Source: an uncultured Rhodothermales bacterium (GTDB lineage Bacteria; Bacteroidota; Rhodothermia; Rhodothermales; JANQRZ01). Taken from it: a stretch of 48,377 nt of DNA. Shown here one piece after another: positions 1 to 48,377 of the stretch. Position 1 is the stretch's first letter. The number at the start of each line of letters is the position of its first letter. Under the pieces are notes generated by a model. That model worked only from the letters and a program-made list of their open reading frames with translations, did no database searches and had not been told where the DNA came from. The translations under genes were made by a program, and so were the position numbers. The stretch is taken from contig CAYTJT010000003.1 in NCBI GenBank assembly GCA_964438105.1, positions 1 through 48,377 of the forward strand. The letters run 5' to 3'.

Positions 1-588
1 CCGCCACAGGCGCCCCCGGTGTCGCCGCCGGCCTACGGCGCGCCGCCCGCCGCGGCCGCTCCGATGGGAGGCGCGCCGATGGGGGCCGGGAGCGAGCGCG
101 TGCTCGACGCCGCGCTCGAAGCCGTGCTCAAGCTCATCGCCATCCCGTGGCGCTTCCGGCACGAGTTCATCGGGCAGACGATCGTGCAGTCCTCCGAGAG
201 CGCGTTCCTCTACGACAAGTCGCCCCCCGAGCTGAAGGCCTACCTCAGCGATCCGGCCGGGCAGGACGCCCGGCTCGCGGCGCTCACCGACGCGGCCGAC
301 GCCGTCGCCGTGCACCAGCTCGCGATGATGGACGGCTACAAGGCGAGCGTGCAGCTCGGCGCCCAGCGCCTGCTCGACGCCGTCGACCCCGCGCCGGTCG
401 AGGCGGAGGTGGAGGCGAGCAGCCCGATGTACAGGGTGGCGCAGCTTCGGGCCAAGGCCGTCGTGGACCGGCTCAAGGAGATCCACCACGAACTCGGCGG
501 CGAGGATTGGTCGGTGGCGGAGCGGCGGGCGTTCCGGCCGGCGTTCATCAAGGCCTACCTCGCCCGTATGACCCGCCGCAGGTCGTAA
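1..588 (+). CDS. tagH: T6SS-associated FHA protein TagH/Fha, C-terminal part (5' end outside window)
   Basis: Frame 1 is open from nt 1, so the gene is truncated at the left edge. The region IPWRFRHEFIGQT...VAVHQLAMMDGYKASV...RPAFIKAYL resembles the conserved C-terminal domain of TagH/Fha1. It lies directly upstream of tssJ, as in fha1-tssJKLM operons. The FHA domain itself is not visible. Confidence 0.65.
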   Translation, partial: PPQAPPVSPPAYGAPPAAAAPMGGAPMGAGSERVLDAALEAVLKLIAIPWRFRHEFIGQTIVQSSESAFLYDKSPPELKAYLSDPAGQDARLAALTDAADAVAVHQLAMMDGYKASVQLGAQRLLDAVDPAPVEAEVEASSPMYRVAQLRAKAVVDRLKEIHHELGGEDWSVAERRAFRPAFIKAYLARMTRRRS

Positions 589-641
589 GCCGCCCACGCC
601 CTGCGCCCCGCGCTCGCCCCTCTCCCACCCGTCCCCCGACC

Positions 642-1118
642 ATGCGCTCCTCCCCCTTCGCCGTACCGTTCGCCGCTCTGACCGCGCTCCTCTTCGCCCT
701 GAGCGGGTGCGGGCGTGCACCGCAGGCCCCGCCGCCGCCGCCCACGCCGCCCCTCGTGGTGACCGCCGTGGGCGGAGAGAACCTCAACAGCGGGGGCAAC
801 GCGGCCGTGCTGCGGATCTACCAGCTCGCCGGCGACGCGAACTTCCGGCGGGCGCCCGTGCAGCAGTTCTGGCAGAACGACGAGCAGGCGCTCGGGGCCG
901 AGCTCGTCGGCACGAAGCGCGAGGTGCTGCTCTTCCCCGGCAGCAGCGAGGTCGTGCAGATCGACCTCGACGACGCCACCGAGTTCGTCGCGGTCGCCGC
1001 CGATTTCCGCGAGCCCGACCAGGAGGGCTGGCGCGCGATCTACCCCGCAGACGAGGTGCGCGGCAGCGCCGTCGCCGTGCTCGTCGGGGAGGACCGGCTC
1101 TACGTCCGGGTGGAATAG
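642..1118 (+). CDS. tssJ: T6SS outer-membrane lipoprotein TssJ
   Basis: Start is an internal ATG of track ORF 147..1118. Signal peptide with lipobox LFALSG|C. About 158 aa. LRIYQLAGDANFRRAPVQQFW...FVAVAADFRE matches the TssJ/VasD pattern. Located between tagH and tssK. Confidence 0.8.
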   Translation: MRSSPFAVPFAALTALLFALSGCGRAPQAPPPPPTPPLVVTAVGGENLNSGGNAAVLRIYQLAGDANFRRAPVQQFWQNDEQALGAELVGTKREVLLFPGSSEVVQIDLDDATEFVAVAADFREPDQEGWRAIYPADEVRGSAVAVLVGEDRLYVRVE

Positions 1119-1149
1119 GGCGGATGCGGGAGGGTCGTGCGGGGAAGGG

Positions 1150-1179
1150 CTTGTAAAGGGTTGTCTTTCTCGTATTTTG
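1150..1179 (+). promoter_or_regulatory. Candidate Bacteroidota-style promoter upstream of tssK (-33 cTTG, 19-nt spacer, -7 TATTTTG)
   Basis: cTTGtaaagggttgtctttctcgTATTTTG lies in the 152-nt tssJ-tssK gap. It is close to TTTG-N19-TAnnTTTG but the -7 box is one nt short of consensus. Confidence 0.3.
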
Positions 1180-1218
1180 CGGCGTAGGTGGAGGGCGCGG
1201 ATGGGCCGCGCTCTCGTT

Positions 1219-1269
1219 CAAGCAGCGGGATACTCCAAGCAGCGGGACACTCCAAGCAGCGGGATACTC
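1219..1269 (+). repeat. Three tandem 17-bp direct repeats CAAGCAGCGGGA(T/C)ACTC ending 1 nt before the tssK ATG
   Basis: Read directly: 1219-1235 caagcagcgggatactc, 1236-1252 caagcagcgggacactc, 1253-1269 caagcagcgggatactc, then t + ATG (1271). Confidence 0.95.
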
Positions 1270-1270
1270 T

Positions 1271-2623
1271 ATGGCGCAGGAGCGCAGCAAGGTCGTCTGG
1301 TACGAGGGGATGACCCTCGACCCCCACCACCTCCAGCAGTGGGACCGCTACCACCGCGACGTGCTCGACGCCCGCGTCGGCGCGCTCACGCGGCACGGGT
1401 GGGGGCTGACGGAGATCGCCCTCGACGAGGAGCGCCTCGCCAACGGCGAGGTCGCCGTGCTCCGGTGCGCGGGGGTGATGCCCGACGGCTTCCCGTTCGA
1501 CCTCCCCGAGACCGGCCCCCTCCCCGAGCCGCGCAGCATCGGCGACGCGTTCGCCGCCACGGGCTCGACGCTCGGGATCGTGCTCGCGCTGCCGTCCGAG
1601 CGGCCGAGCGGGGGGAACGTCGCGCGTAACGGGACTGCCGCCCGCGCCACCCGCTACGCCTCGGCCTCCGTCACGCTCCCCGACGAGAACACCGGCTCCG
1701 ACGAGCGCGCCGTCGAGGTCGCGCAGCCGCGCTTCCGCCTCGGCATCGGGACGGAGTCGCTGCCGGAGTTCACGACGATCAAGGTCGGCGAGGTTGCCCG
1801 CAACGAGGCGGGGCTGTTCGCGCTCGGCGACGGCTTCGTCCCGACGTGCCTGAGCATCGGGGCGTCGGACCGGCTGATGCAGCTGGCGCGGCGGACGCTG
1901 GAGCGGCTCGTCGCCCGGAGCACGACGCTCGCCGAGCGGTGGCGGGCCGTCACGCAGCAGCGCGAGCTCTCGCCGTCGGACCTCACCGTGCTCGGCCTCC
2001 ACCTCGCGGCGAGCACCTACGTCCCGCTCCTCAACCACCACCACGCCGGGGCGGGCAGCCACCCGGAGGACCTCTACAAAACCCTCCTCGCCCTCGCCGG
2101 CCACCTCGCCGCCTTCACGCCCGGCGTCTCGACCGCCCCCCGCGCCTACCCCACGTACAACCACAGCGACCTGACGGCGTGCTTCGGCGCGCTCGAAGCG
2201 GTCCTCGACGAGGTGCTCGGCGGCGCCACGCCGAAGGCGAACTACACGCGCGTTCCGCTCGATTCGCCCCGCGAGAACCTCTTCCTCGCGACCCCCGACG
2301 GCGGGCTCCTCGACCGGGCGCAGTTCTTCCTCGTCGTGCGCGACGACACGCTCTCCGAAGAGCGGCTGACGCAGGGGCTCCCGCAGATGATCCGCGTCGC
2401 CTCGCCGGACACGATTGACGCCGTGCTCCGCAGCTACACCCGCGCCCTCGGCGTCGAGCACACGAACCGCCTGCCCTCCGGCGTCCCGATGGACGACCGC
2501 GCGACGTACTTCCAACTCCAGAAGCGCGGGCCGTTCTGGGAGGCGATCCAGCAGAGCGGCGGCATCGCGCTCTTCGTCCCGGCCGAGTTCGGGACCGTGC
2601 AGCTGGAGATGATCGCCGCCTGA
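1271..2623 (+). CDS. tssK: T6SS baseplate protein TssK
   Basis: N-terminus KVVWYEGMTLDPHHLQQWDRY matches the conserved TssK/ImpJ opening. 450 aa. Gene order is tssJ-tssK-tssL. Confidence 0.9.
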   Translation: MAQERSKVVWYEGMTLDPHHLQQWDRYHRDVLDARVGALTRHGWGLTEIALDEERLANGEVAVLRCAGVMPDGFPFDLPETGPLPEPRSIGDAFAATGSTLGIVLALPSERPSGGNVARNGTAARATRYASASVTLPDENTGSDERAVEVAQPRFRLGIGTESLPEFTTIKVGEVARNEAGLFALGDGFVPTCLSIGASDRLMQLARRTLERLVARSTTLAERWRAVTQQRELSPSDLTVLGLHLAASTYVPLLNHHHAGAGSHPEDLYKTLLALAGHLAAFTPGVSTAPRAYPTYNHSDLTACFGALEAVLDEVLGGATPKANYTRVPLDSPRENLFLATPDGGLLDRAQFFLVVRDDTLSEERLTQGLPQMIRVASPDTIDAVLRSYTRALGVEHTNRLPSGVPMDDRATYFQLQKRGPFWEAIQQSGGIALFVPAEFGTVQLEMIAA

Positions 2624-2661
2624 CCGCCCACGCCCCGACCGCCGCCCGACGCTCCCGATCT

Positions 2662-3393
2662 ATGACCCTGACCGCGGACACCGCTTCCTTCGACTTCCGC
2701 TTCGACGAGGCCACGGGGCGGCTGGCGGACGTCTACGCCCCGTGCCTCACGCTCGCGCTCAAGCTGCGCGCGGCCGACGAATACGGCGACGCCGAGACGC
2801 TGCGCGGTCGGATCAAGCGGATGCTGGAGTCGTCGCGGCGCGAGGCGCAGCAGCACGGCGCGCCGCCGGAGGACGCCCGCGAGGCCGAGTTCGCCCTCGT
2901 CGCCTTTCTCGACGAAACCCTGCTCTCGTCGGACTGGAGCCAGAAAGACCAGTGGCTCGCGCGCCCGCTCCAGCTCGAGCTCTACAACCGCTACGACGCG
3001 GGCGAGGAGTTCTTCCACCGCCTCGACGGGCTGCGCGCGAACCCGGGCCTCCACGCCGAGGTGCTGGAGATCTACTACCTCTGCATGGCGCTCGGCTTCA
3101 AGGGGAAGTACCAGCTCCACGGGCAGGAGGAGCTGCGCGAGCTCGTCGAGGGGACGTACGCCGACGTCGCGAACCAGCCGGGGATGAAGGTGGGCCGGCT
3201 CGCCCCCCACGGCGCCCCGCGCGACAACGTCGCGACCGAGGTCCGCGGCCGGATGCCGACGTGGGTGCTCGTGACGGCCGCGCTCGTGATCGGGGTGCTG
3301 GTCTACCTCGGGATGAGCCTCTACATCTCCCGCACGGCCGACGCCGTGGCGCAGGACATCGAGCGGGTCGCCGAGGTCGGGGCGGTGCCGTGA
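2662..3393 (+). CDS. tssL: T6SS membrane-complex protein TssL (DotU family)
   Basis: DotU-type motifs EFALVAFLDETLL, LQLELYNRYDAGEEFF, EIYYLCMALGFKGKY. Single C-terminal TM helix WVLVTAALVIGVLVYLGMSLYI. Confidence 0.85.
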   Translation: MTLTADTASFDFRFDEATGRLADVYAPCLTLALKLRAADEYGDAETLRGRIKRMLESSRREAQQHGAPPEDAREAEFALVAFLDETLLSSDWSQKDQWLARPLQLELYNRYDAGEEFFHRLDGLRANPGLHAEVLEIYYLCMALGFKGKYQLHGQEELRELVEGTYADVANQPGMKVGRLAPHGAPRDNVATEVRGRMPTWVLVTAALVIGVLVYLGMSLYISRTADAVAQDIERVAEVGAVP

Positions 3394-3446
3394 TCGGCGG
3401 GCGGGACGGCGGAACGAAGACTTTTTCTAACGAGTGACGAGGGGCG

Positions 3447-6400
3447 ATGAAGTGGTTGTTTAAAGTGCTGACGAGTCGGGGCTTCCTCGTCGTCTTCGGG
3501 CTGGTCGTGGTCGCCGTGCTGACGGTGCTGCTCGGGTTCGCGCTCGGGTGGTCGATGTTGGTGACGGGGCTCGTCCTCGCCATCATCCTGCTCGTCGTCG
3601 GGGTCGTGACGCTCTTCGTGCAGATGCGCGCGACGAAGGCCGCGAGCGGGCTCGAGCACCAGATCATGGCGCAGGCGCAGGCGCAGCAGCTCAACGTCCG
3701 CCCCGACCAGCAGGCTGAGATCGAGCGGCTGCAAGCCAACCTCGAGCGCGCGATCGAGACGCTCAAGCAGTCGAAGCTGGGGAAGAAGGGCTGGCGGCCG
3801 GGCGGGGGGAAGGCCGCGCTCTACGCCCTCCCGTGGTACCTCTTCATCGGCCCGCCCGGTGCGGGCAAGACGACGGCGATCACCAAATCCGGGCTCAACT
3901 TCCCCGTCGGCGCCGACCGCATCCGCGGCGTCGGCGGCACGCGCAACTGCGACTGGTTCTTCACCGACCAGGCCATCCTCCTCGACACGGCCGGCCGCTA
4001 CGTCACCGAGGCCGAGGACACCGAGGAGTGGCTGTCGTTCCTGGAGATCCTCAAGAAGCACCGCCGCGAGCGACCGATCAACGGCGTGCTCGTCGGCATC
4101 GCCCTCGACGAGCTCGCCGGCGCCTCGCCCGATGAAGTGAATCGCCACGCCGAGACGATCCGCACGCGCATCGACGAGCTCATCAAGCAGCTCGGCCTCC
4201 GCTTTCCCGTCTACGTCCTCTTCACGAAAGCCGACCTGCTCAGCGGGTTCGTCGAGTTCTTCGGCGAGTTCGAGCGGAGGGAGCGCGAGGCGATCTGGGG
4301 CGCCACGCTCGACGCGGGGCAGCAGGCCAACCCGAGCCAGCGCGCCGTGTTCGAGGAGGAGTTCGACGCGCTCGCCGAGGCGCTCTCCAGCTTCCGCTCG
4401 CGGCGGCTCCGGCGCTCGATGAAGCGCGAGGACCGGCGGCTCGTCTACAACTTCCCGCTCCAGTTCGCCGGGCTGAAGGACAACCTCGGCCGCTTCGTCG
4501 AGGGGCTGTTCCAGCCGAACCCGTACCAGGAGACGCCGATCTTCCGGGGGTTCTACTTCTCCAGCGGCACGCAGGAGGGCATCCCCATCGACCTCGTGAT
4601 CCGCTCGATCGAGGCGGAGTTCGGGCTGCCGCCCGAGGCGGCCTCGTTCGGGAGCCCCGAGGTCGAGACGAAGAGCTACTTCATCAAGGACGTGTTCACC
4701 GACGTCGTCGTGCCGGACCGCCACATCGCGCGGCGGACCACCAAGGCGGCGACGCGGCAGCGCCTCGCGAAGGCGGGTGCATCGATCGGCGTCGCCGTGG
4801 CGCTCCTCCTGTTTCTGGTCGGCACGTCGCAGGCGCTCGTCCGCAGCAAGCTCGACCTCGACCAGGCCCGCGCCGCCGCCGCCGACGCCGCGACCGTGCG
4901 GTGGGACGGCACGTTCCCGCGCGACGAGGACCTCGCCCGCGTGGCCGCGCTCGGCGACGAGATCGAACGGCTCGACGGCGGGCCGCCGCTCCTCCAACTC
5001 GGGTTGAACCGGAGGGGGGCCGTGCTGGAGCCCGCCCGCGACCTCTACCGCGCCCGTACCCGCAGTTTCGTCGAGACTTACCCCTTCGCCGCGCTCCGCC
5101 GCGACCTCGCCGCTGCGCCGTCCGTCGAGACCGACCCCCTCGCGCGGCAGCAGACCTACGAGGACCTCAAGGCCTACCTCCTGATGACGGCCGAGGGGGC
5201 GCGGCTCGAAGACAACGTCGCCGCCAACTTCCTCCGGCAGTACCTCACCCACTCCACGCGGACGGCGCTCTACGGGCCGGACTCCACGGCCACGCTCCCG
5301 GCCGAGGCCGCGCTCGTCGGCGACCAGATCGCGACGTATGTGGACGGGCTGCGCGAGGGGACGATCGCGCCGTTCGCGGGCGAGGAGCGCGTCGTCGCGC
5401 GCGTGCGGAATCTGATCTACGAGCAGCCGACGATCGCGGGGGTGTACGCGCGCATCCGCAGCGAGGGCAACGCGACGCTCGCCGAGTTCCGCCTCGCCGA
5501 CGCGATCCCCGGCCGCTACCTCAGCATGTTCAACACGGGCGGAGAGGGGGCCGAGGGGCTGGGCGGGCCGAGCGTGCCGGGCTTCTTCACGCAGCGCGGC
5601 TGGGTGGCCTTCGCCGAAGAAGCCTTCGCGTCGGAGAGCGAGGACCCGAGCCGCGACGACTGGGTGATGGGGCGGACCGCCGGCGAGCTGCCGCCCGAGA
5701 TGCAGGACCCCGCGCTGATGCGGGAGCGGCTCGAAGCCACCTACTTCTCCGAGTACGTAAGCCAGTGGCAGCAGTTCATGCGGAGCGTCCGCTACAGCCC
5801 GTTCGGCGACGCGCGCGACGCCGTCCGCAACCTCGACGACCTCTCGAACACGACCGACTCGCCCCTGCTCTACCTGCTCGCCGCCGTCACGGACCAGACG
5901 ACGTTCGCCAGCGGGGACGTTCCCGGCGGCGACCTCGGGGACGACGTGGCCGCCGCCGCGCGCCGCCGCGTCAACGCCGCGGCCCGGCGCGTCATCGGCG
6001 GCCGGACGAGCGCGGGGCTGGAGGGGGGCGAGGCCGACGTGCACCCCGTCGGGCGGCAGTTCGCGGGGCTCCACGCGCTCGGCGCGCAGCAGGCCGCGAG
6101 CGGGGGGGCCTCGCCCGAGCTGTATCAGGCGCTCGAAAGCCTCGGGCAGGTGTCCGGCATCCTCGGCGGGGCCGCCTCGGACCCGGCGCAGGCCGCCGAG
6201 TTCGCCGCGACCGTGATCGACCAGAACGGCGGGGAGTTCGACACCGCGATGCGCTCCGCGCGGCAAGGCCTCCGCCGCCTCGACGCGGACGTGCGGCGGA
6301 CGCTCTTCGAGCAGCCGATCGCCGTGGCATGGGGCGCCGTGCTCAGCGCCGCGCAGCGCCACCTCAACGAGCGCTGGCGCGACGAGGTCGTCCAGCCGTT

Positions 6401-7073
6401 CGAGTCGACGCTCGCCGGCCGCTACCCCTTCGACGCGACGAGTGCGCAGGAGGCCCCGCTCGGCGACTTCGAGCGGTTCTTCCGGCCCCGCGACGGCACG
6501 CTCGCGCTGTTCTACGAGGAGGCGCTGTCGCCGTTTATGACGAGGGACGGGCGCCCGCGCTCGTGGGAGGGCCGCGCGCTCGGCCTCTCGCCCCGCGCCG
6601 AAGCCTCCATCGACAACGCCCGCGAGATCGGCGAGGCGCTCTTCAGCGGCGGCGCGCTCCAGCTCGACTTCGAGCTCCAGGCCGAGGTGCCCGAGCGCGA
6701 GGGCAGCGCCCCGACGCCGAGCCAGGTCTTCATCTCGATTCACGGGCAGGACGACGCCTACCGCATGGGCTCATACCGGCCGTGGGTACCGTTCTCGTGG
6801 CCCGGCCGTCCCGGCGCGCTCCTCTCGATTTCGACCCAGCAGGGCGACCTCCCGGCGAGGCAGTACAACGGCGACTGGGCGCTCTTCCGCCTGCTCGGCG
6901 ACGCCCAGGTCCGCCGCGTGTCGCAGACGCAGTACGAGCTCCGCTGGCCGTTCCGGCAGCCGGGGCAGTTCGCCCTCACGGCCCAGTACACCCTCCGCGC
7001 CAAGAGCGCCTCAACGCCCTTCGGCAACCCCGCGCGGTTCTTCACCTTCGACCCGCCCCCGACGCTGAACTGA
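3447..7073 (+). CDS. tssM: T6SS membrane-complex protein TssM (IcmF family)
   Basis: 1208 aa. N-terminal TM helices, Walker A GPPGAGKTT, typical IcmF length, and position after tssL. Confidence 0.9.
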   Translation: MKWLFKVLTSRGFLVVFGLVVVAVLTVLLGFALGWSMLVTGLVLAIILLVVGVVTLFVQMRATKAASGLEHQIMAQAQAQQLNVRPDQQAEIERLQANLERAIETLKQSKLGKKGWRPGGGKAALYALPWYLFIGPPGAGKTTAITKSGLNFPVGADRIRGVGGTRNCDWFFTDQAILLDTAGRYVTEAEDTEEWLSFLEILKKHRRERPINGVLVGIALDELAGASPDEVNRHAETIRTRIDELIKQLGLRFPVYVLFTKADLLSGFVEFFGEFERREREAIWGATLDAGQQANPSQRAVFEEEFDALAEALSSFRSRRLRRSMKREDRRLVYNFPLQFAGLKDNLGRFVEGLFQPNPYQETPIFRGFYFSSGTQEGIPIDLVIRSIEAEFGLPPEAASFGSPEVETKSYFIKDVFTDVVVPDRHIARRTTKAATRQRLAKAGASIGVAVALLLFLVGTSQALVRSKLDLDQARAAAADAATVRWDGTFPRDEDLARVAALGDEIERLDGGPPLLQLGLNRRGAVLEPARDLYRARTRSFVETYPFAALRRDLAAAPSVETDPLARQQTYEDLKAYLLMTAEGARLEDNVAANFLRQYLTHSTRTALYGPDSTATLPAEAALVGDQIATYVDGLREGTIAPFAGEERVVARVRNLIYEQPTIAGVYARIRSEGNATLAEFRLADAIPGRYLSMFNTGGEGAEGLGGPSVPGFFTQRGWVAFAEEAFASESEDPSRDDWVMGRTAGELPPEMQDPALMRERLEATYFSEYVSQWQQFMRSVRYSPFGDARDAVRNLDDLSNTTDSPLLYLLAAVTDQTTFASGDVPGGDLGDDVAAAARRRVNAAARRVIGGRTSAGLEGGEADVHPVGRQFAGLHALGAQQAASGGASPELYQALESLGQVSGILGGAASDPAQAAEFAATVIDQNGGEFDTAMRSARQGLRRLDADVRRTLFEQPIAVAWGAVLSAAQRHLNERWRDEVVQPFESTLAGRYPFDATSAQEAPLGDFERFFRPRDGTLALFYEEALSPFMTRDGRPRSWEGRALGLSPRAEASIDNAREIGEALFSGGALQLDFELQAEVPEREGSAPTPSQVFISIHGQDDAYRMGSYRPWVPFSWPGRPGALLSISTQQGDLPARQYNGDWALFRLLGDAQVRRVSQTQYELRWPFRQPGQFALTAQYTLRAKSASTPFGNPARFFTFDPPPTLN

Positions 7074-7113
7074 CGGACGCGCCGCGCGGGTTCACCTTCC
7101 AACGCTCACCATC

Positions 7114-8082
7114 ATGCCGACGGCTCCCCTCGGCGCGTCCTGCTTCGGCAAGCTGCCCGACCGCGGCGACTTCGTGCGCACGAACGCCGGCGGCCGGGCC
7201 ATGCGGGATTTCGACGCGTGGGTGCAGCGGGGGATCACGGAGGCACGCCGGCACCTCGGAGCGGACCTCGCGGCGGCGTTCGAGGCGTCTGGGCCGACCT
7301 GCTTCTTCGTCGAGGTGCCGAACGCGCCGCACGCCCTCGCCGGGGCGCTCCGGCCCAGCCGGGACCGGACGGGGCGGCGCTACCCGTTCCTCGTCGCCGT
7401 CGAGGTCGAGAAGCGCGACCTCGACGGGTGGCGGATCCCGTCGTGGCCGGACCGCTACGGGGCGTTCTACCGTGCCGCCGCGGCCCTCGTCAACGACGCG
7501 GTCGAGGGGCGCCTCGGCGCGGACGAGGTGGGCGCGGCGCTGCGGACGCTGCGCGCGGCGTACGACCATACCCCGTTCCCGGTGGACTACGAGTTCCGCC
7601 TCCGGCAGACGGGCGCGAACGACCTCTGGGCACGCACGTGGGGCGACGCGGAGGACGGGCGGAAGTACGTCCTGCTGAAGAACCTCACCGACGCGCTCGC
7701 CCGGAGCAGCAACGGGCGATCGGCGAAGCTGCCTCCGCTGCTCCGCATCCCGCTGCCCCAGCCGGCGCACGGCATCGACGTGAGCTTCTGGCTGGAGGCG
7801 TGCTGGCAACTGCTCGGGGCGCCGCCGCACGCCCCCGCCTTCTTCTGGTCGCCCGAAGACGGAGCGGGGGGGGAGCTGCTCGTCGGCTCGTCGCCGCCGC
7901 CGCCCGGGTTGTTCGTCCACCTGCTCGCCGCCGACCGTCCGCTCGCGTCCGTGCCCCGGCTCGACGATGCGAGCGGCCAGCCCGCCGCGCTCGCCGCGCT
8001 CGCCCTCCCCGCACACCACGGCACGCTGCTCGAAGAGGACGGGCTGAGCCTCCACACCTTCATTCACCGCCTGAGCCCCTGA
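7114..8082 (+). CDS. tagF: T6SS-associated regulator TagF (ImpM/DUF2094)
   Basis: Opening motif CFGKLPDRGDFV is typical of TagF. Follows tssM as in H1-type loci. Confidence 0.75.
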   Translation: MPTAPLGASCFGKLPDRGDFVRTNAGGRAMRDFDAWVQRGITEARRHLGADLAAAFEASGPTCFFVEVPNAPHALAGALRPSRDRTGRRYPFLVAVEVEKRDLDGWRIPSWPDRYGAFYRAAAALVNDAVEGRLGADEVGAALRTLRAAYDHTPFPVDYEFRLRQTGANDLWARTWGDAEDGRKYVLLKNLTDALARSSNGRSAKLPPLLRIPLPQPAHGIDVSFWLEACWQLLGAPPHAPAFFWSPEDGAGGELLVGSSPPPPGLFVHLLAADRPLASVPRLDDASGQPAALAALALPAHHGTLLEEDGLSLHTFIHRLSP

Positions 8083-8100
8083 TCCACCGCGCCTCCACCT

Positions 8101-9732
8101 ATGGCTGAAGTCACCGAAGAACCGCAGGTCGCCCCCGACGAACCGCTCTCGCCTCTCCTCGAAGCCGTGCGCGCCCCGATCTCCGAGGCGGACGCCGTGG
8201 GCATCGACGTGAAGTACGAGGACAGCTTCCAGCAGCTCAAAGCGGAGGTGGACAAGGTGCAGAGCGCGAACGCCGACGCCGACTTCGACCGCATCGTGGA
8301 GCTCGGCCAGCGGATTCTGACGGAGCAGTCCAAAGACCTCACGGCCGCCGCCTACCTCGGCCTCGGGCTCCTCCGGACGGACGGGATCCGCGGGCTGGCG
8401 GAAGGCGTCGGCGCGGTGCACCTCCTCTGCGAGACCTACTGGGACGACCTCTACCCCCCGGTGCGGCGGATGGTCGCGCGAAAGAACGCGCTCCAGCTCC
8501 TCACCGACCGCGGGTACGAGTACCTCGAAAGCCAGAAGCCGACCAAGAGCGACGGGCCGGCGCTGGAGCGCGCCCTCCGCGACTTCAAGGCGCTCCAAGC
8601 GCTCGCGATGGAGAAGATGGGGGAGCACGCGCCCGTGCTGAGCCGGCTCGCGAAGCTGCTCGAAACGAAGCTGCGGGCGGTGCCGAAAGACGCCCCGCCC
8701 GCTCCGAAGCCGGAGGCCACGGGGGACGGGGCGCCGGCGGCTACGGCCCCGAGCGGGGGGGCGGCTCCGCCGAAAGCTCCGGCGGCGGGCGGTTCCGCCT
8801 CCGGCGAGTTCCAGTCGCCGACGCAGGCGGGGGTGGTGATGCTCAAAGCGGTGGCCTTCCTGCGCGAGCAGGACAAGACCTCGCCGACGCCGTTCCGGCT
8901 CGCCCGGGCGCTGCGCTGGGGCGGGCTCGCGGAGGCCCCCCCGGCCGAGAACGGCAAGACGCTCGTCGAGCCCTACCTCGAGCAGCGGAAGACGTACCTC
9001 AGCGGCCTCGTCACCAAAGGCCAGTTCGCCGATCTGGCGAACGCGGCCGAAGAGAGCTTCCTCGAATACCCCTTCTGGCTCGACCTCCAACGCTTCCTCG
9101 CTACGGCCCTCGACGCGCTCGGCGGTCCGTTCGCCGCGATCCGCGACGGCGTGCTCGGCGACCTGGCCGTGCTCGTCACCCGCTTCCCGACGCTGCCCAC
9201 GCTCGCCTTCAGCAACGGGACCCCCTTCGCCGACGGGGCCACGCAGGAGTGGATCGAGACGCAGGTCCTGCCGATGTTCGGGGGCGACGGGGAGGCGGGG
9301 GCGGCCTCTGCCGGAGGCGGCAACGACGCCCTCGAAGCCGACTACGCCGACGCCCGCTCCCACCTCGCGAAGGGCGATCTGGCCGCGGCCATCGCCGCGC
9401 TCGGGGGCGAGGGCGACGGCTCGGGGTACGATCGCTTCCGCCGCCGGCTCTACCTCGCCGCGCTATGTGTGCGCGGGGGGCAGCCGGCCGTCGCGCGGCC
9501 CATCCTCGAAGGGCTCGAAGCCGAGGTGGAAGCGCATCGCCTCGACGCGTGGATGCCCACCCTGGCGCTCGACCTGTGGGCCGCTCTGCACGGCTGCTAC
9601 GGGTCGCTGAAGCGCACGGCGGAGGGGGAGCAGAAGGCCGCGTTCCAACGGGCCGCCGACCGGGTCTTCGAGCGGATATGTGCGGCCGATCCCGCGCGTG
9701 CCCTCGCCGTCATGGACAGGGGCAGGGGATAG
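8101..9732 (+). CDS. tssA: T6SS assembly/cap protein TssA (ImpA N-terminal domain)
   Basis: ImpA_N-like N-terminus (PISEADAVGIDVKYEDSFQQLKAEVDK...LTAAAYLGLGLL). 543 aa. Immediately upstream of tssBC. Confidence 0.8.
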   Translation: MAEVTEEPQVAPDEPLSPLLEAVRAPISEADAVGIDVKYEDSFQQLKAEVDKVQSANADADFDRIVELGQRILTEQSKDLTAAAYLGLGLLRTDGIRGLAEGVGAVHLLCETYWDDLYPPVRRMVARKNALQLLTDRGYEYLESQKPTKSDGPALERALRDFKALQALAMEKMGEHAPVLSRLAKLLETKLRAVPKDAPPAPKPEATGDGAPAATAPSGGAAPPKAPAAGGSASGEFQSPTQAGVVMLKAVAFLREQDKTSPTPFRLARALRWGGLAEAPPAENGKTLVEPYLEQRKTYLSGLVTKGQFADLANAAEESFLEYPFWLDLQRFLATALDALGGPFAAIRDGVLGDLAVLVTRFPTLPTLAFSNGTPFADGATQEWIETQVLPMFGGDGEAGAASAGGGNDALEADYADARSHLAKGDLAAAIAALGGEGDGSGYDRFRRRLYLAALCVRGGQPAVARPILEGLEAEVEAHRLDAWMPTLALDLWAALHGCYGSLKRTAEGEQKAAFQRAADRVFERICAADPARALAVMDRGRG

Positions 9733-9754
9733 AGCGATGCGTTCGCAGATTGCG

Positions 9755-9790
9755 CTTGCACTTAATTGTTTTTTTTATAGTTTCTACTCC
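9755..9790 (+). promoter_or_regulatory. AT-rich island in the tssA-tssB gap, candidate promoter for tssBC-hcp
   Basis: gcacttaattgttttttttatagtttctac is the most AT-rich stretch in the structural cluster and lies about 100 nt upstream of the tssB ATG. No clean consensus box could be read. Confidence 0.25.
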
Positions 9791-9881
9791 CCGCCGGGCT
9801 CGCTGAAAGAGTGCCGCCGAAGCGACGCCGAGTCGCGGAGCCCATCCACTATTTAACGACCGCTTCAACGAGGACTGTCCC

Positions 9882-10406
9882 ATGGCTCAGAGCTTTCAAC
9901 GCGAAAAACCGCCCGCCCGCGTCAACCTATTTCTCGAGGTGGCCAAAGGCGATGCGCAGGAGAAGATCGAGCTCCCCATGCGCCTCATGATCCTCGGCGA
10001 TTACAAGGGGCGCCCCGACGACACCCCGCTCGCCGAGCGCGAGTTGATCAACCTCAACAAGGACAACTTCGAGCAGGTGCTGAAGTCGATGGACGCCAAG
10101 CTCGAGTACACCGTGCAGGACACGCTCAAGGGCGGCGACGAAGAGATGAAGGTCGAGATCGACATCGACTCGATGGACTCGTTCAACCCCGAGGAGGTGG
10201 CGAAGCAGGTGCCCCAACTCAACCGCATGCTCGCGATGCGGAACCTGCTGCAGGACCTCCGCAACCGCGTCGTCTCCGCCAACGACTTCCGCAAGCAGCT
10301 CGAGCAGATCGTCAAGGACGAGGGCGCGCTCGAGAAGCTCGCCGCCGAGCTCGACCAGTTCGTGCCGAAGGAGCAGGAAGGCTCCGGCGACGAAGAGGGA
10401 AGCTGA
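9882..10406 (+). CDS. tssB: T6SS sheath small subunit TssB (VipA)
   Basis: PARVNLFLEV...ELPMRLMILGDYKG...SMDSFNPEEVAKQVPQLNRMLAMRNLL matches the TssB/VipA pattern. 174 aa. Confidence 0.9.
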   Translation: MAQSFQREKPPARVNLFLEVAKGDAQEKIELPMRLMILGDYKGRPDDTPLAERELINLNKDNFEQVLKSMDAKLEYTVQDTLKGGDEEMKVEIDIDSMDSFNPEEVAKQVPQLNRMLAMRNLLQDLRNRVVSANDFRKQLEQIVKDEGALEKLAAELDQFVPKEQEGSGDEEGS

Positions 10407-10468
10407 CCGAGCGGCTACCGCTCACCTCCGCCCATCGACCCCGCCCACGCTAGACCCGAAGAACTACC

Positions 10469-12001
10469 ATGGCTGAAGCTCAACAAGAAGGCGCCGCCGC
10501 CGCAGCGGCTACCACCGAAGACAAGGGGAGCATCCTCGATTCCATCTTTGCGCAGGTCGCCGTAAGCGCTCCCGAAGGGCAGGTCAACGTCGGCGAGTTC
10601 GACGACGTGAACGCGAACGCGGACAAGCCGCGCGGGGCCGTCGTCGCCGCCGCGCTCCGCGTCTTCGTCGACGCCGTCCACGACCTCGAAGGGCCCGTCC
10701 AGAAGGTCGATAAGGAGCTCATCGACTCGATGGTGGCGCAGCTCGACCACAAGCTCTCGCAGCAGCTCGACGCCATCATGCACCACGACGCGTTCCAAGA
10801 GATGGAGTCCTCGTGGCGGAGCCTGAAGTTCCTGGTGGACCGGACGGACTTCCGGAAGAACGTCAAGATCGAGATGATCAACTGCTCGAAGGAGGACCTG
10901 TTGGAGTCCTTCGAGGACGCCCCCGAGCTCACGCAGTCGGCGCTCTACCGGCACATCTACACGAACGCCTACGACCAGCCGGGCGCCGACCCCTACAGCG
11001 CGATCGTCACGAACTACGAGTTCAAGAACACGGCGCAGGACATCGCGCTCATGCAGCAGGCCTCGAAGGTGGCCGCCGCGGCGCTCTGCCCGTTCGTGGC
11101 GTCCATCGGGCACGAGTTCTTCGGGAAGGAGTCGATGGCGGAGTTCAAGAAGATCCCCGACATCTCGGCTCACATGGAGACGGTGGACTTCGTGAAGTGG
11201 AACGCGTTCCGCGAGAGCCCCGACGCCCGCTACATGGCGCTGACGTTCCCGCGCTTCATGCTCCGCCTCCCCTACGGCGAGGACACCGTCCCGGTCAAGA
11301 ACTTCAACTACAACGAGGAGGTCACCGGCGAGGACCACGACAAATACCTCTGGGGGAACGCCTCGTTCGCCTTCGCCTCGAACATGGTGCAGGCCTACGT
11401 CCGCGACGGCTGGAGCGTGCAGATCCGCGGGCCGCAGTCGGGCGGCAAAGTCGCCGACCTCCCCGTCCACCTCTACGACGTGGGCAAGGGGAAGCAGATG
11501 AAGATCCCCACCGAGGTGCCGATCTCGGAGACGCTCGAGTTCGAGTGCTCGAACCTCGGCTTCGTCCCGCTCTCGATCTACGAGGGGCGCGACTTCGCCT
11601 GCTTCTTCTCGGCCAACACCGCGCAGTCGCCGACGATCTACGACGACCCCGAGGCGACGGCCAACAGCCGCATCAACGCGCGGCTGCCCTACGTCATGCT
11701 CGGCTCCCGCATCGCCCACTACCTCAAGGTGCTCCAGCGCGAGAACATCGGCGCGACGAAGGACGCCACGAAGATCGAGGCCGAGCTGAACAAGTGGCTC
11801 GGCGGGCTCGTCACGAAGATGCCGAACCCGAGCGAGTCGATGATCGCCAAGTATCCGCTGCGGAGCGGGCAGGTGAAGGTGCACGACCTCGACGACAACC
11901 CCGGCTTCTACCGCGTCGAGATGGCGATCATGCCGCACTTCCAGATCGAGGGGATGGACATCAACCTCTCGATGGTGAGCAAGATGCCGAAGGCGTCGTA
12001 A
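10469..12001 (+). CDS. tssC: T6SS sheath large subunit TssC (VipB)
   Basis: 510 aa. Motifs HHDAFQEMESSWRSLKFLVDR, LTFPRFMLRLPYG, GFVPLS and C-terminal FYRVEMAIMPHFQIEG are typical VipB/TssC. Confidence 0.95.
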   Translation: MAEAQQEGAAAAAATTEDKGSILDSIFAQVAVSAPEGQVNVGEFDDVNANADKPRGAVVAAALRVFVDAVHDLEGPVQKVDKELIDSMVAQLDHKLSQQLDAIMHHDAFQEMESSWRSLKFLVDRTDFRKNVKIEMINCSKEDLLESFEDAPELTQSALYRHIYTNAYDQPGADPYSAIVTNYEFKNTAQDIALMQQASKVAAAALCPFVASIGHEFFGKESMAEFKKIPDISAHMETVDFVKWNAFRESPDARYMALTFPRFMLRLPYGEDTVPVKNFNYNEEVTGEDHDKYLWGNASFAFASNMVQAYVRDGWSVQIRGPQSGGKVADLPVHLYDVGKGKQMKIPTEVPISETLEFECSNLGFVPLSIYEGRDFACFFSANTAQSPTIYDDPEATANSRINARLPYVMLGSRIAHYLKVLQRENIGATKDATKIEAELNKWLGGLVTKMPNPSESMIAKYPLRSGQVKVHDLDDNPGFYRVEMAIMPHFQIEGMDINLSMVSKMPKAS

Positions 12002-12151
12002 CGAGCACTGGCTGAGGGATGGATGTCTCTATTTTTTCGTGGGATGCTATGTCCCTCGTAGGGCGTCCCGTCCGTTTACATAATCGACACCCGAAGCTAC
12101 TCGCCAGCCCGGCCGGTCGGCTTCACCCGCGACCCACAACCAACCCCATCA

Positions 12152-12157
12152 AGGAGG
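12152..12157 (+). promoter_or_regulatory. Strong Shine-Dalgarno (AGGAGG) 7 nt upstream of the hcp ATG
   Basis: caAGGAGGtccaactATG read directly. In the other upstream regions I read closely (tssC, vgrG, tssK) I saw no comparable SD; I did not inspect all genes. Confidence 0.45.
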
Positions 12158-12164
12158 TCCAACT

Positions 12165-12635
12165 ATGGCTTTAGAAGCCGCACTTTACTACTCGGACGGA
12201 ATCGTCGGCGCCAACACGAAAGGGGGGCGAGAGGGCACCTCGGCCGTCTACGAGTTCACCCACCAGGTGTACTCGCCCCTCGACAAGCAGATGGGCGTGG
12301 TGAGCGGCGCGCGCGTCCACGGGGCCGTCGAGGTCATCAAGGAGATCGACACGGCGTCGGCGAACATGTACAAGGCGTGCTGCACGGGGGAGACCCTCGA
12401 CGAGCTCAAGGTCGAGTGGTACCGCATCGTCGACGGGGCGGAGACCCTCTACTTCACGCACACCCTGACGAACGTGAAGGTGGCCGCCGTCGAGCAGATC
12501 CTCCCGAACACGAAGGACCCCTCGAAGGAGCAGTACCGTCACCTCGAGCGCCTCCAGCTCCTCTACGAGAAGATCAACTGGAAGCACGAGGAGGGCTACG
12601 AGTTCGAAGACGCGTGGTCGGAAGTTGCCGCCTAA
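12165..12635 (+). CDS. hcp: T6SS inner tube protein Hcp (TssD)
   Basis: 156 aa. The pattern HGAVEVIKEIDTASANMYKACCTGETLDELKVEWYR resembles the Hcp1 family. Located between tssC and tssE. Confidence 0.85.
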   Translation: MALEAALYYSDGIVGANTKGGREGTSAVYEFTHQVYSPLDKQMGVVSGARVHGAVEVIKEIDTASANMYKACCTGETLDELKVEWYRIVDGAETLYFTHTLTNVKVAAVEQILPNTKDPSKEQYRHLERLQLLYEKINWKHEEGYEFEDAWSEVAA

Positions 12636-12741
12636 CGAGCCCCGCGCACGATCGGAAGCCGCCCCGTCCCTGGCCGTCGCTCGGCCGAGAGGGCCGGGCG
12701 GCTTCCGCGCTCTACCCTGGTGAGCCAACGACACCCTGCAG

Positions 12742-13161
12742 ATGGAGGCGAGCATTTACGACGTACTGCGGGGGACCTTCGGCGACGGGCGTCGGCTCGA
12801 GAGCGTCAGCCGGAGCACGTGGCGCGAGCGGAGCATCCTCTCCAACCTCGACCGGCTGATGAACACGCGGCAGGGGGCGCTCTCGCACCTCCCCGACTAC
12901 GGCGTACCCGATCTCTCCGACGTGTACCGCGACATGCCGGGCTCGATCGCCGAGCTCCAGCAGTCCATCGCGAACGCCGTCGAGACGTACGAGCCTCGGC
13001 TGCGGCACGTCCGCGCCGAGCATCAGGAGACCGACCAGTACGCCATGCAGCTCGTGTTCCTGCTAACGGCCAAAACGTTGGATGGAGATCGGGTCCGATT
13101 CCGGACCGTTTTCTCCTCGGACGAGGAGGCGCGCGTCGCCCCTTTCCAGGCGAGAGAGTGA
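12742..13161 (+). CDS. tssE: T6SS baseplate wedge protein TssE (gp25-like)
   Basis: SILSNLDRLMNTRQGALSHLPDYGVPDLSD is the typical gp25/TssE signature. 139 aa. Confidence 0.85.
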   Translation: MEASIYDVLRGTFGDGRRLESVSRSTWRERSILSNLDRLMNTRQGALSHLPDYGVPDLSDVYRDMPGSIAELQQSIANAVETYEPRLRHVRAEHQETDQYAMQLVFLLTAKTLDGDRVRFRTVFSSDEEARVAPFQARE

Positions 13162-13259
13162 AGCCTCGACGCACGGTTACGTTGGAGTAGAGAGGGGGCA
13201 CACAGAGAGCAGAAGACGTAGGGCAGTGACCGAGACGAACGACACTACACGCAGCCGGG

Positions 13260-15041
13260 ATGAGCCAACGCCGCTACTACGATGAGGAGATGCGCTACCT
13301 GCACGAGGCGGGTAAAGCCTTCGCGCGGCTACACCCCGAGCAGGCGCGCTACCTCAACATCGACAGTGTCACCGACCGGGACCCCTACGTAGAGCGACTG
13401 TTCGAGGGGTTCGCGCTCCTCACCGGCCGCATCCGAGAACAGCTCGACGACGAACTCCCGCAGTACACCGAGGCGCTGTGCGAGCTCCTCTTCCCGCACT
13501 TCCTCCGCCCGATCCCGTCGCTCTCGATGGTTGCTTTTCGAGGGCAGGGCCGGCTCCGCGAAACGACGCGGCTGCCGCGGGGCACCGAGGTACGGTCCGC
13601 CGCAGTAGGGGAGGACGGGGTCGCCTGCCGGTTCGTGACGACGCAGGACGTCGTGCTGCAGCCGCTTCACCTCGACGACGTCGAGCTCACGTGGGCCCCG
13701 GACGGCACGTCGAGCGCGACGATCGCGCTCGGCATCGGAGCCGGCGTCAGCCTCGCGGACCTCGACCTCCGCGCGCTCCGGCTCTACTTCCACGCCGAGG
13801 CGGCGACGGCGGCGGCCATGCACTACTTCTTTACGCGCCGCGTCCGCGAGGTCACCGTCGCGAGCGGGCTCCCCGGCGGGCTCGGCGAAGCCCTGAGCTC
13901 CTTCGGGCTCGACGAGACGCTCACCCTGCGGGGGCAAGAGTGGGTACGCCCCGGCGGGCTCGGTGCCAACGAGGCGCTCCTCCCGCACTCCAAACGCTCG
14001 TTCTCCGGGCTCCGGCTCGTGCAGGAGATGCTGTGCTTCCGCCCGAAGTTCTGGTGCGTCGACCTCCTCGGCCTCGACCGGTTCCGCCCGGAGACGGACC
14101 ACGGCGCGCTCCGCATCACCGTCCGCTTCGACCGAGCGTATCCGCAGCCGCAGCGGTTTGGGAAAGAGCAGGTCCGGTTGTTCACGAGCCCCGCGATCAA
14201 CCTGTTCGAGATGGACGGTGAGCCCATCCGCGTGGACCACCGGAGCGCGGAGCACCGGGTCGTGCCCGACGCGAAGCACCGGGCGGGCGTGGAGGTGTAC
14301 GCGGTCGAGTCGGTGGTGGGGATCGAAGAGGTGACCGGCCGGCGGCACCCGTACGGCTCGCTCCTCTCGCCCGAGCGCGCCGGCGGCGGGCGGACCTACA
14401 CGGCGTCGTCGCGGCTCGGCCTCACGGATCGGTACGAGACGACGCTCACGCTCCAGGGGGTTGCGCCGTCCGAGGGGCGGCTCCCCGTCGAGACGCTCTC
14501 GCTCGAGCTCCGCTGCACGAACGGCACGGTCCCGCGCGAGTACCTCCGCGAGCGCTCGTTGACAGACCTCGCGTCGAAGGGGGTGCGCGGCGTCGAGGTG
14601 GAGAACTTCACGCAGCCGACCCTCATCCGCTACCCCCCGACCGATCGGCATGCGGACTTCTACTGGATGCTGCTCTCGCACTGGTCGCTCAACTACCGCT
14701 CGGCGGCCACAGCCGGGGCGCTCACCGGGGTGCTCGGTCTCTACGATTGGACCGACGCCGAGGTCAACAAGCGGCACATCGAAGGCATCCGCGAGGTGCG
14801 GTGGGCACCGAAGGAGCGGGTCCACCGGGGGGCCGTGCTGCGCGGCAGCGAGGTGACGGTCGAACTCGACGAGGCGCGCTTCGTCGACGTGGGGGAGGCC
14901 GCGCTGCTCGGCCTCGTGCTCAGCCGGTTCTTCTCCACGTACGCCACGCTCAACTCGTTCGTCCAACTCACGGTCGTCCTGCAACCGTCCGGCGAGCGGA
15001 TGACGTGGGAGCCCGGCAGCGGCGAGCAACCGGTGCTATGA
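13260..15041 (+). CDS. tssF: T6SS baseplate protein TssF
   Basis: N-terminus YYDEEMRYLHEAGKAFARLHPEQARYL is typical TssF/ImpG. 593 aa. Confidence 0.9.
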   Translation: MSQRRYYDEEMRYLHEAGKAFARLHPEQARYLNIDSVTDRDPYVERLFEGFALLTGRIREQLDDELPQYTEALCELLFPHFLRPIPSLSMVAFRGQGRLRETTRLPRGTEVRSAAVGEDGVACRFVTTQDVVLQPLHLDDVELTWAPDGTSSATIALGIGAGVSLADLDLRALRLYFHAEAATAAAMHYFFTRRVREVTVASGLPGGLGEALSSFGLDETLTLRGQEWVRPGGLGANEALLPHSKRSFSGLRLVQEMLCFRPKFWCVDLLGLDRFRPETDHGALRITVRFDRAYPQPQRFGKEQVRLFTSPAINLFEMDGEPIRVDHRSAEHRVVPDAKHRAGVEVYAVESVVGIEEVTGRRHPYGSLLSPERAGGGRTYTASSRLGLTDRYETTLTLQGVAPSEGRLPVETLSLELRCTNGTVPREYLRERSLTDLASKGVRGVEVENFTQPTLIRYPPTDRHADFYWMLLSHWSLNYRSAATAGALTGVLGLYDWTDAEVNKRHIEGIREVRWAPKERVHRGAVLRGSEVTVELDEARFVDVGEAALLGLVLSRFFSTYATLNSFVQLTVVLQPSGERMTWEPGSGEQPVL

Positions 15042-16090
15042 CGGACTACGTCTCTCATCTCGCCGAGCACGAAGCGCCGCGCGCGGAGGCGAGCGCCGCA
15101 CCGGAAATCACGCCGCCCGAGCGCGGCATCTACGCCGAACTGTTCGCCCGGGGCTATCGCTTCGATTTCTTCCAGGCCGTGCGCCTACTGGAAGCGTATT
15201 TCCCCGACGCGCCCCCGCCCGGCACGAGCGCTGACTTAGCGGCCGAGCGTGTCCGTTTTCGCCCGGACCCGGCGACGGTCTTCCCCTCCGGAGACGTCCG
15301 CTCCGTCACCTTGGACGAGGAGGGGGCTGAGGTGAAGGCCACGTTTATGGGGCTCTACGGCGTCGCGTCGCCCCTCCCCGTGTACCTCTACGAGGACCTC
15401 GCGACGGAGGCCGAGGACACACTCCCGCTCCGGCATTTCCTCGACATGTTCAACCACCGCCTCTACAGCTACTTCTACCGTGCGTGGAAGAAGTACCGCC
15501 CGAGCAGCCCGGAGGACCCCGCCCGCGACGACAGCACGGCGCGCTTCCTCGCCATCGCCGGGCTCGGGACGCCGGGAGCGCTCGCCGATGCGCCGGTATC
15601 CGTCGACCGTCTCGCCGGGTTCGCGGGGCTGCTCAACCGCCGCGTCCGCAACGCCGAAGGGCTGCACTCGCTGCTGTCCGCCTTCACCGATGGGCTAGCG
15701 GTCGAGGTCGTCGAGAACGTCGTCCGACGCGTCCGGGTGACCGAGCGGCCGTGTCTCGGGCGCGGGGCGCCGTCCGCCACGCTCGGCGGCTCGGCCCTCC
15801 TCGGGGCCACCGTGCTCGACGCAGGCGGCAAGTTCCGCGTCGTCCTCGGGCCGATGGGGCTCGACGACTTCGAGTCCTACCTCCCCGGCGGGGAGAAAGC
15901 CGACGCGATCGGCTACCTCGTCCGCCTCTACACCCCCGACTTCCTCGACTTCGACGTGCTCCTCCGGCTCAAGACCGAGGACCGCCCGGCGCTCCGCCTC
16001 GGCGACCGGGGCGCGCGGCTCGGGGAGAACACGTGGGTCGGCCGCCCTCCCGAAACCGTCGTCACCGAACGCATCGTCACGTACGCCTAA
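15038..16090 (+). CDS. tssG: T6SS baseplate protein TssG
   Basis: Start is an internal ATG of track ORF 14747..16090 and overlaps the tssF stop as ATGA (translational coupling). YRFDFFQAVRLLE motif is typical of TssG/ImpH. Confidence 0.85.
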   Translation: MTDYVSHLAEHEAPRAEASAAPEITPPERGIYAELFARGYRFDFFQAVRLLEAYFPDAPPPGTSADLAAERVRFRPDPATVFPSGDVRSVTLDEEGAEVKATFMGLYGVASPLPVYLYEDLATEAEDTLPLRHFLDMFNHRLYSYFYRAWKKYRPSSPEDPARDDSTARFLAIAGLGTPGALADAPVSVDRLAGFAGLLNRRVRNAEGLHSLLSAFTDGLAVEVVENVVRRVRVTERPCLGRGAPSATLGGSALLGATVLDAGGKFRVVLGPMGLDDFESYLPGGEKADAIGYLVRLYTPDFLDFDVLLRLKTEDRPALRLGDRGARLGENTWVGRPPETVVTERIVTYA

Positions 16091-16102
16091 ATCCCTACCG
16101 CC

Positions 16103-18916
16103 ATGATCTCGAAAGACCTGAAGAAGCTCCTCCAGAAGCTCAACGGCACCATGACGCGCGCGCTCGAAGCGGCGGCCGGCTTCAGCATCGCCCGCGGGCA
16201 CTACGAGGTCACGACGGAGCACCTCCTCGCCAAGCTGCTCGAAGCCGGCGACGGCGACCTCCCCCGCATCCTCGACCGCTTCGACGTCGACAACGGGAAG
16301 GTGTGGGAAGCCCTCATGAACCGGCTCGAAGGGTTCAAGACGGGCAACACCGGGCGCCCGGCGTTCTCGCCCCTCATGCTCGACCTCGTCGAGAGGGCGT
16401 GGGTGGCGGGCTCGGTCCACCACGGCGCGACGGAACTCCGCTCGGGCTTCCTGCTCGAAGCGCTCCTCGAGGCCGAGGGGCTGCGGATGAGCGAGGTGCT
16501 CGACGCGCTCCAGCCTGTCAAGACCGAGGCGCTGCGCGAGGACTTCTACGAGATCGTCGCCGGCTCCGCCGAGAACCAGGCGTCCCGCCGCGCGGGCGGG
16601 CCGCGGGCCTCGGGCGCGCCGCCGCGCGAGGGCGAGACCGCGCTCGACCTCTACACCGAGAACATCACGCAGAAGGCGCGCGACGGCGGGATCGACCCCG
16701 TGTTCGCGCGCGACACCGAGATCCGGCAGATGATCGACGTGCTCAGCCGGCGGCGGAAGAACAACCCGATCCTCGTCGGCGAGGCCGGCGTCGGGAAGTC
16801 GGCGGTGCTCGAAGGGTTCGCGCTCCGCCTCGCCGAGGGCGACGTGCCGGACAGCCTCAAAGAGGTCGAGATCGTCGCCCTCGACCTCGGGCTGCTCCAG
16901 GCCGGCGCCGGGGTGAAGGGCGAGTTCGAGAACCGGCTGAAGTCGGTGATCCAGGAGGTCAAAGAGGCGGCGAAGCCGACGATCCTCTTCATCGACGAGG
17001 CGCACACGCTCATCGGCGCGGGCGGCGCCGCGGGCACGGCCGACGCCGCGAACCTCCTCAAGCCCGCGCTCGCGCGCGGCGAGCTCCGCACGGTCGCCGC
17101 GACGACGTGGAGCGAGTACAAAAAGTACATCGAGAAGGACCCCGCGCTCGAGCGCCGCTTCCAGATGATCAAGGTCGACGAGCCCTCCGTCGACGACGCG
17201 GCGATCATGATGCGCGGCATCAAGGCGAAGTACGAGGACCACCACGACGTGCAGATCACCGACGCCGCCGCCCACGCCGCCGCCTCGCTCTCCGAGCGCT
17301 ACATCACCGGCCGCCACCTCCCCGACAAGGCCGTCGACCTGATGGACACGGCCTCGGCGCGCGTCAAGATGAGCCAGTCCTCGAAGCCCGGCGCCGTCGA
17401 CGACGTCGAGCGCCGCCTGCTCAACCTCGCCATCACCGCCACCGCGCTCCAGCGCGACCTCGAGACCGGCCTCAACGACGACCAGGACACGCTCGACGCG
17501 CTCGAGATCGAACGCGGCGACCTCGTCGCCGCGCGCGACGCCCTCCTCGAACGGTGGGAAAAAGAGCGCGACCTCGTCAAGCAGATCGAAGGCGTCCGCC
17601 GCCGGATCATGGAGAACGTCGGCGGCGACGGCGCCCCGGCCGACCACGGCGACCTCCGCGACGACCTCAACCGGCTGAAAGACGAGCTCGCCGAGATGCA
17701 GAAGGACGACGCGCTCGTGCACGCCGTCGTCAACGAGCACGTCGTCGCGCAGATCATCGCCGACTGGACGGGCATCCCCGTGGGCAACATGGAGCAGGAC
17801 GAGGCGCAGATGCTCCTCGACCTCGAAGACCGCCTCCGCACCAACATCAAGGGCCAGAACGAAGCGCTCGACCAGATCGCCGACTCGATCCGCACGGCCA
17901 AGGCGGGCATGGGCAACCCCGACGCGCCGATCGCCGTGTTCCTCCTCGTGGGCCCGAGCGGGACGGGGAAGACCGAGACGGCGAAGCAGCTAGCCGAGCT
18001 GATGTTCGGCGGCGAGCGCTTCCTCATCACCATCAACATGAGCGAGTACCAGGAGGCCCACACCGTCTCCTCGCTCAAGGGCTCGCCGCCCGGCTACGTC
18101 GGCTACGGCGAGGGCGGCGTGCTCACCGAGGCCGTCCGCCAGCGGCCGTACTCCGTCGTCCTCCTCGACGAGACGGAGAAGGCGCACCTCGACGTCATGG
18201 AGCTGTTCTACCAGGTGCTCGACAGCGGCTTCATGCGCGACGGCGAGGGCCGCGAGATCAACTTCAAGAACACCATCATCCTGATGACCTCCAACATCGG
18301 GAGCGAGACCGTCGTCGAGCTCGCGGCGCAGAAGGAGCGGCCCGACGCCGACACGCTCCGCGCGGCGATCCACCCCCAACTCGTCGGGCACTTCCAGGCC
18401 GCGCTCCTCGCGCGGATGAAAGTCGTCCCGTTCTTCCCGCTCGATAAGGAAGCGATCTCGAAGATCACCCGGCTCAAGCTGGACAAGATCGGCCGGCGGC
18501 TCCGCGCCACGCACGGGATGGCCTTCGCCTACGGCGACGAGGTCGTCGACCGCATCGCCGAGCGCTGCACGCAGGTGGACAGCGGCGCCCGCAACATCGA
18601 CTTCATCATCGACCGAACGCTGCTCCCCGAGGCCTCGCGCGCGCTCCTCGCGCAGATGGCCGACGAGCAGGTGCCCGCCCGCCTCGAACTCGGCATCACC
18701 GAGCGCGGCGACTTCACCTACACCTTCGACGGCGTCCGCTACGGCGGCGACGGCGACGGCTCAGAAGAGGAGCCGGAGGGCGACGGGCCGGAGGCCGCGA
18801 TCGCGGAAGACCTCGTGCCGGACGGCGAGGCCGACGCCGCCGTATCGCCCTCGGCGGGCGACGGCGAGGTCGGGGAGGCCGGCGAGCCGGAGCGCCCCGA
18901 GGCCCCCGCCGAATAG
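16103..18916 (+). CDS. clpV: T6SS AAA+ sheath-recycling ATPase ClpV (TssH)
   Basis: Clp N-domain. Two AAA modules: Walker A GEAGVGKSA with Walker B ILFIDEAH, and GPSGTGKTE with VVLLDETEKAH. 937 aa. About 70 aa of acidic low-complexity C-terminal tail. Confidence 0.95.
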   Translation: MISKDLKKLLQKLNGTMTRALEAAAGFSIARGHYEVTTEHLLAKLLEAGDGDLPRILDRFDVDNGKVWEALMNRLEGFKTGNTGRPAFSPLMLDLVERAWVAGSVHHGATELRSGFLLEALLEAEGLRMSEVLDALQPVKTEALREDFYEIVAGSAENQASRRAGGPRASGAPPREGETALDLYTENITQKARDGGIDPVFARDTEIRQMIDVLSRRRKNNPILVGEAGVGKSAVLEGFALRLAEGDVPDSLKEVEIVALDLGLLQAGAGVKGEFENRLKSVIQEVKEAAKPTILFIDEAHTLIGAGGAAGTADAANLLKPALARGELRTVAATTWSEYKKYIEKDPALERRFQMIKVDEPSVDDAAIMMRGIKAKYEDHHDVQITDAAAHAAASLSERYITGRHLPDKAVDLMDTASARVKMSQSSKPGAVDDVERRLLNLAITATALQRDLETGLNDDQDTLDALEIERGDLVAARDALLERWEKERDLVKQIEGVRRRIMENVGGDGAPADHGDLRDDLNRLKDELAEMQKDDALVHAVVNEHVVAQIIADWTGIPVGNMEQDEAQMLLDLEDRLRTNIKGQNEALDQIADSIRTAKAGMGNPDAPIAVFLLVGPSGTGKTETAKQLAELMFGGERFLITINMSEYQEAHTVSSLKGSPPGYVGYGEGGVLTEAVRQRPYSVVLLDETEKAHLDVMELFYQVLDSGFMRDGEGREINFKNTIILMTSNIGSETVVELAAQKERPDADTLRAAIHPQLVGHFQAALLARMKVVPFFPLDKEAISKITRLKLDKIGRRLRATHGMAFAYGDEVVDRIAERCTQVDSGARNIDFIIDRTLLPEASRALLAQMADEQVPARLELGITERGDFTYTFDGVRYGGDGDGSEEEPEGDGPEAAIAEDLVPDGEADAAVSPSAGDGEVGEAGEPERPEAPAE

Positions 18917-18985
18917 CCCGGCCGACAACCGACTCCCTCTGCGACAGCTGCCCCTGATTCCTTAGACCGCGCGGTCCCTACTCCC

Positions 18986-21900
18986 ATGCCTGCTACTCCC
19001 GTCACGACCTTCTCATTCCAAGCCATCGACAGCGGCAACTCGAAGACGTCGTTCGACGTGCTGACGTTTGAGGGGGAGGAGGACATTTCTCGCCCGTTCG
19101 AGTACCGGCTCACCCTGAAGCACCCCACCGCGCTCGCGGACTTCAGCAAGGTGGTGAACCAGAACGCCGAACTCGTGATGGAGCAGGAGTTCGACGACCC
19201 GGGCTCGGACAACCGCGTGACGACGGAGGTGAAGGTGGCCGGCGTCGTGGCGACGCTGCGGGCGAAGCAGAAGTTCGTCGTGGACGACGGACCGGATTAC
19301 GTGACTTACGAAGCCGTGCTCGTCCCCAAGCTCTGGAGGCTGGGGCTGTTCCACCAGAGCCGCATCTTCCAGAACCGCACCGTCGAACAGATCATCGGCG
19401 ACGTGTTCGCGCAGGAGATCAGCGCCGGCGTCCCCGCCCTCAGCCCCGACGACTACTCGATCAAGCTGGACAGGGCCGCGTACGAGCCGCGTGACTTCTG
19501 CGTGCAGTACCGCGAGAGCGATCTCGCCTTCATCCAGCGCCTCATGGAGCACGAGGGGATCTACTACTTCTTCGACCAGGGCAAGCTGATCATCACGGAC
19601 AGCAAGGCCAAGGCGGAACCGGAATCGGCGACGTCACCCAAGAGTGTGAGCTTCAAGGAGGGGGACGGGGGGACGGTCCAGGCGGACGACGTGATCTTCC
19701 GGTTCCAGTACGACGAGCGGGTCGTGCCGCGGGACGTGCGGGTGCGGGACTACGATTATGAGGCGTTCGCGAGCTCGGAGGAAGTACCGAAGGAGACCGC
19801 GACGTCCAACGCGGGCAGTCCCTCCCCGACGGGGCAGGAATACGCCCGCGTCGGCACGCACTACGAGCACGGGCTCTTCAGCGAGAAACGGCACTTCAAC
19901 CCGTTCAAGAAAAGCGACGACCCCGACCTCTATTCGCAGTACTGCGATGCGGAGGGCAAGCGGAAGGAGCGGGTCACCCGGATCGCCGACGTCCGGGCTC
20001 AGGAGCTAGAGGCGCGGCGCATCAGCGGGCAGGGCAAGTCCAACGTGCTCCGCCTCCAGGCGGGGCACGTCTTCAAGTTCGTCGGGGACTTCCCCTTCCC
20101 CAATGGGGCATCAGACTCCAGCGAATTCCTGGTCACGTCGGTGCACCACCGGTATCACCCCATCGAGATCGATGGGGCGGCGACGGCCTCGTCCGTCTAC
20201 CGCAACGCTTTCACCTGCTTGCCCACCAGCCTGCAGTACCGCCCGCCACGCGCCACGCCGGTCCCTCGCGTGCCCGGCGTGATGACGGCGAAGGTGGTCT
20301 CCGAACCTGAGCCCGTTCCGCCAGATCCGAACGATTCAAAGTACAGCGACCCCATGTACAGCCTGGAGGAAGACACGGAGGCCTACGACAAGGCTTTGGC
20401 CAAGTACAGGGAGTGCTTGCCGTTCGAGGGGCCGGTGGATGAGGAGGGCAAGTACCGGTTGCAGATCCCCTTCGATGCCGCCGACCAGCAGGCGCCGTCG
20501 AAGCGCGTGCGCTTGGCCCAGCCGCACGCCGGGACGGACTACGGCTTCCACTTCCCCAACCGGCCCGACAGCGAGATGGTATTCGCCTGTGTCGACGGCG
20601 ACCCCGACCGCCCGCTCGGGCTCTCGATGGTGGCAAACCCGTGGACCCACTCGCCTGTGCCGACGACGGCACGGGAACTGCGCACTCAGAACCCGTGGAC
20701 GGGTGCTCTCGAAGACAAAACCATCACGTATGACGAATACAAAAATGTTATCCGCACCGCACGTGGTCACCAGATCGTCATGGACGACAATGATGCGAGC
20801 TCGAACGTGGGTATTACGATACAAACAGGTAGCAACATAAACGAAAGTTCGATTTCCAATGTGGATGTCTATTGGAAGACCCGAATCGAGATGGGGGGGT
20901 ACAGGGTCAAGAGCGGGATCGAACAGGTGATCGACGGGGTCACGGAGGCGTTCGGGTGGCTAAAGAACCTGGTGCTCCGAGATCTGCCGAGCTTGTCGGG
21001 GATGATCATGGGCATGGCCGCCTCGCACGTCGAGTCGGGCAACTACGGCGAAGACACCTTCGGCACTACGACTCCTGTGGGAATCGATATGAAAACAGAT
21101 CAGGCCATAAATATTAAGGGCCTGAAGGGGGTGAATATCACATCGCCGAATTTGTTCGGGATGTTCAGTAGCAATTTCGTAGGGGATTCTAAAACGCAGA
21201 AAAACAACCAGCACGCGGTCGAATCTATCGCTAAGGGTATAAAGAAAATCCTGTGGCAAGAAGTGGCCAATGAAGCGGTCAACGATTTCCTAGAGGTCGA
21301 AGAGAGGCGGAAGTCGTACGAGTCGGAGACGTCGAAGCCCTGGAGCCCGCACGTGTTGGAGGGGTTCAAGGTGAGAGAGAATTTCTACAAGCTGCGGATC
21401 AGAGCTTTCGTCAACACTATCCTGAATCGGACCGGTGTAAACGTGTTCTCCGCTGGCGAGCTTAAAATGGCTTCGCTAAACAGCGCAACTGTGGTGGCGG
21501 GTGACGAGGGGATGCTGCTCAAGTCGTTCGGCCCCATCGAGCAAAAAGCAAATACGGGGGTAGATATAAAGACGGATCAGGGGATCTCTATCAAAGCTAC
21601 GGGGAGGCAGTTCGAGGGTAAAGGGGTCGTCAAAGTCATTAAGGGTTGGACGGATGATCTGAAGAAGAAGTCGCCCGTCCTCGGGGTGCCTCTGAGACTG
21701 GTGCTGGACCTAATCGCAAGCACGGATTCCTTCTCTACCAAAGATATAGAAGATTTTGGTATAAACATTCACAACGAAAGCGGTGCCATACATTTGCACA
21801 CAGGGGGGGAGCGGGGAGAGGCCGAGAAGGGGGCGGGCGATATTATGATGAACGCTCATGGTACTGGGAACGTAAGGACATTTTCCAGGCAAGGCCTCCT

Positions 21901-22381
21901 CCATTCGTGGTCTGGAGCTGCGGGCGAGGCATTCTGGATGGAGGTGGGTAAACGTGAGAAAAACGATAAAAACAATCCCCTTGGTAAGGACGCTATTGCG
22001 GGGCTACTCCGCCTGAAGAAGAACAAGGCTCACGCGTTCTCGTCGGAAGAGGTGGTGCTCAACGTGGGCAAGGATTACGAAGACGAAAAGAGTTCGATCA
22101 AAATAGAGGAAAAGAGAATCGCGATCACGTGCGGCGAATCCAGCATCGTCCTCAACAGCGACGGTTTGATCGAAATCATTGGGAAAGATATTATGATTGA
22201 GGGGTCGGGGGATGTGTCGGTCGAGGGTATGAACGTTGACGTAGTGGCTACGCAGGATGCCCACGTCGAAGGCGGGATGTCATTCAGTAGTAAAGGGAAG
22301 ATGACCCAGTTGGAAGGGGAGATGTTCACGGTCAAGGGCAAAATGACCCAGGTGTCAGGCCAAATGATCAAGGTCGGTTAA
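18986..22381 (+). CDS. vgrG: T6SS spike protein VgrG (TssI) with about 550-aa low-GC C-terminal extension
   Basis: gp27-like N-terminus (FEGEEDISRPFEYRLTL). gp5 OB-fold (RVRLAQPHAGTDYGFHFPNRPDSEMVFACVDGDPDRP). Terminal beta-helix-like repeats (ITCGESSIVLNSDGLIEIIGKDIMIEGSGDVSVEG...MIKVG). At 1131 aa it is far longer than the 650-750 aa I would expect for a minimal VgrG. Confidence 0.9.
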   Translation: MPATPVTTFSFQAIDSGNSKTSFDVLTFEGEEDISRPFEYRLTLKHPTALADFSKVVNQNAELVMEQEFDDPGSDNRVTTEVKVAGVVATLRAKQKFVVDDGPDYVTYEAVLVPKLWRLGLFHQSRIFQNRTVEQIIGDVFAQEISAGVPALSPDDYSIKLDRAAYEPRDFCVQYRESDLAFIQRLMEHEGIYYFFDQGKLIITDSKAKAEPESATSPKSVSFKEGDGGTVQADDVIFRFQYDERVVPRDVRVRDYDYEAFASSEEVPKETATSNAGSPSPTGQEYARVGTHYEHGLFSEKRHFNPFKKSDDPDLYSQYCDAEGKRKERVTRIADVRAQELEARRISGQGKSNVLRLQAGHVFKFVGDFPFPNGASDSSEFLVTSVHHRYHPIEIDGAATASSVYRNAFTCLPTSLQYRPPRATPVPRVPGVMTAKVVSEPEPVPPDPNDSKYSDPMYSLEEDTEAYDKALAKYRECLPFEGPVDEEGKYRLQIPFDAADQQAPSKRVRLAQPHAGTDYGFHFPNRPDSEMVFACVDGDPDRPLGLSMVANPWTHSPVPTTARELRTQNPWTGALEDKTITYDEYKNVIRTARGHQIVMDDNDASSNVGITIQTGSNINESSISNVDVYWKTRIEMGGYRVKSGIEQVIDGVTEAFGWLKNLVLRDLPSLSGMIMGMAASHVESGNYGEDTFGTTTPVGIDMKTDQAINIKGLKGVNITSPNLFGMFSSNFVGDSKTQKNNQHAVESIAKGIKKILWQEVANEAVNDFLEVEERRKSYESETSKPWSPHVLEGFKVRENFYKLRIRAFVNTILNRTGVNVFSAGELKMASLNSATVVAGDEGMLLKSFGPIEQKANTGVDIKTDQGISIKATGRQFEGKGVVKVIKGWTDDLKKKSPVLGVPLRLVLDLIASTDSFSTKDIEDFGINIHNESGAIHLHTGGERGEAEKGAGDIMMNAHGTGNVRTFSRQGLLHSWSGAAGEAFWMEVGKREKNDKNNPLGKDAIAGLLRLKKNKAHAFSSEEVVLNVGKDYEDEKSSIKIEEKRIAITCGESSIVLNSDGLIEIIGKDIMIEGSGDVSVEGMNVDVVATQDAHVEGGMSFSSKGKMTQLEGEMFTVKGKMTQVSGQMIKVG

Positions 22382-22408
22382 CGGTCCATCAGACGAACCC
22401 ACGTAGCT

Positions 22409-22738
22409 ATGCCAAAGCCCGCCGCCCAACTCGCCGACAACGCAGGCCACGGTCCCCCCCTCCTCGGGGCCGGCCAGCCGACCGTCCTCATCGCCAACCG
22501 CCCGGCGTGGTGCGTTGGCGACCAGCACACGTGCCCGATCCCGAACGCGCCGCCGCCCGTGGGACCGGGGACGCCGCACGGACCGGGTGTGACCGCGCCG
22601 CCCGGCGCCATCAAGGTGCTCATCAAGAACAAGCCCGCCGCCGCCCTGGGTGACCAGGTGATGGAGCCCGGGGCGGTCGTCCCTCCGATGGTCCCTAACC
22701 CCATCGCGATGGGCGCCCCGACCGTGCTCGTCGGCTGA
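22409..22738 (+). CDS. PAAR-domain spike-tip protein
   Basis: 109 aa. Pattern VLIANRPAWCVGDQHTCP...VLIKNKPAAALGDQV...GAPTVLVG is typical PAAR. Immediately downstream of vgrG. Confidence 0.85.
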   Translation: MPKPAAQLADNAGHGPPLLGAGQPTVLIANRPAWCVGDQHTCPIPNAPPPVGPGTPHGPGVTAPPGAIKVLIKNKPAAALGDQVMEPGAVVPPMVPNPIAMGAPTVLVG

Positions 22739-22747
22739 ACCCGCCTT

Positions 22748-25378
22748 ATGACGATCCGCGCCGACATCGCCACGGGCGAGACCACGCTGGACCGGACCGA
22801 CCTCCGGCTGGAGGGCGCGCTACCGCTCGTGCTCGCGCGGCGCTACCGCAGCGGGGCGCCGGCCGGGATCTTCGGCATGGGGTGGGAGCACGGGCTCGAC
22901 CGGACCCTCCGCGTCGAGGCGGACCGCGTCGTCTACCGCGATGGGGCGGGCCGCGAGACCGTCTTCGCACCGATCCCCGTGGGCATGGAGGCGCGCCACC
23001 CCGAGGGCCTCACGCTCCAGCGCCACGCTGACGGCTACGTCGTCTTCGCCTCGCCCCGCCTGCAGGAGGTTTTTCGGACCGGATCGGGCGGCGGCTCGCT
23101 GCTGCTTGAGCGGATCGTGGACCCCAACGGCAACCGGATCAAGCTGACGTACGCGGGGGACCGGCTTGCGGAGGTCTCGGCCTCGGGCGGACAGCGCGTT
23201 CGGTTTGCCTACGCCGGAGGCGTCGTCACGCAGATCGCCGTTGCGGGCGCGGACGGCCGGGCGGTGCCGGTCCGGACGTTTCGCTACGGGCCGGGCGGCA
23301 CGCTCGTCGCCGAGACCGACGCGGCGGGGCGGACGACGGAGTACGCCTACGACCGCGGCCTCCTCGTGCGCGCGGGCTCCGGCCCCGCTGCGTGGCTAGC
23401 GCAGTACGACGACGGGGGGCGCTGCCTCGCCCTCTGGCGTGCCGACGGGACCGCCGCCACGCACCTCGCCTACGACGCGCTCCGGCAGACGACGCGCGCC
23501 GTCGGCCTCGACGGGAGGCAGACGCTCTACCGCCACGCCCTCGGCACGTCCGGATCGGTCGTGCTCGAACGGGAAGGCGCCGCAGGCGGAGGGCTCCACT
23601 ACTACTACGACGAGGCGCAGCGGCTCATCGGCTACGACGACGCGGGCGGTACCGTCGTCACGTTTCAGCGGGTCGACCCGGCCGAGGGCGAGCTGGTACA
23701 GATCGACGGCGAGCGCCGGTTCCTCACGGCGACGTTGAACGAGGCCGGTCTCATCGCAGCCGTCGAGGGGGGAGGCGAAGGCGCGTTCTCGCTCGACTAC
23801 GATGAGCGGTTCAACCCCGTCCGTCTTACGACTCCGCTCGGGTCGGTGTGGGCGGTCGAGCGCGACGCGAGAGGGCGTGCGTCTGCGGTCGTAAGCCCCA
23901 CGGGGCATCGCGTCATTCTGCGGCGGGAGGGGCCCGCGCTCACGGTCGAGGGACCGGGGGGGGCGAGGCTCTGGCTCACGGCCGACGTGCAGGGGCGGAC
24001 CGCGACGCGGCGCGATCCCTCCGGGCGGGAGATGCGCTTCCGCTACGACGCCGAGGGGCGGCTGACCGACGCCGAGGTCGCAGACGCGTACCGCATCGCG
24101 TGGGAGCGGGACGGTGCGGGCCGCCTCGTCCGCGTCGCGGACTCCGAGCACGCCGAGGCGCGGTGGGTGCGGGACGGCGCCGGCCGCGTCGTAGCCGTCG
24201 AGACCCGGGGGGACCGCGTCCGACTCGACTATGACCTCGCGGGGCGCATCACCGCGGCGACCGGCGAGGCCGGGGTGGTCCGCTTCGCGTACGACGAGCA
24301 GGACCGGCTACGCTACGGACGCGGTCCAGCTTGGATGACCTTCAGCTACGACGAGGGCGAGACGGCGGCGAAGACGGCGGCGTGGCGCCGGGTCTTCGGG
24401 CCGAACGACGAACTCCTCGGAGAGCAGGTAGAGGCGGAGAGCCTCCGTTTCCGCTACCGCGGAACGGGCGAGCTGCTCGCCCTCGAGACGAAGCGGGGCG
24501 ATGAGAAAGAGGCGCACCGGATCACCTACGATGAAGAGGGCCGGCCGACCCGAGTCGAGCGGGGCGGAGCCGCCGCGCTGGCCTACGACGCGGACGGGGT
24601 GCTCAGAGCCGTGACGGCAGATCCGGACGGCGAGGCGGTCGCCCTCCGCTTGGAATACGACGACCGGCTTCACCTCTCGTCGCTCTGCCGTGGCGCGTCG
24701 TCGTGGCACGCCGTCGTCGATGCGGCCGGCCGGCTGACCGACGTGGGAGAAGTGAAGCTCCGCTACGACGCGCTCGACCGGTGCGTTGCCGTCCGGGTGG
24801 GAGAGAGGGGCGAACGGCCAACGCGGGGCGAAGGCGCGGAACGGGTGGAGCTAGGGGAGGGGCTGAGCGTGATCGTAGCGGAGCGCGGCGTCGCGCTCGT
24901 CGCCGAGGTAGCGGGAGTGCCCATTCCTCTGTGGGCGCGCGAGGAAGTGCGGCGGCAGCCGCTCCCCCTGCCTGCGCGGCTCGCACGCGCCCTCGTGCGG
25001 GGCCCTCAGGCGGCGCTCGCATCGGCGTGGGAGGGGCCGGGCCCGCCCGGCGACGGGTGGCGGCGGCTCGCGAGCGCCGTCGATGCGAGCGCCGCGTTTC
25101 CGAGCATGTCCGCCCTCGAGCTGCCGTGGCCCGCGTTCGATCTCGGGGTGTTGGCTCGGTATGACCCTCACGCCAGAGAGCGCGGAGCTGGGGTGCTCCC
25201 CCGCGACCAGCCGGACCCCGCGCGTGCGCCCGACGCCGCGCTCACCGGCTCGCACCGCCGAGGCGAGCTCCATCCCCGCTCGTGGGCGGAGCGAGCGCAC
25301 GGCCAGCGGTTGGCCCCTGCGGTCGTGGCCGCCAACCCGGCCGCCTACGCCCTGCACCTCTACCGCGCCCTCACCTGA
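22748..25378 (+). CDS. Rhs/YD-repeat protein, atypical (no recognisable RHS core or toxin boundary)
   Basis: Rhs-type N-terminus (TDLRLEGALPLVLARRYRSG...GMGWEHGLD). Many YD repeats (TEYAYDRG, RFRYDAEGRL, RFAYDEQDRL, ITYDEEGRP, LAYDADGVL, LRYDALDRC). No YYDPxxGRF...DPxGL core motif seen by eye. Start is 9 nt after the PAAR stop. Confidence 0.8.
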   Translation: MTIRADIATGETTLDRTDLRLEGALPLVLARRYRSGAPAGIFGMGWEHGLDRTLRVEADRVVYRDGAGRETVFAPIPVGMEARHPEGLTLQRHADGYVVFASPRLQEVFRTGSGGGSLLLERIVDPNGNRIKLTYAGDRLAEVSASGGQRVRFAYAGGVVTQIAVAGADGRAVPVRTFRYGPGGTLVAETDAAGRTTEYAYDRGLLVRAGSGPAAWLAQYDDGGRCLALWRADGTAATHLAYDALRQTTRAVGLDGRQTLYRHALGTSGSVVLEREGAAGGGLHYYYDEAQRLIGYDDAGGTVVTFQRVDPAEGELVQIDGERRFLTATLNEAGLIAAVEGGGEGAFSLDYDERFNPVRLTTPLGSVWAVERDARGRASAVVSPTGHRVILRREGPALTVEGPGGARLWLTADVQGRTATRRDPSGREMRFRYDAEGRLTDAEVADAYRIAWERDGAGRLVRVADSEHAEARWVRDGAGRVVAVETRGDRVRLDYDLAGRITAATGEAGVVRFAYDEQDRLRYGRGPAWMTFSYDEGETAAKTAAWRRVFGPNDELLGEQVEAESLRFRYRGTGELLALETKRGDEKEAHRITYDEEGRPTRVERGGAAALAYDADGVLRAVTADPDGEAVALRLEYDDRLHLSSLCRGASSWHAVVDAAGRLTDVGEVKLRYDALDRCVAVRVGERGERPTRGEGAERVELGEGLSVIVAERGVALVAEVAGVPIPLWAREEVRRQPLPLPARLARALVRGPQAALASAWEGPGPPGDGWRRLASAVDASAAFPSMSALELPWPAFDLGVLARYDPHARERGAGVLPRDQPDPARAPDAALTGSHRRGELHPRSWAERAHGQRLAPAVVAANPAAYALHLYRALT

Positions 25379-25381
25379 TCT

Positions 25382-26428
25382 ATGGAAACCGCCTCCCTCG
25401 ACACCGATCGGCTTCGACCCGGGGCCGACCTCCGCGGGGCCGACCTCCGGGGCACTCCCCTCCAAGGGGCTAACCTGGAGGGGGCCGACCTCGCTGGAGC
25501 GGATCTCCGCGGCGTCGCCTTCGAGAAGACCCGAATGGCAGGGGTCGACTTCACGGGGGCCGACCTCCGGGGGGCCCGCCTCGCGAATGCCGCGCTGCCT
25601 CGCGCGGTGTTCGCGAGGGCGGACCTGACGGACGCGACGTTCGAGCGGTGCCTGCTCGACGACGCGTCATTCGCGAGCGCCCAGCTCGGCGGGGCCACCT
25701 TCGCGTCGTGCCTCCTCAGCCGGGGGGGCTTCCGCGGGGCCTCGCTCCGAGGCTGTGTCATCGACGCCTCGATCGCAGAAGCGGCGCAGTTCGAGGGGTG
25801 CGATTTGGAGGGGGCGGACCTCAAGGCCACCCTCTTCGCCAACGCCAGCTTCGCCGGGGCCCGGCTCGTCAGCGCGAACCTCGAGCAGGCCCTCCTCACC
25901 GACGCCGACCTCGCCGGGGCGGACTTCACCGATGCCGTGCTCTCCGGCGCCATCCTCGAGAGGGCAAGCGCACCGGGCGCCGTTTTCCGCGGCGCGTTTC
26001 TCGTAGCGACCTTCGCCCGGCGGGCGGACCTCTCGGGGTGCGACTTCTCCGGGGCGAAGCTCTCCGTCGGCACGTTCACGCGGGCCACGCTCGCACGGTC
26101 GACGTTCTTCCACTCGACGGCCGAGAACGCCGTCTTCGAGTACGCCGATCTGCGTGGGGCCAAGCTGAGCCAGTCGTCGTTCAACTTCTCTAACTTCGTG
26201 GGGGCCGAACTCGCCGGGGCGCAGGCAGGGGCGTGCAGCTTCTTCGGCGCCGACTTCTTCTGGGCCTCGGTCGGCGAGTTCGGGCGGGCGCAGTGCGACC
26301 TCGAGTCGGCGCGGATGCCGGAGCCGGTCACGCCGGCCGCCGGGCCCGGCTCCACGCCTCCGCCGGTTCGGCCGGTGCCGCTCTACCGGCAGCCCGCTTC
26401 CGCCGTCGAAACCCGCCCGGGCTCATGA
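25382..26428 (+). CDS. Pentapeptide-repeat protein
   Basis: Almost the entire 348 aa consists of A(D/N)LxG-type pentapeptides (GADLRGADLRGTPLQGANLEGADLAGADLRG...). Pro-rich C-terminal tail. Start is 3 nt after the Rhs stop. Confidence 0.9.
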   Translation: METASLDTDRLRPGADLRGADLRGTPLQGANLEGADLAGADLRGVAFEKTRMAGVDFTGADLRGARLANAALPRAVFARADLTDATFERCLLDDASFASAQLGGATFASCLLSRGGFRGASLRGCVIDASIAEAAQFEGCDLEGADLKATLFANASFAGARLVSANLEQALLTDADLAGADFTDAVLSGAILERASAPGAVFRGAFLVATFARRADLSGCDFSGAKLSVGTFTRATLARSTFFHSTAENAVFEYADLRGAKLSQSSFNFSNFVGAELAGAQAGACSFFGADFFWASVGEFGRAQCDLESARMPEPVTPAAGPGSTPPPVRPVPLYRQPASAVETRPGS

Positions 26429-27480
26429 ACGTCGTCAACGACACACCCTTCGTGGACGGCCTCGCGCTGGGGATGGGGCCGGACCGCCGGTCCTGTCTCG
26501 CCCCCATCCTCAAAGCGACGTTCCGCATGCCCGGCGGCGCCGACGGCGCGCCCGCGCCGGTCGCCGACGAGCAGCTCCCGATCACGGCCGACGACGAGTT
26601 CTACAAAGGCGATGTCACCGGCAGCATCCGGCTCGAAAGCGACGCCGTCCCGTTCAAGCCCCGCGCCGACGTCGTGCTCGTGGGGCGGGCGTACGCGCCG
26701 GGCGGCAAGCCCGTGCCCGTGCTCGACGCCGGGCTCCGCGTCGGGCGGGCGCAGCAGGCCGTCCGCGTCTTCGGCGATCGGCGGTGGGTCTTCCCGACGC
26801 GGCTCGTCCTCGTGCCGGTCGTGTCCGACCCGGAGCCGTTCACCGAGATGCCGCTCGTCTACGAGCGCGCCTTCGGCGGGTTCGACCACAAGGGGCGGGC
26901 GTGGTGCGCGCAGAACCACGTCGGGCGCGGCTTCATCGGGAAGAAGACGCGCGAGTCGGTGGACGGCAAGCCGCTCCCGAACCTCGAGGACCCCCGCCGC
27001 CCGATCCGCTCGTGGGACGACCAGCCCGCGCCCGTCGGGTTCGGGTTCTACGGCCGGAGCTGGCAGCCGCGCGCCGCGCTCACGGGCCGCGCGGTGGACG
27101 ATCTCGACGCCGAGTTCGGCCTGCCCGCTGACTTCGACTTCGGCTTTTACAACGGGGCGCATCCCGCCCTCCAGGTCCCCGGCTACCTCGCCGGGAACGA
27201 GGAGGTCGAGCTTCGGCACCTCACGCCCGACGGCTACCGACGCTTCCGGCTGCCCGGTCTCCGGCCCCGGGTCACCCTCCGGCTCTACGACGGCGCGCCC
27301 GACCCGGACCCCGCCGCCCCCGACGAGCGCCCGGCGAGCGCACACCCGGTCGCCGTTCACCTCGATACCCTCGTGCTCTTCCCCGACGACGGCGTGCTCA
27401 CCGCCGTGTGGCGCGGGCACCACCCGCTCCCCGGCCTCGCCCTCGACACGGTCGCGGGCATCGACTACGCACTCACCTAA
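26425..27480 (+). CDS. DUF2169-family T6SS adaptor-like protein
   Basis: Start is an internal ATG of track ORF 26233..27480 and overlaps the upstream stop as ATGA. MNVVNDTPF...ILKATFRM...DAVPFKPRADVVLVGRAYAPGGKP...VRVFGDRRW matches the DUF2169 pattern as I recall it. Confidence 0.75.
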   Translation: MNVVNDTPFVDGLALGMGPDRRSCLAPILKATFRMPGGADGAPAPVADEQLPITADDEFYKGDVTGSIRLESDAVPFKPRADVVLVGRAYAPGGKPVPVLDAGLRVGRAQQAVRVFGDRRWVFPTRLVLVPVVSDPEPFTEMPLVYERAFGGFDHKGRAWCAQNHVGRGFIGKKTRESVDGKPLPNLEDPRRPIRSWDDQPAPVGFGFYGRSWQPRAALTGRAVDDLDAEFGLPADFDFGFYNGAHPALQVPGYLAGNEEVELRHLTPDGYRRFRLPGLRPRVTLRLYDGAPDPDPAAPDERPASAHPVAVHLDTLVLFPDDGVLTAVWRGHHPLPGLALDTVAGIDYALT

Positions 27481-27492
27481 TTCCTGACCGCC

Positions 27493-29316
27493 ATGAGCGA
27501 CGTGCACAAAAACGTTGGCCTCCACATCACCTCCGACCCCGATACGACCTCGGTCACGCAGCCCGGCCGGGGCGCCCAGCGTCGAGCGGCGCCGATGCCG
27601 CTGCGCCTCCTGCTCGTCGCCGACCTCGCGCCGCAGCTGCGCCCCACGCGCACCGAAGAGCGCGTGCGCCGCGTGGACGCCAACAGCTTCGCGGAGTTGA
27701 TGGGGGACTGGCAGCCCGCGCTCCGCCTCGACGTGGAGAACCGGCTGAGCGCGCAGCCGCAGTCGCTGGAGATCGGGCTGCGCTTCACCTCGCTGAAGGA
27801 CTTCGCGCCCGCCGCGATCGCGCGACAGGTCCCGGCGCTCGCGCGCCTGCTCGCGATCCGCACCGAGGTCCACGGCGTCCGCACGAAAGGGACCGACCGC
27901 GAGACGTTCCGCGACCGCCTCGGCGAGGCCGGGGTCGACGCGGCCTCGGCCGACGGGCTCTACGGCCAACTGACCGTCGAGCCGCCGAAGCCGAAGCCCG
28001 CGCCGAAGCCTCAAGAGGACGACGCCATCGACCGGCTGATGGGGATGGTGGATGCGGGCGACGGAGCGAGTGACGAGCCGCCGCGCACCGCCGGCGACGC
28101 CCTCGCCGAAGCTGTTTCGGACGGCGCGCCACGGATCGCCACGTCGGCGGCCGACGAGATCCTGGAAGACTTCGACCGGAAGCTCGGCGGCCAGCTCCGC
28201 GCGATCCTCGAGCACCCGGACCTGCGCCGGCTCGAAGCGGCGTGGCGTGGGCTGAGGCTGCTCGTGGACCGCCTCCCGTTCCGCGAGGGCGTTCAGCTCG
28301 ACGTGCTCCCCGCGCGGCGCGACAGCCTCAGCGAGACGATCTATCACCAGGTGCTCATCCCCGAGCACGAGGCCGACGGAGCGGGCGACCCGCTCGCGGC
28401 CGTGATCCTCGGCTTCGCCTTCGACAACGGCCAGGCCGACGTCGAGTTGCTCGGGGATATCGCCGAGACGGGGGCGAGCCTGCAGGTCCCGTTCATCGCC
28501 TCGGCGAGCCCGACCTTCTTCGGCTTCGAGTCGGCCGAATCGATCGAGGCGCTGCCGTTCGTGCCGCAGCACGTCCAGGGGCCGGAGTACATCCATTGGA
28601 ATAAGCTGCGCGAGCGGGAAGACGCGCGGCACGTCGTGCTCGCCTTCCCGCCGTTTCTGCTGCGGGCGCCCTACGGCCGGGAGCATCCGTCGAAAGAGGT
28701 GCCGGTGGACGAGGAGGGGTTCCTGTGGGGCGGGGGAGCGCTGGCCGTCGCCCTCGGCATCGGGGACTCGTTTGCGGAGACCGGCTGGCCGACGCACCCC
28801 GCCGGGCGCCGCGTCGGGGACCTCCCGATCCGCGCGACGGAGCGAGGGCAGACGCCGCTGGCCGTTCTGCTGCCCGAGGCGAAAGCGGCGGAGCTGGCCG
28901 ACGTCGGCTTCGTCCCCCTCACCGGCGCGGCTGACCGCGACTGGGTGCAGGTCGCGCGGACGCCCACGCTGGCACGCCCCCAGACCTTCGACGACGCTAC
29001 GAAAACGGCGCACGCGGCGGCGCACGCGACGCTGCCCTGCGGGCTGTTCACGGCCCGCGCGGCCCACCGTATCCTGAAGCTGCCCGCCGAGTTGGACGCC
29101 GAGGCGCCGCTGGAGGCGAAACGGGAAGCCATCGTGAACCGCCTCCGTACGTTCCTGGGGGGGGACCTCGCGGCCGACGCCGTGACGGCGGACCCGGTCC
29201 CGGACGCCGAGGTCGAGGGGCACGACCTGCTAGCCGTCCGTCTTCAGCCGCCCCGGCACGTGCTCGACACGCCGGTGCATCTCGCTATCGGGTTGCCGGT
29301 GCCCCGGGGGGCGTGA
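27493..29316 (+). CDS. Fused TssB-like/TssC-like sheath paralog (single 607-aa polypeptide)
   Basis: Residues about 34-125 align with TssB at 9882..10406: PMPLRLLLVADL vs ELPMRLMILGDY, and FTSLKDFAPAAIARQVPALARLLAIR vs IDSMDSFNPEEVAKQVPQLNRMLAMR. Residues about 216-607 align with TssC residues about 80-510: HPDLRRLEAAWRGLRLLVDR vs HHDAFQEMESSWRSLKFLVDR, LAFPPFLLRAPYG vs LTFPRFMLRLPYG, and VGFVPL vs LGFVPL. A Pro/Ala/Asp-rich linker joins the halves. Confidence 0.75.
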   Translation: MSDVHKNVGLHITSDPDTTSVTQPGRGAQRRAAPMPLRLLLVADLAPQLRPTRTEERVRRVDANSFAELMGDWQPALRLDVENRLSAQPQSLEIGLRFTSLKDFAPAAIARQVPALARLLAIRTEVHGVRTKGTDRETFRDRLGEAGVDAASADGLYGQLTVEPPKPKPAPKPQEDDAIDRLMGMVDAGDGASDEPPRTAGDALAEAVSDGAPRIATSAADEILEDFDRKLGGQLRAILEHPDLRRLEAAWRGLRLLVDRLPFREGVQLDVLPARRDSLSETIYHQVLIPEHEADGAGDPLAAVILGFAFDNGQADVELLGDIAETGASLQVPFIASASPTFFGFESAESIEALPFVPQHVQGPEYIHWNKLREREDARHVVLAFPPFLLRAPYGREHPSKEVPVDEEGFLWGGGALAVALGIGDSFAETGWPTHPAGRRVGDLPIRATERGQTPLAVLLPEAKAAELADVGFVPLTGAADRDWVQVARTPTLARPQTFDDATKTAHAAAHATLPCGLFTARAAHRILKLPAELDAEAPLEAKREAIVNRLRTFLGGDLAADAVTADPVPDAEVEGHDLLAVRLQPPRHVLDTPVHLAIGLPVPRGA

Positions 29317-29490
29317 CCGTCCGGGAGGCCATCCGTTTCCCGGGATCGACCGGGGCGGTGGCCTATCGCAGGGACGAACCACGTTACCCTTCCAAGGGAT
29401 AGGCACCGATTCTATATTGCTCTCCCCCTTGCCTTATTGGAGTAAACGACGTTAGCCTAACCACGCCCCGCTTTCTCCCAACGACATCCC

Positions 29491-31185
29491 TTGAGCGCTT
29501 CTCACTCATCGTCCTCCCAGCCGGTGGAGGCGCGGCCCGCCGTACGGGCTCGCGTCGAGGGGAGCTCTCTGCCCGGGATGGAGCGGTCGTTCACCGAGCC
29601 GTTCACGATAGGGCGGGGCATGCAGGCGACGCTGCACGTGGATTCCGGACGCGTGAGCCGGATCCACGCGGAGGTGGTCTTCAGCGGCGGCGCGTGGCTG
29701 CTCCGCGACGCCGGGAGCACGAACGGGACCTACCACGACGGCGAGCGGATCGAAACTATACAATTGGAGGGAGACGTCGTGGTGCGGCTCGGGCGGGAAG
29801 GCCCCACCGTGTACCTCAGCGTCGATCCAACGGCCGCAGAGGGGACGGGCCGAGCGACCGCGGTCAGCGAGAACACTCCGTTCCTGAGCAGCTTCAGTGA
29901 GCCCTCCGCGGCCGAGGACGGAGACGCGACGTCGCCGCAGCGGCCGAGCGGGGCGTATCGGGCGGCGGATGGGGAGGTGCCCGGCGGCGCTCCGTCTGTC
30001 CCTCCGGTGCCCCCGAGAGCGGACGCGCCGGACACCCATTCCGTGAGCCAGGTAATCCGGCGTTACTTCAACGCGGAGGACGACGAGGCGGCGGGGGATC
30101 GGACGCGGATGATCCGGCAGGCGTACCAGCAGGTGCAGGCCGAGCAGAAGCGGACGTACGGCGGCATCATCGGCATCGTCGCGCTGCTGCTCGTCGTCGC
30201 GCTGGGCTTCGCCGTCTGGCAGCAGATCCGGGTGGAGCGGCTGGAGCAGACCGCGCAGGGGCTGTTCTACGAGATGAAGGAGCAGGACCTCGCGACGGCC
30301 CAGCTACGCCTCGTGGCCGAGGAGACCGGCAACGCCGACCTCGAAGCCCAGCTCGACGACCTGGAGGAGCGGCGCGTCCGCCAGGCGGCGCTCTACGAGG
30401 GGTACATCGAAGAGCTCGGCGTGTACCGCTCGCTCTCGCCGCAGGAGCGCGAGATCTACCGCGTCGCGCGGATCTTCAACGAGAGCGAGTTCTCGATCCC
30501 GGCGGGGTTCGTGCGCGAGGTGAAGGGGGTCATCAGCGAGTGGCAGAAGTCCAGCCGGTTCGAGAACGCGATCCTGCGCGCCGAGCGCAACGGCTACACC
30601 CCCATCATCGTCCGCACGATGAAGGAGTACGGGCTGCCGCCCGAGTTCTTCTACCTCGCCATGCAGGAGAGCAACTTCAACGAGTGCGCCGTCGGGCCGG
30701 AGACGCGGTGGGGCATCGCCAAGGGGATGTGGCAGTTCATCCCCACGACGGGGCAGGCCTACGGGCTGTCCCCCGGCCCCCGCAGCGACATCCGCGTCTG
30801 CGACGAGCTCGACGACCGCCACGACTTCTCTAAGGCCACCGACGCCGCCGCGCGGTACCTCCTGAACATCTACACCGAGCTGGCGCAGGCCTCGGGCCTG
30901 CTCGTGATGGCGTCCTACAACTGGGGCGAGCACCGCGTCTCCTCCAAACTGGACCGGCTGCCGGAGACCCCGCTCGAACTCGTCCGCCGCGACCTCGAAG
31001 ACATCCCGGCGAACCCGCAGCAGCGCAACTACTGGCGGTTCCTCAACGAGTACCGCGACCGGATGCCGGAGGAGACGAAGAACTACGTCCTCCACATCTT
31101 CGCCGCCGCCGTAATCGGGCAAGACCCCCGCCTCTTCGGGTTCGACTTCGACAACCCGCTGGCGCCCTACCTTCAAGGCCCCTGA
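29491..31185 (+). CDS. FHA domain - TM helix - periplasmic coiled coil - lytic transglycosylase (SLT) fusion protein
   Basis: FHA: FTIGRGMQATLHVDSGRVSRIHAEVVFSGGAWLLRDAGSTNGTYHDGERI. TM: IIGIVALLLVVALGFAVW. SLT: FYLAMQESNFNECAV...GIAKGMWQFIPTTG...MASYNWGE. The track start is TTG at 29491; GTG at 29524 is an alternative. The first ATG (29578) would cut into the FHA fold. Confidence 0.8.
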   Translation: MSASHSSSSQPVEARPAVRARVEGSSLPGMERSFTEPFTIGRGMQATLHVDSGRVSRIHAEVVFSGGAWLLRDAGSTNGTYHDGERIETIQLEGDVVVRLGREGPTVYLSVDPTAAEGTGRATAVSENTPFLSSFSEPSAAEDGDATSPQRPSGAYRAADGEVPGGAPSVPPVPPRADAPDTHSVSQVIRRYFNAEDDEAAGDRTRMIRQAYQQVQAEQKRTYGGIIGIVALLLVVALGFAVWQQIRVERLEQTAQGLFYEMKEQDLATAQLRLVAEETGNADLEAQLDDLEERRVRQAALYEGYIEELGVYRSLSPQEREIYRVARIFNESEFSIPAGFVREVKGVISEWQKSSRFENAILRAERNGYTPIIVRTMKEYGLPPEFFYLAMQESNFNECAVGPETRWGIAKGMWQFIPTTGQAYGLSPGPRSDIRVCDELDDRHDFSKATDAAARYLLNIYTELAQASGLLVMASYNWGEHRVSSKLDRLPETPLELVRRDLEDIPANPQQRNYWRFLNEYRDRMPEETKNYVLHIFAAAVIGQDPRLFGFDFDNPLAPYLQGP

Positions 31186-31235
31186 GGAGCGGCGCGTGTC
31201 CCGCAGCTTCCTCCCGACCCCTGACCTGTTGCCTC

Positions 31236-31997
31236 ATGCTGTGGAAGCGCTCCCCCCGCTCTCTGTCCATCCGCTTCGGCGCTAAGTCGGACGTCGGCCA
31301 GGTCCGTTCGGAGAACCAGGACGACTACGGTCGTTTTCCCGAGGTCCGGGCCGAGCGCAACGGGGATCAGGTGTTCATTGTAGCCGACGGGATGGGGGGG
31401 CACGAAGACGGCGGGCAGGCGAGCCGATCGGCTGTGGAGGCGGTTCGCGACACGTACTTCGAGGACCGGGAGGCCCCGGTGGAAGACCGGCTGCGCCGGG
31501 CGGTGCAGGAGGCGAACACCCGGGTCTACGCGTTCGCGCAGAGCGGGGAGATCCCCAAACGGATGGGCACCACGTGCACCGTCCTCGCGGTCGTGCACGG
31601 CGAGGCCTACCTCGCGCACGTTGGGGACAGCCGGGCGTACCGCATCGGGCGGAAGGGCATGACGCAGCTCACGCGGGACCACACCCTCGTCGAAGCCCTG
31701 ATGCGGGAGGGCGTGCTGACGGAGGCGGAGGCGGCGCAGCACCCGCAGCGGCACGCGCTCGTCCGCGCCATCGGCATCCAGCCCGACGTCGACGTCGACG
31801 TCGAGCGGCTCGCGACCCCGCAGTCCGGCGACGCGTTTCTACTGTGCTCCGACGGCCTCTCCCGCGTCAAGGATGCGGAGATCGGCGACATCGTCCGCGC
31901 CGAGACGCCGCAGCAAGCCGCCGAATCGCTCGTGCGCATCGCCAACGAGCGGGGGGGGCACGATAATGTGACGGTACTAGTGGTTAAGATTGAGTAG
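31236..31997 (+). CDS. pppA: PP2C-family Ser/Thr phosphatase (PppA-like)
   Basis: Motifs SDVGQVRSENQD, VADGMGGH, GTTCTV, HVGDSRAY, LLCSDGL, GGHDNVTVLVV. Confidence 0.9.
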   Translation: MLWKRSPRSLSIRFGAKSDVGQVRSENQDDYGRFPEVRAERNGDQVFIVADGMGGHEDGGQASRSAVEAVRDTYFEDREAPVEDRLRRAVQEANTRVYAFAQSGEIPKRMGTTCTVLAVVHGEAYLAHVGDSRAYRIGRKGMTQLTRDHTLVEALMREGVLTEAEAAQHPQRHALVRAIGIQPDVDVDVERLATPQSGDAFLLCSDGLSRVKDAEIGDIVRAETPQQAAESLVRIANERGGHDNVTVLVVKIE

Positions 31998-32059
31998 TTT
32001 CCGGGTCTAGTACGCTGTCATTCCTGGCTCCGCGACGCTCGACCGCCGACACGCCCTCT

Positions 32060-34045
32060 ATGCCTGATACGATCATCGGCCAAGAAATAGACGGCTTCCA
32101 AATCCTCGACGAGTTGGGGCGGGGGGGGATGGGCGTCGTCTACAAGGCCGAGGACGTAGCCCTCGCGCGGCCGGTCGCGCTCAAGATGATCGCCCGCGAC
32201 CTCGCCCGCGACGAGTCGTTCGTGCGGCGGTTCCGCTCCGAGGCACGGGCGCTCGCCCGCATCAACAGCTCCTACATCACGTCGATCTACGCCCTCCGCC
32301 GCACGGATCTGGGCATCTTCATCGTGATGGAGTTCATCGGCGGTGGCACGCTCGGCGACATGATGGAGCGGGGCCCGCTGAAGTGGTCCGCGATCCGCCC
32401 CGTCGTGCTGGAGATGATCACGGCGCTCGAACACGCCCACGGCGTCGGCATCATCCACCGCGACATCAAGCCGGGCAACATCCTCATCACCGAGAGCGGC
32501 CACGTCAAGGTCACGGACTTCGGCCTCGCCAAGCTCCACGCGGCCGACAAGGCGGCGACGGTGACGCAGGGGATCGCCGGGACGCTCTACTACATGTCGC
32601 CGGAGCAGGTCAAGGGCGAGCGGAACCTGGACGGGCGGAGCGACCTCTACGCCCTCGGCGTGACGATCTACGAAGCGCTCAGCGGTCGCCTCCCGTTCGA
32701 CCGGGGCGGCAGCGAGTTCTCGACGATGCGGAAGATCGTGGAGGACCCGTACCCGCCGCTCGGGCAGTTCGTGCCGGACCTCCCGCCGGGTCTCGAAGCG
32801 GCGGTGATGAAGGCGCTCGAGAAGAACGCCGACGACCGCTACCCGAACGCGGCGGCCATGCGGGCCGCCTTCGAGGCCATCCCCGGCGGTGCCGCCCCCC
32901 GGGCGGGCGGCGCGCAGCCCTCACGGCGGGAAGCCGAGACGGTCGTGGCAGGCGCGGCATACGATGAGCAGCCTGCTTCGCCGGTCGCGGCGTCCGCCAC
33001 CCCGGCCCGGCCGAACCGCAAGCTGATGGTCGGGGGCGGCGTGCTGGCCGCGGTCGTGCTGGTGGCGCTCGCCTTCTTCCTGTGGCCCTCCGGCCCCACG
33101 ACGCCGCTCAGCGTGACGACCGATCCGCCCGGCGCCGCGGTGTACTTCGACGGTCGCTCGCTCGGGCGAACGCCGCTGGACGCCGATGTCGAGGGCGATG
33201 GTGGCAGGCTGCGCGTCGAGCGGGTGGGCTACGCGATCCTCGACACGACGATCGCCTTCGCCGAGGGCGAGCCGCTGGCGCTCAACCTCCCGCTCGTGCC
33301 CGTCCCCGAGGGCGATGCGCCCGTAGCAATGCTCGAAGTGGAGTCGAGTCCTTCTGGCGCCACGGTGTACGTCAACGACGAGCGCGTCGGCGAGACGCCG
33401 TACACCCACCGCGACAGCAGCGGGCGCCCCGTCGCCGTGCGCGTCGAGCGCGCGGGCTACCAGCCGTACATCCGGCGGGGCATCCTCCTCCAACCGGGCG
33501 AAACGACGCCCCTGCAAGCCGACCTCTCGCGGATAGAAACGGCGTCTACCCAGCCGAGCCCCATCGAGACGCCCACCACCACGGGCACCGACGATCCGCC
33601 TCCGGCCCAGTCCTTCGGCACACTCGCCGTCACGAACCCCGGAGGAGCAATCCGTGTCGCCGGGCAAAGCGCCCAGGGGAGCGACCAGTTCCGGCTCCCC
33701 GCCGGAACGCACACCGTCCGTTGCGAAAGCCCGAACTATGAGCCTTTCGAGGCGCCCGTCCAGGTTCGCGCCGGGGAGGAGAGGGCCGTCACGTGTCACT
33801 TCCAGGCGCGAGTCAACGTTAACTCGACACTGGAGGGCGGAGGGCCCCTATGGGGTGCCATCTGGGTGGACGGGCGCAACACCGGTTCTACGACGCCGAC
33901 TGTTCTGACCCTCGGCCCTGGGACGTATACGGTCGGGGTGAGGCGCGACGGGTACCAGACGCTCGAACCGTCACGGACGGTTTCCATCGAGCCGGGGCTG
34001 GAGCAGCAGACCGAGCGGCTGACATTCACCTTGCGAAGAGAGTGA
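32060..34045 (+). CDS. ppkA: Hanks-type Ser/Thr kinase with TM helix and periplasmic PEGA-like domains (PpkA-like)
   Basis: GRGGMGVVYKA, VALKMI, HRDIKPGNIL, DFGLAK, GTLYYMSPE. TM is LMVGGGVLAAVVLVALAFFLW. Three PEGA-like units: VTTDPPGAAVYFDGRSLGRTP, VESSPSGATVYVNDERVGETPY, GAIWVDGRNTGSTTP. Confidence 0.9.
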   Translation: MPDTIIGQEIDGFQILDELGRGGMGVVYKAEDVALARPVALKMIARDLARDESFVRRFRSEARALARINSSYITSIYALRRTDLGIFIVMEFIGGGTLGDMMERGPLKWSAIRPVVLEMITALEHAHGVGIIHRDIKPGNILITESGHVKVTDFGLAKLHAADKAATVTQGIAGTLYYMSPEQVKGERNLDGRSDLYALGVTIYEALSGRLPFDRGGSEFSTMRKIVEDPYPPLGQFVPDLPPGLEAAVMKALEKNADDRYPNAAAMRAAFEAIPGGAAPRAGGAQPSRREAETVVAGAAYDEQPASPVAASATPARPNRKLMVGGGVLAAVVLVALAFFLWPSGPTTPLSVTTDPPGAAVYFDGRSLGRTPLDADVEGDGGRLRVERVGYAILDTTIAFAEGEPLALNLPLVPVPEGDAPVAMLEVESSPSGATVYVNDERVGETPYTHRDSSGRPVAVRVERAGYQPYIRRGILLQPGETTPLQADLSRIETASTQPSPIETPTTTGTDDPPPAQSFGTLAVTNPGGAIRVAGQSAQGSDQFRLPAGTHTVRCESPNYEPFEAPVQVRAGEERAVTCHFQARVNVNSTLEGGGPLWGAIWVDGRNTGSTTPTVLTLGPGTYTVGVRRDGYQTLEPSRTVSIEPGLEQQTERLTFTLRRE

Positions 34046-34131
34046 GCGGACAGATCCGCGCTCTGCCTTACTTTGCAGTCCGCCGCAATGCGAAGTCTTT
34101 ACTACTCAACGTCATATCGAGGTGCTCAGTC

Positions 34132-35145
34132 ATGCTCTCAATCTCATTCCGCACGGCATGCGCGGTGATCTGTCTGTTCGCAGTGTCGGTCGGTACGGCG
34201 CAGGCGCAGGACGCCGCGCTCGAGAAGGCCATCGAATCCTACAACTCCGCCGAGTACGACCAGGCGATCAGCAGCTTCGCCGCGCTCGTCGAGGACGCCT
34301 CGACCGATAAGAGCGTGAAGAAGGAAGCGCTGCAGTACCTCGGCCGCGCCTACGTCGCCAAGCAGGCCTACAGCGACGTCCGCACGACGATCGACCGCCT
34401 GCTCGACCTAGAGCCGCCGCTCGTCGAGCTCGACCCGGAGACCGAGCCGCCGGACCTCATGGAGCTCTACTACGAGGTGCGCCGCGACTACACCGGCTAC
34501 GAGGTCGAGCGCCCCGACCCGGGCATGAAGACGCTCGCGGTGATGGATTTCACGAACACCTCGGTGGACGAGAAGGAACGCTTCGACCCGATGCAGCAAG
34601 GCTTCGCCTCGATGATGATCAACTACCTCGAGGGGTCGACCGACCTCAAGGTGATCGAGCGCGAGCGCGTCCAGTGGCTCCTCGACGAGCTGGAGCTCCA
34701 GCGCGACGCCGGTCTCGTGGATCAGGCGTCGGCCGTGCGGACGGGCAAGCTGCTCGGGGCGACGGCCGTGCTCTTCGGCGCCTTCACCGTCCACGGCAAG
34801 CAGATGTGGCTCTCGGCCCGGCTCGTGAAGGTCGAGACCGGGGAGATCCTCCTCGCCGAGCAGATCTTCGGCAACAAGGACGACTTCTTCGAGCTCGTCG
34901 AGGACCTGTCGGACCAGGTCACCGAGGCCATCGGGGTCGAGCTCGCGAGCGCATCGGGCGGCGACGAGCAGTCGCGCTCGCTCGACGCCGTGCTCTCATA
35001 CTCCCAAGGGCTGGGGCTGATCGAGCAGGAGAAGTATCAGGAGGCCTACGACAAGTTCATCGAAGCGCTCGAGTACGACCCCAGTTACGCAGACGCGCGG
35101 CGGAGGGCCGAGAGCCTGAGGCCTCAACTCGCGCAACTGGGCTAA
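34132..35145 (+). CDS. Secreted TPR + CsgG/LpoB-like domain protein (paralog 1)
   Basis: Start is an internal ATG of track ORF 33850..35145, which otherwise overlaps ppkA. Signal peptide MLSISFRTACAVICLFAVSVGTAQA. Core KTLAVMDFTNTS...LKVIERERVQWLLDELELQRDAGLVD...GKLLGATAVLFGAF is the CsgG/LpoB-type fold signature. TPR-like helices flank it on both sides. Confidence 0.6.
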   Translation: MLSISFRTACAVICLFAVSVGTAQAQDAALEKAIESYNSAEYDQAISSFAALVEDASTDKSVKKEALQYLGRAYVAKQAYSDVRTTIDRLLDLEPPLVELDPETEPPDLMELYYEVRRDYTGYEVERPDPGMKTLAVMDFTNTSVDEKERFDPMQQGFASMMINYLEGSTDLKVIERERVQWLLDELELQRDAGLVDQASAVRTGKLLGATAVLFGAFTVHGKQMWLSARLVKVETGEILLAEQIFGNKDDFFELVEDLSDQVTEAIGVELASASGGDEQSRSLDAVLSYSQGLGLIEQEKYQEAYDKFIEALEYDPSYADARRRAESLRPQLAQLG

Positions 35146-35208
35146 CCGCACCTGCAGCCTATCCCGGGCGCTCCGCGCCCGAGAGCCACCCCGTTTCGGA
35201 CTCCGCCT

Positions 35209-36525
35209 ATGTCCCGTGGATTTGCTCTCCTGACCCTCCTGGCCTTCGGCACGCTGACGGCGTGCGCGCCGACCACCCAAGTCGGGGACGATCCGATGGC
35301 GTCCGTCGACGCGGAGCAACTCGACCGGGCCATCGAGCGGGCCCGCGCCGACCTCACGCGCCGGCCTGAGGAGGCACGGATCCTCCGCGACCTCGGCGCC
35401 CTCCTCGCCCTCGCCGAGCGGTTCGACGAAGCGGGGCGTTACCTCCGTCAGGCCTACGTCGAGGACACCTCCGACCCCAAGACGCTCTACTTCCTCGGCC
35501 TCGTGAATGAAGCCGAAGGCGACCCGGGAGAGGCGCTCGAGTTTTACGGGCGCTTCCCGTCGGTCTCGGTGCGCTCGTCCTACCGTTCGCTACTGCAAGG
35601 GCGGTACGAGTACCTCGTCCGCGAGCGGCTGCGCGCCGAGGTGGAGCAGATCGCCGCGCGCGAGGATACGCTCGCCGCGGGCGAGGCGTCGTTGCAGACC
35701 GTGGCCGTGTTCCCGTTCGCCTACCTCGGGGACGAGCCCCGGTACGCGCCGCTCGGCCGGGGGCTCGGCGAGATGGTGCAGGCGGACCTCGCAGGCATCA
35801 GCACGCTGCAAGTGGTCGAGCGGCTCCGGCTGCAGGCGCTCCTCGACGAGCTCGAGCTCGCGCAGTCCGACGCCTTCGATCCGGCGGCGACGCCGCGCGT
35901 GGGGCGCCTCTTGCGCGCGGGCCGCGCCGTCGGCGGCTCCTTCGACGTGACCGACCGCGACCTCCGCATCGACGCGGCGCTGTGGGAGCTGGAGACGGAG
36001 CCCTCCCCCGACCTGCAGACGCGCTCGGACGACCTCGACGAGCTGTTCGACCTCAAGCGCGAAGTCGTGCTCGCCCTCGTCGAGCAGATGGGCCTCCAAC
36101 TCACGGCCGAAGAGCGGGCCTTCCTCGACCGGGTCCCGACGCGCAGCATCCAAGCCTTCCTGCTGTACTCGCGCGGGCTCGAAGAGGAGGACGCCGGCAA
36201 CTTCGCCCTGGCCGCCCAGCAATTCCGGCAGGCGGTGAAGGCCGACCCCTCCTTCGAGCAGGCAGCAGCCGGTGCGGACCGTGCCGCCGCCGTGGATCAG
36301 GCCGGAGGCTCCATCGAGCAGGGGCTCAGCGCGGCCGCTGATCTCGAAGACTTCGGTGGGATCGACCTCGTGGGCAGCCGCCTCCGGAAGCTCAACGACA
36401 GCGTGGGGGCCTCGTTCCTGCCTGGCGCCGAGGGAAACCGGGACAACCCGGCCGGAGAAGCTGCGGCCGCCCGTGACATATTCGAACCCCTTCCCCCTCC
36501 ACCCGCGCCGCCGGGCGGGAACTGA
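35209..36525 (+). CDS. Lipoprotein, TPR + CsgG/LpoB-like domain (paralog 2)
   Basis: Lipobox LLAFGTLTA|C. Core TVAVFPFAYLGDE...LQVVERLRLQALLDELELAQSDAFD...GRLLRAGRAVGGSF parallels the upstream gene. Flanking TPR-like helices. Confidence 0.6.
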   Translation: MSRGFALLTLLAFGTLTACAPTTQVGDDPMASVDAEQLDRAIERARADLTRRPEEARILRDLGALLALAERFDEAGRYLRQAYVEDTSDPKTLYFLGLVNEAEGDPGEALEFYGRFPSVSVRSSYRSLLQGRYEYLVRERLRAEVEQIAAREDTLAAGEASLQTVAVFPFAYLGDEPRYAPLGRGLGEMVQADLAGISTLQVVERLRLQALLDELELAQSDAFDPAATPRVGRLLRAGRAVGGSFDVTDRDLRIDAALWELETEPSPDLQTRSDDLDELFDLKREVVLALVEQMGLQLTAEERAFLDRVPTRSIQAFLLYSRGLEEEDAGNFALAAQQFRQAVKADPSFEQAAAGADRAAAVDQAGGSIEQGLSAAADLEDFGGIDLVGSRLRKLNDSVGASFLPGAEGNRDNPAGEAAAARDIFEPLPPPPAPPGGN

Positions 36526-36548
36526 CTCACTGCCGAACGACGATCCTT

Positions 36549-38240
36549 ATGACCTACAAGACGATACTCCGAGGGCCCCTCGTGTTGCTGCTCGCCGCGC
36601 TCGTGCTCAGCGCGGGAGCGCGCGCGCAGGACTGCGACTTCGAGTTCGAGGACGTCTGCGTCGAACTGCCCAACGGCATTCCCACGCCGGGCCGCGCGTT
36701 GAGCGTCGTCGTGACGGTGTCGGGGCCGGTGCCGGGGGATGGAAGGCTCTTCTACCGTCCGACGGGGGGAGGGAGCTACGCCGAGATCGTGCCGGCGCAG
36801 GCGGGGAACCGATACAGCGTCAGCGTCCCGGCCGAAGCCGTGACCGTCCGAGGGCTCGACGTATACGGCTCCTACCTTTCTGCCGATGGGGAGGAGTTCT
36901 TCTACCCTGAAGAGAACCCGGTGGAAGACCCCATCCACGTCCCCGTGTACATCGGGTCGTTCACCATCCCCGTCGAGTTGCAGGCACGGGAGTACCGGAT
37001 GATCTCCGTCGCGGCGAACGTGGGGACGGCGTCGGTCGTGGACGTGCTCGAAGACGATTTCGGCGTGCAGGATGTGGCGCGGTGGCGATTGATCCGATGG
37101 AACCCCGCGACCAACAGCTACGACGAGCTTCCCAACGTGACGAACTCGTTCAGCGACGGCGCGGCGTTCTGGATCATCACGGCCGACGGCGGCACCTTCG
37201 ACATCGACGTGTCCGAGTCGACGAACCCGGACTCGCTGCCGGCGATCACGCTCGCGCCGGGACTCAATCAGATCGGCAACCCGTATGCCTTCCCCGTTGC
37301 GTGGGACGCCGTGCGCGGGGCGCGCGCCATCGGTTCGCTGCTGGAGTTCGTTCCCGAGAACAACTCGTACCGGGAGGCGACGACGCTCGAACCGTGGACG
37401 GGCTACTTCGTCGAGAACTTCGAGGGCACGGCGGTGAGCCTCGCCGTCCCTGACCAGGAGTCCGTCGGCGGCGCGGCGCAGGGCCCCGAGACCAGCTACG
37501 CGGTGCGCGTCGAAGCGCGGGCGGGGGAGTACGTCGACTCGAACAACGTGGTCGGGTTCGCCGCGGCGGCCACGCCAGGGCACGACCGGCTGGACCTCGG
37601 CGAGCCGCCGCCCATCGGCGCGCACGTCGGCGTCAGCGTGGTCGAGCAGGGGCGCCGCGCGATGCGGAGCCTCAAGCCGCCGAGCGCCGACGGTGCAATG
37701 TGGGATTTGGAGGTGACCGCGACTGCGGGCCTACTCGATGATGGACCGCGCCAAGTGTCGCTCACGCTTCGAGAGGAAGACGTGCGACCGGCCGGCTTCG
37801 ACCTGTACGTGATCGACCGCGACCGGGGAACGGCCGTCGCGCTCACCGACGGCGCGCTCGACCTCACGCTGAGCGCCGAGCAGCCCGTACGCCGCCTCCG
37901 GCTGATCGCGGGCACCGAAGCCTTCGCCTCGGCGGAGAGCGAGGGGGCCCCGCTGTCTCCCACGGCCTTCGCGCTCGCTCCCGGCTACCCCAACCCCTTC
38001 GCCGCGCAGACGACCATCAGCTACCAGTTGGAGGAGCGCGGCGCTGCCACGCTCGAAGTGTTCGACCTCCTCGGCCGCCGCGTCCGCGTGCTCGCAGAGG
38101 GCGAGCAGTCGGCGGGCTCGCACACGATCGCGTGGGACGGCCGTGACGCCGCGGGCCGCCCCGTCGCCAACGGCGTGTACCTCGTTCGCCTTCGCACCGG
38201 TGACGCTTCGGCGACGCGCCGGGTGTCCGTCCTCCGCTAA
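36549..38240 (+). CDS. Secreted protein with T9SS type-A C-terminal sorting domain
   Basis: Signal peptide MTYKTILRGPLVLLLAALVLSAGARAQ. The last ~85 aa (GYPNPFAAQTTISYQL...LEVFDLLGRRVRVL...GSHTIAWDGRDAAGRPVANGVYLVRLRTGD...RRVSVLR) match the Por-secretion-tail pattern. The remainder is not recognised. Confidence 0.75.
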   Translation: MTYKTILRGPLVLLLAALVLSAGARAQDCDFEFEDVCVELPNGIPTPGRALSVVVTVSGPVPGDGRLFYRPTGGGSYAEIVPAQAGNRYSVSVPAEAVTVRGLDVYGSYLSADGEEFFYPEENPVEDPIHVPVYIGSFTIPVELQAREYRMISVAANVGTASVVDVLEDDFGVQDVARWRLIRWNPATNSYDELPNVTNSFSDGAAFWIITADGGTFDIDVSESTNPDSLPAITLAPGLNQIGNPYAFPVAWDAVRGARAIGSLLEFVPENNSYREATTLEPWTGYFVENFEGTAVSLAVPDQESVGGAAQGPETSYAVRVEARAGEYVDSNNVVGFAAAATPGHDRLDLGEPPPIGAHVGVSVVEQGRRAMRSLKPPSADGAMWDLEVTATAGLLDDGPRQVSLTLREEDVRPAGFDLYVIDRDRGTAVALTDGALDLTLSAEQPVRRLRLIAGTEAFASAESEGAPLSPTAFALAPGYPNPFAAQTTISYQLEERGAATLEVFDLLGRRVRVLAEGEQSAGSHTIAWDGRDAAGRPVANGVYLVRLRTGDASATRRVSVLR

Positions 38241-38245
38241 CCCCG

Positions 38246-39349
38246 ATGCCCGTGAGACGCCCCATACTCGCGCTTCTTCTCTTCGCCCTGGCCGCGCCCG
38301 CCGCGCAGGCCCAGCAGCCCTCCGCGCTCTACGCCGACGCGGACCGCCAGCCGATCCTCATCACCGTAGAAGGGCTCTACCAGCAGTTCTCCAACGACGG
38401 CGAGGACATCAGCGAGGTGAGCGTGCCCCTCGGCCTCCGCCTGCCCGTCGGGAACAACATCGCGCTCAGCCTGCAGACGAACTACGCGGCCGTGAGCGGC
38501 AGCGACATCGCGTCCGTCTCCGGCATCGGCGACGTGCAGGCCATCGCGAGCTATTTCCAGCCCGTGGGCGAGGCCAGTCTCGTCCTCAGCATCGGCTTCA
38601 ACGCGACGACCGGCAACAGCGCGCTCACGTACGAGGAGTTCCAGACCTCCACGCTCGCGGGCCAGACGGCCTACGACCTCCGCGTGCCCACGTTCGGGCA
38701 GGGCATCCGCGTGGCCCCGGCCGTCACCTACGCCTTCCCCGTCAACGACCGCCTCGCGCTCGGGCTCGGCGCGTCGTACCAGTACCGCGGGCCGTACGAA
38801 CCCCTCGAAGACGTGTCCGACTCGTACGATCCGGGCGAAGAGGTGCTGCTCACCGCCGGCGCCGACCTCGAGATCACGCCCACCTCGTCGTTCTCCATCG
38901 ACCTCTCGTTCGGGATCAACGGCACCGATTCGTTCGGGCCGGAGGGGAACGTGAGATCGTACGAGCCGGGCAACACGATATCCGCGACGGGGCAGTACCT
39001 CCTGCTGCTCGGGTTCCACGAGGTCCGCGCGGTCGCGCGCTACCGGGGGCGCGGGGAGGGGGCGCTGCCCGAGTCGAGCGCCACCGCCGAGACCGCGGTC
39101 CCGACGCAGTTCCTGTTCTTCGCCGACGGCCGGTTCGCGCTCACCCCGGTGGTCGGTCTCGGCGTTCGTCTTCGGGCGCGCTACTACGACGCGAGCGCGC
39201 TGTTCGAGGACGCGCAGACCCTCTTCGACGTCGGCATCCGCCCGGCCGTGGCAGTAACCGATCAGGTCGGGCTAACGGCACGGTTCGACTACACGCTCGG
39301 GAGCTTCAGCGGGTTCACGGCGGGGGGGGGGCTGCGCCTGTCGTTCTGA
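38246..39349 (+). CDS. Putative outer-membrane beta-barrel protein
   Basis: Signal peptide ...LLLFALAAPAAQAQQ. Alternating amphipathic strands and a C-terminal aromatic ending GGGLRLSF. Start is 5 nt after the upstream stop. Confidence 0.5.
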   Translation: MPVRRPILALLLFALAAPAAQAQQPSALYADADRQPILITVEGLYQQFSNDGEDISEVSVPLGLRLPVGNNIALSLQTNYAAVSGSDIASVSGIGDVQAIASYFQPVGEASLVLSIGFNATTGNSALTYEEFQTSTLAGQTAYDLRVPTFGQGIRVAPAVTYAFPVNDRLALGLGASYQYRGPYEPLEDVSDSYDPGEEVLLTAGADLEITPTSSFSIDLSFGINGTDSFGPEGNVRSYEPGNTISATGQYLLLLGFHEVRAVARYRGRGEGALPESSATAETAVPTQFLFFADGRFALTPVVGLGVRLRARYYDASALFEDAQTLFDVGIRPAVAVTDQVGLTARFDYTLGSFSGFTAGGGLRLSF

Positions 39350-39398
39350 GCGCCGACCGCACGGGGCGTTCGCGTCGCCGTGAATCGCGCTCGGCCGC

Positions 39399-39429
39399 TG
39401 TGAATCGTAGGGACTCTTGCCTATCTTTG
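39399..39429 (+). promoter_or_regulatory. Candidate Bacteroidota-style promoter for usp (-33 TGTG, N19, -7 TATCTTTG)
   Basis: TATCTTTG at 39422-39429 is a perfect TAnnTTTG, 20 nt upstream of the usp ATG. TGTG lies 19 nt upstream of it. GTGAATCG occurs twice, at 39380-39387 and 39400-39407 (starts 20 bp apart). Confidence 0.35.
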
Positions 39430-39448
39430 GAGGTCCTTCTGAGGCCTC

Positions 39449-39940
39449 ATGCCCCTGTTCCAGCGTATCCTCGTTCCGTTCGATTTCTCTCGCCTCGCCG
39501 AGCAGGGGGTGGAATACGCCGAGAGGATGGCGAAGCAGTACGGCGCCCATCTCGATGTTTTGCATGTGGTTGAGGAGCCGGCCTTCCCGTCGTTCTTTAA
39601 GCTCGGCGCCATGCGGATCTACGGCATGGTCCCGAACCAGGAGAAGGTGGCGTGGACGGCGCTCGAAAAGCGATTCGGGAATCCTGAGGAGCAGCAGAAT
39701 CTGGAGTTCCACGTCGTCAAGGGCAACGCGGATGTCGAGATCGTCCGCTTCGCGAGCGAGCACCAGAACGACCTCATCGTGATGACCTCGCACGGGCTGA
39801 CCGGGTTGCAGCACGTGCTGCTCGGGAGCGTGGCGGAGAAGGTCGTGAAGCTGGCGCCGTGCCCGGTCCTCGTCGTCAAGGCGTTCACGGACCAGACGCC
39901 GCCCGACGAGGTGCTCGGCGCGGCGGAGTCGGCGTCGTAG
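39449..39940 (+). CDS. Universal stress protein (UspA family)
   Basis: RILVPFDFS...LDVLHVV...DLIVMTSHGLTGLQHVLLGSVAEKVVKLAPCPVLVVK is canonical Usp. Confidence 0.85.
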   Translation: MPLFQRILVPFDFSRLAEQGVEYAERMAKQYGAHLDVLHVVEEPAFPSFFKLGAMRIYGMVPNQEKVAWTALEKRFGNPEEQQNLEFHVVKGNADVEIVRFASEHQNDLIVMTSHGLTGLQHVLLGSVAEKVVKLAPCPVLVVKAFTDQTPPDEVLGAAESAS

Positions 39941-40043
39941 CGGATCGCCGAATGGTGCCGTCGGCGCGGGAGCCGATGGTGTGGTGGTACGTTACAGAGG
40001 GCGCTCTGCTTGGGACGCCCAGACGACTACGTACCCGCCACTT

Positions 40044-41684
40044 ATGTCGAACCCCGCCCTCCTCGTCGTCGACGACGACCCCGACGTGCTCCGCGCGATT
40101 GCGCGCGACCTCCGGCGGCGCTACGGAAAGGACTACCGCGTCCTGCGCGCGTCGTCGGCAGACGAGGGGTTGACCGCGCTCGACGAGCTCAAAGAGCGCG
40201 GCGATCCCGTCGCGCTGCTGCTCTCGGACCAGCGCATGCCCCGGATGAACGGGGTCGAGTTTCTGAGCGAGGCGATGCGGCGCTTCCCGAAGAGCAAGCG
40301 CGCCCTCCTCACGGCCTACGCCGACACGCAAGCCGCCATCGACGCGATCAACCAGTCGCAGGTGGACTACTACCTCCTCAAGCCGTGGGACCCGCCGGAG
40401 GAGCGGCTCTACCCGGTCCTCGACGACCTCCTCGCCGACTGGCGCGCCGGGTATCGCCCGGGCTACGGCGGCGTCCGCGTCGTCGGGAGTCGGTGGTCGT
40501 CGGACGCGCACCGGATCAAGGATTTCCTCGCGCGGAACGCCGTCCCGTACCAGTTCATCGACGTCGAGAGCGAGGAGGCGGCCGACATAGACGTGGGCGA
40601 AGGCGGCCTCCCGCTCGTGATCCTGCCCGAGGGCGAGCGGATGGCGTCGCCGACGGCGCAGGCCCTCGCCGAGCGCCTCGGCCTCCGGACGAGCGCCGGC
40701 GCCGACTTCTACGACCTCGCGATCGTCGGCGGCGGGCCGGCGGGGCTCGCGGCGGCGGTCTACGGCGCGTCCGAAGGGCTGCGGACCGTGCTCGTCGAGC
40801 GCGAAGCGCCGGGCGGGCAGGCCGGCACGTCGAGCAACATCGAGAACTACCTCGGCTTCCCGTCGGGGTTGTCCGGGGCCGACCTCGCCCGCCGCGCCGT
40901 CACGCAGGCCGAGCGCTTCGGCGTCGAGATCGTCGCGCCGCAGGAGGCCGAGCGCCTCACCGTGGACGGCCCGTACAAGCGCCTCCACCTCGCCGACGGC
41001 AGCGAGATCGCGTGCCACGCGCTGATGCTCGCGATGGGGGTCTCGTGGCGCAAGCTGCCCGCCGACGGCGCCGACCGGTTCAGCGGGCGCGGCGTCTACT
41101 ACGGCGCGGCGATGACCGAGGCGATGAGCTGCCGCGACGAGTCGGTCTACATCGTCGGGGCGGGCAACTCGGCGGGGCAGGCGGCGATGTACTTCGCCGA
41201 GTACGCCGAGCGCGTCGTCATGCTGATCCGGGGCGACGACCTCGGCAAGAGCATGAGCCACTACCTCGTCGAGCGGATCGAGGCGCACGAGCGGATCGAC
41301 GTGCTGCTGAACACCGAAGTCGCGGCGTGCTGCGGCGGCGAGCACCTCGAGAGCCTCGTCCTCCGGAACCGAGAAACGGGGGAGGAGGAGGAGATCGAGA
41401 CGCGCTACCTCTTCGTCTTCATCGGCGCCGCGCCGCGCACCGACTGGCTCGACGGCGTCGTCGTGCGCGACGAGCGCGGGTTCGTCCTCACCGGCCCCGA
41501 CCTCGCAGACGGCCACCTCGACGGCTGGCCCCTCGAGCGCGAGCCGTTTCTGCTAGAGGCGAGCATCCCCGGTGTGTTCGTCGCGGGCGACGTCCGGCAC
41601 GAGTCCGTCAAGCGCGTGGCGAGCGCGGTCGGCGAGGGCTCCGTCGCCGTCCACTTCATGCACCAGCACCTCGCGACGCTGTGA
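40044..41684 (+). CDS. Response-regulator receiver domain fused to thioredoxin-reductase-like FAD oxidoreductase
   Basis: Start is an internal ATG of track ORF 39981..41684. REC: LLVVDDDPDVL...LLLSDQRMPRMNG. FAD/NAD folds: DLAIVGGGPAGLAAAVY and VYIVGAGNSAGQAAMYF. The TrxR CxxC position reads TEAMSC, with a single Cys. Confidence 0.85.
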   Translation: MSNPALLVVDDDPDVLRAIARDLRRRYGKDYRVLRASSADEGLTALDELKERGDPVALLLSDQRMPRMNGVEFLSEAMRRFPKSKRALLTAYADTQAAIDAINQSQVDYYLLKPWDPPEERLYPVLDDLLADWRAGYRPGYGGVRVVGSRWSSDAHRIKDFLARNAVPYQFIDVESEEAADIDVGEGGLPLVILPEGERMASPTAQALAERLGLRTSAGADFYDLAIVGGGPAGLAAAVYGASEGLRTVLVEREAPGGQAGTSSNIENYLGFPSGLSGADLARRAVTQAERFGVEIVAPQEAERLTVDGPYKRLHLADGSEIACHALMLAMGVSWRKLPADGADRFSGRGVYYGAAMTEAMSCRDESVYIVGAGNSAGQAAMYFAEYAERVVMLIRGDDLGKSMSHYLVERIEAHERIDVLLNTEVAACCGGEHLESLVLRNRETGEEEEIETRYLFVFIGAAPRTDWLDGVVVRDERGFVLTGPDLADGHLDGWPLEREPFLLEASIPGVFVAGDVRHESVKRVASAVGEGSVAVHFMHQHLATL

Positions 41685-41704
41685 CTGTGCTAACGGAATG
41701 GAGA

Positions 41705-41769
41705 GCGTGGAAAGGATGGAGGGGGTGGAGGGAGTGCTAGCCCTCTTTCTCCCTCCATTCTCTCCACGC
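41705..41769 (+). other. Long imperfect hairpin (purine-rich arm, then pyrimidine-rich arm) in the intergenic region before kef
   Basis: GCGTGG (41705-10) pairs with CCACGC (41764-69). GGATGGAGG (41714-22) pairs with CCTCCATTC (41752-60, one G-U). GGAGGG (41727-32) pairs with CCCTCT (41741-46). The loop is agtgctag. Confidence 0.4.
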
Positions 41770-41798
41770 CTCCCTTGCCCTCCTCACCGATTCACGTC

Positions 41799-44147
41799 AT
41801 GAACCTCACCCTCGCCGCCGCCGCCCCGCCGTTCCTCGTCGAGATCGCCGTGCTGATCGTCGCGGGCGCCGTCGTCGCCTACGTCGGCTACCGCCTCGGG
41901 CTCGTGCCGATCGTCGGGTTCTTGCTGACGGGCGTGCTCATCGGCCCGCACGGGCTCGGGGTGATCGAGGACCCGGAGATGGTCGACGCGCTCGCCGAGG
42001 TCGGCGTGATCCTACTCCTCTTCACGATCGGGATCGAGTTCTCGCTCGAAAAGCTGGCGCGGATCCAGCGGCTGATCTTCGGCGGCGGCGGGCTGCAGGT
42101 CGGCCTCACGACGGCGGCGACGGCGGGCCTCCTCGCGCTCTTCGGCGTGCCGTGGCAGGCGGGCATATTCACCGGCTTCCTCGTCGCGCTCTCGTCCACG
42201 GCGATCGTGCTCAAGCTGCTCGGCAGCCGCGGCGAGCAGAACGATCCGCACGGCCAGGTCGGGCTGGGCTTCCTCATCTTCCAGGACCTCGCGATCATCG
42301 TGATGGTCCTCCTCGTGCCGATGCTCGCGGGCGCGGGCGGCTCGGCGCTCGACATCGGGTGGGCGCTCGTGAAGGCGGGGCTCGTGATCGCCGCCGTGCT
42401 CCTCGGCGCGCGGCGCGTGATGCCGGCCGTCCTCGAGCGCGTGGCGCGGACGTGCTCGCAGGAGCTGTTCCTCCTCTCCGTCATCGCGCTCTGCTTCGGG
42501 ACGGCGTGGCTGACGAGTCTGGCGGGCGTCTCGGTCGCTCTCGGCGCGTTCCTCGCCGGGCTCATCGTCAGCGAGTCGCGCTTCAGCGAGCACGCCTTCG
42601 GCGAGATCATGCCGCTCCAGATCATCTTCGCCGCGACGTTCTTCGTCTCCGTCGGGATGCTGCTCGACCTCGCGTTTCTCGTCGCGAACCTCCCGCTCGT
42701 GCTCGGCGTGGTCGTGGCCGTGCTCGTGCTGAAGGCGGTCGTGGCGATGCTGAGCGCGCGGGCGCTCGGGTACAGCCTGCCGGTGGCAGCGGCGTCGGGG
42801 TTGCTGCTGGCGCAGGTGGGGGAGTTCTCGTTCGTGCTGGAGCGGGCGGGGCGCGAACTCGGGCTCTATCCGGCCGGGCTCGAAGGGACGGGCAGCCAGA
42901 CGTTTATCGCCGCGACCGTGCTGCTGATGGTGGCGACGCCCGCCCTCGCGAGCCTCGGCACCCGGCTCGGCCGGAAGATGGAGACGCAGCACGAGACCGC
43001 CGACGCGGAGGCGATGGAGGACGACGCCGGAGGACTCGCCCCGGAGCACGCTTCGATCGAGAACCACGTGATCGTGGCTGGCTACGGACGCTCGGCGCGG
43101 CGGCTCGTGCGCGTGCTCCGCGGCAGCGGGATCCCGCACGTCGTCGTCACCCTCAGCCCGCCCCGCGCCGACGAGGCCGAGGCCGACGGGCTCGTGGTCG
43201 TGCGCGGCCACCCGACGCGGGCGCACACGCTCGAAGAGGCGCGCATCGGCAAAGCCAAGCTGCTCGTGCTCGCCGACGACGATCAGGAACTCGCGCACCG
43301 CACGATCTCCGTCGCGCGAACGCTCAACCCGACGATGCGGATCGTGGCGCGCACGCGCTACCTCTCCGACGCCGAAGAGTTGGAGGAGGCAGGGGCCGAC
43401 CGCGCGATCGCACAGGAGTTCGAGATCGTCGTGCAGCTTTTCGCCGACTTGCTGCGCGACTACGGCATCGACCCCGACGAGATCGAGCGGCACGTCGAGA
43501 CGATGCGGAGCGGCGGGTACGTCGCGCTCCGCGAAGGGGCAAAGGACGCGCCGCGCGTCGTGTGCGACCCCGGCAGCGATGAGCTAGGGCGCCGCCACGT
43601 ACACGTCCGCGCCGATGCGCCGGCCGCGTCCGAAACGCTCGGCGCGCTCCGCCTCGCCGATCACGGCGTCACCGTCGAGCGGGTCGTGCGCGACGGCGAC
43701 GAGGTCGCGTTCGACGACCGCTTCCGGCTCCAACCCGACGACGAGGTGGAAATGAGCGGCTCGGCCGACGCGTTTCTCGACACCGCGCCGCTCTTCCGCG
43801 CCGCCGGGCTCGGCATGGATGCGCAGGGCTCGGACCTCGCCCGCCCGCGCTTCGACGGCTCCGGCGATGGGGCGGGGGGCGTGACCCCGGTTCGGCCGCA
43901 GGTCTACGGGGCCGACTGGTGCGCGCTCACGAGCGGCTTCCGCACCTACTTCGACCGAAAGGACATCGCCTACGACTACCACAACGTCGAGAAAGACGAA
44001 CGGGCGGCCGACGCCGTCCGCGCCATGCACGGCGGCAAGCTGAAGTTCCCCACCGTGGTCGTCGGCGACCGCGAGATGAAAAACCCGACGCTCGAAGAAC
44101 TCGACGACGCGCTCGCGAGCGTCGGCCTCCTCCCCGCGCACCCCTAG
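41799..44147 (+). CDS. CPA2 (Kef-type) cation:proton antiporter with RCK/TrkA-N domain and C-terminal glutaredoxin-like domain
   Basis: ATG at 41799 was chosen over the track's TTG at 41775. Multi-TM Kef-like N-terminal half (GFLLTGVLIGPHGLG). RCK: VIVAGYGRSARRLVRVL. C-terminus VYGADWCALTSGFRTYF...KFPTVVVGD is glutaredoxin/NrdH-like, but with CxxT instead of CxxC. Confidence 0.8.
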   Translation: MNLTLAAAAPPFLVEIAVLIVAGAVVAYVGYRLGLVPIVGFLLTGVLIGPHGLGVIEDPEMVDALAEVGVILLLFTIGIEFSLEKLARIQRLIFGGGGLQVGLTTAATAGLLALFGVPWQAGIFTGFLVALSSTAIVLKLLGSRGEQNDPHGQVGLGFLIFQDLAIIVMVLLVPMLAGAGGSALDIGWALVKAGLVIAAVLLGARRVMPAVLERVARTCSQELFLLSVIALCFGTAWLTSLAGVSVALGAFLAGLIVSESRFSEHAFGEIMPLQIIFAATFFVSVGMLLDLAFLVANLPLVLGVVVAVLVLKAVVAMLSARALGYSLPVAAASGLLLAQVGEFSFVLERAGRELGLYPAGLEGTGSQTFIAATVLLMVATPALASLGTRLGRKMETQHETADAEAMEDDAGGLAPEHASIENHVIVAGYGRSARRLVRVLRGSGIPHVVVTLSPPRADEAEADGLVVVRGHPTRAHTLEEARIGKAKLLVLADDDQELAHRTISVARTLNPTMRIVARTRYLSDAEELEEAGADRAIAQEFEIVVQLFADLLRDYGIDPDEIERHVETMRSGGYVALREGAKDAPRVVCDPGSDELGRRHVHVRADAPAASETLGALRLADHGVTVERVVRDGDEVAFDDRFRLQPDDEVEMSGSADAFLDTAPLFRAAGLGMDAQGSDLARPRFDGSGDGAGGVTPVRPQVYGADWCALTSGFRTYFDRKDIAYDYHNVEKDERAADAVRAMHGGKLKFPTVVVGDREMKNPTLEELDDALASVGLLPAHP

Positions 44148-44158
44148 CCCCGCCGCCG

Positions 44159-45616
44159 ATGGACCTCCCGACGATGGATCTCCCATTCGAATACACCTCT
44201 GGCCCCGTCCCCGTCGACGAAGTCCGCACGGTCCCCACGTTGGAAGGGCTCGACGACGCGTTCTTCGACTGGCTCAGCGAGCACGGCGTGTATCTCGAGA
44301 TCCCCGCTGGCGAAAAGATGTTTCACGCGGGGATGGCGGCGGAGCAGATGATGATCCAGCTCGATGGCGCCGTGCAACTCGTCCTCGACGTGGGCGGGCA
44401 GCCGTTGCTCTACGACACGTTCCGCGGCGAGCGCATCACCGGGATGCTGCCGTACTCGCGGATGACGGAATACACGGGGACGGGGCTCGTGACCGAGCCC
44501 GTCCGCGTCGTGATGGTGTGGAAAAAGGACTTCCCGGCGATGCTGGACACGAGCGAGGAGCTCGGCCGCCGCCTCGTCGCGCTCATGAGCGACCGCGTGC
44601 GCGAGGCGACGCGCAGCTCGCAGCAGCGCGAGAAGATGATGGCGCTCGGCAAGCTCTCCGCCGGGCTCGCCCACGAGCTCAACAACCCCGCCGCCGCCAT
44701 CCGCCGCGCCGTCTCCGACCTCGAAGAGCGCATCGCGGCCCTGCCCGAACTCGTGGCGCGGATGAGCGAGCACGGGCTCACGCCCGACCAGGTTCGGCAG
44801 GCGAACAGCGTGCGGGCCGAAGTCGGGGCGAAGGGGGAGAACCTGCTCGCGCTCTCGACCGTGGAGCGCGGCGAGCGCGAGGACGAACTCGCCGACCAAC
44901 TCGACATGCTGGGCATGGACGACGGGTGGCGGCTCGCCGAAGCGCTCGTCGACAAGGGCTTCACGCCGGACTGCCTGCTCGACATCGCTAGCGATCTGGA
45001 CGAGACGGCGGTGCCCGACGTGGTGCGCTGGGTCGAGGGCGGGATCGCGGCGGAGCGGCTGCTCGGCGAGATCAGCTCGGCCGCGGGCCGCATCGCCGAC
45101 CTCGTCGCGTCGATCAAGACGTACTCACACATGGACCAGGCGCAGGTCTGCCAGCCCACGGACGTGGCGGAGGGCATCGACTCGACGCTGACGATGCTCG
45201 GGCACAAGTTCAAAACGCGCGACGTCCGTCTCGTCCGCTCGATTCCCGACGACCTCCCACGCGTGCCGGCCTACCCCGGCGAGCTGAACCAGGTCTGGAC
45301 GAACCTGCTCGACAACGCGCTCGACGCCGTCGAGCCGGGCGGGACGATTGAGGTCGCAGCCGAGGTGCGGGGGGCGTACCTCTGCGTGTCCATCGCCGAC
45401 GACGGTTCCGGGATTCCCGAGGAGATCCAGTCGCGCATCTTCGAGCCGTTCTTCACGACGAAGGGCGTGGGCGAGGGGACCGGCCTCGGTCTCGACGTGG
45501 TGCAGCGGATCGTGCAGCAGCAGCACAGCGGCACGCTCGAGCTGGAGTCCGAGCCGGGGCGGACCGTCTTCACCGTCTGCCTCCCGCTCGACGAGGACGG
45601 CATCGTCGGGGAGTGA
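44159..45616 (+). CDS. Sensor histidine kinase with N-terminal cyclic-nucleotide-binding-like domain
   Basis: Start is an internal ATG of track ORF 43919..45616. cNMP-like beta-barrel region. H-box [15 protein letters not shown]. HATPase_c: [22 protein letters not shown]. Confidence 0.85.
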
Positions 45617-45619
45617 AAT

Positions 45620-45642
45620 CCCCGCGCGCCGCGCGCGCCGGG
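45620..45642 (+). terminator. GC-only hairpin just after the histidine-kinase stop (possible terminator, no U-tract)
   Basis: In ccccgcgcgccgcgcgcgccggg, a 6-bp GCGCGC stem with a 3-nt loop extends by 3 more C-G pairs across a 1-nt bulge. It is followed by caacaatcg, not a T-run. Confidence 0.2.
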
Positions 45643-45709
45643 CAACAATCGCAGGGGGCCTCGGTACGACCCCACGCTCCTCCACCTCCCGCTCCCAATC
45701 CGCTTTCGT

Positions 45710-47146
45710 ATGGCCGTCTCCTCCGCTCAACGCCCCAAACGCGGGGCCGTGCTCGACCTCGACATCGAGAAGTTCGCCGACCGCGGCAAGTCGCTCGCGC
45801 GGCTCGGCGACGGCGACGGGAGCGGGTACGTCGTGTTCGTGGCGGGGGCCGTGCCGGGCGACACGGTGCGCGCCAAGCTGTTTAAGCGGAAGCGCTCGTT
45901 CGGTGAGGCGCGGATTCAGGAAGTCCTGACGCCGAGCCCGCTCCGCATCGAGCCGCGCTGCGAGTACTTCGACGCGTGCGGCGGCTGCAAGTGGCAGCAC
46001 GTCCAGTACCCCGCTCAGCTCGACGCGAAGCGGCAGAGCGTGGCCGAGGCGTTCGCCCACACCGGCGGGTTCGACGGCATCGATGTGCGCCCGACGATCG
46101 GCGCCGACGAGATCTACTTCTATCGCAACAAAATGGAGTTCTCGTTCGCCGCGCACCGCTGGCTGACGGACTGGGAGATCGCCTCCGGCGAGGACTTCGA
46201 CACCGACTTCGCGCTCGGTCTGCACGTCCCCGGCCGCTACGACAAAGTGCTCGACCTGAAGGCGTGCTACCTCCAGAGCGAGTGGAGCGCGCGCCTCGTC
46301 AACGCGACGCGCGCGTTCGCCAAAGAACACGGCTGGACGCCGTGGGACGTACACAAAAAAGACGGTTTCCTCCGCCACCTCGTCCTCCGCACCCCCGCCC
46401 ACACCGACGAGAAGATGGTCAACCTCGTCACGAATGGGCGCGACGACGAGCGGATGGCGCAATATGCCGCCTTCCTCCGCGCCGAGTTTCCCGAGGCCAC
46501 GACGCTCGTCAACACCGTCAACACGGGCGTCGCACAGACGGCCTACGGCGAGGAGATGGTGACCGTGTTCGGCTCCGGCGTCGTCCACGACCGGATCGGG
46601 GAGTACACGTTTGAGATCGCGTCGAACGCCTTTTTTCAGACGAACACGAAGCAGGCCGAGACGCTCTACGCCGTCGCCGCCGAGTTCGCCGAGTTCAAGC
46701 CCGACGACCGCGTCTACGACCTCTACTGCGGCGCGGGCACGATCTCGCTCTACATCTCCGAGCACGTCGATTCCGTGGTCGGTGTCGAACTCGTGGAAGA
46801 GGCCGTCGCGAACGCGCGGGCGAACGCCACCGCGAACGACGTGGACAACTGCACGTTCGTGACGGGCGACATGCTGGAGCTGTTCAAGCCGGAGTTCGTC
46901 GACGAGCACGGGCGGCCGGACGTGCTGATCGTGGACCCGCCGCGCGCCGGGCTGCACCCTAAAGTCGTGGATCAGATCGGGGCGCTGCGGCCGGAGCGGT
47001 TCGTCTACGTGAGTTGCAACCCGCAGTCGCAGGCGCGCGACCTCTCGTACCTCAAGGAGCAGTACCGCATCGAGACGGTGCAGCCCGTCGACCTCTTCCC
47101 GCACACGCACCACGTCGAGACCGTCGCGAAGCTGCGGGCGCGGTGA
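45710..47146 (+). CDS. rlmD: 23S rRNA (uracil-C5)-methyltransferase, RlmD/RumA family
   Basis: TRAM-like N-terminus. Fe-S cysteines [17 protein letters not shown] fold [19 protein letters not shown]. Catalytic YVSCNP. Confidence 0.85.
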
Positions 47147-47160
47147 CGTACCTTTCCGTC

Positions 47161-47376
47161 ATGAATCCTGACGATCACCGCATCGACCGCACCGCGTTCT
47201 CTATCGTCTACTCGCACGAGGAGGCCGAGGCGGAGGACCGGGCCTACTGGTTCAGCAAGACGCCTTACGAGCGTCTCGTAGCTGCCGAGTGCATCCGCCG
47301 AACCCTCTACGGCTATGACCCTGATACCGTCGCCGTTCGACGAGTTTTTGAGATCGTTAGTCGACCGCCACGTTGA
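47161..47376 (+). CDS. Small hypothetical protein (71 aa), possible antitoxin-like partner
   Basis: Start is an internal ATG of track ORF 47014..47376, 15 nt after the rlmD stop. Overlaps the next gene by 62 nt. No motif recognised. Confidence 0.35.
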   Translation: MNPDDHRIDRTAFSIVYSHEEAEAEDRAYWFSKTPYERLVAAECIRRTLYGYDPDTVAVRRVFEIVSRPPR

Positions 47377-47758
47377 CTACCTCCTGATCGGTGGGTACGC
47401 CGTCATCTTCCACGGGTACGTTCGCTCGACGGGGGACATCGACGTGTGGGTGCGGATGGAGCCGGGGAATGCCGAGCGGGTCGTCGCAGCCCTCACGGAC
47501 TTTGGTTTCGGGGTTCCCGAACTCACGGCCTCGACCTTTCTCAGCGAACGCTGTCTGGTGCGGATGGGGGTGCCGCCGTTCCGGATCGAAATGATGACGT
47601 CGATCCCCGGCGTGACGTTCGAGGAGTGCTGGCCGGGGCGAGTCGAGAGTACGTGGGACGGCGTGCCGGTCACGGTCATCGGGTTGGAGTGTCTCAAAAA
47701 GAACAAGCGCGCGACCGGCCGACTGAAAGATCTCGCCGACCTGGACTATCTGCCCTGA
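47315..47758 (+). CDS. Nucleotidyltransferase-fold-like small protein (147 aa)
   Basis: VDYLLIGGYAVIFHGYVRSTGDIDVWV resembles the GG...G-x-R-x-T-x-DxD nucleotidyltransferase signature of minimal NTase/AbiEii-like proteins. Confidence 0.45.
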   Translation: MTLIPSPFDEFLRSLVDRHVDYLLIGGYAVIFHGYVRSTGDIDVWVRMEPGNAERVVAALTDFGFGVPELTASTFLSERCLVRMGVPPFRIEMMTSIPGVTFEECWPGRVESTWDGVPVTVIGLECLKKNKRATGRLKDLADLDYLP

Positions 47759-47832
47759 TCACGCCAGCCGGGGCGTAACACGACGGACGCTATGACGTAG
47801 GGTGGCCCATCCTTTCACCAGCCCTCTCTGCG

Positions 47833-48377
47833 ATGCGCCTCTGCTACTACGGTCTGCTCCTCCTCGTCCTCCTCCCGTCGCTCGCCGTCGCCCAGAGCAC
47901 GGCCGAGCGGGTCGACGCGCTCGTCCAGCGGTACCACGACCTCGGGCAGATCAACGGCGCCGTGCTCGTGGCCGAGGACGGCGAGGTGATCTACGAGGAG
48001 GGCGTCGGCGAGGCCGACATGACCTTCGGCGTGCCGAACACGGCCGACACCCGCTTCCTCATCGGCTCGGTCACGAAGAACTTCACCGGCGCTCTCCTCC
48101 TCCAGCTCGTGGAGGAGGGCGCCGTCGACGTGCAGGCGCCGATCTCGACGTACCTGCCCGACTACCCCGCCGAGGTCGGCGACCGCGTGACGGTGCACCA
48201 CCTCCTCACGCATTCGTCCGGCATCCCCTCATACACCGGGCTGCCCGAGTTCCGCACCGAGATCGTAGGGAATCCGCAGGAGCCGGAAGACCTGGTCGCC
48301 TACGTGCAGGACTTGCCGCTGGAGTTCGAGCCGGGCGCGGAGTTCCGGTACAACAACTCCGGCTACGTCCTCCTCGG
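47833..48377 (+). CDS. Serine hydrolase / class C beta-lactamase-PBP family (3' end outside window)
   Basis: Absent from the supplied track because no stop is reached. My own translation from ATG 47833 gives MRLCYYGLLLLVLLPSLAVAQS (signal peptide)...FLIGSVTKNFTGALLLQLVEEG (SxxK)...HHLLTHSSGIP. Confidence 0.7.
   Translation, partial: MRLCYYGLLLLVLLPSLAVAQSTAERVDALVQRYHDLGQINGAVLVAEDGEVIYEEGVGEADMTFGVPNTADTRFLIGSVTKNFTGALLLQLVEEGAVDVQAPISTYLPDYPAEVGDRVTVHHLLTHSSGIPSYTGLPEFRTEIVGNPQEPEDLVAYVQDLPLEFEPGAEFRYNNSGYVLL

What the first reader, a model, noticed from the sequence alone, without database searches (positions are those of the whole stretch)
22409..29316. Five-gene translationally coupled module PAAR / Rhs / pentapeptide / DUF2169 / fused sheath paralog
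The junctions are 9 nt, 3 nt, an ATGA overlap and 12 nt, so the five ORFs look like one coupled unit directly behind vgrG.

From established knowledge, DUF2169 proteins are adaptors that load specific cargo onto a cognate VgrG. They are often found next to pentapeptide-repeat genes and PAAR-like effectors.

The order here differs from that usual layout. PAAR and Rhs are separate genes, DUF2169 comes after the pentapeptide protein rather than directly after vgrG, and the gene following the adaptor is not a toxin but a sheath-like fusion. The unit may be an undescribed spike-loading or firing-control cassette rather than a simple effector/immunity pair.
Basis: partly seen in the sequence, partly recalled or inferred. 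Interest (0 to 1): 0.7.

Follow-up and report, generated by a model that had tools for sequence, protein, structure and literature searches.

The report
Spike-tip module plus fused sheath paralog
The five tightly packed genes are real, but they are two things side by side: a widespread secretion-spike loading module that here carries a toxin-less Rhs shell, and next to it an undescribed single-chain copy of the type VI secretion sheath that belongs to the machine's backbone rather than to the module.

Summary
PAAR, Rhs, pentapeptide-repeat (PRP), DUF2169 and a fused TssB-TssC gene follow vgrG with junctions of 9, 3, -4 and 12 nt, inside a complete T6SS locus of an uncultured Rhodothermales bacterium.

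Comparison of about 130 related loci splits the five genes into two units.

1. VgrG-PAAR-Rhs-PRP-DUF2169 is a self-contained module.
- It recurs in Rhodothermales, Planctomycetota and Acidobacteriota-type loci, including an orphan island and T6SS loci with no fused sheath gene.
- It resembles the Tvp/DUF2169 spike-chaperone systems. It differs in using a zinc-type PAAR instead of DUF4150, separate DUF2169 and PRP proteins, no TvpC, and a separately encoded Rhs.
- Relatives outside Rhodothermales carry armed Rhs toxins with SUKH immunity genes.
- The Rhodothermales Rhs is short (859-935 aa), lacks the cleavage motif and a variable toxin, has a conserved C-terminus, and has no immunity gene.

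2. The fused TssB-TssC is a complete, diverged sheath protomer.
- It is followed by an FHA-SLT gene in 19 of 21 Rhodothermales loci, whatever cargo lies upstream.
- It belongs to a large, deep-branching fused-sheath family that I found described nowhere.

Verdict: new variant of a known kind. The sheath paralog is the more interesting open question.

The parts
18986..22381 (+). VgrG (1131 aa), head of the module. Its extreme C-terminal tip (about aa 1030-1110) is conserved wherever the PAAR subfamily occurs. An insert of about 300-400 aa (about aa 640-1030) is encoded by unusually GC-poor DNA.
   Evidence: Phage_GPD E=5e-64. Tip hits in L049-L054. GC 0.52 at 21001-22000. In-frame GC3 falls from 0.9 to 0.55-0.75.
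22409..22738 (+). Small zinc-type PAAR cone protein of a distinct subfamily, with the conserved motif HTCP[IV]PNAPPPxGPGTPHGPG.
   Evidence: PF05488 E=5.7e-12, with no DUF4150 hit even at E<=10. 108 clusters at >=51% identity across phyla. 25% identity to neighbouring DUF4150 proteins.
22748..25378 (+). Short DUF6531-Rhs shell (876 aa). It has no RHS-core cleavage motif and no variable toxin, its C-terminal ~140 aa are conserved, and no immunity gene follows it.
   Evidence: AF2 pLDDT 90.9. Foldseek to T6SS Rhs cores, TMq 0.58.
25382..26428 (+). Pentapeptide-repeat protein, TvpB-like (putative 'seat-belt' chaperone of the spike tip).
   Evidence: PF00805 E=3.8e-46. Orthologues in all module loci. 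Role by analogy to TvpB (PMC13373197).
26425..27480 (+). Single-domain DUF2169 protein, TvpA-like (putative chaperone of the cone protein).
   Evidence: PF09937 E=1.5e-82. PDB 8vth E=1e-10. Role by analogy (PMC11883445).
27493..29316 (+). Single-chain TssB-TssC sheath paralog (607 aa). Not part of the module; a conserved backbone or accessory gene of this T6SS lineage.
   Evidence: AF2 pLDDT 88.3. Foldseek TssC TMt 0.75 and TssB 0.63. Synteny. Family size.
29491..31185 (+). FHA - one TM helix - SLT lytic transglycosylase. Conserved downstream partner of the fused sheath gene (the TTG start is uncertain).
   Evidence: FHA E=1.4e-13 and SLT E=3.5e-14. TM helix at 220-248. Adjacency in 19 of 21 loci.
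31236..34045 (+). PP2C phosphatase (31236-31997) and Ser/Thr kinase with PEGA domains (32060-34045). Threonine-phosphorylation block conserved with the fusion and FHA-SLT.
9882..12001 (+). Canonical TssB (9882-10406) and TssC (10469-12001) of the same locus. The fusion is 22% and 29% identical to them.

Best explanation
Two units lie next to each other.

Unit 1 (18986-27480) is a VgrG-led spike-tip module.
- The small PAAR caps the VgrG trimer.
- The DUF2169 protein (TvpA-like) and the pentapeptide-repeat protein (TvpB-like) act as cytoplasmic chaperones. They shield and hold the PAAR/VgrG tip, and probably dock the separately encoded DUF6531-Rhs shell onto it before firing.
- In related phyla the Rhs is an armed, self-cleaving toxin with an immunity gene.
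- In this Rhodothermales lineage the Rhs is a short, non-polymorphic shell with no cleavable toxin and no immunity gene. It may be a conserved effector that needs no self-immunity, or a purely structural tip.

Unit 2 (27493-29316) is a complete TssB-TssC sheath protomer in one chain.
- It is an old paralog of the canonical TssB and TssC encoded 16 kb upstream.
- It belongs with the T6SS backbone and the downstream FHA-SLT/PP2C/kinase block.
- It most likely co-assembles with the TssBC sheath as a specialised subunit. It could be an initiating or terminating ring, or a phosphorylation-controlled assembly element.

What is shown: gene identities, folds, synteny and the dissociation of the two units. 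What is inferred: the chaperone roles, Rhs docking, and any role of the fusion in the sheath.
For: Module
- The order VgrG-PAAR-Rhs-PRP-DUF2169 occurs in the window, L003, L012, L048, L049 and L050. L011 shows it partially. L005 has a second VgrG inserted.
- The same families stand behind VgrG in Acidobacteriota L025/L026, Isosphaeraceae L052 and L054.
- In 80 metagenome loci seeded on the PAAR: VgrG lies upstream in 20/21, and Rhs downstream in 39/43. Of 18 loci with >=7 kb downstream, Rhs is present in 16, PRP in 13 and DUF2169 in 13.

PRP is not the immunity protein
- Armed relatives have a SUKH immunity gene between Rhs and PRP and still keep the PRP.

Short Rhs is a maintained family
- About 40 clusters of 859-935 aa match over their full length, followed by a sharp drop to generic 1200-1500 aa Rhs proteins.
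- The C-terminus carries invariant residues.
- There is no PxxxxDPxGL motif, whereas L025 and L054 have it.
- The AF2 model is confident, pLDDT 90.9.

DUF2169 and PRP roles
- Published Tvp and DUF2169 work supports chaperone roles (PMC13373197, PMC11883445). Class III PRP-containing systems go with small effector-less PAAR proteins.

Fusion is separate
- FHA-SLT follows the fusion in 19/21 Rhodothermales loci, while upstream genes vary.
- Sister fusions differ in whether the module is present: L003+/L004-, L050+/L001-, L012+/L021-.
- L048 has 8.7 kb between the module and the fusion.
- None of the 80 PAAR-seeded loci has a fusion.

Fusion is a full protomer
- It aligns with TssB aa 21-172 and TssC aa 86-474.
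- Foldseek gives TMt 0.75 over 414 of 432 VipB residues.
- The N-terminal strand motif, the linker helix LDRLLGMVD (compare TssC SILDSIFAQV) and the C-terminal strands are conserved.
Against: - The 12-nt DUF2169-fusion junction is among the tightest in the locus. The fusion follows the module directly in 7 of 8 Rhodothermales module loci (every one except L048), and lies 1.2 kb after DUF2169 in the distant L054. Co-expression and some functional link are therefore not excluded.
- Published DUF2169 chaperoning concerns DUF4150 'PIPY' cones, and DUF2169 is reported to be rarely next to PAAR genes. The chaperone role here is an extrapolation.
- No TvpC-like gene is present.
- I could not inspect model coordinates, so whether the short Rhs forms a closed cage is unknown.
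- Single-query phmmer detection gives lower bounds for PRP and DUF2169.
- L129/L130 have PAAR, PRP and DUF2169 without Rhs and without the fusion. Rhs is therefore not obligatory, and FHA-SLT can stand without the fusion.
- The two Salinivenus contigs have the fusion without FHA-SLT.
Confidence: 0.7

Rival explanations
1. One reading: all five genes form one dedicated spike-loading or firing-control cassette. The fused sheath protein would work directly with DUF2169, PRP, PAAR and Rhs.
For: The junctions are the tightest in the locus. The five-gene order recurs in L003, L011, L012, L049 and L050. A fusion lies 1.2 kb downstream of DUF2169 in the distant L054.
Against: The two parts dissociate in both directions.
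- Module without fusion: L052; 0 of 80 metagenome loci; separated by 8.7 kb in L048.
- Fusion without module: L001, L002, L004, L021 and L047.
- Module presence is patchy among sister fusions.
Confidence: 0.1
2. Plain effector/immunity pair: Rhs is the toxin and the pentapeptide-repeat protein is its immunity protein, by analogy with Qnr/MfpA-type target protection. PAAR and DUF2169 would be ordinary loading factors.
For: The PRP directly follows the Rhs with a 3-nt gap. The PRP scores against Qnr/MfpA-type models, but far below their cut-offs.
Against: - Armed relatives carry a separate SUKH immunity gene between Rhs and PRP and still keep the PRP.
- In several loci the PRP lies before the Rhs, or is present without any Rhs (L051, L082, L093, L130).
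- The Rhs here lacks the cleavage motif and a variable toxin.
- PRP proteins are required chaperones in Tvp class III systems (PMC13373197).
Confidence: 0.07
3. The short Rhs is a decaying remnant and the module in this lineage is non-functional.
For: Loss of the RHS core motif, the toxin and the immunity gene relative to Acidobacteriota-type relatives.
Against: - About 40 clusters of similar length, down to 30% identity, retain invariant residues throughout, including the C-terminus.
- The ORFs are intact in all loci.
- The AF2 fold is confident.
Confidence: 0.05
4. The fused TssB-TssC does not enter the sheath. It would be a soluble regulator or decoy, for example one that titrates ClpV or TssA. 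Alternatively it would be the phospho-target read by the FHA domain of the neighbouring FHA-SLT protein, gating assembly.
For: - Conserved adjacency to FHA-SLT, PP2C and the kinase.
- A near-invariant Thr19 in a conserved segment that AF2 predicts as disordered, and a conserved ClpV-helix-like motif in the linker.
Against: - The complete protomer fold and both terminal strand motifs used for sheath meshing are retained.
- Related fusions in Acidobacteriota and Poribacteria stand in tandem directly after tssM, where sheath genes would be expected.
- No phosphorylation data exist.
Confidence: 0.25

Closest known systems
Tvp accessory complexes, class III (Serratia marcescens VgrG1-TvpAB-TvpB-TvpC-Paar1; Burkholderia TagAB/TagB/TagC/TagD) - PMC13373197
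   Same: A DUF2169 protein and a pentapeptide-repeat protein are encoded with a long VgrG and a small, effector-less cone protein. The published role is to chaperone the VgrG-PAAR tip.
   Different: - The cone is a zinc-type PF05488 PAAR, not DUF4150.
- DUF2169 is single-domain and not fused to a PRP.
- The gene order is reversed: PAAR first, DUF2169 last.
- There is no DUF3540 or DUF6484 TvpC.
- A DUF6531-Rhs gene sits inside the module.
DUF2169 synteny types A, B and C, and the DUF2169-PIPY chaperone model (Sachar et al. 2025, PMC11883445; PDB 8vth)
   Same: DUF2169 homology (PF09937; 8vth E=1e-10). Genetic linkage to vgrG and to a cone protein in 1:1 ratio (L048 has two DUF2169 genes, each with its own cone).
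   Different: That study found DUF2169 rarely next to PAAR-domain genes. Here it is consistently paired with a PAAR subfamily. None of the three published syntenies contains an Rhs.
PAAR-Rhs polymorphic toxins of T6SS (P. protegens RhsA 7q97, P. aeruginosa Tse5 8cp6, Photorhabdus Tre23 7pq5, Advenella VgrG-Rhs 8qja)
   Same: YD/RHS shell fold (foldseek E down to 4e-45). The N-terminal DUF6531 region aligns with the start of the RhsA cage.
   Different: - PAAR is a separate gene.
- The shell is shorter (876 aa in total, against 1020-1085 aa cores).
- There is no PF03527 core or PxxxxDPxGL autocleavage motif.
- There is no variable toxin and no immunity gene.
- The C-terminus is conserved across the family.
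Canonical T6SS sheath TssB/TssC (VipA/VipB 3j9g, 5mxn; M. xanthus 5urw)
   Same: Both Pfam domains, full protomer fold, conserved terminal strand motifs, and a ClpV-helix-like motif.
   Different: - One polypeptide with a Pro/Lys-rich linker.
- Only 22-29% identical to the canonical copies in the same locus.
- Separate deep clade.
- Present in addition to TssB and TssC.
Multiple sheath paralogs of extracellular contractile injection systems (Afp2/3/4, Pvc2/3/4) - analogy recalled from the literature; related entries appear among the foldseek hits (6rao, 9qgl)
   Same: A contractile machine encoding more than one sheath-fold protein, with paralogs taking position-specific layers near the baseplate.
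   Different: Different lineage. No evidence here for where the fused protein sits.

Membership tests
Tvp / DUF2169 spike-chaperone systems | DUF2169 (TvpA) protein encoded in a vgrG island | tested here: met
   PF09937 E=1.5e-82 covering aa 22-330. PDB 8vth E=1e-10. VgrG lies 4 genes upstream.
Tvp / DUF2169 spike-chaperone systems | Partner cone protein is a DUF4150 'PIPY' domain | tested here: not met
   Only PF05488 PAAR_motif hits, even at E<=10. PAAR-like motifs and His/Cys residues are present. 25% identity to the DUF4150 proteins of L002 and L048.
Tvp class III | DUF2169 fused to a C-terminal pentapeptide-repeat domain (TvpAB) plus an independent PRP (TvpB) | tested here: inconclusive
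   An independent PRP is present (PF00805 E=3.8e-46). DUF2169 is single-domain, 351 aa. The two activities are present, but as separate proteins and in reverse order.
Tvp class II/III | TvpC VgrG-mimic (DUF3540 or DUF6484) | tested here: not met
   No such domain in any ORF from 18986 to 29316. None in the orthologous modules called.
Tvp / DUF2169 spike-chaperone systems | Physical pre-complex with PAAR and VgrG, required for firing | not testable with these tools
   No multimer prediction or experiment was available.
Rhs polymorphic toxin effectors | RHS/YD-repeat shell | tested here: met
   RHS_repeat E=1.2e-32 and DUF6531 E=2.5e-18. Foldseek to T6SS Rhs cores E=4e-45.
Rhs polymorphic toxin effectors | RHS core (PF03527) with the PxxxxDPxGL autoproteolysis motif | tested here: not met
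   No PF03527 hit. No such motif in the window or in L048-L050, whereas L025 and L054 have it.
Rhs polymorphic toxin effectors | Variable C-terminal toxin followed by a cognate immunity gene | tested here: not met
   The C-terminal ~140 aa are conserved, with invariant W771, P785, L802, T833, G834 and W846. The next gene, 3 nt away, is the PRP.
T6SS sheath TssB/TssC | VipA and VipB domains with the sheath protomer fold | tested here: met
   PF05591 and PF05943. TIGR03358 and TIGR03355 hit below their cut-offs. AF2 pLDDT 88.3. Foldseek TMt 0.75 (TssC) and 0.63 (TssB).
T6SS sheath TssB/TssC | C-terminal gp25-like domain of TssC (PF18945) | tested here: inconclusive
   No Pfam hit. However, the BLAST alignment reaches TssC aa 474 of 510, and the model has the terminal strands 564-568, 577-584 and 597-604.
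T6SS sheath TssB/TssC | Two separate subunits that polymerise around Hcp and are recycled by ClpV | not testable with these tools
   The protein is a single chain. Polymerisation and ClpV binding are inferred only from conserved motifs.

The most novel reading that the evidence does not exclude
The fused TssB-TssC would be a second, functionally distinct class of T6SS sheath protein.
- It would be a single-chain protomer forming a specialised ring (initiator at the baseplate or distal terminator), or acting as an assembly switch read by the neighbouring FHA-SLT/kinase/phosphatase module through its conserved N-terminal Thr19 segment.
- It belongs to an old, large family: about 130 full-length 50%-identity clusters among the best 150 hits.
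- In Acidobacteriota and Poribacteria, where two such fusions stand in tandem after tssM, the family may make up the whole sheath.

Separately, the toxin-less Rhs may be a structural spike cap rather than an effector.
Probability: 0.3. Interest if true: 0.8.

Novelty: new variant of a known kind. Interest (0 to 1): 0.55.

Why it matters
Spike module
- DUF2169/PRP (Tvp) chaperones are currently defined around DUF4150 cone proteins and proteobacterial models.
- This module extends them to a zinc-type PAAR subfamily and to separately encoded Rhs cargo, in phyla where T6SS has hardly been studied.
- It offers a natural series from armed Rhs with immunity to a disarmed, conserved shell. That series could show what an Rhs cage does apart from carrying a toxin.

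Fused sheath paralog
- It would be the first accessory sheath protein of a T6SS-i, if it proves to be one.
- The 2026 review of T6SS accessory factors that I searched never uses the word 'paralog' and none of the passages shown mentions an extra sheath protein. Three phrase searches found no description of natural TssB-TssC fusions, and a fourth for additional sheath or TssC paralogs returned nothing relevant by title or abstract.
- Cultured carriers exist, so the question is experimentally open: Salinibacter ruber, Rubrivirga marina, Rhodocaloribacter litoris and Roseithermus sacchariphilus.

Tried and rejected
- PAAR-Rhs stop-codon read-through. The two ORFs are in the same frame in the window (TGA plus 3 codons), and also in L012 and L050. 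They are not in frame in L003, L048 or L049, so there is no conserved read-through (coordinates).
- The fusion as a recent duplicate of the locus's own TssB and TssC. Rejected: 22-29% identity and a separate deep clade.
- Promoter and terminator scan of 18500-32500. It gave no usable signal inside the five genes: terminator-like hits were at the shuffle expectation, and the four promoter-like hits lie in vgrG or PP2C.
- Pfam and NCBIfam scans of the Rhs C-terminus, the VgrG C-terminal insert and the fusion C-terminus at E<=10. Nothing informative.
- Locus search in metagenomes with the Rhs alignment. It failed for lack of a conserved stretch, so I used the PAAR alignment instead.
- Literature searches for natural TssB-TssC fusions, extra TssC paralogs, or DUF6531 with DUF2169. 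Nothing relevant found.
- Correction: my first GC3 figures for 20901-22381 were computed out of frame and are withdrawn.
- Limit: model coordinates could not be inspected, so closure of the Rhs cage is undetermined.
Full report
**Observation**

The window is about 70% GC. It holds a complete, co-oriented T6SS-i locus: TssK, TssL, TssM, TagF, TssA, TssB, TssC, Hcp, TssE, TssF, TssG, ClpV and VgrG.

Directly behind vgrG (18986-22381) lie the five ORFs of the finding:
- PAAR (22409-22738)
- DUF6531-Rhs (22748-25378)
- a pentapeptide-repeat protein (25382-26428)
- DUF2169 (26425-27480)
- a protein with both VipA and VipB domains (27493-29316)

All five have strong Pfam scores. The junctions of 9 nt, 3 nt, an ATGA overlap and 12 nt are as described. 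They are the shortest in the locus; the next gap, to an FHA-SLT gene, is 174 nt. Translational coupling is inferred from spacing only.

**Are the five genes one unit?**

I fetched 44 genome loci around relatives of the fused sheath protein. I added 10 loci around selected homologues and 80 metagenome loci around relatives of the PAAR. I mapped the window's proteins onto all of them with phmmer.

Module with the fusion, in Rhodothermales-type genomes:
- The order VgrG-PAAR-Rhs-PRP-DUF2169-fusion recurs in L003, L012, L049 (Rhodocaloribacter litoris) and L050 (Salinibacter MAG).
- It appears partially in L011.
- In L005 a second VgrG is inserted between PAAR and Rhs.

Fusion with other cargo upstream:
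- Close relatives of the fusion sit behind entirely different cargo.
- Rubrivirga marina L002 has DUF2169, a DUF4150 protein, Imm11, Imm49 and a HEAT protein.
- Salinibacter ruber L001 has two DUF2169 genes.
- L004 and L021 carry similar non-Rhs islands.
- In Roseithermus L047 the fusion stands with FHA-SLT alone, among unrelated genes.

Module and fusion apart:
- In Rubrivirga sp. IMCC43871 (L048) the module is present, but a second VgrG island of about 8.7 kb separates it from the fusion.
- In Isosphaeraceae L052 the module is an orphan island with no sheath gene nearby.
- None of the 80 PAAR-seeded metagenome loci contains a fused sheath gene. Several of them show canonical tssB and tssC instead.

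What stays constant next to the fusion is the downstream gene. An FHA-TM-SLT protein follows it in 19 of 21 Rhodothermales-type loci with sequence available, at gaps of -41 to +197 nt (L049). PP2C, a PEGA-domain kinase, CsgG/TPR lipoproteins, a FlgD-Ig protein and an outer-membrane barrel usually come next. The exceptions are the two Salinivenus contigs.

In a rough NJ tree of the TssC-like parts, sister fusions differ in whether the module precedes them: L003+/L004-, L050+/L001-, L012+/L021-. The slot between vgrG and the fusion is therefore an exchangeable cargo slot. The fusion is part of the backbone.

**The module**

Seeded on the PAAR alone, the metagenome loci give these counts:
- VgrG upstream in 20 of 21 loci.
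- Rhs downstream in 39 of 43 loci.
- Among 18 loci with at least 7 kb downstream: Rhs in 16, PRP in 13, DUF2169 in 13.

These are lower bounds, because detection used single query sequences.

The PAAR belongs to a distinct, highly conserved subfamily.
- It comprises 108 clusters at 51% identity or more, across Rhodothermales, Planctomycetota and soil metagenomes.
- It carries PAAR-like motifs, His/Cys residues and the stretch HTCP[IV]PNAPPPxGPGTPHGPG.
- It is only 25% identical to the DUF4150 'PIPY' proteins encoded in neighbouring islands. It gives no DUF4150 hit even at E<=10.
- The extreme C-terminus of the VgrG is conserved wherever this PAAR occurs.

The DUF2169 protein matches the solved DUF2169 structure 8vth.

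Published work shows the following:
- DUF2169 (TvpA) chaperones the cone protein.
- In class III Tvp systems, pentapeptide-repeat proteins (TvpAB and TvpB) wrap the VgrG/PAAR tip like a seat belt.
- Class III systems go with long VgrGs and small, effector-less PAAR proteins (PMC13373197).
- DUF2169 is reported to co-occur strictly with DUF4150 and rarely with PAAR genes, in three syntenies, none of which contains an Rhs (PMC11883445).

The window's module is therefore Tvp-like, with these differences:
- a zinc-type PAAR cone
- separate DUF2169 and PRP proteins, in reverse order
- no TvpC
- an Rhs gene between cone and chaperones

**The Rhs**

In Acidobacteriota-type relatives the Rhs is 1131-1153 aa. 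In L025 and L054 it has an RHS core and the PxxxxDPxGL cleavage motif, a C-terminal toxin of about 145-165 aa after the cleavage site, and a SUKH-family immunity gene. The PRP and DUF2169 genes follow. This rules out the PRP as the immunity protein.

The Rhodothermales proteins form a separate family.
- About 40 clusters of 859-935 aa match over their full length down to 30% identity. The scores then drop sharply to generic 1200-1500 aa Rhs proteins.
- They lack PF03527 and the cleavage motif.
- They align only with the first half of the RhsA cage by sequence.
- They still fold confidently as an Rhs-type shell: pLDDT 90.9; foldseek E=4e-45, TMq 0.58 to T6SS Rhs cores.
- Their last ~140 residues are conserved, with invariant W771, P785, L802, T833, G834 and W846. 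They are not polymorphic, and no immunity gene follows.

The Isosphaeraceae Rhs (L052) is also toxin-less, with a degenerate NPLGL site.

I read the Rhodothermales protein as a maintained, disarmed shell. It may be a conserved effector that needs no self-immunity, or a structural tip. Which of the two is not decided here.

**The fused sheath protein**

It aligns with nearly the whole of the locus's own TssB (aa 21-172, 22% identity) and TssC (aa 86-474, 29% identity). It matches solved VipB/TssC and VipA/TssB chains by sequence.

The AF2 model is confident (pLDDT 88.3, pTM 0.85). Only residues 1-28 and the linker from about 165 to 215 have low confidence. Foldseek places the model on TssC (TMt 0.75 over 414 of 432 residues) and on TssB (TMt 0.63).

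The segments predicted as disordered are nevertheless conserved across 60 family members:
- The N-terminal 'VGxxITSDPDxT' segment has mean column identity 0.53, against 0.55-0.58 for the folded body. It corresponds in position to the N-terminal strand of TssB.
- The linker helix 'LDRLLGMVD' scores 0.64, against 0.27-0.35 in its flanks. It resembles the 'SILDSIFAQV' helix at the N-terminus of the locus's TssC. From established knowledge of VipB, that is the ClpV-binding region.
- The C-terminal strands are present.

The protein is thus a complete single-chain protomer that has kept the elements used for meshing into a sheath. This last point is an inference.

It is not a recent duplicate. Fused forms from Rhodothermales, Acidobacteriota, Poribacteria, Nitrospirae and Myxococcota group apart from canonical TssCs.

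A profile search of 1.84 billion representatives lists 134 proteins of 540 aa or more among the best 150. Nearly all of them match across both halves in one stretch, down to E=1e-100.

Three phrase searches found no description of a natural TssB-TssC fusion, and a search for additional sheath or TssC paralogs returned nothing relevant by title or abstract. A 2026 review of T6SS accessory factors never uses the word 'paralog', and none of the passages shown mentions an extra sheath protein.

**Mechanism proposed**

- Module: VgrG is capped by the small PAAR. DUF2169 and the PRP hold the tip in a secretion-competent state, and probably dock the separate Rhs. This is inferred by homology to Tvp systems.
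- Fusion: a specialised sheath subunit, or an assembly element linked to the FHA-SLT/PP2C/kinase block. This is inferred from fold, motifs and synteny. The analogy is with the position-specific sheath paralogs of Afp/PVC particles.
- A regulatory or decoy role is a live alternative. One version would involve phosphorylation of the near-invariant Thr19, read by the FHA domain.

**Verdict**

Its sense that this is more than an effector/immunity pair is also right. The five genes are not one cassette.

The module is a new variant of the Tvp/DUF2169 kind. The fused sheath paralog is an undescribed member of the sheath family whose role is open. Interest 0.55.

Noticed in passing
window 20900-22381 (VgrG codons ~640-1131): The C-terminal part of vgrG is GC-poor for this genome: GC 0.52 at 21001-22000, against about 0.70 elsewhere. 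In-frame GC3 falls from about 0.9 to 0.55-0.75. The region encodes a K/N/I/E-rich insert of about 300-400 aa that is absent from the 821-901 aa VgrGs of L012 and L048-L050. This suggests a foreign or recently recombined spike extension, possibly an effector domain.
   Followed up: partly
window 29491-31185: FHA domain, one TM helix (aa 220-248) and a periplasmic SLT lytic transglycosylase in a single protein. It follows the fused sheath gene in 19 of 21 Rhodothermales loci. This hints at a phospho-regulated peptidoglycan-cutting step for T6SS assembly. In L054 an M15 peptidase occupies a similar position before the fusion.
   Followed up: partly
L018, L022, L024, L025, L026 (Poribacteria, Acidobacteriota): Two different fused TssB-TssC genes stand in tandem directly after tssM, or alone in L018. 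No separate tssB or tssC lies within 10 kb. Fused protomers may make up the whole sheath there.
   Followed up: no
proteins P0397, P0407, P0434, P0441: Representatives of 1116-2151 aa match the fused-sheath profile in 3-6 stretches. These are possibly tandem multi-protomer chains or gene-call fusions.
   Followed up: no
L005 2193-7865: In the closest genome relative, a second VgrG (854 aa) is inserted between PAAR and Rhs. The long VgrG plus PAAR, and VgrG2 plus Rhs-PRP-DUF2169, could therefore be separable sub-units.
   Followed up: partly
window 22736-22750: PAAR and Rhs are in the same reading frame, separated only by TGA and three codons. The same holds in L012 and L050 but not in L003, L048 or L049, so read-through fusion is not conserved.
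   Followed up: yes
window 29317-29490: This is the largest spacer in the locus (174 nt, GC 0.60, with an AT-rich 'TTCTATATTG' stretch). It could hold an internal promoter or a transcript end between the fusion and FHA-SLT. In Rubrivirga-type loci the two genes overlap instead.
   Followed up: no
L129 and L130 (metagenome, PAAR 72% identical): A variant with the order VgrG-PRP-PAAR-DUF2169-FHA_SLT-PP2C has neither the Rhs nor the fused sheath gene. Both are therefore dispensable in some relatives.
   Followed up: no
window 33850-39349: CsgG/LpoB-like TPR lipoproteins, a FlgD-Ig/Por-tail protein and an OMP barrel are conserved downstream of the kinase in most Rhodothermales T6SS loci. No TssJ was seen. 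They may be the outer-membrane part of this system.
   Followed up: no
L052 8605-11652 (Isosphaeraceae): An orphan VgrG-PAAR-Rhs-PRP-DUF2169 island. Its Rhs keeps a degenerate core (NPLGL) with only about 25 residues after it. This would be a second, independent toxin-less Rhs.
   Followed up: partly

What the first reader, a model, noticed from the sequence alone, without database searches (positions are those of the whole stretch)
27493..29316. Single-polypeptide TssB-TssC sheath paralog encoded in the effector/adaptor region
A canonical tssB/tssC pair sits 16 kb upstream. This 607-aa ORF repeats both subunits in one chain.

- Residues about 34-125 align with TssB: PMPLRLLLVADL vs ELPMRLMILGDY, and FTSLKDFAPAAIARQVPALARLLAIR vs IDSMDSFNPEEVAKQVPQLNRMLAMR.
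- Residues about 216-607 align with TssC residues about 80-510: LEAAWRGLRLLVDR vs MESSWRSLKFLVDR, LAFPPFLLRAPYG vs LTFPRFMLRLPYG, and ELADVGFVPL vs ECSNLGFVPL.
- A roughly 90-aa Pro/Ala/Asp-rich linker (VEPPKPKPAPKPQEDD...) joins the halves.
- The linker replaces the first ~80 residues of TssC. In VipB-type sheaths that region carries the ClpV-binding helix and one of the inter-protomer handshake strands.

Such a protomer could plausibly dock onto a sheath ring yet fail to propagate polymerisation or be recognised by ClpV. It might therefore act as a cap or length terminator, a specialised first ring, or the sheath of a separate device. I know of no described T6SS component with this architecture.
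Basis: partly seen in the sequence, partly recalled or inferred. Interest (0 to 1): 0.8.

Follow-up and report, generated by a model that had tools for sequence, protein, structure and literature searches.

The report
Fused TssB–TssC sheath paralogue
This gene encodes a complete type VI secretion sheath building block (small plus large subunit) in one chain. It sits beside the normal two-gene sheath, belongs to a widespread family that I found described in no paper, and probably forms a special, non-standard part of the sheath.

Summary
Window 27493-29316 (+) encodes a 607-aa protein with a TssB/VipA-like half (about residues 25-160) and a TssC/VipB-like half (about 166-607). It lies in a complete T6SS-i cluster that also holds canonical tssB and tssC.

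It is not an artefact. More than 90 full-length homologues share the fusion, in Rhodothermales, Nitrospirota, Acidobacteriota and Desulfobacterales. Databases name them only generically, and my literature searches found no description.

- **Linker.** It does not replace the TssC N-terminus. The whole TssC aligns collinearly, and the linker's most conserved element (aLDRLLGMVD) sits where the ClpV-binding helix lies and has the same register.
- **Neighbours.** The conserved neighbour is not the DUF2169/effector region. It is a downstream FHA-lytic-transglycosylase gene (25 of 26 Rhodothermales-type loci), although that gene usually occurs without the fusion.

What does differ from canonical subunits:
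- The spacing of the N-terminal arm is non-canonical.
- The VipB K223 equivalent is lost.
- Only 5 of 31 canonical invariant residues survive in the inner C-terminal domain.

Best reading (about 0.4): an accessory, sub-stoichiometric sheath protomer that forms a special end ring and does not propagate contraction, while ClpV can probably still recognise it. It is a new variant of a known kind, of moderate to high interest.

The parts
27493..29316 (+). FUS: 607-aa single-chain TssB-TssC sheath paralogue (whole ORF including the stop)
   Evidence: ORF. Pfam VipA + VipB. AF2 pLDDT 85.4. Foldseek to VipB/TssC and TssB. 99 homologues, nearly all with the same fused architecture.
27514..27549 (+). 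Conserved N-terminal arm-like motif V-G-x-x-I-[TS]-S-D-P-D-x-T (residues 8-19); disordered in the monomer model
   Evidence: Conserved in 75-82 of 92 fused sequences (S14, D15, P16, D17, T19). pLDDT below 50. It lies about 10 residues further from the first core strand than the canonical TssB R-V-x-I-x-Y strand, whose spacing is invariant in 68 canonical TssB. That it is the handshake arm is an inference.
27574..27960 (+). TssB/VipA-like domain (residues 28-156)
   Evidence: Pfam PF05591, E 3.4e-23. BLASTP to the cluster's own TssB, E 2e-13. PDB VipA/TssB chains E 1e-24 to 5e-27 with the family profile.
27976..28122 (+). Flexible Pro/Ala/Asp-rich junction (residues 162-210), equivalent to a shortened TssC N-terminal region
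   Evidence: Block-mean pLDDT 39-62; residues 172-177 and 182-210 below 50. Aligned collinearly to TssC 10-85 by hhalign. Flanks are hypervariable in the family.
28021..28053 (+). Conserved helix motif D-A-I-D-R-L-M-G-M-V-D (residues 177-187): candidate ClpV-binding helix
   Evidence: L179 68/92, D180 81/92, R181 73/92, L182 84/92, G184 73/92, M185 76/92, V186 84/92. Conserved in distant fused clades. Aligned to VipB LLDEIMAQTR and to the TssC consensus slLDxLL. Tests on the isolated region are weak: hhalign E 0.002, and 3 of 100 column shuffles reach the score.
28156..28947 (+). TssC/VipB-like N-terminal and middle domains (residues 222-485)
   Evidence: Pfam PF05943, E 1.8e-50. 38 of 77 canonical-invariant positions are kept and 9 are replaced by a different conserved residue. 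The VipB K223 equivalent is H367 and is variable in the family.
28948..29313 (+). Divergent C-terminal inner domain (residues 486-607), homologous to VipB_2 (gp25-like), including the C-terminal strand
   Evidence: No Pfam VipB_2 hit, but aligned end to end by hhalign and modelled at pLDDT 82-96. Only 5 of 31 canonical-invariant positions are kept; K387, K420, R424, K431, W443, Y481 and H490 are lost.
9882..10406 (+). Canonical tssB (presumed partner and bulk sheath small subunit)
   Evidence: Pfam VipA 160 bits; TIGR03358 161.5 bits, above its cut-off.
10469..12001 (+). Canonical tssC (bulk sheath large subunit, with N-terminal helix SILDSIFAQV)
   Evidence: Pfam VipB 398.5 bits + VipB_2 139 bits; TIGR03355 624 bits. 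Sequence.
16103..18916 (+). clpV (sheath-recycling unfoldase; candidate reader of the FUS linker helix)
   Evidence: Pfam Clp_N, AAA, AAA_2, ClpB_D2-small. The interaction with FUS is inferred, not tested.
29491..31185 (+). FHA-TM-SLT protein, the conserved downstream neighbour of FUS
   Evidence: Pfam FHA 39-101 and SLT 375-488. Directly downstream of FUS in 25 of 26 Rhodothermales-type loci and adjacent in Nitrospirae, Desulfobacterales and L088. It is found without FUS in 62 of 79 FHA-SLT loci.

Best explanation
FUS is a complete T6SS sheath protomer (TssB + TssC) made as one chain. It belongs to an old paralogue lineage kept alongside the canonical tssB/tssC pair as an accessory component of one group of T6SS-i clusters.

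**Shown**
- It has the sheath fold.
- It keeps an N-terminal arm-like segment and the C-terminal strand.
- It keeps a strongly conserved helix at the position of the ClpV-binding helix.
- Its N-arm spacing is non-canonical.
- Its inner (tube-facing, handshake) domain has lost most canonical invariant residues.

**Inferred**
- It does not build the bulk of the sheath.
- It co-assembles with TssBC in sub-stoichiometric amounts as a special ring at one end of the sheath, either the baseplate-proximal collar or the distal terminating ring.
- There its altered arms and inner surface contact something other than a standard Hcp/TssBC layer, and the ring does not transmit contraction in the standard way.
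- The exposed internal helix still lets ClpV find and remove it after firing.
- Its usual position directly before an FHA-lytic-transglycosylase membrane protein suggests, but does not prove, that the ring is placed or held at the envelope through that protein.
For: **Fold and homology**

**Distinct, conserved lineage under its own constraints**
- 99 homologues, nearly all with the fused architecture, at 30-87% identity.
- 283 junction-spanning hits with E<=1e-10 among 50%-identity representatives; roughly 100 of the 150 listed are 560-670 aa with one stretch spanning the junction.
- In an NJ tree, all 68 canonical TssC form one clade and the fused forms fall outside it. The canonical set includes those from the same genomes or phyla.
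- Fifteen canonical-invariant positions carry a different but conserved residue in FUS, for example K420 to L (91%) and H490 to P (98%).

**Co-occurrence with canonical tssBC in one cluster**
- Window; L003, L019, L043.

**Not a bulk subunit**
- The canonical TssB arm-to-core spacing is invariant in 68 sequences.
- In FUS it is about 10 aa longer, and in other fused clades about 3-4 aa shorter.
- In V. cholerae, adding 2 or more residues to this linker abolishes contraction. Such subunits co-assemble and are dominant negative (PMC5797969), and an elongated linker reconnects within its own ring (PMC5813253).
- VipB K223, needed for sheath assembly (PMC5797969), is K in the window's TssC but H367 in FUS and variable in the family.
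- Only 5 of 31 invariant residues survive in the inner domain.

**ClpV helix retained**

**Precedent**
- The Afp sheath is polymerised from three paralogues (PMC12961389).

**Evolutionary rate**
- FUS evolves like the neighbouring regulatory genes, not like the cargo. Window vs L006: FUS 67%, FHA-SLT 61%, PP2C 65%, but VgrG 31% and DUF2169 33%.
Against: - There is no direct evidence of incorporation into a sheath. Which end it would occupy is undecided.
- The same divergence of the inner domain and N-arm could instead mean it cannot co-assemble at all.
- Clusters with the same FHA-SLT/PP2C/STK module in Ignavibacteria, Gemmatimonadota and many Acidobacteriota show no FUS within 6 kb. It is therefore dispensable for that cluster type, or encoded elsewhere.
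- An orphan copy occurs away from any T6SS genes in Xanthobacter sediminis.
- Homology of the N-terminal motif to the handshake arm is inferred from position and pattern only.
- Homology of the linker helix to the ClpV helix is weak when the region is tested in isolation.
Confidence: 0.4

Rival explanations
1. FUS is a regulator rather than a stable structural part. It would be a sheath-derived brake or adaptor. It either poisons or caps polymerisation or contraction until ClpV removes it, or it serves as a ClpV-docking and FHA-binding platform that couples the threonine-phosphorylation / FHA-SLT module to sheath assembly.
For: - The ClpV-like helix sits in a flexible, probably always-exposed linker and is more conserved than in canonical TssC.
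- Engineered long-linker VipA subunits co-assemble and block firing dominantly (PMC5797969).
- FUS lies next to FHA-SLT in 25 of 26 Rhodothermales-type loci, and next to it in other arrangements in Nitrospirae (L015/L146), Desulfobacterales (L148, L156) and L088.
- A kinase lies directly upstream in L003 and L007.
- The N-terminal motif carries a conserved Thr (T19, 82/92).
- Sheath phosphoregulation has a precedent: Francisella TssC Y139 (PMC10433429).
Against: - FHA-SLT occurs without FUS in 62 of 79 loci, so the coupling runs one way only.
- In Roseithermus the FUS/FHA-SLT pair has no adjacent kinase or phosphatase.
- The conserved Thr motif is absent from the other fused clades, including those next to FHA-SLT.
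- Retention of the complete fold with both terminal arms over great evolutionary distance argues for lattice contacts rather than a simple binding module.
Confidence: 0.3
2. FUS polymerises on its own into a separate or alternative sheath, as a single-chain sheath protein like phage gp18. It would be used instead of TssBC under some conditions or for another device.
For: - It is a complete protomer with both arms.
- Phage and eCIS sheaths are single-chain proteins, and they match the model weakly (E 1e-7 to 1e-4).
- In Acidobacteriota L032, two fused genes lie in tandem next to tssJKLM with no canonical tssBC within 10 kb.
- Double-protomer fusions exist (P0275, P0285).
Against: - The window has one Hcp, one baseplate gene set and one ClpV.
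- Every well-covered Rhodothermales-type cluster also has canonical tssBC.
- The tube-facing domain has lost most canonical invariants, including three basic residues, and the K223 equivalent is lost.
- The arm spacing is of a kind that blocks contraction in V. cholerae (PMC5797969).
- In L032 the canonical genes may simply lie beyond the fetched 10 kb.
Confidence: 0.1
3. FUS is a decaying or functionless duplicate, or an annotation or assembly artefact that joins tssB and tssC.
For: It scores below the NCBIfam equivalog cut-offs and lacks a Pfam VipB_2 hit.
Against: - More than 90 intact full-length homologues from independent assemblies share the same junction.
- Identity to relatives is 67-87%, comparable to the neighbouring functional genes.
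- Many positions are conserved but differ from canonical.
- Synteny is conserved.
Confidence: 0.03

Closest known systems
Canonical T6SS-i sheath heterodimer TssB/TssC (VipA/VipB; PDB 3J9G, 5MXN, 5URW, 5N8N)
   Same: - Same fold for both halves (target TM 0.69-0.76 to VipB/TssC, 0.63 to TssB).
- Collinear over the full length of both subunits.
- Signature motifs are kept: EAAWRGL, PPFLLRAPYG, LWGG, GFVPL.
- Terminal arm-like segments and a helix at the ClpV-binding position are present.
   Different: - One polypeptide instead of two.
- About 25-30 residues shorter in the TssC N-terminal region.
- N-arm spacing is +10 aa.
- The K223 equivalent is lost.
- Only 49% (middle domains) and 16% (inner domain) of canonical invariant residues are kept.
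- Below the NCBIfam equivalog cut-offs, with no Pfam VipB_2 hit.
- A separate lineage in the tree.
Engineered non-contractile VipA-N2 to N7 long-linker sheath mutants of V. cholerae (PMC5797969, PMC5813253)
   Same: A sheath subunit whose N-terminal linker is longer than the canonical length. Such subunits co-assemble with wild type.
   Different: - Those are laboratory insertions of 2-7 residues in an otherwise canonical subunit.
- FUS is a natural paralogue with about 10 extra residues and many further changes.
- Its effect on contraction is untested.
Minor sheath paralogues of extracellular contractile injection systems (Afp2/Afp3/Afp4; Pvc2/3/4)
   Same: - Several sheath paralogues are encoded in one cluster and built into one sheath (PMC12961389).
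- From my own knowledge of the published Afp and PVC structures, the minor paralogues occupy the baseplate-proximal layers.
   Different: - Only distant structural similarity (E 1e-7 to 1e-6, TM 0.42-0.49).
- Those systems are not recycled by ClpV and have no split TssB/TssC ancestry.
T6SS accessory proteins acting on the sheath ends (TssE/gp25 initiator; TssA cap; TagA, TagB, TagJ)
   Same: Proposed place of action (one end of the sheath; ClpV recruitment in the case of TagJ), and accessory, lineage-restricted distribution (PMC10433429).
   Different: No sequence or fold relationship apart from the shared gp25-like inner domain with TssE. The cluster already encodes TssE (12742-13161), TssA and TagF.

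Membership tests
TssB / VipA small sheath subunit (PF05591, TIGR03358) | Match to the Pfam T6SS_VipA domain above the gathering score | tested here: met
   82.6 bits vs cut-off 24, residues 28-156.
TssB / VipA small sheath subunit (PF05591, TIGR03358) | Equivalog-level match (NCBIfam TIGR03358 cut-off 97.25 bits) | tested here: not met
   81.3 bits. The cluster's own TssB scores 161.5.
TssB / VipA small sheath subunit (PF05591, TIGR03358) | N-terminal R-V-x-I-x-Y strand at a fixed distance from the L-P core motif | tested here: not met
   The spacing is invariant in 68 canonical TssB. FUS has V-G-x-x-I-T-S-D-P-D-x-T about 10 residues further out. Other fused clades are about 3-4 residues shorter.
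TssC / VipB large sheath subunit (PF05943 + PF18945, TIGR03355) | Pfam VipB (N-terminal and middle domain) match | tested here: met
   172.1 bits vs cut-off 27, residues 222-485.
TssC / VipB large sheath subunit (PF05943 + PF18945, TIGR03355) | Pfam VipB_2 (gp25-like C-terminal domain) match | tested here: not met
   No hit at E<=0.01. Homology is recovered only by profile-profile alignment and the fold model. 5 of 31 invariant positions are kept.
TssC / VipB large sheath subunit (PF05943 + PF18945, TIGR03355) | Equivalog-level match (TIGR03355 cut-off 271.5 bits) | tested here: not met
   187.1 bits, covering model positions 44-385 of 473. The cluster's own TssC scores 624.1.
TssC / VipB large sheath subunit (PF05943 + PF18945, TIGR03355) | N-terminal amphipathic helix bound by the ClpV N-domain | tested here: inconclusive
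   A conserved LDRLLGMV motif is collinear with VipB LLDEIMAQT and TssC slLDxLLa. Tests on the isolated region are weak. Binding is not testable here.
T6SS sheath protomer (structural class) | Three-dimensional fold of the VipA/VipB protomer | tested here: met
   AF2 pLDDT 85.4, pTM 0.82. Foldseek E 1.9e-24 to 1.1e-18 to nine T6SS large sheath subunit chains, plus TssB and VipA chains.
T6SS sheath protomer (structural class) | Polymerises around Hcp and contracts | not testable with these tools
   This needs multimer modelling or experiment. Indirect indicators (linker length, K223 equivalent, inner-domain invariants) argue against canonical behaviour.
Phage / eCIS single-chain sheath proteins (gp18, Afp2-4, Pvc2-4) | Closest sequence or structure relatives are phage or eCIS sheaths | tested here: not met
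   These match only at E 1e-7 or weaker and TM 0.25-0.5, far below the T6SS sheath matches. The fusion therefore arose within the T6SS lineage.

The most novel reading that the evidence does not exclude
The fused protomer is a new class of T6SS component: a sheath-derived gate.
- Six copies would form a self-crosslinked, non-contractile collar at one end of the TssBC sheath.
- The collar would permanently display a ClpV-binding helix and be tethered to the envelope through the cytoplasmic FHA domain of the adjacent lytic transglycosylase.
- Assembly, holding or release of the sheath would then be set by this ring and by ClpV or phospho-signalling acting on it.
Probability: 0.15. Interest if true: 0.8.

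Novelty: new variant of a known kind. Interest (0 to 1): 0.55.

Why it matters
**State of the field**
- T6SS sheaths are described as two-protein polymers. The accessory factors known to act at their ends (TssE, TssA, TagA, TagB, TagJ) are unrelated to the sheath subunits.
- How the first ring is seeded, how growth stops, and how contraction is held back and then propagated are still open questions.

**What this protein adds**
- Many bacteria outside the usual model organisms keep an extra, single-chain sheath protomer next to the normal pair.
- Its changes fall on the elements that experiments in V. cholerae tie to assembly and contraction: N-linker length, K223, and the inner domain.
- If it marks one end of the sheath or gates firing, it would give a natural handle on those questions.

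**Practical consequences**
- The family could get its own name and model. It is currently annotated as 'large subunit' or 'sheath domain-containing protein', which can mislead cluster typing and counts of sheath genes.
- Cultured hosts exist for testing: Salinibacter ruber, Rubrivirga marina and Roseithermus sacchariphilus.

Tried and rejected
1. **Artefact or frameshift joining tssB and tssC.** Rejected. The same junction is present in more than 90 independent sequences.

2. **'Linker replaces the ClpV helix.'** Rejected.

3. **Functional tie to DUF2169/PRP/Rhs.** Rejected as a general rule.
   - Upstream genes vary (HEAT_2, immunity genes, a kinase, DcrB, unknowns).
   - VgrG and DUF2169 evolve much faster than FUS.

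4. **Obligate partnership with FHA-SLT.**
   - Tested reciprocally. FUS nearly always has FHA-SLT next to it, but only 17 of 79 FHA-SLT loci have FUS within 6 kb.
   - Ignavibacteria show DUF2169-PRP-FHA-SLT-PP2C-STK with no FUS.
   - I therefore treat it as suggestive only.

5. **A conserved phospho-threonine site common to all FUS next to FHA-SLT.** Not found. The SDPDxT motif is confined to the Rhodothermales-type clade.

6. **Mapping of V. cholerae VipB K223 and D333.**
   - The K223 equivalent is lost in FUS.
   - The D333 equivalent stays acidic in both FUS (E459) and canonical TssC, so that residue tells nothing (PMC5797969).

7. **Stand-alone statistical tests of the linker helix.** Only weakly positive.

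8. **Literature searches** for a fused TssB-TssC, for a Salinibacter or Rhodothermales T6SS, and for sheath-tube contact residues. They found nothing on this protein and no usable residue list for the Hcp-contacting helix.

9. **A genome scan with a 16-sequence N-terminal alignment** failed for lack of a conserved stretch. A 7-sequence version worked.

10. **Terminator and promoter scan around the gene.** No + strand terminator between FUS and FHA-SLT and no sigma-70-like promoter. This is uninformative for this phylum.

11. **First-pass TssE ORF (12720-13190).** This was the wrong frame. TssE is 12742-13161.
Full report
**1. What is in the window**

All genes of interest lie on the + strand and form a complete T6SS-i cluster. 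In order:
- tssJ (147-1118), tssK (1271-2623), tssL (2662-3393), tssM (3447-7073)
- tagF (7114-8082), tssA (8101-9732)
- tssB (9882-10406), tssC (10469-12001), hcp (12165-12635), tssE (12742-13161)
- tssF (13260-15041), tssG (to 16090), clpV (16103-18916), vgrG (18986-22381)
- a DUF6531/RHS-repeat protein (22748-25378), a pentapeptide-repeat protein (25382-26428), DUF2169 (about 26425-27480)
- the finding (27493-29316)
- an FHA-SLT protein (29491-31185), a PP2C phosphatase (31236-31997), a Ser/Thr kinase with PEGA domains (32060-34045)
- CsgG/LpoB-like and TPR proteins, a FlgD_ig/Por_Secre_tail protein and an outer-membrane beta-barrel

Relatives are from Rhodothermales.

**2.

- The 607-aa ORF (called FUS here) matches Pfam T6SS_VipA (residues 28-156, E 3.4e-23) and VipB (222-485, E 1.8e-50).
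- It is 29% identical to the cluster's own TssC (E 7e-58) and 22% identical to its own TssB (E 2e-13).
- An AlphaFold2 model built on 27 homologues is confident (pLDDT 85.4, pTM 0.82). The exceptions are residues 1-32 and about 162-210.
- Foldseek returns T6SS large sheath subunits as the nine best hits (E 1.9e-24 to 1.1e-18, target TM 0.68-0.76). TssB and VipA chains also match.
- Phage and eCIS sheaths follow far behind (E 1e-7 or weaker).
- FUS is clearly divergent. Both NCBIfam equivalog models score below their cut-offs (187 vs 271.5 bits; 81 vs 97 bits) and Pfam VipB_2 does not hit. The canonical genes pass all of these.

**3.

*The junction.*
- A profile of 27 fused homologues aligns collinearly with a profile of 68 canonical TssC, from FUS 166 to 607 against TssC 10 to 510 (hhalign probability 100, E 2e-77).
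- So the TssC N-terminus is shortened, not replaced.
- Inside the otherwise hypervariable junction there is one sharply conserved element, [AS]-L-D-R-L-[LM]-G-M-V-D (FUS 178-187).
- Its conservation in 92 fused sequences: D 81, L 84, G 73, M 76, V 84.
- It persists in the Nitrospirota and Acidobacteriota fused proteins that are only about 30% identical overall.
- HMMER aligns it with 'LLDEIMAQTR' of V. cholerae VipB in the extended-sheath structures.
- Its register L-D-x-L-L-[AG] equals the canonical consensus S-L-L-D-x-L-L-A (window TssC: SILDSIFAQV). That segment is the helix bound by the ClpV N-domain (PMC5048182, PMC10433429).
- Taken alone the short region gives only weak statistics. hmmsearch gives a mean of 1.3 bits against -1.2 for shuffles. 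hhalign gives E 0.002, and 3 of 100 column shuffles do as well.
- The homology therefore rests mainly on collinearity plus conservation.

*The termini.*
- Published structures place the inter-protomer linkers at the TssB N-terminus and the TssC C-terminus. Both reach towards the baseplate (PMC5797969, PMC5813253).
- FUS keeps both ends.
- In 68 canonical TssB, the R-V-x-I-x-Y strand and the L-P core motif are separated by a constant number of residues with no indel.
- FUS has a differently worded, highly conserved segment, V-G-x-x-I-[TS]-S-D-P-D-x-T. It lies about 10 residues further from the equivalent P-L-R core motif.
- The other fused clades have a [KR]-[VI]-[ST]-[FL]-G strand about 3-4 residues closer. 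No fused clade has the canonical spacing.
- In V. cholerae, inserting two or more residues in this linker abolishes contraction. The mutant subunits still co-assemble and are dominant negative (PMC5797969). The elongated linker reconnects to a neighbour in the same ring (PMC5813253).

*Invariant residues.*
- Of the positions at least 90% invariant in canonical TssC, FUS keeps 38 of 77 in the VipB domains.
- It keeps only 5 of 31 in the C-terminal inner domain. K387, K420, R424, K431, W443, Y481 and H490 are lost.
- Fifteen positions carry a different but conserved residue. This is the signature of a paralogue under its own selection, not of decay.
- The equivalent of VipB K223, whose K223A mutation prevents sheath assembly (PMC5797969), is K in the window's TssC. 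It is H367 in FUS and variable in the family.
- The D333 equivalent stays acidic in both, so it tells nothing.

**4. The family**

- A search of 5.8 billion proteins gave 99 homologues, nearly all with the same two-domain architecture at 590-670 aa.
- A second search seeded with distant members added Nitrospirota (Candidatus Manganitrophus), unnamed MAGs and Xanthobacter.
- A query spanning only the junction (FUS 60-300) found 283 representatives of 50%-identity clusters at E<=1e-10. Roughly 100 of the 150 listed are 560-670 aa with a single match across the junction.
- Genome scans place fused genes in several groups:
  - Rhodothermales: Salinibacter, Salinivenus, Rubrivirga, Roseithermus;
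  - Nitrospirae;
  - Holophagae, Thermoanaerobaculaceae and other Acidobacteriota;
  - Desulfobacterales.
- In a neighbour-joining tree of the TssC-homologous core, the 68 canonical TssC form one clade. These come from Proteobacteria, Planctomycetota, Acidobacteriota, Rhodothermales and the window.
- All fused proteins but one (P0092) lie outside that clade. This fits one old fusion or duplication, with the usual long-branch caveat.
- Source annotations are generic ('contractile sheath large subunit', 'sheath domain-containing protein', 'ImpC').
- Full-text searches found no description of such a protein.

**5. Genomic context**

- FUS is directly followed by the FHA-SLT gene in the window and in 24 further distinct Rhodothermales-type loci with downstream sequence.
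- PP2C, the kinase and the CsgG/TPR genes usually come next.
- The one exception is a Salinivenus contig (L010), where FUS ends a differently arranged cluster.
- In Roseithermus the FUS/FHA-SLT pair ends the cluster with no kinase or phosphatase.
- The two genes are also adjacent, in other orders, in three further settings:
  - a Nitrospirae MAG, where FHA-SLT is upstream;
  - L088;
  - Desulfobacterales, where the genes are convergent.
- The gene upstream of FUS varies. It is DUF2169 in the window and at least 8 other loci. Elsewhere it is a HEAT-repeat protein, immunity genes, a kinase or an unknown.
- Orthologue identities show that FUS evolves like the downstream genes (67% vs 56-65% against L006). 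It does not evolve like the cargo region (VgrG 31%, DUF2169 33%).
- The reciprocal test tempers this. Of 79 FHA-SLT loci across many phyla, only 17 have FUS within 6 kb. Ignavibacteria have DUF2169-PRP-FHA-SLT-PP2C-STK with nothing in between.
- FUS is therefore an add-on to this cluster type, not an obligate partner of FHA-SLT.
- Canonical tssB/tssC co-occur with the fused gene in the window, L003, L019 and L043.

**6. Most likely mechanism**

*Shown:*
- a complete, folded sheath protomer in one chain;
- old and conserved, and co-resident with canonical TssBC;
- arms present but non-canonical, and an inner domain that is remodelled;
- a ClpV-type helix retained in a flexible linker.

*Inferred:*
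- FUS does not make the bulk sheath. It joins the TssBC lattice in a few copies at one end.
- There its unusual arms and inner face would meet a non-standard partner: TssE/VgrG at the baseplate, or the TssA cap at the distal end.
- The longer N-linker would favour intra-ring cross-linking, giving a ring that does not pass on contraction in the normal way.
- ClpV could still recognise and recycle it.
- I put this at about 0.4. I cannot decide between the proximal and distal positions.

*Main rival (about 0.3):*
- The same molecule works as a regulator rather than as a stable ring. It would be a natural dominant-negative brake or a ClpV/FHA docking platform tied to the phospho-signalling module.
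- The one-way synteny and the lack of a shared phospho-site weaken this reading.

*Other rivals:*
- An independent homopolymeric sheath is unlikely (about 0.1). There is only one set of Hcp and baseplate genes, and the tube-facing invariants are lost.
- A dead duplicate is effectively excluded.

**7. Comparison and verdict**

- FUS works like, and descends from, TssB+TssC. But it fails several features that define canonical membership: the equivalog scores, the VipB_2 sequence model, the arm spacing and the two-gene architecture.
- Functionally the nearest analogies are the minor sheath paralogues of eCIS (PMC12961389) and the engineered long-linker VipA mutants.
- It is best classed as a new variant of a known kind: a widespread accessory sheath paralogue that I found described in no paper.
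Its specific arguments (loss of the ClpV helix and a handshake strand; an effector-region affiliation) are not supported.

Noticed in passing
window 29491-31185 (+): A single protein combines a cytoplasmic FHA domain (residues 39-101), a hydrophobic segment around residues 225-247 that looks like a transmembrane helix (seen by eye in the translation, not tested with any tool), and a periplasmic SLT lytic-transglycosylase domain (375-488). A review states that lytic transglycosylases are exceptional in T6SS clusters (PMC10433429). Full-length homologues are widespread in Rhodothermales, Ignavibacteria, Gemmatimonadota, Acidobacteriota, Desulfobacterales and Nitrospirae, usually followed by PP2C and a Ser/Thr kinase. 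This looks like an undescribed link between phospho-signalling and cell-wall opening for T6SS.
   Followed up: partly
window 12742-13161 (+): The tssE gene is the 139-aa ATG ORF in this frame (sequence ...SILSNLDRLMNTRQG..., assigned by position and sequence, not confirmed by a profile). The longer overlapping 12720-13190 ORF gave no Pfam hit and is the wrong frame.
   Followed up: partly
proteins P0275 (1127 aa) and P0285 (1054 aa): Metagenomic proteins that contain two complete sheath protomers in one chain (VipA, VipB and VipB_2 matched twice). These are tandem double fusions, or possibly gene-calling read-through.
   Followed up: partly
L032:8133-9854 and L032:9890-11824 (Acidobacteriota MAG): Two fused TssB-TssC genes from different subclades lie in tandem directly after tssJKLM, with no canonical tssB/tssC within the fetched 10 kb. 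The first copy lacks the whole linker region. The canonical genes may lie beyond the fetched DNA.
   Followed up: no
L087:10001-11704 (Xanthobacter sediminis chromosome): An orphan, highly divergent fused sheath-like gene (567 aa) with no T6SS genes within 10 kb. It lies next to a gene for a protein of more than 3,500 aa and a DUF4915 gene.
   Followed up: no
L002:8505-9899 and L086:8426-9661: A HEAT-repeat (HEAT_2) protein lies directly upstream of the fused gene in Rubrivirga marina, and upstream of it, separated by a 79-aa ORF, in Candidatus Manganitrophus noduliformans (different phyla). A NACHT-HEAT protein lies near the fused gene in L005. This may be another recurrent neighbour.
   Followed up: partly
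window 18986-22381 (+): The VgrG is long (1131 aa). Its C-terminal part (residues 1032-1108) weakly matches the Francisella-type TssI model NF041249, far below that model's cut-off (28.3 vs 100 bits), in addition to the usual gp27/gp5 region.
   Followed up: no
window 22748-25378 (+): The DUF6531/RHS-repeat protein is short for an Rhs (876 aa) and shows no recognisable C-terminal toxin or PAAR domain in Pfam. The Rhs-PRP-DUF2169 trio recurs upstream of FUS in several relatives: L008, L009, L089, L090, L103, L105.
   Followed up: no
window 40010-41740 (+): A 576-aa ORF downstream of the cluster has no Pfam family even at E<=1.
   Followed up: no
window 32060-39349 (+): The kinase carries four PEGA domains. 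It is followed by a conserved set of genes: a CsgG/LpoB-like TPR protein, a TPR protein, a FlgD_ig/Por_Secre_tail protein and an outer-membrane beta-barrel. The set is syntenic across Rhodothermales and partly Ignavibacteria. It may be an envelope-sensing module playing the role of TagQRST.
   Followed up: no

Follow-up and report, generated by a model that had tools for sequence, protein, structure and literature searches.

How the roughly 1.7-MDa membrane complex of type VI secretion systems (T6SS) crosses the peptidoglycan layer is, to our knowledge, understood in two cases only, which involve the borrowed transglycosylase MltE in enteroaggregative E. coli (EAEC) and the endopeptidase TagX, respectively. 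The 48,377-nucleotide stretch of DNA from an uncultured Rhodothermales bacterium that we analyzed (hereafter the window; all features given below lie on its plus strand) contains a complete T6SS-i cluster and, inside it, a gene whose product combines an FHA domain with a transmembrane (TM) helix and a lytic transglycosylase (LT) domain. This raises the question of whether such a protein, FHA-LT, might open the cell wall for the secretion system beside which it is encoded. We observed directly that the domains are fused, that binding and catalytic residues are conserved, and that the gene is linked in genomes to T6SS as well as kinase and phosphatase genes. On this basis, we propose that FHA-LT is a phosphorylation-recruited lytic transglycosylase for insertion of the T6SS membrane complex, a reading to which we give about an even chance of being right.

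The longest open reading frame of the FHA-LT gene (29491..31185) starts with TTG and encodes 564 amino acids, and the FHA, TM, and SLT parts originally predicted for it are corroborated by the list of open reading frames, by Pfam, and by a single hydrophobic stretch. Its best-supported start codon is GTG 29524, the position at which the orthologues P0002, P0005, and P0008 also begin, so that the gene probably spans 29524..31185 and encodes 553 amino acids with Pfam FHA and SLT domains. We rejected the ATG at 29578 chosen by the automatic gene call (P0001) because it would remove the first FHA strand ("xRVRVEG"), which lies upstream of M30 and is kept among the orthologues. The FHA domain is intact given that translation likely starts at GTG 29524, and the objection that a downstream start might abolish it is thus refuted by the orthologous N-termini and the conserved first strand. 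A scan for sigma-70 promoters and terminators around the gene found none upstream, where the intergenic region simply is AT-richer. Metatranscriptome contigs of relatives (ca. 85-90% identical) span the gene and its junction with the following phosphatase gene, which is only a hint of expression because DNA carry-over is possible.

The cytoplasmic FHA domain (residues 1-100; 29524..29823) is supported by Pfam, AlphaFold2 (AF2), Foldseek, and residue conservation. The match to Pfam FHA (PF00498) covers residues 39-101 in the 564-aa numbering (E 1.4e-13, 51.5 bits versus a cut-off of 20.7), residues 1-100 are confidently modelled as a beta-sandwich (pLDDT around 95), and AF2 together with Foldseek revealed the 11-stranded fold typical of FHA domains. 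Its closest solved counterpart is FHA-1 of Rv1747 (6ccd; TM 0.90, rmsd 1.6 Å in Foldseek), with which the candidate phosphothreonine (pThr) contacts G30-R31, S45-R46-x-H48 (S45-R46-I-H48), and S65-x-N67-G68 (S65-T-N67-G68) align in a profile search. When residue conservation was counted over 86 relatives, which represent at least 8 phyla, G30-R31 and H48 were found in all of them (86/86 each), while S45 and N67 were each found in 85/86, so that the predicted pThr-binding residues are present and essentially invariant. The pThr ligand itself can be named as a set of candidates only, among them a residue of FHA-LT itself as described below.

An FHA protein at a T6SS locus immediately recalls TagH/Fha1 of the Pseudomonas aeruginosa H1-T6SS and Agrobacterium, which likewise begins with an FHA domain whose pThr-binding residues are canonical and is encoded alongside PpkA, PppA, and TagF. 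However, in FHA-LT a TM helix and a predicted periplasmic transglycosylase take the place of the T6SS_FHA_C domain. We rejected its membership in the TagH family because it does not match PF20232, reaches only 31.6 bits with TIGR03354 (cut-off 120), and coexists with a separate TagH. The TagH gene that had been placed at the left edge of the window is there only with its 3' part (1..588; ORF <1..588), which contains the T6SS_FHA_C domain (Pfam, 26.6 bits versus a cut-off of 23.7), whereas the FHA domain would lie upstream and outside the window. Because full-length TagH coexists with FHA-LT in related clusters (directly upstream of TssJ in L077, L078, and L005), the notion of two FHA proteins per cluster holds, and FHA-LT as the second reader needs a role of its own since the cluster already has TagH, which weighs against our proposal.

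Between FHA domain and membrane lies the predicted low-complexity linker (residues 106-173; 29839..30042), which is rich in Ala, Pro, and Ser and disordered in the AF2 model (pLDDT < 50). It is unalignable across the FHA-LT family and varies in length, including an insertion of ca. 540 amino acids in L005. The linker is followed by a conserved cytoplasmic juxtamembrane motif (residues 174-212; 30043..30159) of the form SVSQVIRRYF...AGDR-T194-RM-I197-R-QAY, in which Y181 (83/86), G191 (83/86), T194 (84/86; codon 30103-30105), and R198 (82/86) are conserved together with an isoleucine or valine at position +3 from the threonine. From its sequence, T194 is a candidate phospho-acceptor and might serve as an FHA ligand of the pT-x-x-I type. 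A role as universal phosphosite is weakened, because some divergent members of the family have lost Thr194 and because it sits at the N-terminus of a long helix predicted by AF2, so that its conservation could reflect a helix cap instead.

The sole hydrophobic stretch of the protein, GGIIGIVALLLVVALGFAVWQ, forms a single TM helix at residues 213-233 (30160..30222; Kyte-Doolittle maximum 2.74), which corresponds to residues 224-244 in the 564-aa numbering and agrees with the original prediction of one TM helix at about 224-243. It belongs to a continuous helix (residues 192-268 in AF2), and its position is conserved among relatives. A second helix (residues 271-298) folds back to form a periplasmic hairpin or stalk (residues 234-298; 30223..30417; pLDDT 83-90 for both helices). 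The AF2 model therefore has four parts, i.e., the FHA domain (1-100), the linker (106-173), the membrane helix with the hairpin (192-298), and a catalytic domain (306-550), and the predicted order of cytoplasmic FHA domain, TM helix, periplasmic helices, and SLT domain is reproduced by Pfam and AF2 with the periplasmic helices as hairpin. We infer an N-in/C-out topology that would place the enzyme in the periplasm. The overall layout of FHA domain, TM helix, and periplasmic domain is shared with YscD/PrgH of type III secretion systems (T3SS), but YscD has ring-building motifs and no enzyme on its periplasmic side, whereas FHA-LT has an LT domain there. We rejected YscD membership on the basis of this domain and of a Yop-YscD_cpl score of 25.7 bits that is below the cut-off of 33.2.

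The periplasmic domain (residues 306-550; 30439..31173) is an MltD-like family-1 lytic transglycosylase according to Pfam, a PDB profile search, and Foldseek. Its match to Pfam SLT (PF01464; residues 375-488 in the 564-aa numbering, E 3.5e-14, 52.8 bits versus a cut-off of 21.3) means that both predicted domains exceed their cut-offs in HMM searches, and the confidently modelled, helical AF2 structure has a goose-lysozyme-like fold by profile and Foldseek. The anticipated catalytic motif AMQESNF is present with E382-S383 (E382 codon 30667-30669) in 86/86 relatives, accompanied by the motifs AKGMWQF and ASYNWGE, of which AKGxWQF and SYNWG are nearly invariant in the same set. MltD of family 1D (8RHE; E. 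coli mltD) is the best match of residues ca. 306-550 in both sequence and fold (P. aeruginosa MltD 8rhe with E 1.9e-14 in the profile search; 8rhe_B with E 8.5e-6 over 240 columns in Foldseek), with ES aligned to the IES of MltD and further agreement in G-x-W-Q, Y-N-x-G, and the C-terminal helical extension. MltD itself, a lipoprotein, carries LysM repeats at its C-terminus, while FHA-LT begins with the FHA domain, linker, and TM helix, and the two share only ca. 24-26% identity. The likeness to MltD is hence confined to the catalytic domain, given that FHA-LT has neither LysM nor lipobox, that its N-terminus is an FHA domain, and that it scores 46 bits against an NCBIfam MltD cut-off of 508, which led us to reject true MltD membership. 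Judging from these motifs, FHA-LT would be enzymatically active on peptidoglycan, and the invariant Glu-Ser pair favors catalysis over mere binding.

The same residues bear on the idea that FHA-LT is a structural peptidoglycan anchor of the membrane complex akin to TagL or TagN, which would replace the binding domain of TssL and for which catalysis would be secondary. LT domains do bind glycan strands, TssL of the window is a DotU-only protein of 243 amino acids, and a Pfam search of the T6SS locus found no gene for an OmpA-like or further peptidoglycan-active protein. However, complete conservation of the catalytic residues is not what an anchor calls for, a Pfam search of FHA-LT turned up no binding domain of the LysM, OmpA, or SPOR type, and the previously described T6SS peptidoglycan anchors rely on OmpA-like domains (PMC13584744), so that we regard this role as very unlikely. 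The DotU-only TssL and the lack of another peptidoglycan-active gene found in the locus also favor our proposal of an enzyme serving T6SS assembly.

The genes around FHA-LT connect it to both the secretion machinery and Ser/Thr phosphorylation. Directly upstream lies a TssB-TssC-like fusion paralogue (27493..29316; Pfam VipA and VipB, 29% identity to TssC), a conserved neighbor in Rhodothermales and related Bacteroidota (L001-L005, L013, L014, L025, L058, L087, L088, and Salinibacter ruber L096). Downstream and separated by only 50 bp follows a PP2C-type Ser/Thr phosphatase similar to PppA/TagG (31236..31997; Pfam PP2C_2, E 9.5e-18) and then a membrane-bound Hanks-type Ser/Thr kinase similar to PpkA/TagE (32060..34045; Pkinase E 2.2e-46) with four periplasmic PEGA domains (E 8.9e-41) and a CarboxypepD_reg domain, confirming by Pfam that FHA-LT is encoded directly upstream of a pppA-ppkA pair. 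The kinase gene precedes those of two paralogous putative lipoproteins with TPR and CsgG/LpoB-like domains (34129..36525; Pfam), which are kept together with FHA-LT, PppA, and PpkA in Rhodothermales, Ignavibacteria, and unclassified MAGs as judged by synteny. FHA-LT heads a conserved block in which PppA and PpkA are joined by the two CsgG/LpoB-like lipoproteins, a beta-barrel of the outer membrane, and a T9SS-sorted protein.

Upstream of the FHA-LT gene there are also VgrG, Rhs, DUF2169, and PAAR-like genes, and since peptidoglycan glycoside hydrolases are a known class of antibacterial T6SS effectors, FHA-LT could in principle be a secreted muramidase or LT toxin. Yet the predicted N-in TM anchor and cytoplasmic FHA domain are at odds with secretion, the protein is devoid of PAAR, MIX, and Rhs domains for delivery, and the next gene encodes the phosphatase instead of an immunity protein. 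Its strong conservation and synteny across phyla are also unlike polymorphic effectors. We therefore consider this reading extremely improbable and in effect ruled out by topology, the missing immunity gene, and conservation.

The FHA-LT family is large. It comprises ca. 645 clusters (50% identity), full-length homologues number more than 120, and members occur in Rhodothermales (including S. ruber), Ignavibacteria, Acidobacteriota, Desulfobacterota, Chromatiaceae, and Nitrospira. A locus scan with the single protein retrieved only 5 close loci, and the wider set was obtained by an alignment-based scan; in a plasmid collection we found only partial MltD-type matches and no full-length FHA-LT. 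Linkage was counted for neighbors within 10 kb at the 39 loci whose flanks measure 8 kb or more on both sides. T6SS core genes were found at 23 and a kinase or phosphatase gene at 31 of these 39 loci, so that the association of the gene with T6SS and PppA/PpkA extends beyond the window to many phyla. A PP2C gene immediately downstream is present at 24/73 loci with at least 1 kb of right flank, and the gene order of the window recurs in S. ruber and L001-L005. In terms of location, FHA-LT is therefore a T6SS-associated gene (TAG), recurring in or beside T6SS core genes of Rhodothermales, Ignavibacteria, Acidobacteriaceae, Geobacter, and Chromatiaceae.

Members of the family also occur away from T6SS loci, though, and FHA-LT can exist without an adjacent T6SS because neither T6SS nor kinase genes were found at 6/39 well-flanked loci, where the neighbors are housekeeping genes. 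These loci speak for a general LT under the control of a Ser/Thr kinase that would serve wall growth, division, turnover, or other envelope machines, with its gene travelling along with the PpkA/PppA module and its adjacency to T6SS genes reflecting the shared kinase. In this direction also point the copy of L028 beside a DNA methylase and the peptidoglycan-recycling NamZ, the two copies on one MAG chromosome of which only one lies beside VgrG (L034 versus L061), and a kinase-fused relative in a non-T6SS context (see below). A precedent is provided by FhaA/MviN and FipA, which connect Ser/Thr kinases with wall synthesis in mycobacteria. On the other hand, T6SS core genes at 23/39 loci are far more than expected by chance for a cluster of ca. 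30 kb per multi-Mb genome, T6SS-linked members are scattered over the whole family tree, and the position of FHA-LT between a spike/PAAR module and PppA-PpkA is fixed even in distant phyla. We hence hold a purely general function to be unlikely.

The family further has relatives in which a Ser/Thr kinase domain replaces the FHA domain on the same TM and LT module with the catalytic ES kept, while the juxtamembrane motif with T194 is absent from them. Since these kinase-TM-LT proteins share the TM and LT module, they link it to Hanks-type signaling, and a sensing role fits as well as an effector role because they resemble receptor kinases with an extracellular sensor such as PknB-PASTA. FHA-LT might accordingly work from the outside in as a sensor or adaptor. 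Its LT-like domain would bind peptidoglycan that is damaged or remodelled (e.g., after attack by a competitor), or be activated by it, and thereby alter the availability or clustering of the FHA domain that scaffolds PpkA signaling. Much like TagQRST, FHA-LT would then feed into the phosphorylation pathway as an input branch. The block of PppA, PpkA, lipoproteins, beta-barrel, and T9SS-sorted protein does look like a trans-envelope sensing module. Nevertheless, the catalytic Glu-Ser pair and the other active-site motifs are invariant, the FHA domain has no enzymatic output, and a single TM helix with a long disordered linker is ill-suited to relaying conformational signals, which makes a sensor distinctly unlikely.

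Under our preferred reading, FHA-LT would be a bitopic inner-membrane accessory enzyme of the T6SS for which the PpkA/PppA switch sets the place or time of action. Active PpkA would generate pThr sites, with PpkA itself, TssL/TssM, TagH, or the Thr194-x-x-Ile motif of FHA-LT as candidates, and docking of the FHA domain would recruit and/or cluster FHA-LT at a nascent T6SS site. There, its periplasmic domain would cut glycan strands locally to let the TssJLM complex pass through the peptidoglycan mesh, while PppA would undo the recruitment. In other words, FHA-LT may place the opening of the wall under kinase control given that FHA and LT domains are fused and usually encoded beside T6SS and kinase or phosphatase genes, and it would presumably be required for the T6SS. 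It counts against this proposal that most studied T6SSs, as far as we know, manage without a dedicated locus-encoded transglycosylase.

In mycobacteria, FHA domains couple phosphorylation by Hanks-type kinases to membrane or cell-wall proteins, as for the ABC transporter Rv1747, FhaA-MviN, and FipA/FhaB, and pThr sites in the proteins' own linkers cause self-association. Unlike FHA-LT, these proteins are found in Actinobacteria, have no peptidoglycan-cleaving domain, and are unrelated to T6SS. A more specific version of our proposal is a "peptidoglycan gate" that would determine the sites at which a T6SS may be built. In it, PpkA would phosphorylate Thr194, FHA domains of adjacent molecules would bind this residue in trans (as in Rv1747), the LT cluster so formed would open a local hole that nucleates TssJLM insertion, and PppA would dissolve the cluster. 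We consider this full sequence of events improbable. If true, the FHA-TM-LT proteins and their kinase-TM-LT relatives would together constitute the first family of lytic enzymes of a diderm wall gated directly by Hanks-type Ser/Thr signaling.

Compared to known ways through the wall, FHA-LT would combine features that are otherwise separate. In EAEC, TssM recruits MltE (Santin & Cascales 2017, as cited in PMC13584744), and the T6SS of Acinetobacter depends on TagX (PMC13584744). MltE is a family-1 lytic transglycosylase, as is FHA-LT by prediction, and opens peptidoglycan for TssJLM insertion as we only propose for FHA-LT, but this housekeeping lipoprotein of the outer membrane has its gene away from the T6SS locus and is recruited via periplasmic protein contact. 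In contrast, FHA-LT is locus-encoded, anchored in the inner membrane, equipped with a putative cytoplasmic phospho-reader, and similar to MltD, not MltE, in its catalytic domain by profile and Foldseek. TagX of Acinetobacter and Burkholderia, which is needed for T6SS biogenesis, is also locus-encoded with an inner-membrane anchor and a periplasmic peptidoglycan-cleaving domain (predicted for FHA-LT), yet it is a VanY-type L,D-endopeptidase acting on peptide stems and has no FHA or signaling domain. Other trans-envelope machines are encoded together with dedicated LTs as well, e.g., EtgA/IpgF (T3SS), VirB1 (T4SS), and FlgJ/SltF (flagella), but none of these soluble or secreted enzymes has a phospho-reader.

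A locus-encoded pThr reader that also cuts glycan strands would join wall crossing with the site-specific assembly directed by PpkA/PppA, and, the family being so large and spread over many poorly studied phyla, T6SS biology would gain a widespread accessory component. Together with the kinase-fused relatives, it would exemplify post-translational Ser/Thr control of LTs in Gram-negative-type envelopes. The fusion indeed appears to be undescribed, as the original prediction had supposed: We found no description in the literature searched on FHA combined with SLT or lytic transglycosylase, with or without T6SS, or on the Salinibacter T6SS, TagX is the sole locus-encoded wall cleaver in a 2026 review on T6SS accessory genes, and no NCBIfam model covers full-length FHA-LT. 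The idea is experimentally accessible because cultured strains of S. ruber, Rubrivirga, and Thiocapsa roseopersicina (DSM 217) carry the gene. When the DNA upstream of FHA-LT at L017 and L023 was searched for T6SS genes, Pfam and NCBIfam detected only OmpA-like N-termini and one weak match to a T6SS effector family.

The window carries a complete T6SS-i cluster that starts with TagH (C-terminal part only), TssJ, TssK, TssL, TssM, TagF, TssA, TssB, TssC, and Hcp, followed by an ORF at the expected position of TssE and by TssF, TssG, ClpV, VgrG, Rhs, a pentapeptide-repeat protein, and DUF2169. Beyond these lie a TssB-TssC-like fusion, the FHA-TM-LT gene, PppA, PpkA, and two lipoproteins with TPR and CsgG/LpoB-like domains, and the cluster ends with a protein bearing FlgD_Ig and a T9SS sorting tail and with an outer-membrane beta-barrel. 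The ORF between Hcp and TssF (12720..13190, + strand; 156 aa) has no Pfam or NCBIfam match at E ≤ 0.01; it could be TssE in strongly diverged form or another gene altogether.

In its longest form, the FHA-TM-LT ORF spans 29491..31185 on the + strand (564 aa from TTG). In this form, Pfam profiles assign residues 39-101 to an FHA domain (E 1.4e-13) and residues 375-488 to an SLT lytic transglycosylase domain (E 3.5e-14), both well over the curated cut-offs, with one strongly hydrophobic stretch of 21 residues between them. The ORF is followed, 50 bp downstream, by a gene for a PP2C phosphatase (PppA; 31236..31997, + strand) and then by one for a Hanks kinase whose periplasmic part carries PEGA domains (PpkA; 32060..34045, + strand). 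Together with the motif AMQESNF, which is present in the ORF, these features show that the original prediction of an FHA domain joined through a TM helix to an SLT domain directly upstream of pppA-ppkA was a correct description. The automatic gene call for the identical sequence (P0001, 535 aa) begins at ATG 29578, a start that had been feared to leave no intact FHA domain. Since the closest orthologues begin "MEARPAF...", "VETRPAV...", or "MAARPEL..." at the position of GTG 29524, the next strand "xRVRVEG" is kept even in homologues at 45-50% identity, and residues 7-11 form the first beta-sandwich strand of the AlphaFold2 model, we take GTG 29524 as the start, from which the FHA domain is complete. 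Residue numbers below follow the resulting 553-aa form, and only the Pfam ranges refer to the 564-aa form.

The AlphaFold2 model (27-sequence input alignment; mean pLDDT 79.8) comprises an FHA beta-sandwich (residues 1-100, pLDDT about 95), a disordered Ala/Pro/Ser-rich linker (106-173), a short helix (174-182), a single continuous helix (192-268) that contains the TM segment 213-233, a return helix making a periplasmic hairpin (271-298), and a helical catalytic domain (306-550, pLDDT 85-95). By Foldseek, the nearest PDB folds are FHA-1 of M. tuberculosis Rv1747 (6ccd, TM 0.90, rmsd 1.6 Å) and, for the catalytic domain, P. aeruginosa MltD (8rhe_B, E 8.5e-6, 240 columns), and the same two proteins are the top matches in a profile search of PDB sequences, in which the alignment pairs the Glu-Ser of the query with the catalytic residues ES of MltD and extends through the C-terminal helices. 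Residues 250-540 are 26% identical to E. coli mltD; lacking both a lipobox and LysM repeats, the protein resembles MltD in the catalytic domain alone. With no signal peptide, a single TM helix, an FHA domain that needs the cytoplasm, and a transglycosylase that needs the periplasm, we infer that the N-terminus is inside and the C-terminus outside. That the protein is instead a secreted effector seems highly improbable. In some members (L005 7988..11287 and the 995-aa protein P0180), the linker from FHA to TM helix is several hundred residues longer and still part of one ORF, which fits a disordered tether of free length.

The family is widespread and present in cultured carriers. Among 5.8 billion proteins searched, more than 120 clusters matched, all with FHA and SLT and mainly from Rhodothermales and Salinibacter; a profile search of 1.84 billion representatives gave 645 clusters at E ≤ 1e-30, and an alignment-based scan in which one genome stood for each species yielded at least 586 loci. 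The top 80 of these come from Rhodothermales, Ignavibacteria, Acidobacteriota, Desulfobacterota/Geobacter, Chromatiaceae (including Thiocapsa roseopersicina DSM 217), Nitrospira, Gemmatimonadota, and others, nearly all with both domains in one ORF. In an alignment of 86 members, G30-R31, H48, and the catalytic E382-S383 are conserved in all, S45 and N67-G68 in 85, and R46 in 81, while the motifs AKGxWQF and SYNWG are nearly invariant; the objection that the pThr-binding residues might be missing thus falls. A cytoplasmic juxtamembrane motif, Y181-F...G191-[ED]-[HR]-T194-x-x-[IV]197-R198-x-A200, is also conserved (T194 in 84/86). FHA domains commonly prefer ligands with T-x-x-I/V spacing, which T194-x-x-[IV]197 matches, so that the motif is a putative FHA ligand.

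Where at least 8 kb is available on either side (39 loci), T6SS core genes lie within 10 kb at 23 loci and a kinase or phosphatase at 31; of the 73 loci whose right flank reaches 1 kb or more, 24 have PP2C directly downstream. T6SS-linked members are dispersed over a neighbour-joining tree of the family. Six of the 39 well-flanked loci have housekeeping neighbours and no T6SS, kinase, or phosphatase genes within 10 kb. The proposal that the protein couples kinase signalling to wall remodelling thus gains from the conserved pThr-binding and catalytic residues and from the T6SS and kinase linkage, but these six loci speak against it. We give roughly even chances to the best-supported model, in which phosphorylation would recruit the protein and its transglycosylase would open the peptidoglycan for TssJLM insertion.

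A general kinase-controlled lytic transglycosylase is a considerably less likely reading. In three relatives (P0244, P0246, and P0256) among the representatives, a Ser/Thr kinase domain replaces FHA on the same TM and LT module, a swap that connects this module with Hanks-type signalling whatever the neighbouring genes. The three proteins keep the catalytic ES, are without the juxtamembrane Thr motif, and also leave room for an outside-in sensor or adaptor, which we consider slightly less probable again; other relatives have two FHA domains. The context of a kinase-TM-LT gene was seen at one locus, L095, and is non-T6SS. The TssL of the window is DotU-only and the locus yielded no peptidoglycan-binding domain, observations compatible with the recruited transglycosylase and also with a peptidoglycan anchor, which we regard as improbable.

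Databases give the family generic names, NCBIfam holds no model of the full-length protein, and full-text literature searches found no description of FHA joined to an SLT domain or lytic transglycosylase, in line with the original prediction. On sequence grounds, the protein is an FHA reader fused to a T6SS-linked, putatively peptidoglycan-cleaving enzyme. Its nearest counterparts are MltE or TagX in concept and Rv1747 or FhaA in the use of FHA; in fold it is unrelated to TagX. TagX is the only locus-encoded wall remodeller listed in a 2026 review of T6SS accessory genes (PMC13584744), and Salinibacter appears solely as outgroup in a paper on Bacteroidota T6SS. Identity with TagH was rejected (no T6SS_FHA_C, below the TIGR03354 cut-off), as were an MltD orthologue and YscD. 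Two FHA proteins per cluster, as originally proposed, are a conserved feature, since related clusters encode a full TagH (FHA and T6SS_FHA_C) upstream of TssJ and the left-edge ORF matches T6SS_FHA_C, though the window itself holds only the C-terminal part. There, a mechanically called ORF (147..1118) overlaps the 3' end of the TagH ORF (<1..588; both within 1..1118, + strand); its TssJ domain is confined to the final third, and in public gene calls TssJ spans about 642..1118 (158 aa).

Rhodothermales MAGs and the Salinibacter ruber chromosome share the block that runs from the TssBC-like fusion to the beta-barrel. Directly upstream of FHA-TM-LT, the fusion (TssB/VipA-TssC/VipB; 27493..29316, + strand; 607 aa) gives the cluster a second sheath-like gene; the protein shares 29% identity with the TssC encoded here and has no VipB_2 match in Pfam. 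Members of its family are found in Rhodothermales, Salinibacter ruber and Rubrivirga marina among them, and always sit directly upstream of FHA-TM-LT; the protein could be a sheath cap, a regulator, or a partner of FHA-TM-LT. Ignavibacteria and Thiocapsa have the gene order ClpV, VgrG, DUF2169, three pentapeptide genes, DUF3540, PAAR-like, FHA-TM-LT, PppA, and PpkA, in which the DUF2169-to-PAAR-like module is the same as TagAB/TagB/TagC/TagD of Burkholderia (noted at L020 8737..9944, L078 9415..9831, and L063).

The intergenic region 29317..29523 has about 60% G+C (about 72% around it), and contains a TATATTG-like sequence but no match to the sigma-70 consensus. A Bacteroidota-type promoter may lie there, in which case FHA-TM-LT, PppA, and PpkA would form a transcription unit of their own. 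Contigs of a hypersaline-lake metatranscriptome (run X14) from a relative, about 85-90% identical over 30729..31426, run from the end of the FHA-TM-LT gene into the beginning of the phosphatase gene and give weak hints of transcription and co-transcription, with DNA carry-over possible. The periplasmic part of the kinase (32060..34045, +) has four PEGA domains and one CarboxypepD_reg-like domain, whereas P. aeruginosa PpkA has a von Willebrand-type domain there. Downstream of it, a conserved block (34129..39349, +; also at loci L001, L002, L017, L020, L023, L025, L088, and L096) encodes the two lipoproteins, which are paralogous, putative, and in one case weakly matched to the TssQ family, the large FlgD_Ig protein with its T9SS sorting tail, and the beta-barrel. 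This block resembles a trans-envelope module that would feed input to the kinase, and it differs from TagQRST. The island ends near 39349, and the genes beyond (39449..47146) are of housekeeping type: a universal stress protein, a response-regulator/thioredoxin-reductase-like fusion, a Na+/H+ exchanger with TrkA and glutaredoxin domains, a cNMP-binding histidine kinase, and a TrmA-like methyltransferase.
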